Below are positions 1-64,000 of a DNA stretch of 64,000 nt, piece after piece; the first letter of the stretch is position 1, and every line of letters begins with the position of its first letter. Position numbers and translations under genes: made by a program. The stretch is taken from the NCBI GenBank assembly GCA_963665325.3, contig CAXXWS020000003.1, forward strand, positions 768,001 through 832,000. Reading direction: 5' to 3'. The notes below the pieces were generated by a model. That model did no database searches. It was not told the origin of the DNA and saw nothing but the letters and a program-made list of their open reading frames with translations. The stretch comes from Alphaproteobacteria bacterium (lineage in GTDB: Bacteria > Pseudomonadota > Alphaproteobacteria > Bin95).

Positions 1-1125
<1,125 letters not shown>

Positions 1126-1209
1126 GATCCGCGCCCGCAAACAGAGCGGGCGCCGCCGGCGAAGACACAGCAATCTGAGGAAGGCGAGGACGCATCCGGA
1201 CGATGCGTT

Positions 1210-1327
1210 GGCTTGGCGGTTATGGCGCGGGTGAGACACCCGATCCCATCCCGAACTCGGCAGTGAAAGCCCGCAGCGCCGATGGTACTGCGTCTTAAGG
1301 CGCGGGAGAGCAGGTCGCTGCCAAGCC
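1210..1327 (+). rRNA. rrf: 5S rRNA
   Basis: Terminal helix GGCTTGGCGG...CTGCCAAGCC; conserved CCCGATCCCATCCCGAACTCGG and GATGGTACT; follows the 23S. Confidence 0.96.
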
Positions 1328-1381
1328 AACCCATCGCCCGGACCGTCTTCGGTCCGCCAATGCCTTGACCGCACCCGTTGT

Positions 1382-1458
<77 letters not shown>

Positions 1459-1495
1459 AAAATTCCCGCTGTTTCAATGAGATAGCGGGAATTTT
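1459..1495 (+). terminator. Hairpin after the tRNA (intrinsic terminator or att-adjacent hairpin)
   Basis: AAAATTCCCGCT-13 nt loop-AGCGGGAATTTT, perfect 12-bp stem. Confidence 0.65.
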
Positions 1496-1676
1496 CTTGC
1501 TGGTCAATCCCGCCCGTTTTTTCAGGTACCGTATCGGTACCTTTTTGTTTCCAAGCGGTGCGCACCCACGCGCACGGACCGCCGGGGCCAGTTGCAGCCC
1601 CCCTGTGCCCGGTTGAAGGCCCGGGCTTCAAATGTCGCGCCAGCATCGAAGTGGGCCAACCAGGTATTCATGGGGT

Positions 1677-2663
1677 TCAGGCTGCTTTGCGGAGTTGATC
1701 GCGGCACACGGTCAGCGCCCTGATCTTCAGATCGTGACCGCTGCCGAACCAGACGCGTTCGAGACGCGCCTCGGCTGATGCCGAGCGCGACGATCGATAG
1801 TCCTCATCCCGCGTGATGGCATTGTACAAAGCCCACAAGGTATTCCTTGTCCTGGAGGGCGTGACGGTGTCGTCATCGAGGATGTGTTTGATCCGACCCC
1901 ATCGCTCCGGCCTCAGTCCGTGCTTTTTCTGGTGCTCGGTGCGGGGAAACAGGATTTCGAGAATTGTATCTGTATGTTCGGCAGTAAGGGTCTTCAGCGC
2001 CATCTTGCCGAACACCGTCCCAGCTTCCTTGAATGCTTTCTCGATCACGCGCTTGAGTTCCGTTGTCTGAGCGGCGGCAAGATGCTGGGCGACATTTCGT
2101 GTGTGGCGCACCGAGATTGCGCCGACGCCGCGCTGCATCGCGAAGTTGAGCGTATTCTGGCAGACCACGCGGATGGGTGTGAAGCGGATGGAGACCGCGC
2201 CGCTCCCGTCATGGCTGTTGGACAAGAGAAGGAAGCGATCGACGATGTCATCGCCTTCGATCACGATCTGATCGTTCAGCTTGGCAAGCACCCAGACCCG
2301 TTCGCCGTTGCCAAGCGCGCCGGCGGTGTGGAACTTGGCGTACTTGCCCTTGACGAACGGCTCGAAGAACTTGAAGGCCTCGGTGTTTTGAAGCGGTTCG
2401 TATCCCGAACCGACCATGCCGAGCGCCACCGCATCCGTTTCTTCACCGACCGGATCTCGCATGATCAGATAGCGGTCATGGAGTCCGCGCTGCTCGTTGA
2501 CGATCCGTGCCCCCGGAGCGGGCTCTTTCGCAACCTCCCAATCGAGCCCGGCAGCCTGGCACATCTCTCTTGCCGTGACGGTCGAGGCAACGGCTTCGCC
2601 GAGCCTATGCCAGGGAACATGGCCGACGAATGCCATTCGGCCGCGGAACAGGTTATGTGCCAC
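1677..2663 (-). CDS. DUF932/DUF945-family phage/plasmid protein
   Basis: PWHRLG...AGLDWEV...Y..LQN.EAF.FF...TAGALGNGERVWVLA...LLLSNSHDGSG...TPIRVVCQNTL motifs; GTG start with GAGGA RBS. Confidence 0.85.
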   Translation of the reverse strand: MAHNLFRGRMAFVGHVPWHRLGEAVASTVTAREMCQAAGLDWEVAKEPAPGARIVNEQRGLHDRYLIMRDPVGEETDAVALGMVGSGYEPLQNTEAFKFFEPFVKGKYAKFHTAGALGNGERVWVLAKLNDQIVIEGDDIVDRFLLLSNSHDGSGAVSIRFTPIRVVCQNTLNFAMQRGVGAISVRHTRNVAQHLAAAQTTELKRVIEKAFKEAGTVFGKMALKTLTAEHTDTILEILFPRTEHQKKHGLRPERWGRIKHILDDDTVTPSRTRNTLWALYNAITRDEDYRSSRSASAEARLERVWFGSGHDLKIRALTVCRDQLRKAA

Positions 2664-2718
2664 GCCCAGTTCCTCCTACTCTGTCGGCGAGCATGGTGTC
2701 CCAATCTTCTCCGATTTC

Positions 2719-3090
2719 TCACCAGGATCGTAGTCTATGCCAGGTGCCACTGTGCGGCCACCCTTGGGCCAGCCTGCCGGCCGCGAGTCGGGTCTGACAG
2801 CGTCCGGTCCGACCGCCAGGCCGAGTTGTCAGGATGCAGAGCGACTGAAGGAGATCGAACGGCCTACCCCGGTCGCGCTCGGCACCCGGGTACTGGCCGG
2901 CGACCATATAGCGGCAGCCGACCTTGGTCGTCCAGCGGACGCACGCCAGGAGACTGTCGACAGCCTTGTGGGCGCACTCCGGCTCATTGGCGGGTTCGAT
3001 GCCGAGAATGAGCCGGGCCATCTCGTCCTTGCTGACACCTTCCCAGCCGGTGGGCATGGCGCTGGCGCTGGAAGATATCGGCTGGGGCAC
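2719..3090 (-). CDS. Hypothetical protein (may be degraded)
   Basis: 123-aa ORF co-oriented with neighbours; no recognisable motif. Confidence 0.3.
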   Translation of the reverse strand: MPQPISSSASAMPTGWEGVSKDEMARLILGIEPANEPECAHKAVDSLLACVRWTTKVGCRYMVAGQYPGAERDRGRPFDLLQSLCILTTRPGGRTGRCQTRLAAGRLAQGWPHSGTWHRLRSW

Positions 3091-3312
3091 CGCCGATCAC
3101 TGGATGCGGATGCAGTCAAGCTACGTACTTGCGCAGGTGTGACCCGACTGGGCTACTGCCGAACGGCGCGCGCTGCACGCATGATCCAGCCTCGCGCTGT
3201 CTGTCGCGCTCCGCGAAAACGCACGACTCCATCAAACAGGGGCGCTTTCTGACCGTCACCTACAGTGTCCGCTTCCGGCCAACGACAGGCTGTATAACGC
3301 GCGTCGCGGCTG

Positions 3313-3455
3313 ATGCGCCTGTCGTGGATGGAGGTTCGCCCCCGCTGACGCCTTCGCCGAAGACTGGAAGGCCGCGGCTTACGAGAAGGGCGAAACGCAG
3401 AGCTTCAACTACGCCTTCTTCGACGTGTGTGGGGTGATCGGCATCCAAAGTTGAC
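3313..3455 (+). pseudogene. 5' remnant of an MmeI-like type IIL restriction-modification gene
   Basis: ATG at 3313 reads MRLSWMEVR, then after a frameshift AFAEDWKAAAYEKGETQSFNYAFFDVCGV, matching the typical MmeI-family N-terminus; rest of gene absent. Confidence 0.6.
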
Positions 3456-3563
3456 TCCACGGCATCAGTGACCATTGAACCATGGGCCGACTGGTAGGGG
3501 ACTTTGCCGAGGCCGGACCGCATGGCGATCCAGTTCCCCGGTCCAAGCCTTCCCGGGGCCCCG

Positions 3564-5009
3564 TCATCCCGGGCCGCCCTCCGCGGCGGCTTCGAGTGCC
3601 ATATCCGCAATGTCGACCAGCGCGTCGGCGCGCTCCGGGCTCTCCGCGACCGCGGCGGCGGCTTCCAGGGCGAAGAGGATCGCCTCCCCCGCGCCGTCCC
3701 GATCGCCTTCCCGAGCCTGGTACCTCGCGATATTGACGAACGTTCGGGCGCGGGCCCGGGCGCACACAATCTCGCGGGCTGTCTCAACCGCGTCGCTGAC
3801 AGCGTTACCCCAGCACAGGCCGTCGCAGATGTCGGCGAGCAGGCCATCGTTTCCGCCATCGCGCGACAACCGCCGCGCCGTCGCACGGGCCGCCCCGGCC
3901 TCGCCCGCGATCGCCTGCGCCACGGCGATATCGCTGACAACATCCCCATGCCATCGGCCGTCGACCGCTTCCCGCTTCGTCGCCTCCCTCGCCGCGGAGA
4001 TCGAACGCAGCGCCCCGACCCTGTCACCGGTCCGCGCCTTCGCTTCCGCAAGCTCGCACAGCGGGCCCACGCGGCAGCGCTCGCCGACGATCCGGCAGAT
4101 GGCGCGATACGCCTCGGCCAGCAACGTTGCCGGCTCCACGAGATTGCCCAACGCGGGTTGATTGCGCGCGATATGGCACAGCGCGTGCGCGCGATCACTC
4201 TTGTCTTCGGCTAGCCTCGCGACCGAGACCGCCTCGGCAATCGAGCGTGCGGCGCCTGGGAGGTCTCCGATCGCCACCTGGGCGCGACAGATTTCGACCA
4301 TCCACAGGGTTCGATCGAACTCGTCCGCGACCTGCCGCGCCGCCTCCACGGCCTCGACAACCAAGCCGGCGGCACCGGAGCTGTCGCCCGTCTTGCCCTG
4401 CGTCCGGGCGATCTCGGCCAGCCGGAGGGCGCGCTCGTCGCTCCCCGCGATAGCCCGCGCAGCGACCAGGGCTTGCGATACCTCGCCCGCCGCCGATGCA
4501 AGCCGAGCGATCCCATCAAGTACCCGGTCCCGAGCCCGACCCTGGGGACACCGTTCGGCGAGCGCGACGGCAGCGGCGACATCGCCCGCTGCCGCCTCCG
4601 CCATAGCGAGCTCTGTCAGCGCGCAGACTCGGGCTTCCTCCACCGGCCCGGGCGCGATCGACGTGAGCGCCTTGGCGGCCGTCTCCCGCCACGCCTGCCA
4701 GTCCCCGGTCTTCGCCCAGGCACGGGCAATTCTGGCAAGCGCGAGCGCGTGTGCGTCGTCGTCGTCGATGTCCCGGGCCGCGACAAGCGCCATCGACAGG
4801 GCACCCGCGCTGCCCGGCGCGTCGCCCGTCCGCTGCCGGAGCACCGCGATTCGCACCAGAACGGCAACTCGCCTGGCGCGTTCTTCGATGTCCCCCGCCG
4901 TGCGGAAGGCTTCCTCCACGGTCGAACGGACCGCCTGCCGCGAGACGGCCTTCGGCATCGCGTCGCCCGCCGAAACGGACTGTAGATCCTCGTCGGAGCG
5001 CTTCGTCAT
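3564..5009 (-). CDS. TPR-like alpha-helical repeat protein
   Basis: Recurrent units of the form R..AL..IA.AQA..GD...A...A..I across 481 aa. Confidence 0.65.
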   Translation of the reverse strand: MTKRSDEDLQSVSAGDAMPKAVSRQAVRSTVEEAFRTAGDIEERARRVAVLVRIAVLRQRTGDAPGSAGALSMALVAARDIDDDDAHALALARIARAWAKTGDWQAWRETAAKALTSIAPGPVEEARVCALTELAMAEAAAGDVAAAVALAERCPQGRARDRVLDGIARLASAAGEVSQALVAARAIAGSDERALRLAEIARTQGKTGDSSGAAGLVVEAVEAARQVADEFDRTLWMVEICRAQVAIGDLPGAARSIAEAVSVARLAEDKSDRAHALCHIARNQPALGNLVEPATLLAEAYRAICRIVGERCRVGPLCELAEAKARTGDRVGALRSISAAREATKREAVDGRWHGDVVSDIAVAQAIAGEAGAARATARRLSRDGGNDGLLADICDGLCWGNAVSDAVETAREIVCARARARTFVNIARYQAREGDRDGAGEAILFALEAAAAVAESPERADALVDIADMALEAAAEGGPG

Positions 5010-5304
5010 TGTTCAGCCCGGTGAACTTTGCACAGGGCGTCGGCAGCGGCGTATTGCAGGCAACGCGCACCCTCCCCGGTCTGTGTCGTGCGCCATAACT
5101 CCGGGCCGGGTGCGCTTCCCGATCCCGGCGTTCGGCGAGTGTCTTGCCGCGCTCACCGGCCGACTTCAGCAAATGAGTACGTCACCTACAGGTGCCCCAG
5201 TCTTCTCCGAATTATCAACAGGGTCGTAGTCTACGCTCACTGCTCGGCAACATCGAAATCCTTCGATTCCCCAGGAATTCGGCCCGATGGCCCATCTTCT
5301 GCGG

Positions 5305-5886
5305 TCACAGGCTGGCAGACGGCCCCTCAAGGGTCGCCTTAAGATCCTCGGGTGCCGGACATGCGGCCTCGACCGCGCGCCCGAGTTCCGCAACGCCGCA
5401 GGAAGTGGCGATTTTCTCCAACTTGGACAGTCTGATGCTTTTCTGGCCGGCCGGTAGGGACCGTTCAGCCACGACAAAGAACCGCCACTGCCCAGGATCG
5501 CGGTGGTCGGCATGTTCGTCCCGCCGCCCGTGCCAGGCGAATACATACAGATCCGCCTGTCGACCCGGACGTTCAATCCACCGGAACCCCTCTTTCGGCC
5601 AGTACCCCCTGCGCAACGCAATGTCGAAATCAGGATTCCGGCGCGGCCTTTCGGATTCCCGGTCCCAGGATTGCCTCGCTGCCGCCTGTTTGATCTCAAG
5701 CCTGGCCCCGGAAGGAACATGCACGCAATCCCAAGCCGCCCAATCCCAACCGTCCTCCCAAGTCAGCCTCCAGGCCGCCCCGAGTGCGGACGCGATCATG
5801 CATTCGATGTAATCGCCACGATCCACGTTGTTCATGATGGGTCGGTCGTACCGGCGAATGAGCATATACAAAATGCGCTTGTGCAT
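5305..5886 (-). CDS. Putative PD-(D/E)XK nuclease-fold protein (start 5886 or 5913)
   Basis: RGDYIE...WD...RLEIKQ motif with E, D and ExK spacing; ADLYVFAWH; lies directly downstream of the 552-aa gene. Confidence 0.5.
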   Translation of the reverse strand: MHKRILYMLIRRYDRPIMNNVDRGDYIECMIASALGAAWRLTWEDGWDWAAWDCVHVPSGARLEIKQAAARQSWDRESERPRRNPDFDIALRRGYWPKEGFRWIERPGRQADLYVFAWHGRRDEHADHRDPGQWRFFVVAERSLPAGQKSIRLSKLEKIATSCGVAELGRAVEAACPAPEDLKATLEGPSASL

Positions 5887-5918
5887 CGCGCCTTTCCGGG
5901 CATATCGGCGCATTCGAA

Positions 5919-7577
5919 TCAACCCTTTTCCGATTTGCTCAATACCTCGTTGACCCGCTTCATGGAGTCGCAACAGCTGTCTACAAGTTGAGTGTAGTGC
6001 TGCCTGTAACCACCGTGACTCTCGAAGGCCTGTTCCTTCAAGCGCCGTGCCTCCTGCCCCGCCGCATGCGCGAACTTGCTTCTGTGATCCCGCAGCTCAC
6101 GAAATGGGCGAACAACGGCCGCTGCGCCGTCCTTTCCGACCCCATGTCCCATCAGGCACTTCTCGAGCAGGGTGATAGACCGGTCGTTGTCGTTCAGCGA
6201 CGCCCCAAGTTCCTTTGCGTGCCTGCGCAGCCACCGTTCCTCTAATCCCTCTACGATCAGCCGGTCCAGCCGCTGAATCTCGTTGCGCCATTCGTCGTTC
6301 GATCCGGTCACCGGGTAGTGGGCCCACTGTATCTCATTTTCCGTCCTCAGCTTCCACCAAGGCACTTGTAATCCACTGACCGCCTCCTTCAGGCTTGCCA
6401 GCGGGTTGTGTTCGAAAAATGAAAAATTGCCCTGAAAGTCGGTCTCAAAGGCCCTTTCCGAAATGGGCGCTCTCGGCCGTTCGTTGAACGCCTTCCAGTA
6501 CAGTTGCTCCTCGTGCGGAAGTTGTGCCAGGTAAACCAAGTATGTATGAACCTGATTTGCTTCATTGATATCGTAACTTTGTAAATGCCACGCTCCGCGA
6601 CAGTCGATTGAACGCGCGCTTAATTTATATTTTTCCGTGTCGGCCTTGAATCTCGATAAGACTTCCGACCGAAAGAAAACAGGACTCATCCCAAAAGGCA
6701 AATCGGATTCCGTAAAGTAGTTGGACAGTGCATTCGGAGAACAGGATATCTCTCGTATCTCGTCATTTTTCCAATTGAACGCCAGATAGGTTTCGTACTT
6801 CTTGTGCGTCTCTACGGATTCGCTATGACTGGCCGAGACAGGAGAGAGTTGAACTCCTCCAGCCCAAATCAAATTCCCGTTCTCTTCGCGACACCGGTAC
6901 AACATCCCGCCTTCCGCTTCCTGTATGGATAAATTGATTGGCGAATTGTCCGGATCGGCAAAGTCTATCAGCAGAGCTCTTGACGGTACAAAATCGAACA
7001 TGAACAATAATATGGAATCGGTCATTTCTGCATATTGCGCGAGGCAGTCGTGCTGTATGAGGACAGCCATTTCTCCCGAATCCGTATCCCTCTCAGGCCG
7101 TTCGATCACCTTTACAACTTCCTCTATATCGCCATGCCTATCCAGACGACACCAGGCATTGGGTTCCCGCATGTGGTGCAGATCCAAGACATGTATGAAC
7201 TTCTGCCAAATCTCAACGTAGGGTTTCTTTTCCGGTATTCCGGAAAAGGAACGGAGGAATACAATCTGTTCTCCTGAGGCGATACCGCGATTTCCGAACG
7301 TGGAAAGTGGCGGACCAATGCGGTTCTCGAAGCCAATACTCCAGGAATCAAAGGGGTTACCGTGCCAATTCAGCAAGTCATCGATATTGCGGGAAGTCGC
7401 TACCGCGCGGGGTACCAGCACCCCATGAAGGAACAAGTGTCGGACGCTTGCATAGAGGGCGATATGGTCGCTGCGGACGTTATCGTTCAGGAACTGAATG
7501 AAGTCGGCTTTGGTACAGGGGGAGTTGCCGACTGAGGGATCGGCAAGAGTTCGCAGCCTGTTCAGTATTTTGCTCAT
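5919..7577 (-). CDS. 552-aa hypothetical protein with C-terminal HEPN-like RxxxxH motif
   Basis: Long ORF, visibly AT-richer than the backbone; C-terminal helical region LRDHRSKFAH. Confidence 0.7.
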   Translation of the reverse strand: MSKILNRLRTLADPSVGNSPCTKADFIQFLNDNVRSDHIALYASVRHLFLHGVLVPRAVATSRNIDDLLNWHGNPFDSWSIGFENRIGPPLSTFGNRGIASGEQIVFLRSFSGIPEKKPYVEIWQKFIHVLDLHHMREPNAWCRLDRHGDIEEVVKVIERPERDTDSGEMAVLIQHDCLAQYAEMTDSILLFMFDFVPSRALLIDFADPDNSPINLSIQEAEGGMLYRCREENGNLIWAGGVQLSPVSASHSESVETHKKYETYLAFNWKNDEIREISCSPNALSNYFTESDLPFGMSPVFFRSEVLSRFKADTEKYKLSARSIDCRGAWHLQSYDINEANQVHTYLVYLAQLPHEEQLYWKAFNERPRAPISERAFETDFQGNFSFFEHNPLASLKEAVSGLQVPWWKLRTENEIQWAHYPVTGSNDEWRNEIQRLDRLIVEGLEERWLRRHAKELGASLNDNDRSITLLEKCLMGHGVGKDGAAAVVRPFRELRDHRSKFAHAAGQEARRLKEQAFESHGGYRQHYTQLVDSCCDSMKRVNEVLSKSEKG

Positions 7578-8285
7578 CGATCAAGGATCCCATCCTGTCT
7601 TCGTTTCCACTCCCGGCGAGGGGCCGGTCATGGTTCATAGGATCCGCGACGTTGTCCGGATGCCTGACCGCGAGCCGCGGCGACAGCACGGCTTTCTCGG
7701 GGCCGCCCATAGCGGAGTCGCGGTCTGCCCGCCAGCCGTCGCGGCATTCGCCTCCAATGCGGCAGAGACCGTAATTGGCCTGAGTATACCGGCGCGGGAT
7801 GCAGAATCTCGGTCAAGTAGAGCGAACCGTTCCCCATGGCCGGGCACACACAGCCGACCTCGATGACGGCCACGAGGGAATGGACGCGCGTCAACTCATC
7901 GGCCGTCCGGGTAGTCATCATTGGCCGGGACTGAATTCTGAGTACCCTGACCACCGTATGACGAGGATAGGTTCATCATTGTCCTGCTAGTCAGCCGGGA
8001 AATATTTGCGTCTAGCCTCATGCCTTCTGCTGTTGCCCTGGCTGGTGCAGCGATCCAAAACACCGTTCTGATGGTAAGCTACGATGTACACTGTTTACCA
8101 GACCGTCGGCGGGTGAACCGGTTTCCAACTCGAAGCCAGCCCGTCCGGTTCACCCCGCGCAAGAAAGACGCTGGAACGTCTGGACCTTGAAATATAAGCT
8201 CTCGTCGTCCATCAGGACACCATGAGTCCCTTCGCAATAGTCCCTGTTCCGACATCGTCACGCTACATCAGCGATCCCCCGCTTC

Positions 8286-11200
8286 ATGCATGAACTGCTT
8301 CGCACCGCAACTGCCGAGCTGGCCGCCTTTCTCGCAGCTAACCTACCCGGCCTCGGAGAAGGCTGGTGGGAAACGCATGTCGTCGACCGCCTGAGCTTCC
8401 AGCAGCAGCGCACCGTGGAGGAACGCGGGTTCACCAAGCTGGGACAACTGGATTTCGCCGCACTGCTGCGAATCCTCGACCAGAATTGGTACGAGCTCTC
8501 CCAGGCCCTCAATGTCCCGCGCGAGGGGCGCACCTGGGTCAGGGAACTGCAATCCGTGCGCAATCGATGGGCGCACCTGTCGGCGGCGCCGGTTCCTGCC
8601 GGGGATCTGTACCGCGATGCCGATACCCTAGCCCGCGTTCTGGGCATGCTTGGTGCCGCCCCGGCAGCAGTCGAGGCGGCAGAATCGGCGAAACGACATG
8701 CCCTTTCTGACTTGGCGGCGCCATCCGACGCGCCCCCGAATTCCAAGCCCGATACCGCGAACAACGTCCCGCCAGGCGGCCCGGCAATCCCCGCCGTCGC
8801 TTCACACACCACGACGACGATGTTCAGGGTCGGCGATCTCGTGGCTTTGCGCTCCGACCCGGACACTGTAGTGCCGATCATCGGTGTCACGGCCGGCACC
8901 GCCGAGACCCGCTACCAGGTGTTCCAGGACAGCCGTCAGGCCGCCTACTACGAGAGCCAGCTCCTGCCCCTTGAGCCCGCCGACGAACCTTCCCTACTCA
9001 GCGCCCGCGACCTGCGCGCCCATCTGACCAGCCTGCATCTGCTATCGCTATCCACCGCCAACCTGTATTCGCTGCGATCCGGACGCGTTCACTTCGTGCC
9101 TTATCAGTATCGCCCCGTTGTGAGATTGATCCGGGCCGACCGGCCGCGCCTGCTGATCGCCGACGAGGTGGGCGTGGGCAAGACGATCGAGGCCGGACTG
9201 ATCATCAAGGAGTTGCGGGCCCGGACGGACATCTCTTCGGTTCTGGTCATCTGTCCAAAGGCACTTGTGACCGAACGCAAATGGTTCGTGGAGATGAAGC
9301 GTTTCGACGAGCACTTCGAGGCGCTCGACGGCCGGACGCTCCGTCACTGTCTGCGGGAAACGGACCTGGAAGGCGAATGGCCCGACCGCTATGCCAGGGC
9401 CATCATCCCGTTTTCCCTGTTCGATTCGGACCTGCTATTCGGCAAGGAGGGAAGAGGATCGCGGGCCAACGAAGGGCTGCTCGGCCTCGATCCGCCGCCC
9501 AGGTTCGATCTCGTGATAGTCGACGAGGCGCACCACATCCGCAACGCGGACACCTATCTCCATCAGGCGGTGCGCTATTTCTGCGACCACGCTCAGGCCG
9601 CCGTCTTTCTCACCGCCACTCCGGTGCAGCTCGGCAGCCGGGACCTCTTCACCTTGCTGAACGTTCTGCGACCGGATCTCGTTATCGACCGTCCGAGCTT
9701 CGAGCAGATGGCTGCGCCCAACGGGTTCATCAATGCAGCCGTGGGCCATTGCCGCGCCGGAGTGGATCGCTGGCAGGTCGAGGCCCGCACATGCCTGGGC
9801 CACGCCGCCCAGACCGAGTGGGGCCGGCTGTTCCTGCGAGAATCGCCGGCATTCCAGGACATCTACGATCGCCTGGCGGAGGAACAGATCGACGATGCCA
9901 GCCGCATCCGCATCATCCGGTCGCTGGAGGAGCTCTATACCTTCAGCCCGATGATCAACCGGACCCGCCGCCGGGATATCGGGGAATTCACAACCCGCCG
10001 GCCGGAAACGCTGACGGTCGAGTTCACGCCCGACCAGCGCCGTTTGCATGACGACCTGCTTGACGTCGTGAGCCGCATCCTGGCGCGGGCCCACGGCGAG
10101 CAGAACGTCAAGTTCATGATGACCACGATCCGTCGGCAGGCGGCGAGCTGCCTCTACGGCCTCGCCCCCCTGTTGCGCGAAATGCTCGCCGGAAAACTGG
10201 ACAGCCTCGAAACGATGGACGAAACCGACACCGAGGCCCCTGTCGATGCAGTCTTCCTTGCCGAGATCCGGGCCGATATTGAAGCGCTCCTGAAGCACGC
10301 CGATGATCTCGATCCCCTCGACCCCAAGGTGCAGGCCTTCGTCAGCGTCCTGCGAGACAAGGACCGGATGGCCAACAACAAGGCGCTGGTCTTCAGCACC
10401 TTCCGGCACACGCTCGCTTATATTGAAAAGCACGTCGCGGATGCGGGGCTGCGCTACGGCCTCGTACACGGGGCCGTTCACGACGACCAGCGAGCCCACC
10501 TGCGTCGCCGATTCGCCTTGCCGAAGGACGATCCGGAGGCCCTGGACGTCCTGTTGTCCTCTGAGGTCGGTGGCGAAGGCCTCGACTTCCAGTTCTGCGA
10601 CCTGCTGGTCAACTACGATCTGCCGTGGAACCCCATGCGCATCGAACAGCGTATCGGGCGTATCGACCGCTACGGCCAGCAGAGCCAGAGTGTCGCCATT
10701 GTCAACCTGGTGACGCCCGGCACGGTTGACGCGGATATCTACGAACGCTGCCTCATGCGCATCGGCGTGTTCCATCACGCGGTCGGCGGCAGCGAGGAAA
10801 TTCTCGGCGAGATCACCCGGGAGATCCACAACATCGCCGACAGCTTCTCGCTGACGCCGGAACAGCGTGCCGAGCGCCTGCAGCAACTCGGCGACAACAA
10901 GATCCGCCAAGTGCAGGAAGAAACCGCGCTTGAGGAGAAACAGGCCGAGCTATTCGGCCTGACAGTCCCCAACCAGTCCTGGCGTGAGGAGATCGCGGAA
11001 GCCGAGAGCTTCTGGCTGTCTCCGGAAGCCCTGCAACGGTGCGTTACCGCCTACCTGGCAGGCGTCGCGGAGACCGATGGCGATTTTCTGCTTGGCGAAA
11101 AACCCCTCAAGACTCTGCGTCTCGGCCAGAAGATCCGGGCCAGGCTGCTCGGCGACCTCCGCAGCCAGCCCCGATCCACCGACCCTGTCGCCCGGCAATG

Positions 11201-11870
11201 GGAAAAGTGGCTCAGAGGCGCCGACCCGTTGTTGCCGGTCACCTTCGACCACGAAACTGCTGCCGCCGAGCCCAAGGCCGTCTATCTCAACGTCCTGCAT
11301 CCCCTGGTCAGGCAGGCGGCGCGGCACCTGCAACGTTCCCAAGCGGTGCAGGTGAGTCTGATCGCCTCAAGCGAAGCTGTCCCACCGGGCGAATATCCCT
11401 TCGCCCTTTACCAGTGGCGCAATGTCGGCATTCGCTCCAATGACACGCTGATGGCGGTCACCTCAGACCCCGAGCTCGACAGCGCAGTGATGTCCCTGTT
11501 GGAAGTCGCGGCCGACGCGCCCACCGGCACCCCACCCGACGCCGCTGCAATCGAACGGCTCGACAAGAGGCACCACGGTGAATGGCGCGCCGCGCGCGCA
11601 AACCATATGGCGGAGAACCGGGAACTCGTTCAACACCGACGGCAAAGCCTGAGCACCAGCCACGGGGCCCGATGCAAGCTGTTGGAGGACCAGATCGGAA
11701 CCGCGACGAATGACAAGATTCGCCGGATGAAGGAAGGTGAATTGGCGCGCGCCAACTATGACTATGAGCACCGGGTCGCCGAGTTGGAGAGGCTGGCGGA
11801 AAGCGCCGACATCCACGCCACCTTGATCGTCGAAGGCATGCTTCGAGTCACGCGGGACGACGTGGCGTGA
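8286..11870 (+). CDS. SNF2/RapA-like helicase with N-terminal Swt1-like HEPN domain
   Basis: N-terminal [10 protein letters not shown]...VRNRWAH; helicase motifs [58 protein letters not shown]. Confidence 0.88.
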   Translation: [1194 protein letters not shown]

Positions 11871-14800
11871 GCGTCATTGAACGGGTTCGCCAGGACCGCG
11901 AGGATCTTGCCCGCGTCCTGAAGAAACATGCCGGTATCCGCAGGATCGTCGAAGACCTCTATCCGGATTCCGCGCATTTCATATACGAGTTGCTCCAGAA
12001 CGCCGAGGACACAGGGGCGACCGAGGCCGCATTCGTCCTTACCGCGGACAGACTCGTGTTCGAGCACAACGGCCGCACGTTCGACGAAGCCGACATCCGC
12101 GCCATCACCGATATCGGGGAGGGCACCAAGGCGGAGGACGACGAGCAGATCGGCCGCTTCGGCATCGGCTTCAAGGCTGTGTTCGCCTACACGGAGACGC
12201 CGCGCATCTGGTCGCCGAGCTATGCCTTCGAGATTTCCGAAATGGTGCTCCCGTCGGAGATTCCATCGGACCCGAGCCTGGGCGATCGCACGCGGTTCGA
12301 GTTCCCGTTCAACTCTGGAAAGAAGCCACAAGACCAAGCCTTCTCTGAGGTGCAGGACGGCCTGGAAGAGATTTCCGACAACACGTTGCTGTTCCTCTCC
12401 AACATCGAAGAGATCCAGTGGCGGATCGACCGCGGTCGGGAAGGCCGGCTGCTCCGAATACTGCACACGGATCATCACATCGAGATTCTTCGGGAGATCG
12501 ACGGCAGGCCGACCGAAAGTGCAAGTTTCCTCCGCTTCACTGAACCGGTCGACGGATTAGAGCGCCAACACGCTGCCGTCGCCTTCGAACTCGAGCCCGT
12601 GTCCAGGAACGACCCGTTAATCGGGCTCACCCCCTTCGCAAAGAAGTTTCGGATTGCTCCCTCGGAACGTGGATGCGTCGCGGTCTATTTCACGGCAGCG
12701 AAGGAAACTTCGAATCTGCGCTTCCATCTCCACGCGCCGTTCGTCCCGGAACTCAGCCGCTCCAGCATCAAGGAGACGCCGGCGAACGCCCCGCTCTTCG
12801 CACAACTCGCCGGGCTCGCGTCGGAATCGCTGTCGTCAATCCGCGATCTCGGCCTGCTCGACCGGGAGTTTCTCGCCGTCTTGCCGAACAGCCAGGATGA
12901 AATCCCCGGCCAGTACGCGCCCATCCGCGACGCCATCGTCGACGCGATGAACGAACGCACGCTTACTCCCAAGCACACCGGCGGCCATGCCCCGGCCGGC
13001 CGATTGCTGCAGGCGGAGGCCGGATTGAAGGATCTGCTGGATCGCGAGGACATCCACTTCCTGGTCGACACCGACGACGACCCGCGAGACTGGGCGATCG
13101 CCGCGACGCAAAGAAACAGCCGTGTCGACCGCTTCCTCCGCGGTCTCGATATCCAGCAATGGGGAGTGGAACAGTTCGTGGAGGTCCTGGACGAGCGTTT
13201 CTCCAACAAACGCCGACTCTGTTATTCGACCTACACCTGGAAGCAGGGGCCCGACGGTCCGTTTCTCGACTGGATGCGCCCGAAACCGGCAGAGTGGCAC
13301 CGCGCACTGTATGCCCTTTTTCATCGGGAACTGGAAGACGAGCTGAACCTCTTCGACCAAATCTGCATCGTCAGGCGCTCGGACGGCGAATATGGGACTG
13401 GCTGCGAATCCTACTTCCCGACCCCTGAGACTCGCGAAGACCCCATTCATCCCCGCGTCGCAGAAGACACATATGCAGGTGGAGGAACTAGAACCGAGCA
13501 GACGCGCGCCAGGGCATTCCTGGAAGGCGTCGGCGTCCGCGAGGTGGGAGAATTCCAGCAGATTGAGGCTATTCTCGAACGGCGATATGCGGACCCCGCC
13601 CGCGTCCCACCCTGGCAGACCCATCAATCCGACCTGAGGCGCTTCATAGCCCTCGTGGAAAAGGACCGGAGCGCGAGCACCCTCTTCAAGAACTATTTCA
13701 TCTTTCAGGGAGCCAACCGTCTCTGGTCCCGACCAAGCGATCTGTACCTCGATGCGCCTTATCTCGAAACCGGGCTGAAAGCCTACTACGGCCCCTTCGC
13801 GCCAGAGGCCAGCCGCGCGGAATTGTCGGACGGCTATCGCACCTTCGAGATGCTACCGCAGCTTATCAAGTTCGCGCAGATGTGTGGCGCCACCAACCGA
13901 TTACCAATTGCGACCGTCAGTTGCACCGACAACCCCGAAAAGGAACATCTACTCAGTGCTCCAGGGTCAGTTCTGACCCAAACCGGAATCGACACCGACT
14001 TTGCAATTCCCAAGCTCGACGTCATGTTCGAGACACCGAATCTGGCTCTTTCCTGTCTCGTCTGGAACGCCCTATGTGACCGTTCGCACGACAAGAGCAT
14101 CCTGAAGGCCACCTTTCGATACAACCAATCCAACTACCATCACTCGGCCGACTCGCAGCTCGTTCACCAGTTGCGTAACGCTGCCTGGGTTCCTCAGGGA
14201 GACGATGTATTCGTTCACCCCGCAGAGGCCCTGAGAGATTTGCTGCCTGACGGCTTCCCGTTCGATCCCGGTTGGGCCTGGCTGACTGCCATCCGCTTCG
14301 GCGAAGAGACCGAAAAGCGGGCCGCGTACCTTCGCAGGACCCAGGAAATCGCTGTCGAACTCGGCTTTCGAGACGAGGCCGCGCTCGCAGACGGCATGCG
14401 ATTTGCGGATCTGGCGCCAGATACTCGGCAGAGAATCCTTGCAGAGTACGAGAGTCAGGTCGACTTGCCCGTCCACGAACCCGGAAATCCCGACCGAAGG
14501 GCCGAATCAGTTCGGGAAAATGCTCGCCAAGCGCCTGAGCGTAGAACCGAGAGGCGTGAGCGAGCCGTTTCCGTCAACCGCGATCCGACCAAGAGAGAAG
14601 AAACTGCTCCCTATCTGCGGGAACTCTATACCAACGCCGACGGCGTTACCATCTGCCAAGCGTGCAAAGATCGCCTCCCCTTCAGGCTTGCCGATGGAAC
14701 CTACTTCTTCGAGGCGGTGGAGTTTCTCCCGGACCTGGAGCGGCACCACTATCAGAACTACCTCGCCCTATGCCCGAATCATGCGGCTATGTTCATGCAC

Positions 14801-14956
14801 GCCAACGCCTCGAAGGACGAGATGACGGCCGGGTTTCTCGCCCTGGATGGCAACGAACTGACGTTGACGCTCGCCGACAAACCGGTGACCGTCTATTTCA
14901 CCGACACGCATATCGCTGATCTCGCCGTCGTCATCGACGTCGACGACCAAGACTAA
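11867..14956 (+). CDS. Sacsin/NOV-like GHKL ATPase with C-terminal HNH-like zinc-binding nuclease domain
   Basis: YELLQNAED, EHNGRTF, IGRFGIGFKAVF, FHLHAPF; C-terminal CQAC...NYLALCPNH; GTGA overlap with the helicase stop. Confidence 0.82.
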   Translation: MSVIERVRQDREDLARVLKKHAGIRRIVEDLYPDSAHFIYELLQNAEDTGATEAAFVLTADRLVFEHNGRTFDEADIRAITDIGEGTKAEDDEQIGRFGIGFKAVFAYTETPRIWSPSYAFEISEMVLPSEIPSDPSLGDRTRFEFPFNSGKKPQDQAFSEVQDGLEEISDNTLLFLSNIEEIQWRIDRGREGRLLRILHTDHHIEILREIDGRPTESASFLRFTEPVDGLERQHAAVAFELEPVSRNDPLIGLTPFAKKFRIAPSERGCVAVYFTAAKETSNLRFHLHAPFVPELSRSSIKETPANAPLFAQLAGLASESLSSIRDLGLLDREFLAVLPNSQDEIPGQYAPIRDAIVDAMNERTLTPKHTGGHAPAGRLLQAEAGLKDLLDREDIHFLVDTDDDPRDWAIAATQRNSRVDRFLRGLDIQQWGVEQFVEVLDERFSNKRRLCYSTYTWKQGPDGPFLDWMRPKPAEWHRALYALFHRELEDELNLFDQICIVRRSDGEYGTGCESYFPTPETREDPIHPRVAEDTYAGGGTRTEQTRARAFLEGVGVREVGEFQQIEAILERRYADPARVPPWQTHQSDLRRFIALVEKDRSASTLFKNYFIFQGANRLWSRPSDLYLDAPYLETGLKAYYGPFAPEASRAELSDGYRTFEMLPQLIKFAQMCGATNRLPIATVSCTDNPEKEHLLSAPGSVLTQTGIDTDFAIPKLDVMFETPNLALSCLVWNALCDRSHDKSILKATFRYNQSNYHHSADSQLVHQLRNAAWVPQGDDVFVHPAEALRDLLPDGFPFDPGWAWLTAIRFGEETEKRAAYLRRTQEIAVELGFRDEAALADGMRFADLAPDTRQRILAEYESQVDLPVHEPGNPDRRAESVRENARQAPERRTERRERAVSVNRDPTKREETAPYLRELYTNADGVTICQACKDRLPFRLADGTYFFEAVEFLPDLERHHYQNYLALCPNHAAMFMHANASKDEMTAGFLALDGNELTLTLADKPVTVYFTDTHIADLAVVIDVDDQD

Positions 14957-15237
14957 CTCTATTTTCCTCCTGCTCCTGCCGGAGTGCGAAGGGCGCGCGA
15001 CTCCCTAACGACCAGCGCACCGACCCCACCCTCTCGGCGGCCGTCGTTCTCTTCCTGCCCCGACCGGCATCCCGGTTGCTCAGCCCACGTCTTCACTCGT
15101 CACTCCTCGGTCCGCCTGAGCCGCGCCTCGCAGCACCTCCACCGACTGCGACACCGGCCGCCTGCCCGGCATTCCATCTCGTTTCGCGACACGCGACCTG
15201 AATCGGGAACGGCGGTCGGACTCCGGGCGCGCCGGAT

Positions 15238-15526
15238 CTACGACGCGCTCCCCGCGTTCACGGCATCCCTCAACGGCTTGCCGGGCTTGAACGTCGGTGC
15301 CGGTCGAGGCGGCGATGTTCAGGCTCTCGCCGGTCCTTGGATTGCGCCCTGTGCGCGCGGTACGGCTTCTGGTGCCGAAGGTGCCGAAGCCGGCGATCCG
15401 CACATCCTCGCCACTGGCCAGCGAGTCGCCGATCGCCTCGAACACGGTGTCGACCGCCGCTTCGGCCTCGGCCTTGCGCAGCCCCAGCCTGGCCGCCACC
15501 AGGCCGCCGATGTCCGCCTTGTTCAT
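15238..15526 (-). pseudogene. hup: HU-family DNA-binding protein with a +1 frameshift near 15300 (pseudogene or sequencing error)
   Basis: MNKADIGG...GFGTF...RTGRNPRTGE; removing one G restores the canonical end APTFKPGKPLRDAVN*; span is 289 nt = 3n+1. Confidence 0.8.
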
Positions 15527-15832
15527 CCCTCGCTCCCTGTAGCGCCGCCGGCGGGCGATGCGCACCAAATTCCCGACCGCGCGCCACCGACCTCGGACGC
15601 GACGCACTCCGGCAGGATCCACGCGAGACAAACACCTATCGTGTAACGCCCCCGATTCCCATCCCGCCGGCCCCTGCATCCCATTTTCACGCGACCGCCC
15701 ATTCGCTCCGTCCACGCACTACGGGCAGCGGCGGTGCATCCGCCCCGGAAGGAGGCCGTGGCCAGCCTCTGTCGGGGCGCATTCGGGGGCCGGAGAGCGG
15801 TTTCCGCACACCGCCAACCGGGAGACCCGTCC

Positions 15833-16690
15833 ATGGCCGCCGATCCCACCGACATTCGCGTTCCTTCCGAGTGCAGGGAAATGATCCGGGCCGGCGCTCT
15901 CGTGGCGGTCAATCACAGCGGTGGCAAGGACTCCCAGGCCATGACGATCCTGCTGTCCAGCATCGTTCCCCGCGATCGGCTCATTGTAGTTCACGCCCCT
16001 CTCGGCGAGGTCGAGTGGCCCGGCACGATCGAGCATATCGAGAACACGATTCCCCAGGGAGCTCCGCTCATCATGGCCCCCGTTGCCTCCGGAAAGACCC
16101 TGCTCGAACAGGTGGAGGCGAGGGGGATGTGGCCGTCGGGATCAGCCAGGTGGTGCACGTCGGGCACAAAACGCGGACCCATCGAGCGCGAACTGCGCCG
16201 CTATCTGAAAGCCCATCCGCGCTTCAAGGGACGGCTCGTCAACGCCCTCGGGCTTCGCCGCGACGAGAGCCACGACCGCGCGCGCCGCGTCCCCTGGCGG
16301 CGCAACGAGCGCATGAGCGTTGCCGGACGGGAGGTCTTCGACTGGCTGCCCGTTTTCGAACTCGCGACCGAGGACGTGTTCCGCATCATCGCCGAGGCCG
16401 GCCAGTCGCCGCACCCGGTCTACTCGTTCGGGCTGACGCGCTGCTCGTGCTCGTTCTGCATCTTCTCGTCGCGTTCCGACCTGCGCCGCGCGGCGGAGCT
16501 CCGTCCGGACCTCTACGCAAAATACGCGCAACTCGAACGGCGCATCGCCCACACGCTCTCGCCCACACGGAAGTATCTGCCGGAGCTGACCGGCATTCCG
16601 GTCGATAGCGCTGTCCGCACGCCGCTTCGGCCCCGAGGCCGCAAAGGGGATTGCCCGCGGCGACCCCGGGCCCGGTCAGTTTCGAGCTAG
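15833..16690 (+). CDS. PAPS-reductase-family (CysH/DndC-like) protein
   Basis: PP-loop SGGKDS, RWCT..K, G.R..ES..R and RCSCSFCI cysteine cluster. Confidence 0.82.
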   Translation: MAADPTDIRVPSECREMIRAGALVAVNHSGGKDSQAMTILLSSIVPRDRLIVVHAPLGEVEWPGTIEHIENTIPQGAPLIMAPVASGKTLLEQVEARGMWPSGSARWCTSGTKRGPIERELRRYLKAHPRFKGRLVNALGLRRDESHDRARRVPWRRNERMSVAGREVFDWLPVFELATEDVFRIIAEAGQSPHPVYSFGLTRCSCSFCIFSSRSDLRRAAELRPDLYAKYAQLERRIAHTLSPTRKYLPELTGIPVDSAVRTPLRPRGRKGDCPRRPRARSVSS

Positions 16691-16966
16691 CGGTGCCCCG
16701 TACCGGGCGGTCTCCCAGACCGCGCGGCTCTCCGGGTGGCGGCGCATCCAGTCGCGGTAGCCGTCCATCTTCCGCTTCCAGTCGATCTTGCCGCCCACAT
16801 ATTCGCCGGTTTCATCGATGACGCCGCACTCAAGCTCCGCCGCCGTCAGGTGCCACCACATGTCGACGTCGGCGGCGAGCTGCTCCTCGCTGATGCCATC
16901 ATGCGCCAGCATCTTCGCGCAGAGGGCGCGCGCGACGGCCTCGATGTTGTCGCTCCAGCTTGCCAT
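16676..16966 (-). CDS. Small hypothetical protein (96 aa)
   Basis: MASWSDNIEAVARALC...; protein-like composition and GC3-biased codons. Confidence 0.5.
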   Translation of the reverse strand: MASWSDNIEAVARALCAKMLAHDGISEEQLAADVDMWWHLTAAELECGVIDETGEYVGGKIDWKRKMDGYRDWMRRHPESRAVWETARYGAPLARN

Positions 16967-17214
16967 GCCGCAAGTTAACGCCGTCTCGCCGAGCGCTGCA
17001 AGGCGCCCGTCAACCTCACGCAGCAGCCGCGCCGGGGCCACTTGCGCCGTTGTGCGCGGACGCCGCCGAGCGTCACGCTCCAGCGTCACCCCCAAACCGT
17101 CATCCGGCCAGCCCGATGCCGTCCATCCACCCGGAGTGGAGGCCGGCTCCGGCGGGGGCGAAGGCCGGGCGCCCGGAGGAGGCGGCCCGCGCCGCTTTCC
17201 CGCCATTCCGGAGC

Positions 17215-18246
17215 ATGCCCATGACCTTGCCTGAGACCATCTCCGCCGACTACACGCTGCGCCCGAGCGAGCTCGCCGAGGTGCTCGCCCTGCTGGTCGA
17301 GGCCCGACAGCCCACGATGGTGTGGGGACCGCCAGGGGCGGCCAAGTCGATGATCGCCCGGCAGGTCGCCACGACCGCCAACCGCCAATATGTCGACGTC
17401 CGGGCGCTTCTCCTCGACCCCGTGGACCTGCGCGGCATCCCGTGGCGCGACAGCGCCGACCGCACGCGCTGGGCGCCGCCGGTGTTTCTGCCGCCATCGG
17501 ACGATCCCGGTCTCTGGCTCATCAACCTTGAAGAGCTACCGTCGGCGGTGCCGATGGTGCAGGCCGCCCTCTACCAGCTCTTCCTGGAGCGCAAATGCGG
17601 CGAGTACGCGCTGCCCGAGGGCGCATCGTTGATCGCCTGCGGCAACCGGGATGCCGACCGCGCCGTCGTCCACCGCATGCCGACGCCGCTCAGCAACCGC
17701 CTGGTCCATCTGGAGATCCGCGTCGACGCGAAAGACTGGTGCGCCTGGGGCGCGGCGAACGGGATCGCCCCGGAAGTGCTGTTCTTCATCGAGCTCGAAC
17801 CCGACCTGCTTCACGCCTTCGAGCCCCAGTCGAAGGAGCACGCCTTCCCGAGCCCCCGCAGCTGGGAGTTCGCCAGCAACATCGTCAAGTACCGCAACGG
17901 CCTCGATCCGGAGGTCGAGCGGGCACTGTTCCGGGGCACGGTCGGCGAGGCCGCGGCGGTGCAGTTCACCGCGTTCCTGAAGGTCTGGCGCGAGCTGCCC
18001 CATCCGAGGGCCGTCATCAACGACCCGACGAACGCCGACATCCCGGAGAACGCCAGCACGCTGATGGCGCTCTGCGGCTCGCTCTACCGCATGGCCTCCG
18101 ACGTCACGCTCGATGCGATCGTCACCTACGCCACCCGGCTCCGCCGCGAGGTCGGAGAATCGCTGGTCGGCGCCTGCGTGCGCCGCGAGCCGGCGCTCCA
18201 GCGCTCACCCGCCTTCATCCGCTGGGCGGCGGCTAGGACCCAGTGA
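17215..18246 (+). CDS. MoxR-like AAA+ ATPase
   Basis: WGPPGAAKS Walker A variant, LINLEEL Walker B, ACGNR...MPTPLSNR, FPSPRSWE. Confidence 0.85.
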   Translation: MPMTLPETISADYTLRPSELAEVLALLVEARQPTMVWGPPGAAKSMIARQVATTANRQYVDVRALLLDPVDLRGIPWRDSADRTRWAPPVFLPPSDDPGLWLINLEELPSAVPMVQAALYQLFLERKCGEYALPEGASLIACGNRDADRAVVHRMPTPLSNRLVHLEIRVDAKDWCAWGAANGIAPEVLFFIELEPDLLHAFEPQSKEHAFPSPRSWEFASNIVKYRNGLDPEVERALFRGTVGEAAAVQFTAFLKVWRELPHPRAVINDPTNADIPENASTLMALCGSLYRMASDVTLDAIVTYATRLRREVGESLVGACVRREPALQRSPAFIRWAAARTQ

Positions 18247-18409
18247 AGGAGGACGCCATGTACTGATGGATCACACACCGCCCGGCGGGGGATGTCCCGT
18301 CGCGCAGGTACGCCGTGCGGGCCCCGAGCCTCGACGCGGCCAGGCGGAAGCTTGCCGCCTTTCTCGACGTCCCCGTGTGGACGCTCCGCTAACCCGAGAG
18401 GAGGATTTC

Positions 18410-19324
18410 ATGGACCTCAACCGCGACGCCATGCTGGTCGGCCTGCACATCGCCGCCTGGTCCGGCCGGCTCTACGACCGCCAGGCGAGCGACCACGTCG
18501 CCGTCGCCCACGAAGCCTCGACCGGCGCCGGGCGCTACAACAAGCGCCTGCTGCCCAAGGCCGCCTTCGCCGCCCTCACCGCCACCATGAGCGAAGCGAG
18601 AACCAGGCACTATGCCAACTCGCTGCCCTGGGACGACAAGGGCGCGCGGCTGCTGACGGTCGCCAACTACGAGCACTACACCGAGCTGATGGACGGGCTG
18701 CGCGAGCGCGTGGTGCGCCAGCGCGCCCGCTTCATCGAGGACTACGACGACTATGTCGACCAGTCCCGGCTCGACCTCGGCAAGCTGTTCCGCATCGAGG
18801 ACTATCCGTCCAAGGAAGACCTCCAGGGCAAGTTCGCCATCCGCTACCGCATCACGCCGGTGCCGGATGCGGACCACTTCATCGCGCAACTCGCCTCCGA
18901 CGACACCGAGCGGGTGAAGCGCGACATCGAGCGCCATGTCGAGGAACAGCTCCATGGTGCGGTGGGCGACCTCTACCGCCGCATGGCCGAGGCGGTCGAA
19001 CGGGTCTCCGAACGGCTTCAGGAGGACGGCGACGGCAAGCCGCTGGTGTTCCGGGATTCGATGATCGGCAACATTCGCGACCTGGTCGACGTGGTTCCGC
19101 GTCTCAACATCTTCGGCGACGACGAGCTCGCCAGTCTCTGCGAGCAGGTGAAGGAGAAGATCGCCATGGTCGAGCCGGACGCGCTGCGGCCGTCGAAGAC
19201 CTTCGACCCGGCGGCCCGGGCCCAGGTCAAGCGCGACGCCGACGCGCTCGCGGAGAAGTTCGCGGGGTATTTCGGGGCGCGCGCCGAACAGCCTGCCGCC
19301 GAGCCCGTGCGGGAGGCCGCCTGA
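18410..19324 (+). CDS. DUF3150-like conserved mobile-element protein
   Basis: L.I..WSG...LPWDDKGARLL...F...Y...DYP; GAGGAGG RBS; position between the AAA and vWA genes is typical of this module. Confidence 0.6.
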   Translation: MDLNRDAMLVGLHIAAWSGRLYDRQASDHVAVAHEASTGAGRYNKRLLPKAAFAALTATMSEARTRHYANSLPWDDKGARLLTVANYEHYTELMDGLRERVVRQRARFIEDYDDYVDQSRLDLGKLFRIEDYPSKEDLQGKFAIRYRITPVPDADHFIAQLASDDTERVKRDIERHVEEQLHGAVGDLYRRMAEAVERVSERLQEDGDGKPLVFRDSMIGNIRDLVDVVPRLNIFGDDELASLCEQVKEKIAMVEPDALRPSKTFDPAARAQVKRDADALAEKFAGYFGARAEQPAAEPVREAA

Positions 19325-20733
19325 TGGCCGCCCGCGTGCATCGGGAATCGGCGCTCCGTGTCAGCGACTGCGTGACGGAGCTGCTGCGCAAGCAGCCCTT
19401 CTTCGGGAGCCTCGTACTACGGCTCCCGCTCCGGCCCGATCCCACCCGCGAGACGCTGGCGACGGACGGGCACGAGATCCGCTACTCGCCCCGCTGGATC
19501 GCGGAGACCGAGGCCCACCTGATCGAGACTGCCATGGCGCGGGTGGTGATGGCGTGCGCGCTCAAGCATCACACCCGCCGGGGCGAACGCGACCCGGAGC
19601 GGTGGCAGATGGCCTCGCAGCTCGTCACCCATGCGCTCATCCGCGACGCCGGGTTCACGCTGCCGCCCGACGCGGAGGCCTGGGACGACCTCAGCGTCGA
19701 GCAGGCCTACGACCGCCTGCCGACACCGGAGGACGGCGATCCCGGGGACGACGGCGACGCATCCTCCGGCGCTGCCGATCCCGGCGTGTCGTCCACCGGC
19801 CAATCCTCGCCGGACGGCGAGGACGATGACACGGGCCACCCGTCCGATTCCGCCGACGCCGCCAATTCCAACGATCGCGGCGAAGGTCAGGACCAGGACG
19901 GCGGCAGTGGCGACCCGGACGAAGGGGACGGCAACGGCCAGAGCCGGGACCGCAACGGCCAGAGCGAGGATGGCGCGTCGGATGCGCCGCCGAGCCACGA
20001 TCCCTCGGGCACCGGGGAAGTCATGGATGCGAGCGCGCGGGCCGGCGACGGCGATGATGAATCCGGCCAAACGCCGGTGGACGTCGCCGCCGAGGAACAG
20101 GCGTGGGACGAGGCGATGCACCAGGCGCTCAACATCGCGAGGGCCGAAGGCAAGGTGCCCGGCCAGGTCGAGGAGACGGTGAAGGGCGCCCATGCCAGCA
20201 TGCTGGACTGGCGCTCGCTGCTGCGGCGCTACATGACCGACGCGGCGAAGAGCGACTACAGCTGGAGCCTCCCCAACCGGCGCTTTATCGACTCCGGCCT
20301 CTACCTGCCCTCGATCCGTTCCGAGGGGATCGAGACGATCGCCGTCATCGTCGACACCTCGGGCTCGCTGCCGGCGGCGACGCTGGCGGCGTTCTGGGCC
20401 GAGCTGCGCGAGGTTGCCGCCGAGATCCGGCCCGGCCGCGTCGTCGTGCTCCAGGTCGACGCCGTGCTGCAGGACGCGGCGGAGTATGTGCCCGACGAGC
20501 TGCCCGAGGAAATCGCGCTGAAGGGGCGGGGCGGCACCGACTTCCGGCCGGGCTTCGAGTGGCTCGACGAGCAGGGAATCCAGCCGGCTGTCTGCCTCTA
20601 TTTCACCGACATGGAGTGCTCGGACTACCCCGAGGCCGAGCCCCCATTCGATGTCGTTTGGGTCAACTGGAGCCACCCGCCGGAGGACTGGAACCGCGAG
20701 CCCTGGGGCGAGCGCATCGACATCGCCACATGA
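19324..20733 (+). CDS. DUF2201-like metallopeptidase-domain plus vWA protein
   Basis: PFFGSL...TLATDG; acidic linker; LDWRSLLRRY; MIDAS-type VDTSGS; GRGGTDFRP; YFTD. Confidence 0.85.
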   Translation: MAARVHRESALRVSDCVTELLRKQPFFGSLVLRLPLRPDPTRETLATDGHEIRYSPRWIAETEAHLIETAMARVVMACALKHHTRRGERDPERWQMASQLVTHALIRDAGFTLPPDAEAWDDLSVEQAYDRLPTPEDGDPGDDGDASSGAADPGVSSTGQSSPDGEDDDTGHPSDSADAANSNDRGEGQDQDGGSGDPDEGDGNGQSRDRNGQSEDGASDAPPSHDPSGTGEVMDASARAGDGDDESGQTPVDVAAEEQAWDEAMHQALNIARAEGKVPGQVEETVKGAHASMLDWRSLLRRYMTDAAKSDYSWSLPNRRFIDSGLYLPSIRSEGIETIAVIVDTSGSLPAATLAAFWAELREVAAEIRPGRVVVLQVDAVLQDAAEYVPDELPEEIALKGRGGTDFRPGFEWLDEQGIQPAVCLYFTDMECSDYPEAEPPFDVVWVNWSHPPEDWNREPWGERIDIAT

Positions 20734-20908
20734 CGTCGCCCCGACACCGCCGCGCCGTTGGAGGAGTGCTGCCGCCGCTCCTCGCCCCTGCCCGCAACAC
20801 CGCCAGGAGAGGAGCCGGGCGGGGGTCCGGGCGACGCGGGCGGGCCGGCGGGGAGCGTTCCCCGACGCCGCCTCAGTTCATTTCCACACACCATCGAGGG
20901 AGGTTCGC

Positions 20909-23338
20909 ATGAACTTCATCGCCCCCAGGGCCGAGCCGCTCATCAGGGAGATTCCGCTCTCCCGGCTCGCGCTCGCCCCCGAGAACGTCCGCAAGACCCC
21001 GCCCGATCCCCGGGCCGACGCCGAGCTCAAGGCCTCGATCGCCGCGCTCGGACTGCTGGAGAACCTGGTCGTCCGCGCCGACCAGCCGGGAGAGGACGGA
21101 ACGGACCGCTACGCCGTGGTCGCCGGCGGCCGCCGCCTCAAGGCCATGCAGGCGCTCGTTGAGGACGAGGCGTTCGACGCCGACCGTCCGGTGCCCTGCC
21201 AGGTCAGGTCCGGCGATGCCGAGCCCGGCGAGATCTCGCTCGCCGAGAACGTCATCCGCGTGCCGATGCACCCGGCGGACCAGGTGGTCGCGTTCACGAA
21301 GCTGGCCGACGCCGGCCAGTCGGTTTCCGCCATTGCGGCGCGCTTCGGCGCGTCCGAGCGCATCGTCGAACAGCGCCTGCGCCTCGGCAACGCCGCGCCC
21401 GAGCTGCTCGACGCCTACCGTGCCGACGAGATCGACCTCGAAGTGCTGAAGGCCTTCGCCGTCACCACAGACCGCGAGCGCCAGATGGCGGTCTGGGAAC
21501 AGGTCGCGGCCCAGGGCTACCGTCCGTCAGCCTGGCAGGTGAAGCGCCTGCTGACCGAGGAGCGGGTGCCGGGCGCCACGGCGGTCGCCCGCTTCGTCGG
21601 GGTCGAGGCCTATGAGGCCGCCGGCGGCGCCGTGCTGCGCGACCTGTTCGCCCGGGACGACGAGAGCGGCGTCTGGTTCGAGGACCCGGTGCTGCTGGCG
21701 AAGCTGGCGACCGGGAAGCTCCAGGCGGCCGCCGACGAACTCGCGACCCGCTGGAAGTGGGCCGTGGCGATGATCGAGGTCGAGTGGAGCGACACCGCGC
21801 GCTACGGCCGCATCGAGCCGCAGTCCGGCGCGCCGACCGACGAGGAGCAGGCCGAGATCGCGAAGCTGGAAGCCCGCCAGGCGGAGCTCGCCGAGCTCGA
21901 CGACGACGAGTGGACCGAGGAGACCGTCGCGGAAGCCGAGGCCATCGAGACCCGCCTCGAAGAGATCGAGGGCGCCGTCGAGGCCCGCGCGGTGTTCCGC
22001 CGCGAGGATTTCGCGATGGCGGGCTGCATCGTCACCGTCGGCCACGACGGCTCGCTCCAGGTCATCCAAGGTCTGGTGAAGCCCGAGGATATGCCGAAGG
22101 CGGCGGAGTCCGGCGAGGCCGGCACCCGGGCCGCGAACGGTCACGACGCGCATACCACCACCCATGGCGTCCGCACCGCCGGTCCCGACGATCGCACCGC
22201 CGGCCCGTCGGTCTCCCGGCCCATGGCGCCGCCGCCGGACCGCGAGGCCGAGGCGCGCAAGGAGGCCGGGGTCGGTATCGGGCTTGCCGACGACCTGCGC
22301 TCGATCCGCACCGCGCTGGTCAAGGCGAAGCTCGCCGGCGACTTCGAGGCCGCCTTCGACCTCGCGCTGTTCCAGATGGGCCGCGCCGTGTTCGCGCCGG
22401 GCTACCACGACCACGCCCTCGACATCGCGGTCAAGGAGACCCCGGACCGGCCCAACACCCGCATGAACGACGCCGACTTCGCCGACTGCTCGCCGGGCGA
22501 GGCGATGCTGGAGGACCGCTCGCACCTGTCGATGGACTGGCTGACGATCGAGGACGACGGCGAATCCTTCGCGGCACTCAGGGCCTTGTCCCGGGCCGAG
22601 AAGGAGGCGCTGTTCGCGGCCTGTGTCGCGCGCACGGTGAAGGGCCAGCTCGCCTTCGAGCCCCAGGCGCGGCCCGAGCTCGAAGCCACGGTGGCCCGGC
22701 TCGACATCGACTTCGCCAGGCATGTCCGCCCGACCGCCGGCATGCTGTGGTCGCGGATCGCCAAGGCGCGCGTCCTCGACATCGCCCGCACGGTGTTCGG
22801 CCTGAACTGGGCGTCGGCGCGGTCGAAGTACAAGAAGCCCGCGCTCGCCGAGGCGATGGAAGCCGCCTTCGCCGCCGGAGATCCGCAGGTCGGGGTGAGC
22901 GCCGCGATGCACGCGGCCGCGCTCGCCTGGGTCCCGCCGGGGTTCGCGGCGTTCGACACCGAACGGTCGGTCGGAGACGCCGGGGAGGCGGCGACGGACG
23001 CCGCCGGGACCGCGCCGGCCGGCGAGCCGGAGTCCGCGGAACCCGCTGCCGACGCCGGGACCGAATCGGCGGAGGCGGCGCCGGTCGGCAACCGCCATGC
23101 GACGGAAGCCGCTCCGGAACCGGAACCGTCGGACGCCGCGACGGCGAATGCCGGCAACGGCGCCGCCGAAACGGTCGATCCCGGTCCGAACGCCGATCGC
23201 GGCGATACCGGGGAGGCCGATCACGACACGGCCATCGCGGGCGGCCCGGACGGCATCTCCGGGACCGGTCCGGTCAACGGCCACGACGTGCACCGGGACC
23301 CGATGGAGATCCCGGAATTCCTCCGCCGCGTCCAGTAG
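20909..23338 (+). CDS. Long ParB/RepB/Spo0J-family protein
   Basis: ENVRKT, GLLENLVV, VVAGGRRLKA, SLAENVIR..MHPADQ, HTH IAARFGASERIVEQRLRL. Confidence 0.88.
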   Translation: MNFIAPRAEPLIREIPLSRLALAPENVRKTPPDPRADAELKASIAALGLLENLVVRADQPGEDGTDRYAVVAGGRRLKAMQALVEDEAFDADRPVPCQVRSGDAEPGEISLAENVIRVPMHPADQVVAFTKLADAGQSVSAIAARFGASERIVEQRLRLGNAAPELLDAYRADEIDLEVLKAFAVTTDRERQMAVWEQVAAQGYRPSAWQVKRLLTEERVPGATAVARFVGVEAYEAAGGAVLRDLFARDDESGVWFEDPVLLAKLATGKLQAAADELATRWKWAVAMIEVEWSDTARYGRIEPQSGAPTDEEQAEIAKLEARQAELAELDDDEWTEETVAEAEAIETRLEEIEGAVEARAVFRREDFAMAGCIVTVGHDGSLQVIQGLVKPEDMPKAAESGEAGTRAANGHDAHTTTHGVRTAGPDDRTAGPSVSRPMAPPPDREAEARKEAGVGIGLADDLRSIRTALVKAKLAGDFEAAFDLALFQMGRAVFAPGYHDHALDIAVKETPDRPNTRMNDADFADCSPGEAMLEDRSHLSMDWLTIEDDGESFAALRALSRAEKEALFAACVARTVKGQLAFEPQARPELEATVARLDIDFARHVRPTAGMLWSRIAKARVLDIARTVFGLNWASARSKYKKPALAEAMEAAFAAGDPQVGVSAAMHAAALAWVPPGFAAFDTERSVGDAGEAATDAAGTAPAGEPESAEPAADAGTESAEAAPVGNRHATEAAPEPEPSDAATANAGNGAAETVDPGPNADRGDTGEADHDTAIAGGPDGISGTGPVNGHDVHRDPMEIPEFLRRVQ

Positions 23339-23352
23339 CCGTCCTCGCCCGA

Positions 23353-23394
23353 GGAAACGCCCCGCCGGCGTCAACATGCCGGCGGGGCGTTTCC
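23353..23394 (+). terminator. Strong hairpin after parB
   Basis: GGAAACGCCCCGCCGGC-GTCAACAT-GCCGGCGGGGCGTTTCC, 17-bp perfect stem. Confidence 0.7.
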
Positions 23395-23423
23395 GTTTCC
23401 GCATCCGTCATGGAGGTCCGCCC

Positions 23424-24017
23424 ATGAACCGCACGATCCGCGCCCGCATTCACGAGAGCGCCGTGAAGCGGGTAACCAGAATCTACGCCGCCACCGCGTC
23501 GGAGATTCTCGCAGAAATTCTGCAAAACTCACGCCGCGCCGGCGCCACCCGCGTCCGCATTGCCGTTGCCGCCCCCGCCGGCCGGACGAAATCGCCCCTG
23601 CGACGGGCGATACGCCGCTCACCGTCACCATTACCGACGATGGCATGGGCATCGCCGATCCTGCCGTCCTGCTGAGCTTCGGCGAGAACGGCTGGGACGA
23701 CGCCCTGGTCCGCCGCGAGGACGCCGCCGGCTTCGGCTTCGCCAGCCTGGCGCGCCGCAACTGCGCCGTCTCCTCGCGGTCCCGCTCGCCAAACGGGAAG
23801 GTGTTGCCCGGCTGGCAAGTCTCACTGTTGCCGGAGCACTTCCTCGGGGAGGCGGACGCCGAGGTCCGGGCCGACGAGGAAGCGCCGTTTCCGCATGGGA
23901 CGGCGATTTCGTTCCAGGCGACCGAGTCGGCCGCTGCGATCCGCGCTGCGGCGGAGAATGCGGCTCGCCACTACCCGCTGCCCGTGCTGTTCGAGGACCG
24001 CACTGAAGACGACACCG
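23424..24017 (+). pseudogene. GHKL/HATPase protein, 5' part (frameshift near 23583; interrupted by transposon)
   Basis: EILQNSRRAGA, then in the shifted frame TITDDGMG...AAGFGFASL; continues in frame after 28387. Confidence 0.7.
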
Positions 24018-24165
24018 CTGAGCGGGCGCAGGCTTTCAGCGGCGATCAGGGGCTGATCGGCTCGGATTAATCGAGGTTTTGGATTGGGTGCCCCCCGGCG
24101 ATCTTGCAAGAAGGCCGCCGGAGGGCTTGTCTCGGTGACAGTGACATCAACCTGAGACGGCCCCA

Positions 24166-24780
24166 ATGTCGCACAAGCTGTTCCGGCACTCCAATCTCTC
24201 CAACGCCCGGGTTTGGGATTTTCTGAAGCAGGTCGACGCGGCCGAGGCGGAGGCGTGCCGGGCGGCGGGTTGCCCGCGCTGCGGCGGCGCGCTTCACAGC
24301 GCGAGCTACCCGCGCAAGCCGCACGGTCTGGCGGCGAATCTTCGGAACGACGTTCGGCGCTTCAGCCTGTGCTGTTCGGTGTGCCGACGCCGCGTGAAGC
24401 CGCCGTCGGTGCGTTTCTTCGGCAGGCGCTTTTACGTCGGGGCGCTGTTCCTTGTGGTGAGTGCGCTGGCTGTGGCCGGCGGCGCGCGGTTGCAGACGAT
24501 CGCGCGGCGGTGCGGGGTTCCGGCCTCGACGCTGAAGCGCTGGCGGCGCTGGTGGCTGGAAGCCTTCCCGCTGACCCGGGAGTGGCAGGCGAGACGGGGC
24601 GAGCTGGCGGCGCCGCCCGAAGAGGCGCCGCTGCGCCGGCTGCTGCGCATCATGCGGGGCCGTGGCTTCCGCTCGCGGCTGCTGCGGAGCCTGGTCTGGC
24701 TGATGCCGTGGACCGGCTTTTGCGCGCTCGGCGCAGGTCCGGCTTCGCCCGCAGAAAGCGTTTCTATGATGCACGGATAG
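24166..24780 (+). CDS. Transposon accessory zinc-ribbon/HTH protein (DUF6431-like)
   Basis: CPRCGG...RFSLCCSVCRRR..PPSVRF; C-terminal HTH GVPASTLKRWRRWW. Confidence 0.65.
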   Translation: MSHKLFRHSNLSNARVWDFLKQVDAAEAEACRAAGCPRCGGALHSASYPRKPHGLAANLRNDVRRFSLCCSVCRRRVKPPSVRFFGRRFYVGALFLVVSALAVAGGARLQTIARRCGVPASTLKRWRRWWLEAFPLTREWQARRGELAAPPEEAPLRRLLRIMRGRGFRSRLLRSLVWLMPWTGFCALGAGPASPAESVSMMHG

Positions 24781-24828
24781 GGCACCGCATCATCGGCACC
24801 TCCACGAAGCAGCGAGGGGGATGCCGGA

Positions 24829-26304
24829 ATGAACAGCAACGACGGGAGCGAGCGTCGCGACCGGTGGGCGCGGTTGCGCTTCGCGGTGGTCGGGCCGCTT
24901 CTGGCCTCGCCGCCGCCGGCGGGGCGGCTGCACGCCGAGCTTGAGCGGCTTGCCGAACGCGAGTGGGATCACCCGTCCGGCAAGGGCCGGGTGCGCTTCG
25001 CGGTGTCCACGATCGAGCGCTGGTACTACCAGGCGCGGGCGGCGGACAACGATCCGGTGGGGGCGCTCAAGCGGCGCCCGCGCGCCGATGCCGGGCGCCC
25101 GCGCGCGATGTCGCCGACGCTGATCGAGGCGCTGCACGAGCAGTACCGGGCGCATCCGTCGTGGTCGGCGCAGCTTCATCACGAGAATCTGGCCGCGCGG
25201 GTCGAGGCCGATCCCGAGCTCGGCCCGATACCGTCCTACGCGACGCTGACCCGGGCGATGCGGGCTCGCGGGCTGGTACGCAAGCGCCGGCGCAAGTGGC
25301 ATGAGAGCGAGGCCAGGCCGGCGGTCGAAGCCCGCGAGGTATTGAGCTACGAGGTCTCGCGCTCTCACGCCCTGTGGCACGCCGACATGCACAGCGCCAA
25401 GCGTCGCGTGCTGACCGCCTCGGGCGAGTGGAAGACGCCGATCCTGCTCGGCTTCCTCGACGACCACTCGCGCCTCGGCTGCCACCTTCAGTGGTACCTC
25501 GCCGAGACCGCCGAGGTGTTCGTCCACGGCCTTTGCCAGGCCTTCATGAAGCGCGGTCTGCCGAGGTCCCTGCTGACCGACAACGGCGCGGCGATGACCG
25601 CGGGCGAGGTCGAGGAGGGGTTGCACCGGCTCGGCATCGCGGGGGTCACGACGCTCGCTTACAGCCCCCATCAGAACGGCAAGATCGAGTCGTTCTGGGG
25701 CACGGTCGAATCGCGCCTGATGGCTCAGCTCGAAGGCGTCGACGCGCTTACCTTGAAGATGCTCAACGACGCCACCATCGCCTGGCTGGAGCAGGACTAT
25801 CACCGCCGCAAGCACCGCGAGCTCGGCATGACGCCGCATCAACGCCTGGCCGGGAGCGTCGACGCGTCGAGATCCTGCCCCGGCTCGGCCGAGCTCAAGG
25901 CGGCCTTCCGCATCACCAGGAAGCGCACGCTCAGGCGCTCGGACGGCACCGTCTCGGTCGAGGGCATCCGCTACCAGGTGCCACAGCCGTGGCGCCACCT
26001 GCGCGAGGCCTGGATCCGTTACGCGCGCTGGAACCTCGCCAGCGTCGATCTGATCGACGGTCGAGGCGGCGAGCGCCTGTGCACGCTGTACCCCCTCGAC
26101 AAGCGCGGCAACGCCGATGGCGTGCGCCGTCCCGCCGGCCCCGGCGGCAACGATGGCAATGGCGGCGCGGGGACGGGGGAACTTCCGCCGCTGCTCAAGG
26201 GCATGCTCGACGCCCAGGCCGCAACCGGCCTGCCGCCGGCCTGGCTGCCCCATGACAAGACGCCCGGTCCGGGCGAGGACGAAGATCGGGGAGATGCGCC
26301 ATGA
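24829..26304 (+). CDS. DDE (rve) transposase with Mu-like C-terminal domain
   Basis: LWHAD...LDDHSR...LTDNGAAM...P.QNGKIE..W; DGTVSVEGIRYQVP. Confidence 0.9.
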   Translation: MNSNDGSERRDRWARLRFAVVGPLLASPPPAGRLHAELERLAEREWDHPSGKGRVRFAVSTIERWYYQARAADNDPVGALKRRPRADAGRPRAMSPTLIEALHEQYRAHPSWSAQLHHENLAARVEADPELGPIPSYATLTRAMRARGLVRKRRRKWHESEARPAVEAREVLSYEVSRSHALWHADMHSAKRRVLTASGEWKTPILLGFLDDHSRLGCHLQWYLAETAEVFVHGLCQAFMKRGLPRSLLTDNGAAMTAGEVEEGLHRLGIAGVTTLAYSPHQNGKIESFWGTVESRLMAQLEGVDALTLKMLNDATIAWLEQDYHRRKHRELGMTPHQRLAGSVDASRSCPGSAELKAAFRITRKRTLRRSDGTVSVEGIRYQVPQPWRHLREAWIRYARWNLASVDLIDGRGGERLCTLYPLDKRGNADGVRRPAGPGGNDGNGGAGTGELPPLLKGMLDAQAATGLPPAWLPHDKTPGPGEDEDRGDAP

Positions 26305-27134
26305 ACCGGGAACTGCTCACCTTCTACGGGCTCAAGTGGAACCCCTTCGCCACCGACCTGCCGGTCGACAGTCTCATGGCGACGCCTGCCGTCGACAGCT
26401 TCTGCCTCAGGATCGAGCGCCACCTGGTGCGCCAGGGCGGCTTCGCCTTGATCGCCGGCGAGCCCGGCGCCGGAAAGAGTGTGGCGTTGCGCCTGCTCGC
26501 CGACCGTCTCGGCCGCTGCGAGGGGCTCAGCATCGCCGCCATCACCCATCCCTCCTCCCGGCTGTCCGACTTCTACCGCGAGATCGGCGAGATGTTCGGC
26601 GTCGACCTGATGTACAACAACCGCTGGGCCAGCTTCAAAAGCCTGCGCGAGCGCTGGCTCGCCCATGTCGACGATACCCGCATGCGCCCCGTCGTGCTCG
26701 TCGACGAGGCCCAGGAGCTGCTGCCCTCGGTGTTCTCCGAGATCCGCCTGCTGGCTTCGACCGACTTCGACTCGCGCGCCATCCTCTCGGTCGTCCTCGC
26801 CGGCGACACGCGCCTGCTCGACAAGCTCCGCCAGCCCGATCTGCAGCCCATCGCCTCGCGCATCCGCCAGCGCCTGGTCATGACCAAGGCCGAGGCCGGC
26901 GACCTCGCGGCCCTGCTCGACCATCTGATCGAGCAGGCCGGCAATCCCGGCCTCATGACCGCGGGCCTCAAGGACACCCTGGTCGCCCATGCCGACGGCA
27001 ACCCGCGGGCGCTCACCGTCATGGCCGACGCCCTGCTCGCCGCCGCCGCCGAGAAGGAGCGCGAGGTCCTCGACGAGAAGCTCTTCATCGAGACCCTGGG
27101 CGAACCCGCCAAGCCGAGGAGGGCGCGGCGGTGA
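26301..27134 (+). CDS. ExeA-like AAA ATPase (transposition helper)
   Basis: FYGLKWNPF, GEPGAGKS, VLVDEAQ; ATGA overlap with the transposase. Confidence 0.88.
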   Translation: MNRELLTFYGLKWNPFATDLPVDSLMATPAVDSFCLRIERHLVRQGGFALIAGEPGAGKSVALRLLADRLGRCEGLSIAAITHPSSRLSDFYREIGEMFGVDLMYNNRWASFKSLRERWLAHVDDTRMRPVVLVDEAQELLPSVFSEIRLLASTDFDSRAILSVVLAGDTRLLDKLRQPDLQPIASRIRQRLVMTKAEAGDLAALLDHLIEQAGNPGLMTAGLKDTLVAHADGNPRALTVMADALLAAAAEKEREVLDEKLFIETLGEPAKPRRARR

Positions 27135-28129
27135 AGGGCTTCCCGACACGGGCGCCGGCGGAGCTCGAAGAGCGCCCCCAGGCGCGCCGCTGGATGGTCG
27201 AGGCGTTGTGGTCCGAGCAGGGCGTCGGCATCGTCGGCGGCGAGCCCAAGTGCGGCAAATCCTTCCTCGCACTCGACATCGCCGTCGCGGTCGCCGCCGG
27301 CGTCCCCTGCCTGCGCCACTTCCGTCCCGCCGCAAGCGGCCCCGTGCTGCTGTTCGCCGCCGAGGACGCCGGCCATATCGTGCGCGCACGCCTCCAGGGC
27401 ATCGCAAAGGCGGCAGGCACCGCGTTCGAGACCCTCGACATCGCCGTCATCGACGTGCCCACGCTGCGTCTCGACCATCGCGCCGATCGCCAGCGCCTGG
27501 TCGAGACGGTGGAGCGCGTCTCACCCCGCCTCGTCGTCCTCGACCCCCTCGTGCGCCTGCACGGCGTCGACGAAAATACCGTCGCCGAGGTCGCCCCCAT
27601 GCTGGGCTTCCTGCGCGACATACAGCGCCGCTTCGAAACCGCCGTCCTCCTCGTCCATCACGCACGAAAGAGCGGCGGCTCCCGGCCCGGGCAGGCGCTG
27701 CGCGGCAGCAGCGAACTTCACGCCTGGGGCGATTCGAATCTGTACCTGCGCCGGCGAGACCGCCAGATCCTCATGACCGTCGAGCATCGCGACGCCCCTG
27801 GCCTCGAAGACCTCGAGATCGAACTCGCCGACGACGACGAGCGCCCCGCCCTGCGGTTGCGCGAGACGCCGGAAGACCAGGCGCCGGAGCCGGATACCCC
27901 CGAACGGCGCATCCTGCAGGCCCTCGCCGACGCCGACGCGCCGCTCTCCCAGCGCCGGATCCGCGAGCGCGCGGCAACCCGGCCCGCAACCGTCGCCGAG
28001 GCGCTGCACAGGCTCGTCCGCGAAGGACGCGTCGAGCGCGCATCCGAAGGCGGATACCGCCTCGCCGCCCTCAACGGCAACGACCGCAGGGACACGTTAC
28101 CGAAAACCGTTACCGCCTCGAACCCCTAG
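27131..28129 (+). CDS. AAA_25/RepA-like RecA-fold ATPase with C-terminal wHTH
   Basis: GGEPKCGKS, FAAED, LVVLDPL, LLVHHARK, LRGSS; GTGA overlap with the upstream gene. Confidence 0.82.
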   Translation: MKGFPTRAPAELEERPQARRWMVEALWSEQGVGIVGGEPKCGKSFLALDIAVAVAAGVPCLRHFRPAASGPVLLFAAEDAGHIVRARLQGIAKAAGTAFETLDIAVIDVPTLRLDHRADRQRLVETVERVSPRLVVLDPLVRLHGVDENTVAEVAPMLGFLRDIQRRFETAVLLVHHARKSGGSRPGQALRGSSELHAWGDSNLYLRRRDRQILMTVEHRDAPGLEDLEIELADDDERPALRLRETPEDQAPEPDTPERRILQALADADAPLSQRRIRERAATRPATVAEALHRLVREGRVERASEGGYRLAALNGNDRRDTLPKTVTASNP

Positions 28130-28386
28130 GGAGAGAGGGTAACGGTAACGGGTAACACCGCTCCCATTGTCACACTGCGTAAAGCGGCCGGCCCGTGGCC
28201 GGAAGCTTGCTTACGGCCATGGATGCACTCCGTCGGAGGGACGGCGGCGGGTCACCCGAAGGGCCGGAGCGCAGCGCAGGAGCCGCGAAGCGGCTTGACG
28301 CGCCGACGGCCGTCCGACACCCCCGCCGTCACGCCCGGCCCGACGCCTGAAAACCATCGAACAACGTGACCATCCCGCCATCAGAT

Positions 28387-29568
28387 ACCGAGAGCACACT
28401 CACCGCCATGCCCGAAGAGTTGCCGCGCCGCGCCTTCCTCGACGGCGCGGTCCATGCCGAGCCATGGCGGGGGCTCGTCTTCGGCGTCTTCCCCAATCGC
28501 CGCGCCGGCTACAGGGACCCCGACCTCAGCTTTTTCGGCCTGACCCTGACGGTCGGCCTGCCCACGGTCGAGACCGTACACGGCGCGACCTGGACCGTCC
28601 TGGCCGATGTATGCGACTGCCCGGACCTCGAACTGGTCCTGCCGGCCCGCAAGGAGGCGGTCGAGAACGCTTTCCTGAAGGAGATGCGCGAGGCCGCGCG
28701 TCTCGCGATCTACCGCGCCATGGCGGCCGATTCCTCTCCGCGTCCCGCTTTCGAGGACTGGACGCGGGCGCGCGAGGCCGGCATCGACATCGCGCCGCCG
28801 CCGGCCGTGCTGCGTCCCTGGCGGCCCTCCATCGCCAATGTCGACGACTGGCGCGACCCGCCGAAACTCGCCGCTGTGGCCCAGGACGCTCTGGTCATGG
28901 ACTGCGATCCCGAGCCGCCCGACGCCCAGGCGCTCTGGCGCGCCGCCGAGCGGGAGGGTGCCACACACCGCCTGTTCGAGGCCGACCGCCGGCTCGAAGG
29001 CTATGGCTGGTACGACGCGCTCGACCGGGCAACCCGCATCGCAATCGAGGTCACGCTGGACGGCAAGCGCCGTGCGCTCGGCGACGCCCCGCTGCCGGAG
29101 CGGACGGGGCCGACCGCGGCGGAGCTGCCGCCCAGGCCGCAAGCGCTCCGCATCGAACTCGCCGTCCGGGCGGCGGACGGAGCGGCGGACACCCTCAGTC
29201 TGCCGGCCGATCTCGCCTTCGCGGGCGAGGCCTGGTCCTGGCTCGACGACGCCGTGCCGCTGGTGACCGCGGACAGCGCGCTCCAGCCGCACGAGCTCGC
29301 CGCGCTGCTTCGAAACGGATTCTTCTCGCCGTCCGACGACGCCGGGGCGGACAGCTACGAGACCCAGCGCGACCGCTTCGACGAAGACGCACTGCACCTG
29401 GCGACGCGGTTGCTGCTCAGCGACGACGAGGCCTGCCGGACGTCGATCGCCGAGGCCGTCCGGCGCGATCTGATGTGGTTCTGTCCCCAGGGCCGCGCGG
29501 TCGAGATCAGCGTGTGCCGGCCCGACGTGACGGTTACGCTGGCCGCCCTTGGGGAGGCCGCGCCATGA
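28387..29568 (+). pseudogene. GHKL protein, 3' part after the transposon
   Basis: Open frame ELPRRAFLDGAV...CPDLELVLPARKE lacks a convincing own start and joins in frame to the 5' part at 24017. Confidence 0.65.
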
Positions 29569-30044
29569 GCCGGCCCTGGACCGTGCAGGTCGGCTACAAC
29601 GCACACCATTGCAACACCGTCACGGTCGAGGCCGATACGCTTGAGGAGGCGCTGGAGAAGGCCATCGAGGACGCCAACGAGGACGCCGCGGGTTGGCGTT
29701 CGAGCGATCATTGCTCGGAGTCGTTCGTCGATACTGTTTGCGAAGGCGCCGGCGTCGACCCGTGGGGCGAAGGCTCGCTGCCCGTGCCCGACCGCTTCTC
29801 CGAGCATGGCGAGCCGCCGGTCGTGACCCTGGCCGGTCCCGTCCCGCCGGGCGCCGTCCGGGTCTCCGGCGGCAGGGTGACGGTCCGTTTCGAGACGGAT
29901 GCCGGCACGATCGCGGCGGAAATGCGCGACCCGCCGCATCCGCCCGCAAACAAGCCCTTGGTGACGGTTTCCGTCGGACCCGACGGCAAGCCCCGTGTCG
30001 AGGTCACCGGCGGCAGCGCCCGCGTCCGCATCCTCGACGGCTGA
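29565..30044 (+). CDS. Hypothetical protein
   Basis: MSRPWTVQVGY...VEADTLEEALEKA; GGAGG RBS; ATGA overlap. Confidence 0.65.
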   Translation: MSRPWTVQVGYNAHHCNTVTVEADTLEEALEKAIEDANEDAAGWRSSDHCSESFVDTVCEGAGVDPWGEGSLPVPDRFSEHGEPPVVTLAGPVPPGAVRVSGGRVTVRFETDAGTIAAEMRDPPHPPANKPLVTVSVGPDGKPRVEVTGGSARVRILDG

Positions 30045-30204
30045 TCCGGCCGCCGGCCGGTCGCCGCCGCCGATCCTTTCTCACAGATGGCGCCCTCCGC
30101 TCCGCCCGGAGCGGGGGCCGGCATGCGTCCGGGCGAGGCGGGGCAGGGGCGCGGGAGCGTCCCGGTTCCGCATGTCCGGCGTTCACCAACAGGAGGCCCA
30201 GCCC

Positions 30205-30426
30205 ATGCAGCATACCGCCGCCCATGTCCCCGATCGCGCCGCCAGTGTGCCCGCTCCGCAGGACCCCGGCGACGAGGCGCAGAAGCGCGCCATCGCCGAC
30301 GCAGTCTGGACCGACCTGCTCTGGCTGATGCCGACCGGCCGCACCGTCACGGTCACCGTCCGCGACGGCAGGGTCGCGGTCGAGCTCGGCCCGCCCGGCG
30401 CGGCGCCGGAGGTCCCGGCCCACTGA
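30205..30426 (+). CDS. Small protein resembling the C-terminus of the GHKL protein
   Basis: AGGAGG RBS; AIADAVWTDLLWLMPTGRTVTVTVR vs SIAEAVRRDLMWFCPQGRAVEISVC. Confidence 0.55.
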   Translation: MQHTAAHVPDRAASVPAPQDPGDEAQKRAIADAVWTDLLWLMPTGRTVTVTVRDGRVAVELGPPGAAPEVPAH

Positions 30427-30558
30427 CCCGGCCGGGTTCGGCGCCCGCCTATCCCGTGTCCGTATTGCCATCGCGCCCCGTCCCGCCCGCCGGGCCTGCC
30501 TCCCCGGATCGGCGTCCGGGGCGGGGCGTTTCCATTCCACCCCATTGAGGACGCCGCC

Positions 30559-31323
30559 ATGCCCGAATCCGCACCGGGTTTCGACGAGATGCCGCTCCAC
30601 AACATGCCCGCGGCGCCGGCCCCGGATCGTGGTCCGGGGCAGGTGTCGATCCGGCAGGCCGCGAGCCGCCGCCGTCTCCGGGCACGCTTCCTGCGCGCCG
30701 GGCGCGAGGCGGTCGACGACCGCGATCTGCTTGAGCTGCTGCTCTCCGGGCGCCCGTCGGTGGACGACGCCGGCGCACTTGCCGCAAGCCTGCTGGACCT
30801 GTTCGGCACGGCGCCGCGCGCGCTCGCCGCCCGACCGGACCGGCTGCGCAGCGTGCCCGGCCTGCCGGAAGACGCCATCGCCGTCCTCAAGGCGGCCGAG
30901 GCGCTCGGCATCCGCATGGCGCGGGCGGACGTGCCCGAGACCGTGCGCCCGTCCTTCGGCAGCTACGACAAGGTGATCGAGTATTGCCGCACGCTCGCCG
31001 GACACCGCGAGGTCGAGGAATTCCACGTTTTGTATCTCAACCGGAAGAATGTGCTCATCGCCGACGAGTGCCACCAGAAAGGCTCCGTCTGCCACAGGCC
31101 GGTCTATCCCCGGGAGATCTGCGTGCGCGCGCTGGAGCTTCAGGCCAGCGCGATCGTGGCGGTCCACGATCATCCGAGCGGTTCACCCGATCCGTCCCGC
31201 GCCGACATCGACATGACGAACCGCATCCGGGACGCGCTGAAGACCATCGAGGTCACGCTGCTCGACCATGTGATCGTAACCCCGAGCGGCTCGGTCAGCT
31301 TCCAGGCGCTTGGCCTGCTCTGA
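30559..31323 (+). CDS. radC: RadC-like JAB-domain protein
   Basis: EEFHVLYLN.KN...VYPREI...VHDHPSG...PSRADI..T...LLDHVIV. Confidence 0.9.
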   Translation: MPESAPGFDEMPLHNMPAAPAPDRGPGQVSIRQAASRRRLRARFLRAGREAVDDRDLLELLLSGRPSVDDAGALAASLLDLFGTAPRALAARPDRLRSVPGLPEDAIAVLKAAEALGIRMARADVPETVRPSFGSYDKVIEYCRTLAGHREVEEFHVLYLNRKNVLIADECHQKGSVCHRPVYPREICVRALELQASAIVAVHDHPSGSPDPSRADIDMTNRIRDALKTIEVTLLDHVIVTPSGSVSFQALGLL

Positions 31324-31370
31324 CCCGCCAGAGCGACCGCCTCCCACTCTTTCCCGCAAGGAACCCGACC

Positions 31371-31787
31371 ATGCCCGAACCCGGCAACGCCGCCGCATTC
31401 GATCCCGTCATCTTCGCCTACACCCGCGCCCAGGCGATCGAGGACGGCATCCTCGTCGACGTCTCCGAAACCGCGCGCGAAGCCGGTTTCAACATCCCCG
31501 TCGCGGTCACTCGCACCGTCTGGGATCGCATTATCGCCCTTCCCGAGGGCTACCGCGGTTTCCAGGACGAGGCCGGCCGGCTCTGGGACGTGCTCTGGAT
31601 GGCGCGCCACTACGCGCTCCGCGCCTCCGACAGCGACCGCGTGAGAATGTCCGTGCTGGTGCGCGACGTCCGCAAGGACCTCCGCGACAGCCACCGGCCG
31701 CCCCGCAAGCACTTCCCCATCGTGGCGATCGGCGCCGGCGATTCCGGCGAGGCCGCAATCACCATCATGTTTCCCGAGGACGACTGA
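31371..31787 (+). CDS. DUF6573-like protein
   Basis: IFAYTRAQAIEDGILVDVS...QDEAGRLWDVLWM...ITIMFPED. Confidence 0.7.
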   Translation: MPEPGNAAAFDPVIFAYTRAQAIEDGILVDVSETAREAGFNIPVAVTRTVWDRIIALPEGYRGFQDEAGRLWDVLWMARHYALRASDSDRVRMSVLVRDVRKDLRDSHRPPRKHFPIVAIGAGDSGEAAITIMFPEDD

Positions 31788-31789
31788 GC

Positions 31790-32266
31790 ATGCGGATCCT
31801 CAGCCCCGAGCAGCAGCTCGAAATCGCCCGCCGCGTCCACGAGACCTTCGACCGCCCGAAGCGATGGCATCAGGGAGGGTGGGGCCGCGACGACGACGGC
31901 GACGTGATCGAGTTCGACGGCGGCTTCCACGTCGTCGACAACGACGAGGTCCGCCACCGTCCCGCCTTCCGCCTCGCCACGCCCGAGAGCCCCCGCTGCT
32001 TCTGCCTCGGCGCCGCCATCCGCATCCACACCGGTTCGGTGCTCTGGCGCGACCCGTCCCATACCGGCGAGGCTACCGAGACCATGTGCGCCGTCTACAC
32101 CCGGCTCGCCGGCATCGACACCGGCGCCCGGGAACAGGACGCGGCGGTTTCCGAGCCTCATCTGAACGGCCTCATCGAATGGAACGACTCGGACGAGCGT
32201 TCCTGGCGGGACATCCGCGAACTCACCGCCGCCGTTCTGCGCCACCTCGACGCGCAACGCTGGTGA
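31790..32266 (+). CDS. Hypothetical protein (DUF6197-like)
   Basis: W.QG...CFCLGAAI...WND...R motif pattern seen in phage/plasmid proteins. Confidence 0.5.
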   Translation: MRILSPEQQLEIARRVHETFDRPKRWHQGGWGRDDDGDVIEFDGGFHVVDNDEVRHRPAFRLATPESPRCFCLGAAIRIHTGSVLWRDPSHTGEATETMCAVYTRLAGIDTGAREQDAAVSEPHLNGLIEWNDSDERSWRDIRELTAAVLRHLDAQRW

Positions 32267-32418
32267 CCGCGGCCTCCGAAGGCCGCGCCCCCTCTCCACT
32301 TGGTCCCTCCCTGCCGCGCCCTCCGTGCGCCGCCCCGCCCGGAGTCCGGCCAGCCGGCGGCGCGGCGCGGGAGTTCCGCCGTGCCGGACGCTCATGCCCT
32401 TACAGCCCGGAGACCGCC

Positions 32419-32952
32419 ATGCTCCACCGGATCACCGGCCGCGCCACCAAGTGCGGCCCCTCCGCAATCTCCGCGATCGCCGGCGTGCCGACCCACGAGG
32501 CCGCCGCCGTCATCCGCCGCCTGTTCGACCGGCCCTCGGTCAACGGCGTCCATACGGACGAGCTCGCGGCTGCCCTCGAAGAGTTCGGCTTCGTTCCCGA
32601 CTACGCGATCCGCCATCCGAAGTACCGCGAGCGCCGCCATGCGCGCCGCGAAGAGGTCTGGGACCGCATCTTCGCGGACGTCCCGTTCGAGGCGCGCGCC
32701 ATCACGCTCGGGACGTTCCTCGACCCCGCGCCCGCTGGGACCTGGGCGATTTCGGCGAGCCATCACTTCGTGGCCTATGCGGACGGCTTCGTCGCGGATT
32801 CCGGTGCGTGGTTTTCACGCAAGCCGGTCTTCTGGTTCCGCGCCATTCCCGACCATGACCGGGTCGCCCTGCGGCGCGTCCGGGAGGCGGTCCGGTTCGT
32901 GCACGCGCCCGGAATCGCCGTCCGGCGCAACCCATCCTCCCAGGAGCGCTGA
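32419..32952 (+). CDS. Hypothetical protein, possible papain/C39-like fold
   Basis: CGPSAISAI...HHFVAY...VAD gives Cys-His-Asp spacing; GGAGA RBS. Confidence 0.5.
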   Translation: MLHRITGRATKCGPSAISAIAGVPTHEAAAVIRRLFDRPSVNGVHTDELAAALEEFGFVPDYAIRHPKYRERRHARREEVWDRIFADVPFEARAITLGTFLDPAPAGTWAISASHHFVAYADGFVADSGAWFSRKPVFWFRAIPDHDRVALRRVREAVRFVHAPGIAVRRNPSSQER

Positions 32953-32954
32953 CC

Positions 32955-33599
32955 ATGCCCCAGGTTATCGAGACCACGGTCTACACGATCGACGAGCTCT
33001 CCGACGCCGCGAAGGAGAACGCCCGCATCTGGTATCGCGACCAGGGCCTTCACGACGAGTGGTACGACTTCGTCTGCGAGGACTTCCTGACCATCTGCCG
33101 GATCCTCGGCGTGACGCTCGCCACCAGCCCGGTGCGCCTCTATGGCGGCGGAACCCGCGACAAGCCGCACATCTTTTTCAGGCTCTCGTGGAGCCAGGGG
33201 GATGGCGCGAGCTTCGCTGGCCGGTACAGCTACGCCCGAGGCGCCGCCAACGCTATCCGCGCCCACGCGCCGCAGGACGCGGAGCTGCACCGGATCGCGG
33301 ACGAGTTGCAGGCGGTCCAGCGGCGCAATTTCCACCAGCTTCACGCCACCGTCCGGCAACAGGGCTGCTATTGCCATGAGTACACCATGACGATCGGGGT
33401 CGAACGCGACAGCCCGACCTGGCAACCGCCAACGGACGGCGCGGAAGAGACCGTGACCGAGGCGCTGCGCGATCTCGCGCGCTGGCTCTACCGCCAGCTG
33501 CGCTCGGAATACGAGCACCAGACCTCCGACGAAGCCGTCGACGAGATCGTCTCGATCAACGAGTGGACCTTCAAGGCGGATGGCACACGATTTGGCTGA
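32955..33599 (+). CDS. Conserved alphaproteobacterial plasmid protein (often labelled 'antitoxin of toxin-antitoxin stability system')
   Basis: IETTVY..DELSDAAKE.AR.WYR...SQGDGA.F...DLARWLYRQL..EYE; usual position before strawberry notch. Confidence 0.7.
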   Translation: MPQVIETTVYTIDELSDAAKENARIWYRDQGLHDEWYDFVCEDFLTICRILGVTLATSPVRLYGGGTRDKPHIFFRLSWSQGDGASFAGRYSYARGAANAIRAHAPQDAELHRIADELQAVQRRNFHQLHATVRQQGCYCHEYTMTIGVERDSPTWQPPTDGAEETVTEALRDLARWLYRQLRSEYEHQTSDEAVDEIVSINEWTFKADGTRFG

Positions 33600-33787
33600 C
33601 GCCGCCGGTTGGCCGCACCGGGCGCTGACCCTGGCGGTCTGACCGAACCGCCTCTTCCTTCCTGAACCCGTCCGCGCGCCCGCATGCGCGTCCGGCTCCG
33701 CCGACGCGCCCGGCGCCGGCGGGAGTCCGGCCAGCCGGCCGGGGGCGGTCGGCGGGACGGGGCGGGAGTTCCCGTTCCGCGCCTGCC

Positions 33788-33845
33788 GCCTGCCCCGGAC
33801 CACGATCCGGGAGCCTGCCCCGGACCACGATCCGGGGGCCTGCCC
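33788..33845. repeat. Tandem copies of a 25-bp palindromic REP/RPE-like unit
   Basis: GCCTGCCCCGGACCACGATCCGGG(A/G) twice plus a partial third copy. Confidence 0.8.
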
Positions 33846-33870
33846 GGTCCCTTCCCTGACGGAGCCTGCC

Positions 33871-36800
33871 ATGCTTGACGCCAATCCGGCGCCGGACGCC
33901 CTCGCGCGTCCGCCCCTTCCCGCCACCGCCATCGACCCGCCCGCATCGCCGGTCCGTCCGATCCAGGGCGATGCCATTTTCGCCGCGGCCCATGCCCTGC
34001 TGCCGGTCCTGGAGGCGGGCAAGCCGCTCGACGCCGCAACCCTCCGGGACGCCATGACGGATGCCTTCGGCGGTTCCGATTCCTCGGGCGCCTGGGTCTG
34101 GAAGGACGCCTACGAGGCCGCCGAGGCGGCGTGCGTGCTGTTCCTCCAGCGCTACGGCCGTGGCATGCGCCGCACTTGCGGCGCCGGATCGGACGGCCCG
34201 CGCCGCATGCTGGCGATGCTGGAGGCGGTCGCCGCGCTGGAGCCCTCCCACACCAGGCGCTCGGAGGAGCAGGTCCGGCTGCAACAGTTCTCGACGCCGC
34301 TGTCACTCGCCTATGCCGCCCTCCAGGCCGCCGCGATCCGGCCCGGCGACGTCGTGCTGGAGCCCTCGGCCGGCACCGGCATGCTCGCCGTCATGGCGCA
34401 GTGCGCGCTGGGCAATTCCGCCACCGGCAATCTCCATCTCAACGAATACGCGCAGACGCGGGCGCGGCTTCTGACCAGGCTGTTCCCGCAGGCCGTGGTG
34501 ACGGCGTTCAACGCCGAGGCCATCGCCGACCGGCTGCGCGACGTCCACCCGACCGTGGTGCTGATGAACCCGCCGTTTTCGGCAACGCCCGGTGTGGACC
34601 GCATCACCCGCGACGCCGACCTGCGCCATGTCCGCTCGGCCGCCTCGATGCTGCCGCCGGGAGGCCGGCTGGTGACGATCACCTCGGCCCATTGCGCGCC
34701 GGGCGACACCGTCGGCCGTCTCGATCCCCCGGCGCGCTGCATCTTCACCATGGCGATCGACGGGCGCGCCTATGCGCGCCGGGGCACCGGGTTCGACACC
34801 CGCCTCACCGTGCTGGAGCGCGGCGCTGGACCCGAAGTGGATCTGGACGGAACGGTCCGCGCCGCCAACGCCGCAGCGCTGCTCGAAGCCGTCATCGCGC
34901 AGGTGCCGAAGCGGCAGCCGATCGCGCCGATGCCAGTGCCGGCCGGTCCGTCGCGCGACCTGTTCGGCAAGCCGGTCGCGCCGAAACCGGCGAAGCGCGG
35001 TCCCAAGCCCGCATCGACGCCCGAGACCCGGCAGGCCCATGACTGGGGGCCGGTTACGGAACTGGCCGTCGAGACCGGCCCGGTCGAGCCGCTTGCCGAT
35101 TCCCCTGACAACAACGCCGGCCCCTACGCCCCCTGGCGGCCGGGCGTCGTGCGGGCGCCGGGCGCGGTCGAGCATCCGACCCCGCTGGTGCAATCCGCGG
35201 CGATGGCCGCCGTGCCGCACCCGGCGCCGGCGTACCGGCCGATGCTCCCGGATCGCGTAGTGACGGAAGCCCAGCTGTCCGACGCCCAGCTGGAGAGCGT
35301 CGTCCTGGCTGGGGAAGCCCATTCGCGCCACCTCGCGGCGCAGTACCGCATCGGCTCCCAGTGGGAGACCGTCCACCGCTGCCCGGAAGACGGTGAGGAC
35401 GAGGAAGAGATCGACACCTCCCTTGTCACCCAGGAAGGCGAGACCCTGTCGGAACCGGTGTGCTTCCGCCGGGGCTGGATGCTGGGCGACGGCACCGGCT
35501 GCGGCAAGGGCAGGCAGGTCGCGGCGATCATCCTCGACAACCGCCTCCGTGGCAGGAAGCGCGCCCTCTGGCTGTCACAGTCCGACAAGCTGCTGGAGGA
35601 CGCGCGCCGCGACTGGACCGCGCTGGGCGGGCTGGAGAGCGACGTCATCCCGCTGGGGAACTTCCGCCAGGGGATGGAGATACCCCTCGACGAGGGGATT
35701 CTCTTCGCCACCTACGCCACGCTGCGCTCGCCGTCCCGCCAGGGCCGGCCCTCGCGACTCGACCAGATTGTGCAGTGGCTGGCCGGCTCATTGGACGAGG
35801 AGGACCGCCACGCCTTCGACGGGGTCATCGTGTTCGACGAGGCGCATGCGATGGCGAACGCGGCCGGCTCGAAGTCCGAGCGCGGCGAGGTGAAGCCCTC
35901 GCAGCAGGGCCGCGCCGGGCTGCGGTTGCAGAATGCATTGCCGGATGCCCGGATCGCCTATGTGTCCGCCACCGGCGCCACCACGCTGCCGGGTTTGGCG
36001 TATGCGGGGCGGCTCGGTCTGTGGGCCGCCGGCGAGACGCCGTTCGAGAGCCGCGTCGAGTTCGTTTCCGCCATGGAGGCGGGCGGCGTCGCCGCCATGG
36101 AAGTGGTGGCGCGCGATCTCAAAGCGCTCGGCCTCTACCAGGCAAGGGCGCTTGCCTATGACGGCATCGAGGTCGACATCCTCGAACACCCGCTCACCCC
36201 CGAGCAGCGGCGCATCTACGACGCCTATGCCGACGCCTTCAAGGTGATCCACGCCAACATCGAGGAAGCGCTGAAGGCCACCGGCATCGTCCAGGGCGAG
36301 GACACGCTCAACAGGAATGCAAAATCGGCGGCATTGTCGGCCTTCGAGGGGACCAAGCAGCGCTTCTTCGGCCATCTGCTGACCGGCATGAAGTGCCCCT
36401 CGACCATCCGTGCGATCGACGCCGACCTCGCGGCACACAGATCCTCTGTGGTCCAGCTGGTCTCGACCGGCGAGGCGCTGATGGAACGCCGCATCGCCGA
36501 CGTCCCGGCCTCGGAGTGGGACGACCTCAATATCGACCTCACCCCGCGCGACGCCATCCTGTCCTACCTGATGCACGCCTTCCCGGTGCAGTTGCAGGAA
36601 CCCTTCACCGACGACGGCGGCAATCTGCTCAGCCGGCCCGCCAGGGATGACGATGGCAACCCGGTGATCTGCCGCGAGGCCGAGGATCGGCGCGACGCGC
36701 TGATCGAGAAGCTCGCGGCCCTGCCGCCGGTGCCGACGGCGCTGGACCAGATCGTGCAGCATTTCGGGCACGAGGCCGTCGCGGAGGTCACCGGCCGGTC

Positions 36801-38382
36801 GCGGCGCGTGCTACGCATTACGGATGCCAAGGGCGAGCGTCTGGCGCTGCGCAGCCGGCCCGCTTCGGCCAATCTCGCCGAGACCGCCGCGTTCATGGAC
36901 GGCGAGAAGCGCATCCTCGTGTTCTCCATGGCCGGCGGGACCGGCAGGAGCTACCACGCGGATCTGTCCTGCGGGAACACCGAGCGGCGCATCCACTACC
37001 TGCTGGAGCCGGGCTGGCGCGCCGACCAGGCGATCCAGGGGCTGGGCAGGACCCACCGCACGCACCAGGCCTCCGCGCCGATGTTCCGGCCCGTCACCAC
37101 CGACGTGAAGGGCGAGCGCAGGTTCATCGCCACCATCGCCAGAAGGTTGGACAGCCTGGGCGCCATCACGCGCGGCCAGCGGGATTCGCAGACCGCGATG
37201 GGCGGCAGCGACGCCGTGCTGTTCCGCGAGAGCGACAATCTGGAGAGCCTCTACGCCAGGGCGGCATTGCGCCAGTTCTACGGCGCGCTCTGGCGCGGCA
37301 GCATCGAGGGCTGGAACCTGGAGCGCTTCGAGAAGGCCACCGGACTGAAGCTCACCTGGGAGGGCTCGCTCAAGGAAGACCTGCCGCCCATGCCCAGGTT
37401 CCTCAACCGGCTGCTGGCGCTTCCCATCGCCGAGCAGAACCAGCTCTTCGCCGAGCTGGAGAGCCGCATCGCTTCCAACATCGAGCAGGCGATCGAGGCC
37501 GGCAGCTACGAGGTCGGCGTCGAGACCGTCACCGCCGACTCGCTCGCCGTCGCCGGACGGGAGACGCTCTACGAGCATCCCGGCACCGGTGCGGCGACCG
37601 AGCTGGTCGAGATCGTCCGACGAGACAGGCTGGTGCCGCTTTCGGCCGAATCGGCGCTGGAGATCGGTCAGCAGGATCCCGGTCCGGACGGCCTGCCCCG
37701 GACTGGATCCGGGGGCAAGCCGCGCCTCACCGTCAACGCCCGCTCGAAGCGCGCCGCCGTCATCCTGCCGGCGTCGTCGCGCATGCTGGACGACGGCGGG
37801 GTGCGGGAACGGGTGCGCCTGATCCGGCCCGCCACCGGCGAGACGATGGCCCGGGCCGAGCTCGACGCCTCCAACTGGCGCCCCGCCGACGAAGCGCGGT
37901 GGCGCCGCGTGTGGGACGCTGAGATCGCCGGGCTGCCGTCGCACCGGGAGACGCGCTTCTGGCTCGCCTCCGGCCTGCTGCTGCCGGTCTGGGACCGGCT
38001 GCCGGCCGAGAACATGCGGGTCAGGCGGCTCACGTCGGATGACGGTATCTCCCTCATCGGGCGCGTGCTCGACGCGGAGCAGGTGCGCGCCGTGCGCGCC
38101 GGCTTCGGCCTCGACGGCGGTCCCGCCATGACCGGCGCCGAGGCCTTCGAGGCCGTCATGGGACGGGGCAACGCGCTGCCGCTGGCCAACGGCTGGCGGC
38201 TCGCGCGCCGCCGCCTGATGGGCGCCGACCGGATCGAGATCGAGGGGCCGGCGGACACCGACATGGCCGTGCTGAAGCGCATGGGCTGCGTCACCGAGAT
38301 CGTCTCATGGCGAACCCGTGTGTTCGCGCCAAATGCGGACGTCGTTGCACGCCTCCTCGACCGCTGGCCGCTCGCCGCCTGA
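33871..38382 (+). CDS. Strawberry-notch-family methyltransferase-helicase
   Basis: QQFSTP, LEPSAGTG, MNPPF (MTase); GDGTGCGKGR, FDEAHAM, SATGA, QGLGRTHR (SF2 helicase). Confidence 0.92.
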   Translation: MLDANPAPDALARPPLPATAIDPPASPVRPIQGDAIFAAAHALLPVLEAGKPLDAATLRDAMTDAFGGSDSSGAWVWKDAYEAAEAACVLFLQRYGRGMRRTCGAGSDGPRRMLAMLEAVAALEPSHTRRSEEQVRLQQFSTPLSLAYAALQAAAIRPGDVVLEPSAGTGMLAVMAQCALGNSATGNLHLNEYAQTRARLLTRLFPQAVVTAFNAEAIADRLRDVHPTVVLMNPPFSATPGVDRITRDADLRHVRSAASMLPPGGRLVTITSAHCAPGDTVGRLDPPARCIFTMAIDGRAYARRGTGFDTRLTVLERGAGPEVDLDGTVRAANAAALLEAVIAQVPKRQPIAPMPVPAGPSRDLFGKPVAPKPAKRGPKPASTPETRQAHDWGPVTELAVETGPVEPLADSPDNNAGPYAPWRPGVVRAPGAVEHPTPLVQSAAMAAVPHPAPAYRPMLPDRVVTEAQLSDAQLESVVLAGEAHSRHLAAQYRIGSQWETVHRCPEDGEDEEEIDTSLVTQEGETLSEPVCFRRGWMLGDGTGCGKGRQVAAIILDNRLRGRKRALWLSQSDKLLEDARRDWTALGGLESDVIPLGNFRQGMEIPLDEGILFATYATLRSPSRQGRPSRLDQIVQWLAGSLDEEDRHAFDGVIVFDEAHAMANAAGSKSERGEVKPSQQGRAGLRLQNALPDARIAYVSATGATTLPGLAYAGRLGLWAAGETPFESRVEFVSAMEAGGVAAMEVVARDLKALGLYQARALAYDGIEVDILEHPLTPEQRRIYDAYADAFKVIHANIEEALKATGIVQGEDTLNRNAKSAALSAFEGTKQRFFGHLLTGMKCPSTIRAIDADLAAHRSSVVQLVSTGEALMERRIADVPASEWDDLNIDLTPRDAILSYLMHAFPVQLQEPFTDDGGNLLSRPARDDDGNPVICREAEDRRDALIEKLAALPPVPTALDQIVQHFGHEAVAEVTGRSRRVLRITDAKGERLALRSRPASANLAETAAFMDGEKRILVFSMAGGTGRSYHADLSCGNTERRIHYLLEPGWRADQAIQGLGRTHRTHQASAPMFRPVTTDVKGERRFIATIARRLDSLGAITRGQRDSQTAMGGSDAVLFRESDNLESLYARAALRQFYGALWRGSIEGWNLERFEKATGLKLTWEGSLKEDLPPMPRFLNRLLALPIAEQNQLFAELESRIASNIEQAIEAGSYEVGVETVTADSLAVAGRETLYEHPGTGAATELVEIVRRDRLVPLSAESALEIGQQDPGPDGLPRTGSGGKPRLTVNARSKRAAVILPASSRMLDDGGVRERVRLIRPATGETMARAELDASNWRPADEARWRRVWDAEIAGLPSHRETRFWLASGLLLPVWDRLPAENMRVRRLTSDDGISLIGRVLDAEQVRAVRAGFGLDGGPAMTGAEAFEAVMGRGNALPLANGWRLARRRLMGADRIEIEGPADTDMAVLKRMGCVTEIVSWRTRVFAPNADVVARLLDRWPLAA

Positions 38383-38501
38383 GCAGCACGCATGATACGT
38401 ATGGCCGGCTCGCCGCCCGCCGTTATTCCATCGCCGGTGCGCCGGGGGGTACCGCCGGCCCGCCGCCCGCCGATCCCATTCAGCGCACAAGGAGAGCCGC
38501 C

Positions 38502-38771
38502 ATGACCGCGCAGACCCTCCCGGACGAGCCGAACTTCTGTTTCGTGCCCGCCTACGATGTCGAAACCGACGTGCAGCAGATCAGAATCGTGATCGAGGGC
38601 CTCGCCGGGCATGTCCCCACCGCGCTGATCGCGCTCGATCTGGACGATGCTCTCGCCATTTGCGACAAGCTGAACCGAAGGATCGGTTACGACCGCGAGG
38701 CCTGGACCGCCATGGTGGCCGCCTCCATGCAGGCCGAGGACGACGATCCGGAGATCGACCCCTGGCACTGA
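38502..38771 (+). CDS. Small hypothetical protein, copy A
   Basis: AAGGAG RBS; close paralog at 43042-43311. Confidence 0.75.
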   Translation: MTAQTLPDEPNFCFVPAYDVETDVQQIRIVIEGLAGHVPTALIALDLDDALAICDKLNRRIGYDREAWTAMVAASMQAEDDDPEIDPWH

Positions 38772-38953
38772 GGCCGCCATCCCGCAAACGCCACTCCACG
38801 TGTCGGCGCTCGGGGAGCTGTTTTCCCTACAGCGCCCGCAAGTTCTTCCGGAGCAATGCGCTGCCGCGACAGGCAGCCCGATACGCCCATTCCGTCCCTG
38901 TGCAATGCCCACGGCGCACCCGGGGTTCACGCAGCAACCACCTCCCGGGAGCG

Positions 38954-39691
38954 TCAGGCCTTGGGACCCTCAAACCAGTCGGGAATCGGGTGTTTCCGTA
39001 TCCCCGTTTCCCGGGCGAACTCCCGGATATGGCGCCACTTTTGCAGGAAGACCTTGCAAAAGGGATTTCTCGCGCCGAGGTCGAAGATGCCTCGGCCAAG
39101 ACATTCAACGGCAACATCGTCGTCCAGCAATGGCGCCGGGCTCCAGTTGTCATAAATGACCAGCCAGTTGTTCCGGTATTTCGCGAAGCCCTGCTTTCTG
39201 AACCTTTCCCCCTTTTCTTCAACGCGATCCAACACGGCCTCGACCCAGTTGCGCTCTATCGAGTTTCCCATGTCAGGAACAGCCTGTATCTGTCCCCTCG
39301 CGACCTTCTCGATCTCGGACCTCGAACGAGGCGGTTCACTGACCCGGTGGGGCGGGATGTAGCGGACGCCATGGATTCCTTTCTCCTCGGAATAGGCCCT
39401 AACCCGGGCCCAATCCTGGGGGACTACCTGGCTGATCTCGACTCCCACCCGTCCAGTAGGAGGCGTCAGAACGAGATCGGGTCTTTCGCTTGTCTCGACT
39501 CGCAGAGGGTATTCCAGGAGACCGGCTTGGGCGGTCGCGCCAAGGAAACGACACGTAATCCATCTCTCGGAACGCACCTTTCGATCCCGGCCCCGACCGC
39601 GCCCCGGTGGAGGAACCCGAACATCGTTGGCGCGAAGCTTCGCGGCGAGTTCCGACGACGACCCAACCTGGAACGGCCTCATTTTTCGCAT
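38954..39691 (-). CDS. Putative PD-(D/E)XK-fold protein
   Basis: E...SERPDLVL...VGVEISQ; NWLVIYDN. Confidence 0.5.
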   Translation of the reverse strand: MRKMRPFQVGSSSELAAKLRANDVRVPPPGRGRGRDRKVRSERWITCRFLGATAQAGLLEYPLRVETSERPDLVLTPPTGRVGVEISQVVPQDWARVRAYSEEKGIHGVRYIPPHRVSEPPRSRSEIEKVARGQIQAVPDMGNSIERNWVEAVLDRVEEKGERFRKQGFAKYRNNWLVIYDNWSPAPLLDDDVAVECLGRGIFDLGARNPFCKVFLQKWRHIREFARETGIRKHPIPDWFEGPKA

Positions 39692-39854
39692 CGCCTTCAG
39701 ATCTCCCGGCCTATCGACTGCAACGGTCTACGCATTTCTGGCATTAGAATGCCGTGCAGCCCTACGATCCTTACTCCATGGTCCGAACGCTGCGAGCCAC
39801 GCAGGCGGCCCGGGCTCCGGCCATTTGTTTCCGGTCGCGTCGTTCGCACCAGCT

Positions 39855-39935
39855 ACAGGAAACGTCTTCCCCGACGAGCATGTCCTGAAGGCCGACCTTG
39901 TCGACCGCATCGACGCCGTCCTCCGGCAGCAGGCT
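39855..39935 (+). pseudogene. Remnant of an XRE/HigA-like antitoxin N-terminus
   Basis: GNVF-PDEHVLKADLVDRIDAVLRQQ; HTH portion missing. Confidence 0.4.
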
Positions 39936-40451
39936 ATCGCCAGGGCCAATGCCCGGCGGCCTGACGCAAAGCCCTATTGGAAGATCCGTAGCGTGACGAC
40001 GCTTCGATCTTGCCACTCGAGGTCCGGACCCGCTCAACCCGACCGTCTCAGCGCCTGAGGTGAAGCGCCGTGTCGCCGTGGGCAAGGGATGATCAGGCCG
40101 AGCGCTCAATGTTTCGTCGAATACAGGGGCTCCACCTCGGATGAAGCGCGGCATGAAGGGTTGCGCAGGCGCCCGGATCGCCGCGATCCCGAAGCAGGTC
40201 ACCGCCCCTACCGACGATCCGTGTCTGACAGCGATGGAAATCGCCGACGTCTCCACCTGAATTCAGGACTTGCGACGGGGCCTGCAATCCTCTATGGAAG
40301 CCCTTCTGGCTCGCGACGAGCCTTTGGTTGCCACGAAAGCGTCCGCGCCGGCAAACGAATCGTCGCAAAATGCGGTTCTCGCATTCACTAACGGTTTTCC
40401 AGTTCTGGCCTTGCGCAAGCGGACGTGTGCAATTTGCGCTGGAGAACCGCT

Positions 40452-42257
40452 ATGGCTCGGCAGAACCCCAACAAGTTCCTTCCGTTTGACAAGTACCATG
40501 TCGCCCCCATCGGCGGCATTGACCAAGACTCCCTGAAGAAAGCCGCCAAGCTCGCGCGAACCAAATATCGCGACGATGAACGCAAGCTGTCCCACAGCCT
40601 CGTTCTGAACCACATCGCCAAGTCTCTGGGATTTCGCGGAGGCTTCGGCGGATATGTCCGCGACTACAAGGACCGGCTGGAAGTGTTCATGCGGGAGCAC
40701 GGCCTCGTTTCCAGATCCGACGTGTTCGCTCCCCTTCCCCTTGCCGGCGACGCCGTCGTCGCGTTGACATACAGGCAGATCGCCGACCGTCTGTTTTCCT
40801 CCGGGCGTCCCATGCCCAAACGGATATTCGTGGGCGCGGGAGTCGCCGTTTTCGACCTGCTGGAGGCAGCACCGGCCCAAGGGCTCAAAGTAGGGTTCAT
40901 GACGTCGGGCAAGAGCCTGGCTTTCACGGACGTCAACCCCGCCAGGATCGACCGCACCGTACCGCCTGCCAGCTACTCCATACACAGTCCCGAGGCGGAA
41001 CTGTGCCTATCGGAAGCAAAGTTCTCGTTCGGCAATCTCATCGGGGACCAACTCTGCGATGCGGGCAGCGGCGCCCGCATCGTCGCTCAGGCCTACAACA
41101 TCGATGACGTCAGGCGCGAGCGGCTGCAGGCGTCCGGCAGGCTCCTGCGTCGCATCCTGGATGCCTGTCCCTCCGGATGGGTGGAAGTCATCCCCTACAA
41201 CGACCGCCTCGCCTTCCTGAAAGGTCCCGGCGGCGGATACGAGTTCGTCTTCAAGGGCATGCGCGACGCCGCGTTCAGACGGAATGTCCATGCCCCGTTT
41301 CTCCGCAACAAGGACGTCTCCAAGTCGGAGGACGCAAACGATTTCGAACTCCACCTCTACTTCGAGTATCGCGATTGGCTCGAATCCGACCGGCATGAAG
41401 CCGAGACGGCCTTCTATGCAAACGGCGGTTCGACGCTCACCTACCCCGGACAGGATGAGATATTGAAGGCTCATCTTGCCCGGAACGGAAGCTATGTACC
41501 GCCTATAAAGAAGGCCCCTAGGCGGCCCCCTTACACCCTGGCCGAACGGGCCGGGCACAGGCTCTGCTTCTCGGAACTCGTCACGGTCGAGCAGTTCAAC
41601 CGCTTTCTCGATCGCAATCACGACTATGTGGAGCACAGGCGGCGCGTTCTCGGTGACGAACCTCTGGAGACCGTCAACGATGAGCCTCCGCACTTGCCGG
41701 CCGCCACGACCTGGTACGACGCGAAAGCCTACGCCAGATGGATCAAGCGCACCCAAATGCTTCCCGTCCGGCTGCCCACCGAAGAAGAGTACCTCGTCCT
41801 CGCCGCCGACCTCATCCCCGACCAAATCTCCGGTGAAGAACTCAGGGAAGCCCTCGGGAAACGCCTCTGCGTCTTCTTCGATGCCCAAGGCAACAGGTTC
41901 GACGGGCATCCGCCCTACATGTCCCGGCCCGAATTCGCGCGTTTGCAATGCCGCTACGACCGGGACCGCATCGAGTGGGCTGAAGCAGCGACAGGGCTGA
42001 AAACCATCCGCTCCGCCTGGTTCGGCGAGTGGCTCTTGCCTGTTGGAGCGGCGATCAACGGCCGGTTCATGTGTTCCCAATACGATGTCCACCTCGCGGC
42101 CCAAATGAGAATTTCCGCAGAGAGAGGTCGTTTCGCTGCATGGAGCACCGGCAAGTACAAGTCGATGAAGATCGGTTTCCGCCTCGTTTACGAGGCGGAT
42201 ATCGGAAGTTCTAACACCCGCCGCGCTTCGGGTCGCACCGGGGATGCCGGGCGATGA
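40452..42257 (+). CDS. FGE-sulfatase (C-type-lectin fold) domain protein with N-terminal glyoxalase_8-like helical domain
   Basis: N-terminal LKKAAK...LSHSLVLNHIAKSLGF; C-terminal VTVEQFNRF, TWYDAKAYARW, RLPTEEEY, IGFRLV; GGAGA RBS. Confidence 0.72.
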   Translation: MARQNPNKFLPFDKYHVAPIGGIDQDSLKKAAKLARTKYRDDERKLSHSLVLNHIAKSLGFRGGFGGYVRDYKDRLEVFMREHGLVSRSDVFAPLPLAGDAVVALTYRQIADRLFSSGRPMPKRIFVGAGVAVFDLLEAAPAQGLKVGFMTSGKSLAFTDVNPARIDRTVPPASYSIHSPEAELCLSEAKFSFGNLIGDQLCDAGSGARIVAQAYNIDDVRRERLQASGRLLRRILDACPSGWVEVIPYNDRLAFLKGPGGGYEFVFKGMRDAAFRRNVHAPFLRNKDVSKSEDANDFELHLYFEYRDWLESDRHEAETAFYANGGSTLTYPGQDEILKAHLARNGSYVPPIKKAPRRPPYTLAERAGHRLCFSELVTVEQFNRFLDRNHDYVEHRRRVLGDEPLETVNDEPPHLPAATTWYDAKAYARWIKRTQMLPVRLPTEEEYLVLAADLIPDQISGEELREALGKRLCVFFDAQGNRFDGHPPYMSRPEFARLQCRYDRDRIEWAEAATGLKTIRSAWFGEWLLPVGAAINGRFMCSQYDVHLAAQMRISAERGRFAAWSTGKYKSMKIGFRLVYEADIGSSNTRRASGRTGDAGR

Positions 42258-42493
42258 AGGACAGCAGTTCGAAAGAGATAGACGTTTTGGTCCGTGAGAA
42301 GGTTCGTTCGGGATGGACCTTCCGTCGCGGCAGAAAACACGGTCGGATATATGCTCCGGGCAGCAAGCACTTTGTTACGGTGCCGATTTCTCCGAGCGAC
42401 CGGCGAAGCCGCAATAACTTCGAACGGGACTTGCGACGGATGAGCAGCGGAGAGCGGGTTCCCGAACGGTCTTCTTCGGAGGATCGAGCGTGA
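42254..42493 (+). CDS. HicA-like small toxin-fold protein
   Basis: GWTFRRGRKH...VTVPISPSD.R...N..RDLRR; ATGA overlap with the FGE gene. Confidence 0.65.
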   Translation: MKDSSSKEIDVLVREKVRSGWTFRRGRKHGRIYAPGSKHFVTVPISPSDRRSRNNFERDLRRMSSGERVPERSSSEDRA

Positions 42494-42769
42494 CCCGGGC
42501 ATGACGATCACGGAGGAGGCAGGCGCAGCGGCGATCCTGGCCAACGCCGCGACTTCCGATCCGAAATGCCGGTGTACACTACTCCACTGCGAGACGAGGC
42601 GCCCGCCAATGCCGTCGCGCCCACCGCTTCATGCAGGACAGCGGTCGCGCCGGCCGCGTGCAGAGGACTCTCCGCACCCCCCTGCTGCGCTGCCCGCTTG
42701 GCGACCGCCGTTCCCGACCTCCCGGCCGCCTTGGCTTCCGAGCGGGAACGCCGCCGCTATTGCGCAGCG

Positions 42770-42950
42770 GTCGGGATGGGGCCACCCGCGCTGCGCTTGG
42801 AACAAGTATTCGCTTGCCACTTGGAAGCTGCGCGCGCGCGGAACGTTGCGATACTCGGTGTGGCAGCCGGTCGGCCGGTCGATGCGGTCGCCACTTGGAG
42901 CGAAGCCGGGCCTGTCGCCGGCGGCACGGGCCTGACCATCCGCCGGCCCG
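42770..42950 (+). pseudogene. Decayed paralog of the SLOG/DprA-like gene at 44764
   Basis: HP..AWNKYS...KL.AR/NVAILG...RPVDAVATWSEAG...GGTGLTIR across frameshifts, vs HPAWDRCS...KLHARNAAVV...RPVHAVVAWSAEG...GGTGMAIR. Confidence 0.55.
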
Positions 42951-43041
42951 CCGACCGCGGGCGCGGCGCCGCCATGCCGGGGAGCACGTGCCGCCGGCCC
43001 ACCGCCGGCGGATACCGTCACACCCGAGGGAACCATCCGCC

Positions 43042-43311
43042 ATGACCGTGCAGACCCTGCCCGACGAACCCAATTTCTGTGTGGTGCCGGCCTACGACGT
43101 CGAGGCCGACGTTCAGCAGATCCACTTCGTCATCGACGGCATGGCGGGCCATGTGCCCACGGCATTGGAGGCCCTGACGATGGACGATGCCCTGAACATC
43201 TGCGGCAAGCTGAACCGCAGCCTTGGCTATGAACGCGAGGCTTGGACCGCCATGGCGGCGGCCTCCATGCGCGCCGAGGACGACGATCCCGACAGCGACG
43301 CTTGGCATTGA
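43042..43311 (+). CDS. Small hypothetical protein, copy B
   Basis: Same length as copy A and highly similar (MTxQTLPDEPNFC.VPAYDVE.DVQQI...WH). Confidence 0.75.
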   Translation: MTVQTLPDEPNFCVVPAYDVEADVQQIHFVIDGMAGHVPTALEALTMDDALNICGKLNRSLGYEREAWTAMAAASMRAEDDDPDSDAWH

Positions 43312-43432
43312 GGGCCGTTCATTGCTCCGCAGCCGGCCCGCCGTCCGCCCGCGGCTTGTCGGCTGTCTACACAATTGCTATATCCAGAAGCCAAGGCAAC
43401 GCCCCCGCCAAACCCGGAAGAGGGAGACCGCC

Positions 43433-43690
43433 ATGCCCCAGGTGAACCTGCGCACGTCCAGCGAGCGCCTGGCCGTGATCGACCGCGCGGCGGCGATCCG
43501 GGGCGTCAGCCGAACCGAGTTCGTGCTGCGCTCCAGCGAGGCGGCGGCGATCGAGATCCTGAACGAGCGCCCCGTCATCGCCCTCGACGACGAGGCCTGG
43601 GACGACTTCGCCGCCGCGCTCGACGCGCCCGTGGAGATCGACCCCGCCGTGAAGGCGCGCTACGCGCGCCGGCCCCAGTGGGACCGCTAG
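43433..43690 (+). CDS. DUF1778 RHH antitoxin (TacA/AtaR-like)
   Basis: VNLR...IDRAAAIRGVSRTEFVL...L.DEAWDDF..ALDAP. Confidence 0.88.
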   Translation: MPQVNLRTSSERLAVIDRAAAIRGVSRTEFVLRSSEAAAIEILNERPVIALDDEAWDDFAAALDAPVEIDPAVKARYARRPQWDR

Positions 43691-44181
43691 GCCCGCCCGA
43701 GCCGCTCGCGTCCCGCCACGACATCTCACAGTTCTCCTCGGGCGTCCCCACCCTCGATGCATGGCTCCGGGGCAAGGCGCGGCTGAACGAGGCCAGGGGC
43801 GGCGCGCGCACCTATGTCGCCTGCGACGGCGACCGCGTCGCCGGGTTCTACAGCCTCGCCGCCAGCGCCGTGGAACGGCGCCGGGTGTCGTCCCGGATCG
43901 GCCGCAACATGCCGGACCCGGTTCCGGTCATCCTTCTCGGCCAACTCGCTGTGGACGAGGCCTGGCGCGGCCGGCGCCTCGGCTCGGACCTCCTGATCGA
44001 CGCGGCCAGGCGTTCCCTGGCAGCCGCCGGCACGGTCGGCGCCCGCGCCGTCGTCGTGCAGGCCATCGACGAACGCGCGCGCGCCTTCTACGAACGGTTC
44101 GGCTTCCGCCCGTTCTCGGAGCGCGAGCCGCTCATGCTGGTCCTGCGCATGTCCGAGATCGCCGGCCTGCTGGACGCGTGA
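43678..44181 (+). CDS. GNAT acetyltransferase toxin (TacT/AtaT-like)
   Basis: HD...FSSG...LD.WL, GFYSL, PVILLGQLAVD..WRGRRLG, FYERFGF; overlaps the antitoxin. Confidence 0.88.
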   Translation: MGPLGPPEPLASRHDISQFSSGVPTLDAWLRGKARLNEARGGARTYVACDGDRVAGFYSLAASAVERRRVSSRIGRNMPDPVPVILLGQLAVDEAWRGRRLGSDLLIDAARRSLAAAGTVGARAVVVQAIDERARAFYERFGFRPFSEREPLMLVLRMSEIAGLLDA

Positions 44182-44211
44182 GCTGCGCAGCCGGCCCGCC
44201 GTCCGCCGGCA

Positions 44212-44625
44212 TCAGCCGCGCCGGGCCAGCCACCACCAGGCGCCCCATACCGGCAGGCTGAGCACGATCGCACAGACAGCGATCGCGAGCGGTCCCAGCA
44301 GTCCCGCGACCACCGACGCCGCGACCGTGACCGCGCCCGACCCGATGCCCGCCAACCACGCGCCGCGCCGGTAGCCCAGCCGCCAGAGGCGCCGGCAGCC
44401 CAGCCGCCAGAGGCGCCGGCAGCCCAGCGCGAGCGGCAGACCGCAGGGAACGACCGGGATCAGCCATCCGGCTGCCATCGGCAGCGACGGCCACATGTGC
44501 GGGTCTCCGGTCACGACCGTTCCCGGACCGAACCGCAGCGCCGCCTGCGCGAGCACCCCGGCCGGCAGCCACAGCAATGCCAGCGGCCAGAACCCGTGCC
44601 GCGCGATCCATCCCCGCCCGTTCAT
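44212..44625 (-). CDS. Small membrane protein with an internal 8-aa duplication
   Basis: Several hydrophobic segments; LGCRRLWR repeated from a 24-bp tandem duplication at 44373-44420. Confidence 0.55.
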   Translation of the reverse strand: MNGRGWIARHGFWPLALLWLPAGVLAQAALRFGPGTVVTGDPHMWPSLPMAAGWLIPVVPCGLPLALGCRRLWRLGCRRLWRLGYRRGAWLAGIGSGAVTVAASVVAGLLGPLAIAVCAIVLSLPVWGAWWWLARRG

Positions 44626-44763
44626 GCCATAGCGATGCACCCGCCGCGGCGGCAATGCAAGCACCCCGGAACCACCGCAGCCGAAGAGGAAGAGGAGAGC
44701 GGACCGGGAGCGAAGCCGCTGTCGGAGAGGGAGCGGCGGCAATCGCAACCGGGGAGATCGGAC

Positions 44764-45300
44764 ATGGCGACATTGACCTATGCAGGGATCGGGGCGCGGG
44801 CGACACCAGAGGTCGTGCTGTCCGATATGACCGTAATGGCAGGGTGGCTGGCGCGGACCGGCTGGCATCTTGCGAGCGGCGGCGCAGCCGGAGCCGACAG
44901 CGCATTCGCCGCGGGAGCGCCGGCCGGACAGCGGACGGTCTGGCTGCCGTGGCGGGGCTACAACGGGCGTCGCGGGCCGGACTGCCGGGTGCTGTCTGCG
45001 GTGGCGATGGTGGCATCCATGGAGGTCGCTGCCGGCCTGCATCCCGCGTGGGACCGGTGTTCGCCCGCCGTCCGCAAGCTGCATGCCAGGAACGCGGCCG
45101 TGGTTACGGGTGGAAATCTCGACCGCCCCGTCCATGCAGTCGTAGCGTGGTCGGCCGAAGGACGCGCTGAGGGCGGAACCGGCATGGCCATCCGCATCGC
45201 CGAGGCCCGCGGCATCCCGGTATTCAATCTGGGGTCGATGTCGCCACGGGCCGTGTGCGAACGGCTGCTGGAAATTCGTCGTTCCGTCACCGGTTCGTAG
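44764..45300 (+). CDS. SLOG/DprA-like Rossmann-fold protein (phage-type)
   Basis: YAGIGARATP, LASGGAAGADSAF, LHARN, GGTGMAIRIA...IPVFNL. Confidence 0.8.
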   Translation: MATLTYAGIGARATPEVVLSDMTVMAGWLARTGWHLASGGAAGADSAFAAGAPAGQRTVWLPWRGYNGRRGPDCRVLSAVAMVASMEVAAGLHPAWDRCSPAVRKLHARNAAVVTGGNLDRPVHAVVAWSAEGRAEGGTGMAIRIAEARGIPVFNLGSMSPRAVCERLLEIRRSVTGS

Positions 45301-45422
45301 AGCAGGAGAAGAGCGCCTGTCGGGCGAGTGTCCGGCAGGCCGGAGGAGAGGGTCCTCCGCGCCCACCCCGGATCGGTGTCCGGGGCAGGTCGCCGGGCAG
45401 GCAACGGCAGAGGAGTTCCCCC

Positions 45423-45671
45423 ATGTTTCTTTCCGCCCATTCTCTCGAACCCGGCAGCAGCGACCTGCTCGCCGAACTCGGCATCGACCCGCTGACCGTC
45501 CGCGAGGTCATCGACGACGACCGTGCGATGCGCTGTCCGGACCACGCTGCGGTGTTTCCCGCATACGGCTTCACGAGCCTCTCCCCGGAACCGCAGCTGG
45601 ACTACGGCCTGCACGAGCCGGCGCCGGCGGATCCCTGGGACCCGGCGTCGTCGCTGCCTCTGGCGGACTAG
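45423..45671 (+). CDS. Small hypothetical protein
   Basis: GAGGAG RBS; acidic 82-aa ORF. Confidence 0.45.
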   Translation: MFLSAHSLEPGSSDLLAELGIDPLTVREVIDDDRAMRCPDHAAVFPAYGFTSLSPEPQLDYGLHEPAPADPWDPASSLPLAD

Positions 45672-45780
45672 AGGTGGAGGAGGGCTTGGAGAGATTGAAC
45701 GGTCGGGGGTTCGGGGGAGTGAACCCGGCCCCGGTCGTTCGCAACCCATCGTCAACACTTGGACCCATGAGGAGATCGTC

Positions 45781-46239
45781 ATGGCCTTCGGATTGAACAA
45801 GGTGCAGATCATCGGCCGCCTCGGCGCCGACGTCACCGTCAACCACCTCACCTCGGGCGGCCGCGTCGCCAATCTGAGCATTGCGACCGACGAGTCGTAT
45901 ATCGATCGCAATTCCGGGAACAAAATCGACAAGACCGAGTGGCACCGGGTCGTCACCTTCCAGGACGGACTGATCGACATGCTGGTGAAGCATGCGAAGA
46001 AGAGCCGCCTGGTCTATGTCGACGGCAAGCTCCAGACCCGGCGCTGGTCGAAGCCCGGCGAGGACGGCGACCGCTTCTCGACCGAGATCCTGCTCGTGCC
46101 CGGCGGCCGGGTGCAATTCCTGGACAAGCCGAAGGACGACGCACCGGCGCAGGCCGCCGATCCCGCGATGTCGGGCGACGGCGGCGGCATGCCGGCCGGC
46201 GGCGCGCCCGCGGACCTGGACGACGACATCCCGTTCTAA
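45781..46239 (+). CDS. ssb: Single-stranded DNA-binding protein
   Basis: LNKVQIIGRLGAD, TEWHRVV, GKLQTRRW, C-terminal DDDIPF. Confidence 0.95.
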   Translation: MAFGLNKVQIIGRLGADVTVNHLTSGGRVANLSIATDESYIDRNSGNKIDKTEWHRVVTFQDGLIDMLVKHAKKSRLVYVDGKLQTRRWSKPGEDGDRFSTEILLVPGGRVQFLDKPKDDAPAQAADPAMSGDGGGMPAGGAPADLDDDIPF

Positions 46240-46260
46240 GCGGCCCATTGCCGAAACTGT

Positions 46261-46300
46261 AAAGCCCGTGGGGTCAACACCCTGCGGGCTTTCGTTTCTT
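46261..46300 (+). terminator. Intrinsic terminator after ssb
   Basis: AAAGCCCGTGGGG-TCAACA-CCCTGCGGGCTTT followed by a T-rich tail. Confidence 0.7.
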
Positions 46301-46548
46301 ACACTCTCCCACTCCGTAACGTTTCCCCTCCCGACATCGTTCCGGCGGGCCCCTCCCTCCCGCCGACCCTGGCCGGTTCCGCGTTCCTCCCGCGCGGGAC
46401 CGGCCATTTTTTATGCAGCCGGTCCAGAGCCGTCCCCGGCCGGACGGCACGGCTCGCGCTTCGCGCATCGCCCGCCGTCCCGGCGCCGGCCGGAGGCGGA
46501 GGCCGGCCGGTATCGGGCGTCCCGCATGGAATGGAAGGAAGGCCCCGC

Positions 46549-47640
46549 ATGCAGCACGAACCGTCTCCCGCCGCCGCCATCGCCGCGGCGCTCGCCGCGC
46601 GCGCCGAGGACGTCTGCCGGCGCTATCTCCCCAACGGACGCAGGCTGGGCCGCTACTGGATCTGCGGCGACCTCGACGGCGCCCGCGGCCGCTCGCTCTT
46701 CGTCCGCCTCTCCGGGTCCGGCAAGTCCGGTGGCTGGACGGACGCAGCAACGGGGCAGCACGGCGACCTGCTCGACCTCATCCGCTACCGCACCAACGCG
46801 CCGACGCTGCGCGCCGCGCTCGACGAGGCGCGGGCGTTCCTCGCCCTGCCGCCTGTGGCGACACCTGCTTCGGACGAGCCGTATGACGCGACCGAGGCGG
46901 CGCGGCGCCTGTGGCGGCGCTGCCGCGCCGTCGCCGGCAGCCATGCCGAGCGCTATCTCCAGGCGCGGGGTCTGTCGCGCTGCCGCTTTGCGGCGCTACG
47001 CTTCCATCCCGAGCTTCGCTACCGCGAAGGCTCCACCGTGCGCCGCTTCCCGGCGCTGGTCGCCGCCGTCACCGCCAGCGACGGCGCGATTACCGGCGTG
47101 CAGCGGACCTGGCTCGATCCGCGCCGGCCCGCCAAGGCGGGCGTCGCGACCCCGCGCAAGGCGCTCGGCCGCATTCACGGCCTCGCGGTGCGCTTCGGCG
47201 CGCCTTCCGGCCTCGCTCCACTCGTCGTCGGCGAGGGCATCGAGACCGTCCTGTCGCTGATCACCGCCGTGCCGGAGATCCGCGCGGCCGCCGCGCTATC
47301 GGCCGGCAGCCTCGGCGCGTTCGCGCCGCCGCCCGGTGTCGCCCGCCTGGTCATCGCCCGCGACAACGACGAGGACGGCGCGCTCGCCGCCGAACGTCTC
47401 GCCCGGCGCTGCGCGCGGGCCGGCGTCGCCGCCACGATCGTCGTCCCCGTCGGCAACGACTTCAACGACGACCTGGTCGACCTCGGCGCACTGGCTCTGC
47501 GCGCCCGGTTGGCGCCGCTGTTCCGCTGCGGGGCCTGCCCCGGATCCCGGATCGCGTCCTGGACAGGCTCCCGATCCGGGGGAGGAGGAGAAGAGCGGAA
47601 GGTCGGGCGAGCCGACCCGAGGAGAGGAGAGAGTCGATGA
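46549..47640 (+). CDS. Toprim-domain primase-like protein
   Basis: GDLLDLI, YLQARG, GVQRTWL, VGEGIETVLS, IARDND, DFNDDL. Confidence 0.85.
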   Translation: MQHEPSPAAAIAAALAARAEDVCRRYLPNGRRLGRYWICGDLDGARGRSLFVRLSGSGKSGGWTDAATGQHGDLLDLIRYRTNAPTLRAALDEARAFLALPPVATPASDEPYDATEAARRLWRRCRAVAGSHAERYLQARGLSRCRFAALRFHPELRYREGSTVRRFPALVAAVTASDGAITGVQRTWLDPRRPAKAGVATPRKALGRIHGLAVRFGAPSGLAPLVVGEGIETVLSLITAVPEIRAAAALSAGSLGAFAPPPGVARLVIARDNDEDGALAAERLARRCARAGVAATIVVPVGNDFNDDLVDLGALALRARLAPLFRCGACPGSRIASWTGSRSGGGGEERKVGRADPRRGESR

Positions 47641-47978
47641 GCGCCGTCATCAATCTCAGGCACGAGCCGAAGCTGCGCGAGGAATTCGAATATGCGCATG
47701 TCGTAAACAACACCGTGCTGATCGACCGCCGCACGAAGTGGGGAAACCCGTTTCGAGTCGGTCGCGGCCAAACTGCCGGGCAGGCGGTCGCGCGCTACCG
47801 CGTCCATCTCTGGGAGCGCATCCGCGCGGGCGAGATTCCCCTGGAGGAGCTTGCCGAACTGGAATCCTGCTGGTTGGCATGTTGGTGCTCGGGGGATGGG
47901 CATCCCTGCCACGGCGAGGTGCTCGAACGCGCGGCAACCTGGGCAGCGCGGGTGCTGGCTGAGCGGGCCGATGCGTGA
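47637..47978 (+). CDS. DUF4326 protein
   Basis: IDRRTKWGNPF...LACWC...CHGEVL. Confidence 0.85.
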   Translation: MSAVINLRHEPKLREEFEYAHVVNNTVLIDRRTKWGNPFRVGRGQTAGQAVARYRVHLWERIRAGEIPLEELAELESCWLACWCSGDGHPCHGEVLERAATWAARVLAERADA

Positions 47979-48362
47979 CGCGCCTCCGTGCCTCCTCCCG
48001 AACGCCGTGCCGGGCCGAACCGCCGATGGGGTCGGTGCAGGGGGAGAGAATTGGCTGCCTGCTGTGCTGGTTCATTGTGCCACACGTGCTCCCTCCGCCA
48101 ACCCCTGCGGGGTCCTCCGCTGCGCTCCGGCGCGGGGAGGTTCCGCTAGGCGCCGCGCCGGGGCGACCGTGGCTCAGGCCCAAGCTCCGCCAAGGCTCGT
48201 TCCTCGCCAGGCTCCACTAGGGCCTTGCGCCCGCACCACTCGCCCCGGCGCGGCGCCAAGCTCCACCAACCCCGCGTGGCTGCGGTCCGCGCGCGTGACC
48301 CAAAAAACCATCACATCGGGGCACACGCTCCGAACCGTGCAACCCAGGATCGGGAGATCGTC

Positions 48363-49286
48363 ATGACCATCATCGAGAACATCGAAACCGCCGAGCAGTC
48401 CGTCACCGCGACCGTCTGCGAGAACGCCGCCCTCTACGGCGCTGCCCCCGAGCGCGACGAGTTCGACACCCGGGACGTCTGGGACGCCGACGACGCGACC
48501 GACGCGGTGCTCGAGTCCTTCCGCATCCTCTGCGAAGGCGTCGGGCCGGACGGGTTCCAGCTCGCCGACGAGCGCGAGAGCCTGCTCTGGGGCTTCGTCA
48601 ACATGTTCGACGCCCAGACCCAGCGCCTCGACCGCGCCGCCGACAAGCTGATGCCCGACCTCCGCGACCTCCAGCGCGAGCAGGACGGCACCGAGATCAA
48701 GTCGCGCGAGCTGGAGCTGACGACCGACCGGGCGCAGAACCTCACCGCCCGGCGCGATGCGTTCGAGCGGATGCGCGACGAAGCCGCCGAGGCATACCGC
48801 AGCGAGACCGGCGGCATGTGGCGGCCCCGGCGCGGATCGCATGCGAGCCAGACCGGCAAGCTGACCTCCGCCGCCATCGACGCCCGCGACTACCAGCGCG
48901 CGAGGAAGGACCGCAAGACCATGGCGCACCTGCCGCAGGGCACCCTCGTCGCCATCGCCGGCGGAAAGGACATCGCCAACCCGGCGGCGGTGATCGAGCG
49001 CCTGGAGAAAGCCCGCGAGAAATACGCAGACATGGTGCTCGTGCATGGCGGCGGACCCGGCGTCGAGAAGATCGCGGCAAGCTGGGCCGAGCGCAACGGC
49101 GTCCACCAGATCGTCTGCAAGCCGGACTGGGACCGCCACGGACGCGCCGCACCGTTCCGCCGCAACGACGAGCTGCTGAACCTCCTGCCGAAGGGCGTCA
49201 TCGCGTTCCCCGGCTCCGGCATCACCGAGAACCTCGTCGACAAGGCCCGGCAGCTCGGTATCCCGGTCCAGCGCATCGCAGCCTGA
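48363..49286 (+). CDS. DUF2493 (YspA/SLOG-like) domain protein
   Basis: LLWGFVNMF; C-terminal VAIAGG, LVHGG.PGVE.IA..WA, AAPFRRND, IAFPGSGIT.NL. Confidence 0.82.
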   Translation: MTIIENIETAEQSVTATVCENAALYGAAPERDEFDTRDVWDADDATDAVLESFRILCEGVGPDGFQLADERESLLWGFVNMFDAQTQRLDRAADKLMPDLRDLQREQDGTEIKSRELELTTDRAQNLTARRDAFERMRDEAAEAYRSETGGMWRPRRGSHASQTGKLTSAAIDARDYQRARKDRKTMAHLPQGTLVAIAGGKDIANPAAVIERLEKAREKYADMVLVHGGGPGVEKIAASWAERNGVHQIVCKPDWDRHGRAAPFRRNDELLNLLPKGVIAFPGSGITENLVDKARQLGIPVQRIAA

Positions 49287-50183
49287 CCGCAACATCTCGC
49301 GGGCCGCGTCGTCTTCCGGGCGGCGCGGCCCGTTTCGTTTCCGACAAACGGTGTTGCGGCGGCACCGTCGTCCTCGCGCGCGCTTCGCGCCGCGCTCGCG
49401 ACCGCCGCGCCACTCGATTGCAGATGCACTTCACCGCGCATCGGTGCCGTCGGCACTGCCGGCGCTCGTGACCGGTGCTCCGGTCACTCGCCGCTGCACC
49501 ATGCTGCACATGAGTGCATCGCCTGCTGCGCCGATCCTGGCGCACCGCCGCTCGCATCGCTCGCGGCATTCGTGCAGGCGCGCCCGCGGAGCCCGCCGTC
49601 ACTGCGCTCGACACTTCGTCCCTTCGCAGTGTCCGCATCGTCCGCCGCTCAATCGCCGCTGCGGCTCCGATCCGCCGGGTCCTCCGGCGTCGATCTTCCC
49701 GATCTCCCGTACAGCATGAATCGTCTGTCTGACCCGCCGGGCGGGCCTTGGGTTTCACACCTGACGCAGTTCCTCTGCGGTCATGGCGGAGGCTGCGAAT
49801 GACTGCGATGGGCTGCGCAGGCCTGCGATTCTGCGCAGCGCTGTCATGCCGGGAAAAGTCCGCCGCTACAGCGCGCCTGGCCTTGCGGTCAGGCCGCGCA
49901 GTGAGAGCGGCGAGAATTCAGGGGCTTGACTGGCCCCCGCTGCAACGCTCCGTTCGCACCGCCGTCAGAGCGCATATCCTCTGTCCGATAGAGGGCGGTT
50001 CAGCGGCGTGCGCTGGCGTGCGCACCGCCATGACGAGGGCACTTCCGCGGCGCTCGGCTTGACATTGCTTTGCGCCGGGTGGAAGCGTTCGTCTCATGCC
50101 AGGATGTCCAGCATTGGCTTGAATTGCCGAGAAGATCGGGACGGTGACCGTGGTCGCGATCGAGCAGGAAAAGGGACAGGAAG

Positions 50184-50519
50184 ATGGAAAAACCGGCTGA
50201 GCAGCTGCTGGAGAAGCGCATCCGCGTATCGGCCAGCCAATGGGATCGCCTGCATGTGGCGGCCCAGACGACCAGCCTCACCGCGAATCAGCTCTTGGTC
50301 GAGCTTGCGATCGAGGCTCTCGACCGGCGGGAATGGCCGCACACCGAGGCTGAGATCCGCATGTACCGTGCCAACCTGTTCACCGCGCAGGTGCTCGCGC
50401 GGGAACTGATCGATACCGGGCGCGAGGAAAAACTCGCGGAAATCCGCCGCCATGTCTCGCAGCTGGCTCCCGAATTGCGGACAAAGACATTCGATTCTAC
50501 GCCGTCCGACGCCCGGTAG
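50184..50519 (+). CDS. Small RHH-like DNA-binding protein
   Basis: KRIRVS..QWDRL..AA.......NQLLVELA beta-alpha-alpha pattern; AGGA RBS. Confidence 0.55.
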   Translation: MEKPAEQLLEKRIRVSASQWDRLHVAAQTTSLTANQLLVELAIEALDRREWPHTEAEIRMYRANLFTAQVLARELIDTGREEKLAEIRRHVSQLAPELRTKTFDSTPSDAR

Positions 50520-50628
50520 CCCACGCGGCAGTGGCCCACATGCCCCGGATGCTACGTACGTACGCGGGCTGCCGGCCCGTCGGGCCTGACAATGCTTCAA
50601 TGAGGCCGGCGCGTGCCCACCAGGTGGC
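50517..50628 (-). CRISPR. Degenerate one-spacer mini-array (crRNA-like element) upstream of cas3
   Basis: 50594-50609 equals the first 16 nt of the repeat exactly; 50542-50552 (GCCCCGGATGC) equals the repeat end; 41-nt spacer between them. Confidence 0.75.
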
Positions 50629-50784
50629 GATCGCGTTTCTGATCGTACACAGCGTCATCGCTCCTCTCCCGGCCTTCGCAAGTTCCGGGCTATGCTCAAC
50701 CAAATCTTGATCGCGCCGGACAATGAGGGAGTGAAAAGCGACCGGACCATTCACCGGGCAACATGATCTCCAGCGGAGGATAGC

Positions 50785-53320
50785 TTGGACGGAACAGCGA
50801 TCTATCGAATTGCTCTCGGCGACAACAAACAGCCAGACCCTTGGCAGCATGACCTCATGAAGGGCGAGTGGCCGCAAGTACTGATCGCGCCCACCGGCTC
50901 GGGCAAGACAGCGGCTGTCACTCTCGGCTGGGCCGCGCATCGACTGCGATCGCCCGGTACGACGCCGCTCCGCCTGGTGTGGTGCTTGCCGATGCGTACC
51001 CTGGTGGAGCAGACTGCGGGCGACATCAGAGGTTGGTTTGGCAAGCTGACCGAGGAGACGGATAGTCCAAAGGCGTTGCCCGGCCCAGAGGATGTGCATG
51101 TCCTTATGGGTGGCGTCGAGGCTGGCGACTGGCTTGCAAAACCCGAACAACCTGCGGTGCTCGTAGGCACTCAGGACATGCTCCTCAGCCGCGCGCTCAT
51201 GCGGGGCTACGCCACCTCGCGGGCCAAATGGCCGATGGAATTCGCACTGCTTCATGACGACGCACAATGGGTCTTCGATGAGGTCCAGCTCATGGGGGCG
51301 GGCCGCCCGACATCGGCCCAACTCGAAGCATTTCGCCGATGCGAGGCTGTGCGAGCCGCAAGGGCGCATCGCTCCTACGGTCGTCCTGCCCGAAGTCTCT
51401 GGATCTCGGCTACCCTCGATCCGGCTTGGCTCGAGACCGTGGATCATGCCGAACCACCGCCGGAAGCCGTGGTGCAGGTCGATCCGGGAGCGGCGATCGA
51501 CGGCCGGCTGGCGCGCCTCGCCAAGGCGAGCAAGACACTTCGCCGATCCGACGTCGCGCCAGCGTCCCCAAAGTCCGGTGACGTCGATCATTATATCGCG
51601 GAGATCGCGGAATCCATCCTGGCTGCTCACCGTCCCGGGCATATGACCCTCGCGATCCTTAACCGGGTGGCGAGAGCGCAAGCCCTATATGCGGCGATCA
51701 AACGATTGCTCCGACACCAGGAACCACCGCCACCGACACTGGCTCTCGTCCATTCGCGCTTCCGCTTGGCTGAGCGCGAACAGGAGATGGGTAAGGTTGC
51801 CAGAGGCGAGTCGAATGACGTCATCGTCGTCGCCACGCAAGCCATCGAAGCCGGACTCGACATCTCCGCCGCCGTTATGTTCACCGAGCTGGCGCCCTGG
51901 TCCTCCATGGTGCAGCGCTTCGGTCGCGCGAACCGGCACGCGGAGCTCGATGGCGGGGCAGAGATTCACTGGATCGGCGTGCTCGACGAAGCGAACGACG
52001 AGAAGGCCAAGCGCGTCTTGGCGCTTCCCTACGCGGCCGAGGAGCTTCATTCGGCGCGGGAACGACTCGCGTCGTTGGTCGACGCGGCTCCTGCAAATCT
52101 TCCACCGCCGAATGACATCGATCCCCCGCGTCGTGTCATCCGTAGGAAGGATCTTGACGATCTTTTCGATACGGACCCAGACCTGACCGGCTTCGATGTC
52201 GACGTCTCCCCCTACGTCCGCGATGTGGACGACACCGATATCCGCGTTTTCTGGCGCGATCTGCGCGATCGGTCCGGCACCGACCAGGTGCCGCCCCCGC
52301 CCCATGCGGGCGAGCTGTGCGCCGCTCCGATCGGCTGGGCTAAGGACTGGCTGAGGACGGTGCGAAGGAAAAGTTCCGACGATCTCGTCTTCGTACGTGA
52401 TCCGCAATGGCGGAGCGCGGAGAGTTCGGCTGGTGCAGCGCCGCCCGGCTGGCGGCCCTTTCGGGATGACCCGTGGCCGGGGATGACCCTGCTCGTCGAT
52501 ACCACGGCCGGCGGATACGATGAATCCATCGGATTCACAGGCGATCCCAAACACGTTCCGGCGCCGATCGCCGGCTCGACGGATTCTACGACCGCATCGG
52601 CTCCGTCACCGGCTACGGACGAGGAAGGTCACGACGAAGATCCGCGAAGCGCAATCGGAGTACCGGTGCTGCTCACCGATCACCTTGAGCATGTCGCCGC
52701 GGAGGCCAAGGCCCTCTGCTGCGCACTCGCCGTCGACCCCGAGACCCGCAGAGCCATCGTTCGGGCGGCGAGCTGGCACGACTTGGGCAAGGCGCACGCG
52801 GTCTTCCAGGACACCATGCAGCGAGGGCTCCTCGCACCCGATGCAATTAGAGGTGGGCTCCTCGCCAAGACGGTCGGGACTAACCTACGTCATGGTCGTG
52901 CCTTCTTCCGGCACGAGCTCGCCTCCGCCCTCGCATTCCTTGACCACGAACGCTGGTCGCGCGATGCCGATCTGGTGACCTATCTAATCGCCGCCCATCA
53001 TGGGATGGTCCGGATGAACCTTCGGGCACTGCCGCGCGAGCGCGCGCCAACGGGGGAGCGGGCAGGCGCACACTTCGCCCGCGGGGTATGGGAGGGCGAC
53101 GAGCTGCCGAGCGTCGATCTGGGCGCTGGCGAACGCTGGGCAGGCGGAACCCTTACCCTGTCGGTCATGGAGCTCGGCTGGGACGAGGCGACGCGCGAGA
53201 GCTGGGCCGAGCGCACGCGGGAACTGCTGGTGCGCTTCGGCCCCTTCCGGCTCGCCTGGATGGAGACCATCGTCCGCCTTGCCGACTGGCGGGCATCGGC
53301 TAAGGAACGGGAGGGAGGTT

Positions 53321-53334
<14 letters not shown>
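50785..53334 (+). CDS. cas3: Type I-G Cas3 (N-terminal helicase, C-terminal HD nuclease)
   Basis: APTGSGKT, LPMRTLVEQ, GTQDMLLSRAL, FDEVQLM, QRFGRANR, then HDLGK, FRHELAS, AAHHG, LADWRAS; TTG start after GGAGGA. Confidence 0.93.
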
Positions 53335-56762
<3,428 letters not shown>

Positions 56763-56766
56763 AGGA

Positions 56767-58368
56767 ATGTTTGCCCTCACGTTCCGTTTTCCAGCCGGTC
56801 GCTACCACGCGACGCCGTGGGGCCGCAACGTCAACGAGGCGGATATCGCGTGGCCGCCAGAGCCTTGGCGGCTGTTGCGAACGCTCATCGCCGCTTGGTG
56901 GCGCAAGGGCGATCACGAGCGCTGGTCGAAGAGCGATCTTGCCGCCCTCATCGACACGCTGGCCGAGACCCCGCCCGACTACCACCTACCCGAAGGGGCG
57001 ATCCACGCCCACACACGCCACTACATGCCCCAAGGAAAGTTAGACAAGGGGAGAGAGAGAACGGCGCTCGTCTTTGACGGGTTCGTTCACCTGCCGAGAG
57101 GGGCGGAAATCGTGGCGGTGTGGCCCGACCTGGCTCTGAACGGGGATCTGTTCGAGTTGGCGGCCGATCTCGCCGAATCAGTCGGCTATCTCGGCCGCGC
57201 AGAGAGTTGGACCGAATGTCGGGCCGTGGACCACTGGAACGGCAACGCAAACTGTCGAGTCGTGGGAACCGAGGGCGCCGGAACTTCGATCCGTGTGATC
57301 GCGCCGCGCTCGCCCGCGGCGTATGCGGCCGAACGACAGCGCCTGATCGCGAATGCCAAGCAGGAAACAGCCGGCGCGGCGTTTCGGAGCAAAGCGACCG
57401 GTGCAGACACCCTGCCGGCGCGGCTCGTCGATGCGCTGGCGCTCGATACCGCAGACTATCAGGATCGGGGATGGAGTCGTCCGCCGGCGGCGCGCGAAGT
57501 CGTCTACATGTGCGCCGCAGACGCGAGCCCCGGGGTTATTCCCCGCGTGTTCGTCGGACGTCGCCACGCCATCCGGAGCGAGGATCGGCCGACTGTCGCC
57601 CGGTATCTGGTGGCCGGACGGCCCCTTCCCCGCATTGAAGATGCTGTGAAGCTCGGAGAGCTCATGCGCCGCGCCGCGCTCGCCCAGTTCGGCTGGAGGA
57701 AGGACGAGGTGATCGGCCGCTCGATTCCCAACGCGCCGTGGCAGATCTCGGGACGGGGCGTCGATGGTCGGCCTCTTGCGGATCCATCACATCCCCATGC
57801 TTTCTGGCTGCCGGAGGACGCGGATTCGGATGGCTGGATTGACCATATCTCGGTCTACATCGAGAGTGGCATCGACGATGAAGCCCGCGTCCGGCTCGAC
57901 CGGATCACCCGTCTCTGGCTCGCACCGAGGCAGCGCCCGAGCCACGATGAGCCCGATCCCGCGACTGTGAAGGAATGGCGGCTCGCGCTGGAGGGATTCG
58001 GCCGTCCAGCCGACTTCGCCGGGAGCGCGCGCATCTTCGGAATCGCGACCAAGTGGCGAAGCATGACCCCGTTTCTGGCCGCTGGGCACCTCAAGGCATC
58101 CGGCTACCCGGGCGAGGTTCTCCGCCTGCTCAGACGCCGCGGCCTGGATGCGGACGGAGTGGAGGTCGAGGAGCTGAAGAGCATCGCCGTCGGCGGAACC
58201 GAGCGCCGTGCCCTCCATTTCCACCGATTCCGTTCCCGGGGCGGCGAGAAGCAGCCCGACACGGCCGGCGCCCTCCTGCGCATCGTCTTTCCGCAACCGA
58301 TCACCGGGCCGCTTGCCATCGGATTCGGCAGCCATTTTGGCCTTGGGCTCTTCACGCCCGACGATTGA
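56767..58368 (+). CDS. csb2: Type I-G Cas5/Cas6 fusion (Csb2)
   Basis: GRYHATPWG, WPPEPWRLLR.LIA, YLGRAESW, C-terminal G-loop GPLAIGFGSHFGLGLF. Confidence 0.9.
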   Translation: MFALTFRFPAGRYHATPWGRNVNEADIAWPPEPWRLLRTLIAAWWRKGDHERWSKSDLAALIDTLAETPPDYHLPEGAIHAHTRHYMPQGKLDKGRERTALVFDGFVHLPRGAEIVAVWPDLALNGDLFELAADLAESVGYLGRAESWTECRAVDHWNGNANCRVVGTEGAGTSIRVIAPRSPAAYAAERQRLIANAKQETAGAAFRSKATGADTLPARLVDALALDTADYQDRGWSRPPAAREVVYMCAADASPGVIPRVFVGRRHAIRSEDRPTVARYLVAGRPLPRIEDAVKLGELMRRAALAQFGWRKDEVIGRSIPNAPWQISGRGVDGRPLADPSHPHAFWLPEDADSDGWIDHISVYIESGIDDEARVRLDRITRLWLAPRQRPSHDEPDPATVKEWRLALEGFGRPADFAGSARIFGIATKWRSMTPFLAAGHLKASGYPGEVLRLLRRRGLDADGVEVEELKSIAVGGTERRALHFHRFRSRGGEKQPDTAGALLRIVFPQPITGPLAIGFGSHFGLGLFTPDD

Positions 58369-58440
58369 GCAGAAATGTCACGGCGCGTATTCGCTGGGAT
58401 GCTCCACCATGGCGGGATTGTCAGTGTTTATCACGGGCGA

Positions 58441-59417
58441 GCTTCAATGAGGCCGGGGCCGGTCCGCCGACAGGTCCGCCGGCGTGCCGTCGCTTCAATG
58501 AGGCCGGGGCGCGCGCGCCCCGGATGCTTGCATCCGCTTCTCGAACGGCCGGGAGAGGAAATAGCTTCAATGAGGCCGGGGCGCGCGCGCCCCGGATGCC
58601 CTGAAGCAGCACGGCATCGTCATCATCGAGCCCGAAACCGAGCTTCAATGAGGCCGGGGCGCGCGCGCCCCGGATGCCGCCGTCATCAGGCCGCGTGCGA
58701 GGCGGCGACAAGGGCGCTTCAATGAGGCCGGGGCGCGCGCGCCCCGGATGCCCCGGAACTCGCGGCGGCGGTGGACGTGCCGACGCTGATGCTTCAATGA
58801 GGCCGGGGCGCGCGCGCCCCGGATGCCGGCCCGTCGACGTGGAAATGGTCGCCCGCGCGCAGCTGCTTCAATGAGGCCGGGGCGCGCGCGCCCCGGATGC
58901 CCATCGACGTCCCATCGGGACCAAGCCTCCACTGCGTGCTTCAATGAGGCCGGGGCGCGCGCGCCCCGGATGCCCTGGAACTCGGCGACGCCATCGGCGT
59001 CCGTCTTGCCGTGCTTCAATGAGGCCGGGGCGCGCGCGCCCCGGATGCCCCGGCTGGAAATAACCAGCGTCGGGCGGCATGAAGTCGCTTCAATGAGGCC
59101 GGGGCGCGCGCGCCCCGGATGCCGCGTCGCCCTGGGCGTCGACCGTCAGGAACTCGAGCTTGCTTCAATGAGGCCGGGGCGCGCGCGCCCCGGATGCCTG
59201 CGCTTCCGAACGCCTGGGCCGATCCGCAAGGCACGCTTCAATGAGGCCGGGGCGCGCGCGCCCCGGATGCCGCCGGACGCCACGGAAGGGCCGCTAAACT
59301 GCGGAGGGCTTCAATGAGGCCGGGGCGCGCGCGCCCCGGATGCCAGGTCGCATATGAAATCACCAAGCGCCGCAGACCGGGCTTCAATGAGGCCGGGGCG
59401 CGCGCGCCCCGGATGCC
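58441..59417 (-). CRISPR. Type I-G CRISPR array: 13 intact repeats plus a truncated distal repeat
   Basis: Repeat GCTTCAATGAGGCCGGGGCGCGCGCGCCCCGGATGC(C) at 58492, 58564, 58642, 58716, 58791, 58865, 58938, 59013, 59087, 59162, 59235, 59308 and 59381; spacers about 35-42 nt; the minus strand ends in ATTGAAGC; decay at the left end. Confidence 0.98.
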
Positions 59418-59682
59418 AGGCACCATACAACTTGTTGGTAGCCAAGACAAAATCCAGTCGATTTCGAGCGGTTCGGGAATTTCCTTGCAGCAGGCATCCT
59501 TTTGGCCCCTCGCGTGTCCTGGCGAGCGCCCCAAATCTCCCAGCTATCAACATGTTGCACAGATTCGAGCGATTCCCGGTATTTCTGCGTTGCTTCGCCA
59601 CTCGAACCGACTCGGCGGACCTCGCAACGGCTGATTTCAGTGTCAGGCATCGGATTCGCAATCCCTTGAAGCGAGCACATCA
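59418..59682 (-). promoter_or_regulatory. CRISPR leader
   Basis: AT-richer non-coding region between cas2 and the first repeat, opposite the degenerate end. Confidence 0.7.
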
Positions 59683-59976
59683 TCATACAACAACCGCTTG
59701 ACGCTCGATCGCTGAAAATGTCTTGCCGATGCTCATGACGGCGATATCGGTCTTATCTGCCGGCCCTATGTCGATCACCAGAACGTGGTCCTCGCCCGCC
59801 TTGATAAGTTCGCGCAGCTTCGTTTCCAGTTCAGCGCGACGACGACGCGACAGGCGGCACTGGAACACCGATAGCTGGAGCCATTCCCCAAAGCCGTGCA
59901 TGGTCTTGAAAACGCGCCGCCAGCGTCGCGTATCTGAGATGTCGTATGTGACGATGTAGGTGCGCTCATCGCTCAT
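59683..59976 (-). CDS. cas2: Cas2
   Basis: YIVTYDISD.RRWRRV...GEWLQLSVFQC. Confidence 0.93.
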   Translation of the reverse strand: MSDERTYIVTYDISDTRRWRRVFKTMHGFGEWLQLSVFQCRLSRRRRAELETKLRELIKAGEDHVLVIDIGPADKTDIAVMSIGKTFSAIERQAVVV

Positions 59977-59988
59977 GGTGACCACCTG

Positions 59989-61725
59989 TCATCGGGGAAG
60001 GTAGTGCGGATAATCGGGCAGTTCGCCCAGCAGATGGCGGCACAGCAGGCGCGCCTGGAGCAGCAGAAGCCGCCGCATGCTGAGCCGGTAGCCGAACAGC
60101 GGGTGGGTGGTTTCCTGAGAGAGCCGGCGCTCGAACGCGCCGACGAAACGGCGGCGCCCTGCTTGTGTCAGGGACGTGCCGGTGGGAGCGCTGACAAAGT
60201 CCCCCGGCGAGACCTCGCCGGTGTTGACCGCCGACAGGACCACCGAGTCCGCGATGATCGGCCGAAACGGCTCCATCACGTCGAGGGCGAGCGCGGGCTT
60301 TCCGTATCGCGGCGCATGGAAGAAGCCCCGATAGGGATCGAGACCAACCGTTGCTAGCGCGACGGTCAGATGGCGCGTCAGCATGGCGTATGCGAGCGAC
60401 AGCATGGCATTTACGGGATCGGTCGGAGGACGCCGGTTGCGGGCGTCGAAACGGAACGGCGCCAAGCTATCCCCAGCTTCCGCCGATTCCTTGGTGCCCG
60501 GTGGCGTCAGTAGATCGGAAAATGCACGGAAGTACGTTGCTGCCGCGTCCCCTTCCAGTCCGAGCAACGCGCTCACCGCAGTCGCGCGCTTCGTCGACCT
60601 CCGGGCGGCGTTGAGCCGGTCCAGCACGACCTTGCGCTGCTCGCGGTCGCCGCGCCAGTTGCGGCGCACAATGGTCCGCTGGTTCACGATCTTCGCGGCG
60701 ACCAGATCGCGGGCGAAGGCCAGGCAATAGGCAGGGTCGAAGCTGCGCTGGTACTGCGCCGTTCGGACTTCCACATTGCGGTGGCCAACTCCGTGGGCGA
60801 TGCCCCGAAACCAGCCGCCATGGCTGTGGAAGGCGACCGGGATTTCGCGGTCCATGAGTGCGGCAAGCGCGGGCGTGGTGATCGAGACGTTACCGAACAG
60901 CGCCACGTCGGACACATCGTTCAACCGGACGGTGGTATCGCCCTGCTCCTCGTCGGCGACCTTCAGTGTTTCGCCTTCTTTCGAGACCCGCGCCCTCTGC
61001 GACTGGACAACCAGCGGCAGGGCCTCGTCCGCCCCGATGGCGATGGGGCGGGGCGCCAGATCGGAGCCCCCGAGCGCGCGCATCTCGTCCGGAAGGCAAA
61101 TGGACACTAGCGCACAGCGTGGGCATTTCGGGCTGTCCCGTAAGGGTGGCGGAATGCGGCCGTGGGCGACCGTCAGACGCAGCCGGCTCACCGCCTCCCG
61201 TGCGGCGAGGCGGAGTTCATCGTCCAGGACAATCCGGACTCGCTCGCGGCTCTCGGCATACCAGATGGCGCCTTCCTCAACCCTGTAGCCGTGCTCTTCG
61301 AGCAGCAGCGCCTGAAGGCAAACCTGGACACGCTCCGGCTCGTAGGCGCCCTTCTCGACATGGGGCCGCTTTCCGCGCTTATAGTCGACCGGCGTAACCG
61401 CGCCGTTCTCGGCCTCGGCAATGTCGATTTTCGCGATAACACCGAGCTTCTCGGACGAGAGCGTCAGAGAGCGGCTGACAACCTTGGTATCGTCGCTCTC
61501 CAGAGCTTCGGGATCGGGCAACGGTTTGTTGGGTCGGTCGACTCGAGTATGCACCCGCCGCCCGTCCACCGTGTCGCCGGTCTCCGCCCATTCGGCCTGA
61601 CCCCACATGAGATAGGCGAGGCGCGGGCAATAGACGAACTCGTTCACCATCCTTGCCGGCACCAGCGGATGCTCGCCGGTCGCCGACGGCGCGGGAAGAT
61701 GGAGTTCAAGTTGCTTGGTTGTCAT
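59989..61725 (-). CDS. cas1: Cas4-Cas1 fusion
   Basis: Cas4: YCPR, KIDIAE, VDYKRGK, CPRCALVSIC; Cas1: LLGLEGDAAATYF, RRPPTDPVNAMLS..Y, LALDVMEPFR. Confidence 0.94.
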   Translation of the reverse strand: MTTKQLELHLPAPSATGEHPLVPARMVNEFVYCPRLAYLMWGQAEWAETGDTVDGRRVHTRVDRPNKPLPDPEALESDDTKVVSRSLTLSSEKLGVIAKIDIAEAENGAVTPVDYKRGKRPHVEKGAYEPERVQVCLQALLLEEHGYRVEEGAIWYAESRERVRIVLDDELRLAAREAVSRLRLTVAHGRIPPPLRDSPKCPRCALVSICLPDEMRALGGSDLAPRPIAIGADEALPLVVQSQRARVSKEGETLKVADEEQGDTTVRLNDVSDVALFGNVSITTPALAALMDREIPVAFHSHGGWFRGIAHGVGHRNVEVRTAQYQRSFDPAYCLAFARDLVAAKIVNQRTIVRRNWRGDREQRKVVLDRLNAARRSTKRATAVSALLGLEGDAAATYFRAFSDLLTPPGTKESAEAGDSLAPFRFDARNRRPPTDPVNAMLSLAYAMLTRHLTVALATVGLDPYRGFFHAPRYGKPALALDVMEPFRPIIADSVVLSAVNTGEVSPGDFVSAPTGTSLTQAGRRRFVGAFERRLSQETTHPLFGYRLSMRRLLLLQARLLCRHLLGELPDYPHYLPR

Positions 61726-61920
61726 CCGGCGGCTATCTGCTCCGAACGTCGGCGACGAGACCGTACCTCCAGATGCCCATAGTGCGCGTTTCTTTCAAAC
61801 TGGACACCCACTAATCCCCTGGCAGGGACAAACTAGAGCTGAATGACGCTGACGAGGCTTCCCTACCGATCACACCACGGTATTAGCCCGTGCCCCCAAG
61901 GCACAAACACTGGCATTGGA

Positions 61921-64000
61921 TCATAGGCTGAGATCGCGCTCGATGTGCTTCCGGGCGCCGGCCTCCCCGATTTCTGGCTCTCGCGTGCGATCCCGCTCTG
62001 GCGATATCGAAGCTCCGCTTTCCCGAACACTGTTGAGGCCCGCTTCCCGCCCCTTCGCCTGCTCCGGCCCGACCGCCTCCAGCGCCGCGATCCTCTCGCC
62101 GGTTGCCGTTTCGAGCTGCTCGCGCAGCGCCGCCCTGTCGTCGGTGACCAGTTCCGCCCGGTCGCGGGCCCGGCTGATCTCGACATAGAGCATCCGCTGC
62201 GTCGTCAGGTTGGGATGTTTCGCTTCCATTGCCGCGATTACCGTATCGACGGTGCGGCCCTGGAACGAATGCACGGTCGAGGCCCAGGCGCGGTCGACAT
62301 GGCGGAGCTGCGGATCGCCGGGAGCGAGATCGAGAGACCGCCCGTCCTCGAGCCGGAACGTGACCTTGCCGTCCCTCACCGCGGCGACCTCGGCGGCGCC
62401 GCTGTTCACCAGTCCCAGACCGGCATCATTGCGGGTCCAGCGGACGCGGTCGCCGGCGCGCAGTTCCATCTCCATGACCCTGTAGACCTCGACCCCGCCG
62501 CTCCGTGCCGCAATCCGCTCCGGCTCCCAGGCGACTGACCGGCCGTCCGCGCCGGCCAGTTCGACCGTGTGCGCCTTGTGATCGACGCCGGCGACCCGCA
62601 GCTCGTCGCCCTTCTCGACGCCGAGGCGCTTGTAGGGGCGGTGGAAGGCGACGACGTCGCCCGGCGCGTAGTTCGCCGCCAGCGCCTTCTCCGCATTCGT
62701 GTATCCCTGCGAGACCAGCCGCTCGGCGGTGACGGCGGGGCCGTGGACGACGCCGTCGCGCACCAGGCGCTCGCGGACGATGGCGTTGATGTCCTCGCGG
62801 ATGGCGTGGCTCGGCGCCATCAGCCCGGCACTGGCGCGCTCCTCCGGCGACAGCCGGAGCCAGCGCGCGGCGGCGGCGCCGGCGAGGTTGTCGGGCTTCA
62901 CCTCGGCGACGTTCGGCCCGAGCTTCCCGAAGGCGCGTCCGATGTCGCCGGCGAGGCTGGCCTCGACGGCGGCCTTCAGGTCGGGATCGCGCTGGCGGCG
63001 GATCTCGTCCATCAGGGCGGTCTCCATGCCGGCGGCCTGCAACTGGGCGAAGGGTTTCCCGGCGTCGACCGCGCCGAGCTGCTTCTCGTCGCCGACCAGC
63101 ACCACGCGGGGGATGCGCAGCGCATCGGCGATCCTGAGCAGGTCCCGGGCCTGGACGGTGGAGGCCAGCGAGCCCTCGTCGACCACCAGCGCGGTCCTGG
63201 CGAACGCGGCGCGCATCTCCTTCCCGCCCTTCCTCGTCAGCCGCCCTTCGGCGACGCCGGCATTGCGGGCGAGGAAGCGCTGCAGGGTCTCGGATTCGAT
63301 CCCGGCCTCGTCGCCGAGCGTCCGCGCCGCCGAGGCCGACGGCGCAAGCCCCCGGACCTGCCAGCCGCGCTTCTCGAGCAGCGCGCGGGCGCGGTTCAGC
63401 ATGGTGGTCTTGCCTGTGCCGGCATAGCCCTGTACCCCGACCGTGCGGTCGTCCGAGGCGAGGATCAGCTTCACCGCCGCCTTCTGCCCGGCCGTGAGCG
63501 GCCCGTTGCGGAGCGCCTTGTCGACCGCGCGGGCGCGCATCGGTGCCGCGATCCGTCCCCGGCCGGCGCGCATGAGCGCGACGGTCTCGGTCTCGTCGGC
63601 GACCGCCCGGTCGGTGGTCAGGCGGTCTTCGGCGCCCGGTAGCCGCGCCGCGAGCAGCGTCCCGGCCTTCTCCAGCGCGGCGACCTCGCGTTCGGCCTCG
63701 GCGATGGTCACCGCGCCGGTGCGCCAGGAGAGCGCCGCGGCGAGCAGATCGGTGCGGGCGAACACCGCCTCGCGCTCGGCCAGATGCGCCACCGCCCAGG
63801 CCATCGCCTCGGCGGCCGGGTCGGGGTGCTCCGCCGGCGTTTCCGGGGAGGCGATCTTACCCTCTACGGCCGCCGGTCCGGTTTCCGCCTCCACCGCAGG
63901 AGCCGCTTCGCGCACCGCATCCGTCCGCCCGGCCTCCTTCGCCGCCTGGGCGACCAACCCGCAGGCATCGAAGCCGAGATCGGCGGCCTGTTTCTCCCAG
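61921..64000 (-). CDS. Conjugative relaxase-helicase, MOBF/TrwC-like, C-terminal part (5' end outside window)
   Basis: LTAGQKAA, VQGYAGTGKTT, LAPSASAA, VVDEGS, GDEKQLGAVDAGKPF, RWTRND, STVHSFQG, YVEISRAR; relaxase domain itself not in window. Confidence 0.85.
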   Translation of the reverse strand, partial: WEKQAADLGFDACGLVAQAAKEAGRTDAVREAAPAVEAETGPAAVEGKIASPETPAEHPDPAAEAMAWAVAHLAEREAVFARTDLLAAALSWRTGAVTIAEAEREVAALEKAGTLLAARLPGAEDRLTTDRAVADETETVALMRAGRGRIAAPMRARAVDKALRNGPLTAGQKAAVKLILASDDRTVGVQGYAGTGKTTMLNRARALLEKRGWQVRGLAPSASAARTLGDEAGIESETLQRFLARNAGVAEGRLTRKGGKEMRAAFARTALVVDEGSLASTVQARDLLRIADALRIPRVVLVGDEKQLGAVDAGKPFAQLQAAGMETALMDEIRRQRDPDLKAAVEASLAGDIGRAFGKLGPNVAEVKPDNLAGAAAARWLRLSPEERASAGLMAPSHAIREDINAIVRERLVRDGVVHGPAVTAERLVSQGYTNAEKALAANYAPGDVVAFHRPYKRLGVEKGDELRVAGVDHKAHTVELAGADGRSVAWEPERIAARSGGVEVYRVMEMELRAGDRVRWTRNDAGLGLVNSGAAEVAAVRDGKVTFRLEDGRSLDLAPGDPQLRHVDRAWASTVHSFQGRTVDTVIAAMEAKHPNLTTQRMLYVEISRARDRAELVTDDRAALREQLETATGERIAALEAVGPEQAKGREAGLNSVRESGASISPERDRTREPEIGEAGARKHIERDLSL

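What the first reader, a model, noticed from the sequence alone, without database searches (positions are those of the whole stretch)
50517..50730. Mini-CRISPR upstream of type I-G cas3 whose spacer seed matches the cas3 upstream region: candidate Cas-autoregulatory RNA
Seen: about 8 kb from the main array, a degenerate repeat (50517-50552, 23/36 identical, last 11 nt exact) and a half-intact repeat (50594-50609, 16/16) flank a 41-nt spacer. The orientation is the same as the main array, so the ATTGAAGC 5' handle is intact. The handle-proximal end reads ATTGTCAGGCCCGA. The minus strand at 50724-50711 reads ATTGTCCGGCGCGA (12/14; mismatches at positions 7 and 11; no match beyond). That site is about 60 bp before the cas3 start, just downstream of a TATGCT -10-like hexamer (50691), and is preceded by CTC. 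Known: short seed-only pairing by crRNA-like RNAs (CreA/CreR type) lets Cascade repress promoters without cleavage, and reported I-G PAMs are TTN-like. Inference: this RNA guides I-G Cascade to repress the cas3-csx17-csb1-csb2 operon. Caveats: CTC is a non-canonical PAM and the mismatches are not at the tolerated every-sixth positions.
Basis: partly seen in the sequence, partly recalled or inferred. Interest (0 to 1): 0.85.

Follow-up and report, generated by a model that had tools for sequence, protein, structure and literature searches.

The report
Degenerate mini-CRISPR upstream of I-G cas3
A worn-down single-spacer CRISPR unit sits just upstream of the cas3 operon of a type I-G system and may encode a small guide RNA that lets the system turn down its own genes, a kind of control already known in other CRISPR types, but this is not proven here.

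Summary
A minus-strand mini-array lies 155 nt upstream of cas3: psiR1 50594-50630, psiS 50554-50593, psiR2 50517-50553. It has the same orientation and period (77 nt) as the main array. The repeat's 12-nt tail occurs 15 times in the 5.58 Mb genome, 14 in the array and once here.

Only the parts flanking the spacer are exact (16 nt giving the 5' handle, 11 nt of the next repeat). The outer halves match 21 of 46. This is the CreA/CreR anatomy.

The spacer's first 14 nt match 50724-50711 at 12/14, 61 nt before the cas3 start. Chance probability for that 154-nt interval is about 0.001-0.03, depending on the statistic.

Evidence against:
- The PAM position reads CTC, not TTN.
- The mismatches (positions 7 and 11) fall on positions expected to pair.
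- None of 9 related loci (51-77% Cas3 identity) has such an element.
- Homology with the nearest locus starts only 9 nt before cas3.
- Near-identical strains give no covariation.
- No RNA data were available.

My odds: CreR-type autorepressor of cas3-cas8g-cas7-csb2 about 0.4; functionless array relic about 0.35; crRNA-like RNA with another role about 0.13.

If real, it is a new member of a known kind. Interest is moderate.

The parts
50594..50630 (-). psiR1, the degenerate upstream repeat. Its last 16 nt (CCGGCCTCATTGAAGC, 50609-50594) are exact, including the 4-nt linker and the 8-nt 5' handle ATTGAAGC.
   Evidence: 25/37 identical to the repeat consensus. It is the only copy of the 12-nt repeat tail outside the array in the genome. 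A small 6-bp hairpin ends at the same position as the real repeat's stem, but the fold is not better than shuffles (z -0.6).
50554..50593 (-). psiS, a 40-nt spacer-like sequence: ATTGTCAGGCCCGACGGGCCGGCAGCCCGCGTACGTACGT.
   Evidence: Its length lies within the array's spacer range of 35-41 nt.
50517..50553 (-). psiR2, the degenerate downstream repeat. Positions 2-12 (GCATCCGGGGC) are exact and the 3' arm of the hairpin is lost. It overlaps the stop codon of the upstream ORF.
   Evidence: 23/37 identical. Its first base, A, is the same variant as in the array's last full repeat (58465-58528).
50711..50724 (-). Candidate target. It matches psiS positions 1-14 at 12/14, with mismatches at 7 and 11. 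The crRNA-like RNA would pair with the + strand, which is the cas3 coding strand.
50725..50727 (-). PAM position of the candidate target. It reads CTC on the minus strand, which is not TTN.
   Evidence: The PAM expectation comes from PMC6547450 and one TTT protospacer.
50691..50696 (+). It is unverified.
   Evidence: Present. No sigma-70-like promoter passed the scan. The best lenient candidates score 7/12, and one of them puts a -10-like GACAAT (50719-50724) inside the target.
50785..53334 (+). cas3 (helicase plus C-terminal HD domain), the first gene of the interference operon. It has a TTG start and a GGAGGA Shine-Dalgarno sequence at 50775-50780.
   Evidence: Pfam Cas3-like_C_2, DEAD and Cas3_HD. 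The TTG start is conserved in G008.
53279..55816 (+). cas8g/csx17
   Evidence: TIGR04113, E 5e-158
55752..56762 (+). cas7/csb1 (GSU0053 family)
   Evidence: PF09617, E 3.5e-44
56767..58368 (+). csb2 (Cas5-Cas6 fusion), the expected processing nuclease
   Evidence: TIGR02165, E 2.3e-53
58441..59417 (-). Main CRISPR array: 13 full repeats plus a truncated distal repeat tail. It is transcribed on the minus strand.
59418..59682 (-). Leader. It is conserved with G008, G012, L004 and L006.
59683..61725 (-). cas2 (59683-59985) and the cas4/cas1 fusion (59989-61725)
   Evidence: Pfam Cas2, Cas1 and Cas4
50184..50519 (+). Upstream 111-aa ORF, possibly ribbon-helix-helix. Its stop codon lies inside psiR2.
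   Evidence: Only a sub-threshold Pfam RHH_10 hit (E 0.068, 13.9 bits against a cutoff of 27). No NCBIfam hit.

Best explanation
The element is a CreR-type gene for a crRNA-like RNA belonging to the adjacent type I-G system.

Inferred mechanism:
1. It is transcribed on the minus strand, away from cas3.
2. Csb2 cuts psiR1 four nucleotides after a weak residual hairpin. This leaves the canonical 8-nt handle AUUGAAGC on a 40-nt spacer.
3. The RNA is loaded into I-G Cascade, which in this subtype holds Cas3 stably.
4. The complex binds the + strand at 50711-50724, 61 nt upstream of the cas3 start. It pairs through only about 12 of the first 14 spacer positions.
5. That is too little pairing to license cleavage, but it obstructs RNA polymerase. 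When Cascade is abundant, the cas3-cas8g-cas7-csb2 operon is damped.

Shown here: the anatomy, the orientation, the uniqueness of the element, the selective conservation of the handle-forming parts, and the statistical rarity of the match.

Inferred only: transcription, processing, loading, binding at a non-TTN site, and repression.
For: (1) The repeat's 12-nt tail has a single copy outside the array in 5.58 Mb, and it lies 155-190 nt from the cas3 start.

(2) Conservation is sharply non-uniform. The 16 nt and 11 nt flanking psiS are all identical. The outer halves match at 21 of 46, against a genome background mean of 14.1; 2.6% of 200,000 random draws reach 21. This is the pattern described for CreA/CreR: psiR1 keeps the 5' handle and psiR2 keeps the start of the 3' handle (passages of 10.1101/2023.03.10.532045).

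(3) The period (77 nt) and spacer length (40 nt) fit the array.

(4) The seed-anchored 12/14 match lies in the only interval where a CreR target is expected:
- 0.0013 expected from the genome-wide rate;
- 8 of 3000, 2 of 204 and 66 of 4999 in three controls;
- about 0.03 from the window-wide density under the flexible score.

(5) The RNA would pair with the non-template strand of cas3.

(6) The cas genes are intact and the 13 array repeats are near-identical, so effector proteins are presumably made.

(7) Published precedent:
- Mini-arrays with partial matches to effector promoters occur in about 15% of type I loci (passages of 10.1101/2023.03.03.530964).
- creA-like elements were noted for I-U, the old name of I-G, in a supplementary figure that I could not see.

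(8) A second locus of the same genus (G016) also has a mini-array in the intergenic region next to its cas3.
Against: (1) The PAM position is CTC.
- TTN licenses I-U interference in Geobacter; TTA, TTT, TTC and TTG worked, and only AGC and a non-target were tested besides (PMC6547450).
- The one clean protospacer of this repeat family has TTT (window spacer 7 on the G016 chromosome, 33/36).
- In published mini-arrays, every manually examined target had the cognate PAM.

(2) That protospacer's mismatches are at 12, 18 and 24. Every sixth base is therefore the unpaired one, and mismatches 7 and 11 of the candidate hit pairing positions. The longest uninterrupted run is 6 nt.

(3) None of 9 loci with 51-77% Cas3 identity has a repeat-like element upstream of cas3. 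These are G008, L004-L009, G245 and G110. Nor do 5 more distant loci.

(4) Homology with the nearest locus (G008) begins at 50776, only 9 nt before cas3. The whole promoter and mini-array segment is therefore lineage-specific.

(5) No promoter was predicted on either strand.

(6) Neither the psiR1 nor the psiR2 fold is better than shuffles.

(7) With one 8-nt gap, the similarity extends into the repeat tail: CCTCATTG plus 8 of the next 10 positions, 16/18 in all. This could mean common descent rather than selection for pairing (my reading).

(8) The mini-array of G016 has no significant local target (best 9/11).
Confidence: 0.4

Rival explanations
1. The element is a functionless relic. It is a fragment of a former array unit (3' part of one repeat, a spacer, and the 5' part of the next repeat) left beside cas3 by rearrangement of a mobile, horizontally transferred locus. 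The 12/14 match is coincidence or residual common descent.
For: - The element is absent from all 9 related loci, and from 5 more distant ones.
- The flank upstream of 50776 is unrelated to the nearest locus.
- The locus sits among mobile-element genes: SSB, DUF4326, YspA-SLOG and a TraA/TraI-like helicase.
- Arrays of this family do get broken. The G012 array is split by a ~9.5 kb insertion, and the window's own array ends in a truncated repeat.
- Both breakpoints of exact identity fall in the palindromic centre of the repeat. That is a plausible place for illegitimate recombination (my inference).
- psiR2 shares the A variant of the array's distal repeat.
- The PAM is non-cognate and the seed is interrupted.
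- No promoter was predicted.
Against: - Uniform decay cannot give 27 of 27 identical positions next to 21 of 46. A relic must therefore be a recent, doubly truncated piece.
- Even so, its outer halves keep slightly more repeat similarity than background (2.6% of random draws reach it).
- The match to the cas3 5' region would have to be a 0.1-3% coincidence.
Confidence: 0.35
2. The element encodes a functional crRNA-like RNA, but cas3 repression at 50711-50724 is not its job. Three variants are possible:
- a CreA-type antitoxin guarding an adjacent unrecognised toxin;
- a guide for another genomic or leader target;
- an RNA that simply competes for Cas proteins.
For: - The handle conservation is the same as in the main reading.
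- A minus-strand ORF with a Shine-Dalgarno-like GGGAGAGGAG starts at 50657, between the candidate target and psiR1, and reads through the mini-array (53 aa).
- A 9/10 match with a TTC PAM lies in the leader region at 59639-59648.
- Short matches make other targets impossible to exclude, as the published survey also says.
Against: - The ORF is part of a long spurious-looking frame in GC-rich DNA, and no family evidence was sought or found for it.
- The matched part of the leader site lies in sequence partly shared with G008 (GATGCCTGAC), a locus without a mini-array upstream of cas3. It is probably chance.
- Of the 17 non-self genome sites matching at least 11 of the first 12 spacer positions, none has a TTN PAM. 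The same holds for the 6 non-self sites with an exact 10-nt seed.
Confidence: 0.13
3. The region acts on the + strand as the 3' end or terminator of the upstream ORF (50184-50519), or as an operator for that possible ribbon-helix-helix protein. The repeat similarity would then be incidental.
For: - The ORF's stop codon lies inside psiR2.
- GC-rich hairpins are present (GGCCCGTCGGGCC at 50575-50587; my reading).
- There is a weak RHH_10 hit.
Against: - No terminator-like site was found (0 found).
- This reading does not explain the two exact repeat pieces at array spacing, or their uniqueness in the genome.
Confidence: 0.04

Closest known systems
CreR (Cas-regulating crRNA-like RNAs; shown experimentally for I-B, I-E and V-A; Liu et al., bioRxiv 10.1101/2023.03.10.532045, passages read)
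   Same: - A degenerate mini-CRISPR (psiR1-psiS-psiR2) lies next to the effector genes.
- psiR1 keeps the 5' handle and psiR2 keeps the start of the next repeat.
- The spacer matches only at its PAM-proximal end, to a site in the 5' region of the first effector gene.
- The expected outcome is Cascade binding without cleavage.
   Different: - The subtype is I-G. For this subtype, that paper mentions only manually found 'creA-like elements' for I-U, in a supplementary figure I could not see.
- The PAM position is CTC rather than the cognate motif.
- The match is interrupted: runs of 6, 3 and 3, against 15 consecutive nt in the Salmonella example.
- The regulated operon would start with cas3 itself.
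- It is not conserved in related loci.
Regulatory mini-arrays of type I systems (Shmakov et al., bioRxiv 10.1101/2023.03.03.530964, passages read)
   Same: - A standalone repeat-like sequence of at least 16 nt lies in a long intergenic region beside cas3.
- It forms a two-repeat mini-array.
- There is a partial match of 10 nt or more to a cas promoter region.
   Different: - Their pipeline required conservation among closely related loci, and the cognate PAM was found in every manually examined case. Neither holds here.
- The terms 'I-G' and 'I-U' do not occur in the text held.
CreTA (Cascade-repressed toxin with a CreA antitoxin RNA; I-B, I-F)
   Same: The anatomy is the same: a degenerate mini-array whose spacer partly matches a nearby promoter.
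   Different: No toxin gene is recognisable beside it. The candidate target lies in front of cas3.
tracr-L autorepression of cas9 (type II-A), as cited
   Same: The logic is the same: an 11-bp partial match lets the effector repress its own promoter.
   Different: The effector class and the RNA architecture are different.

Membership tests
CreR-type Cas-autoregulatory crRNA-like RNA | A degenerate mini-CRISPR (two repeat-like elements around one spacer) inside or beside the cas locus, outside the main array | tested here: met
   psiR1 25/37 and psiR2 23/37, with a 77-nt period. It lies 155 nt from cas3 and is the only repeat tail outside the array in the genome.
CreR-type Cas-autoregulatory crRNA-like RNA | psiR1 conserves the nucleotides that become the 5' handle; psiR2 conserves those at the start of the 3' handle | tested here: met
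   The last 16 nt of psiR1 are exact, including ATTGAAGC. Positions 2-12 of psiR2 are exact. The outer halves match at 21/46.
CreR-type Cas-autoregulatory crRNA-like RNA | A PAM-proximal partial match of the spacer (about 10 nt or more) to a site at or next to the promoter of the effector cas genes | tested here: inconclusive
   12/14 with mismatches at positions 7 and 11, located 61 nt upstream of the cas3 start. p is about 0.001-0.03. The promoter itself was not located.
CreR-type Cas-autoregulatory crRNA-like RNA | The target is flanked by the system's cognate PAM | tested here: not met
   The site has CTC. TTN is expected from PMC6547450 and from one TTT protospacer of this repeat family. 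Two other protospacer-like hits, each with mismatches at pairing positions, had CTC and TAC, so the PAM of this system is not firmly set.
CreR-type Cas-autoregulatory crRNA-like RNA | Evolutionary conservation, or spacer-target covariation, in related loci | tested here: not met
   0 of 9 loci with 51-77% Cas3 identity have the element. Strains X3-X6 are near-identical where covered.
CreR-type Cas-autoregulatory crRNA-like RNA | The RNA is expressed, processed by the Cas6-like nuclease, and represses the cas promoter in a Cascade-dependent way | not testable with these tools
   No RNA run was listed for this stretch.
CreTA toxin-antitoxin module | An adjacent toxin gene (creT) whose promoter carries the CreA target | tested here: inconclusive
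   Only unsupported small ORFs are present: a 53-aa minus-strand frame from 50657 and a 6-codon + strand ORF at 50763. No toxin was identified.
Type I-G (formerly I-U) CRISPR-Cas | cas3, cas8g/csx17, cas7/csb1, csb2 (Cas5-Cas6 fusion), a cas4/cas1 fusion and cas2 | tested here: met
   Pfam and NCBIfam hits.

The most novel reading that the evidence does not exclude
This would be the first analysable CreR-type autorepressor of a type I-G system. It would work through a non-TTN (CTC) flank and an interrupted seed. In I-G, Cas3 is a stable Cascade subunit that was needed for efficient R-loop formation, so such a weak, non-cognate site might be what allows binding without self-cleavage of the operon, which begins with cas3 itself. 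A sister locus in the same genus (G016) carries an independently diverged mini-array at the equivalent place. That would suggest repeated recruitment of such RNAs on mobile I-G loci.
Probability: 0.3. Interest if true: 0.6.

Novelty: new member of a known kind. Interest (0 to 1): 0.4.

Why it matters
If it is functional, Cas autoregulation by crRNA-like RNAs would extend to type I-G. This is the least studied type I subtype, and one in which Cas3 is part of the surveillance complex. It would also provide a natural test of how little pairing, and how poor a PAM, still allows I-G Cascade to bind without cutting. That question matters for using I-G systems as programmable repressors. If it is a relic, it is a useful caution: a mini-array with a statistically unusual seed match is not enough to call a CreR.

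Tried and rejected
- RNA evidence: no RNA holder was listed for window 50300-51300.
- Strain variation. Contigs of four runs (X3-X6) were laid on 50000-51200.
  - The mini-array is identical where covered.
  - X6 has one listed change, at 50623.
  - The target is covered without change in X3 and X5, and is not covered in X4 and X6.
  - There is therefore no covariation information.
- Related loci:
  - Genome contigs gave 6 loci.
  - The family search gave G008 only, 1 of 36 other genomes.
  - The class sample gave 7 of 400 other genomes.
  - Metagenome contigs gave one 45%-identical fragment.
  - The plasmid collection gave one 41% hit.
  - None has a mini-array upstream of cas3.
  - L005 had one 16-mer with 4 mismatches and L065 one 12-mer with 2 mismatches about 970 nt upstream. 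Both are at chance level.
- PAM from protospacers:
  - The window array against phages gave no match.
  - Against plasmids it gave only related arrays and two weak hits. One of these is 27/38; the other fell below my filter.
  - Four array searches in 37 family genomes yielded three full-length hits, with flanks TTT, CTC and TAC.
- Viral mimic: an exact 18-mer (handle plus seed) gave 5 hits in IMG/VR. All are in low-GC coding-like contexts without repeat features, so they are chance.
- A further decayed repeat between the target and psiR1 (AGCAT at 50696, GGAGC at 50664): I counted about 12/37 by eye, which is background level. Rejected.
- The leader site at 59639 (TTC PAM, 9/10): its matched core lies in sequence partly shared with the G008 leader, a locus that has no mini-array upstream of cas3. 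Rejected.
- Promoter and terminator scans found nothing.
- Folds of psiR1 and psiR2 are no better than shuffles.
- Supplementary figures and tables could not be seen and may bear on how I-G examples look. These are Fig S7 of 10.1101/2023.03.10.532045, which shows the I-U example, and Tables S5/S6 of 10.1101/2023.03.03.530964.
Full report
**What is there**

The window carries a complete type I-G CRISPR-Cas locus.
- On the + strand lie cas3 (50785-53334), cas8g/csx17 (53279-55816), cas7/csb1 (55752-56762) and csb2 (56767-58368).
- A 13-repeat array follows at 58441-59417. Rfam reads it on the minus strand.
- Its leader (59418-59682), cas2 and the cas4/cas1 fusion are also on the minus strand.
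- In crRNA sense the repeat is GGCATCCGGGGCGCGCGCGCCCCGGCCTCATTGAAGC.
- In another I-G system, Csb2 was reported to cut 4 nt after the hairpin and leave an 8-nt handle (passages of 10.1101/2022.08.08.503147). Applied to this repeat, the stem is followed by CCTC and then the handle ATTGAAGC.

- On the minus strand, psiR1 (50630-50594) keeps the last 16 nt of the repeat exactly.
- A 40-nt spacer-like psiS follows (50593-50554).
- psiR2 (50553-50517) keeps repeat positions 2-12 exactly.
- The handle-to-handle period is 77 nt, within the array's 72-78 nt.
- The 12-nt repeat tail occurs 15 times in the 5.58 Mb genome: 14 in the array and once here.
- A local alignment of the repeat to the 800 nt upstream of cas3 scores 36, above all 100 shuffles (maximum 30).
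- psiS begins ATTGTCAGGCCCGA. The minus strand at 50724-50711 reads ATTGTCCGGCGCGA, preceded by CTC and 61 nt before the TTG start of cas3. TATGCT lies at 50691-50696.

**How unusual is the match?**

That gives 0.0013 expected in the 308 positions between psiR1 and cas3.
- I also used a statistic that allows for free choice of length: the best anchored match of any length from 8 to 40, on either strand. The observed value is reached by 8 of 3000 shuffled spacers, 2 of 204 real spacers from nine related arrays, and 66 of 4999 random genome segments.
- The density of equally good sites across the window is 12 in 128,000, which gives about 0.03.
- The match is unlikely to be chance, but not by a wide margin.

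**Anatomy that speaks for a crRNA-like gene**

- Conservation is sharply uneven. All 27 positions next to psiS are identical to the repeat. The outer halves match at 21 of 46. The genome background mean is 14.1, and 2.6% of 200,000 random draws reach 21.
- Uniform decay cannot produce this pattern. It is the pattern reported for CreA/CreR.
- The replaced 5' part of psiR1 can still pair with the conserved 3' arm. This gives a 6-bp hairpin that ends where the real stem ends. However, neither this fold nor that of psiR2 beats shuffles.
- The RNA would pair with the + strand, which is the non-template strand of cas3.

**What speaks against the proposed mechanism**

- *PAM.* TTN licenses I-U/I-G interference in Geobacter (PMC6547450). 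Bifidobacterium I-G uses TAN (PMC9335239).
- *PAM of this repeat family.* I found three full-length protospacer-like hits:
  - Window spacer 7 on the G016 chromosome, 33/36, flank TTT, mismatches exactly at 12, 18 and 24.
  - A G008 self-match, 32/35, flank CTC, mismatches at 7, 13 and 17.
  - A G012 spacer on this genome, 32/36, flank TAC, mismatches at 5, 12, 30 and 36.
- The first hit is the only clean one. It supports both TTN and the usual rule that every sixth base is unpaired. The candidate site therefore has a non-cognate flank, and both of its mismatches (7 and 11) fall on pairing positions. That leaves runs of 6, 3 and 3.
- *Published cases.* In published mini-arrays, every manually examined target had the cognate PAM.
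- *Promoter.* No promoter could be predicted on either strand.
- *Possible common descent.* With one 8-nt gap the similarity extends into the repeat tail: CCTCATTG followed by 8 of 10. This could point to common descent rather than selection for pairing.

**Comparison with relatives**

- Cas3 relatives at 69-77% identity occur in the same genus (G008) and in six metagenome-assembled genomes of other phyla. Two more occur in the class sample, at 66% and 51%.
- None of these 9 loci has a repeat-like element within 800-1500 nt upstream of cas3. Nor do 5 more distant loci.
- Similarity to G008 begins at 50776, 9 nt before the start codon. The promoter and mini-array segment is therefore specific to this lineage.
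- A Cereibacter plasmid with the same repeat family has a divergent WYL-domain gene there instead.
- G016 is in the same genus. Its adaptation module is 80% identical, but its cas3 is only 29% identical. It does carry a mini-array in its cas3/cas4-cas1 intergenic region: an 11/12 repeat tail, and 77 nt later a full degenerate repeat with an intact hairpin. Its best local target is 9/11, which is not significant.
- Strains that hold the window's sequence are near-identical, so covariation cannot be judged.
- No RNA run was listed.

**Context**

The locus lies among genes typical of conjugative elements: SSB, DUF4326, a YspA-SLOG protein and a TraA/TraI-like helicase. This fits the scattered taxonomic distribution of its relatives. 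It also makes rearrangement relics plausible. G012's array is split by a ~9.5 kb insertion and no effector genes were found near it. The window's own array ends in a truncated repeat.

**Verdict**

I weigh three points for function:
- the element's unique placement;
- the handle-specific conservation;
- a 0.1-3% match.

Against these stand three points:
- the wrong flank;
- the interrupted seed;
- the lack of conservation.

My odds are:
- about 0.40 for a CreR-type autorepressor acting at 50711-50724;
- about 0.35 for a functionless, doubly truncated array fragment;
- about 0.13 for a crRNA-like RNA with another role;
- a few per cent for a + strand role tied to the upstream ORF.

**Comparison with what is known**

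- Autoregulation by degenerate mini-CRISPRs has been shown experimentally for I-B, I-E and V-A, and for a I-F1 mini-array (abstract listings; passages).
- Elements of this kind were already noted for I-U, in a supplementary figure I could not see.
- The terms 'I-G' and 'I-U' do not occur in the held text of the systematic survey.
- My paper searches returned no experimental I-G case. I did not read beyond the passages cited.
- At best this is a new member of a known kind, with an atypical target.

Noticed in passing
L054 (G016:C1:5345000-5364900), 7663-7776: A second locus of the same genus has its own mini-array between divergent cas3 and cas4/cas1. The repeat tail CCTTATTGAAGC ends at 7699. 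A degenerate full repeat at 7740-7776 keeps a hairpin (-20.8 kcal/mol) and has the handle ATTGGGAC. The handle starts are 77 nt apart. The best local target is only 9/11 (TTA flank, 7657 minus).
   Followed up: partly
L053 (G012:C1:4329000-4348900), 2897-4724 and 14241-14321: This locus has cas4/cas1 (90% identity), cas2 (96%) and an array. tblastn found no effector genes within 19.9 kb. The array's last unit lies about 9.5 kb further on, apparently split off by an insertion.
   Followed up: partly
window 58902-58937 (spacer 7), matched to L057 (G016:C1:2505381-2505618): This spacer matches the chromosome of another species of the genus at 33/36. The mismatches fall exactly at positions 12, 18 and 24, and the flank is TTT. 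It is a textbook tolerated-mismatch pattern and the best PAM evidence for this repeat family.
   Followed up: partly
L048 (G008:C3:5101186-5104222), 1502-1536: A G008 spacer matches G008's own chromosome at 32/35. The flank is CTC and the mismatches are at 7, 13 and 17. It is a self-target that evidently is tolerated. I did not examine its gene context.
   Followed up: no
window 45523-49286 and 61921-63957: The CRISPR locus is flanked by genes typical of conjugative elements: SSB, DUF4326, a YspA-SLOG protein and a TraA/TraI-like AAA_30/UvrD helicase. Cas3 relatives at 69-76% identity occur in Gammaproteobacteria, Rhodothermales and Vicinamibacteria genomes. Both points indicate horizontal transfer.
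   Followed up: partly
window 58441-58491: The distal end of the main array is a truncated unit. It has only the 19-nt 3' part of a repeat, preceded by 32 nt. The last full repeat has the variant first base A, which psiR2 also has.
   Followed up: no
window 38497-38773 and 43037-43313: A 277-nt direct repeat at 78% identity, 4.5 kb apart, lies upstream of the CRISPR region. It probably reflects duplicated genes.
   Followed up: no
L013 (Cereibacter sphaeroides plasmid CP031754.1), 2176-5757: A plasmid-borne I-U/I-G locus of the same repeat family has a divergent WYL-domain gene and an XRE-family regulator gene upstream of cas3, in place of a mini-array.
   Followed up: no
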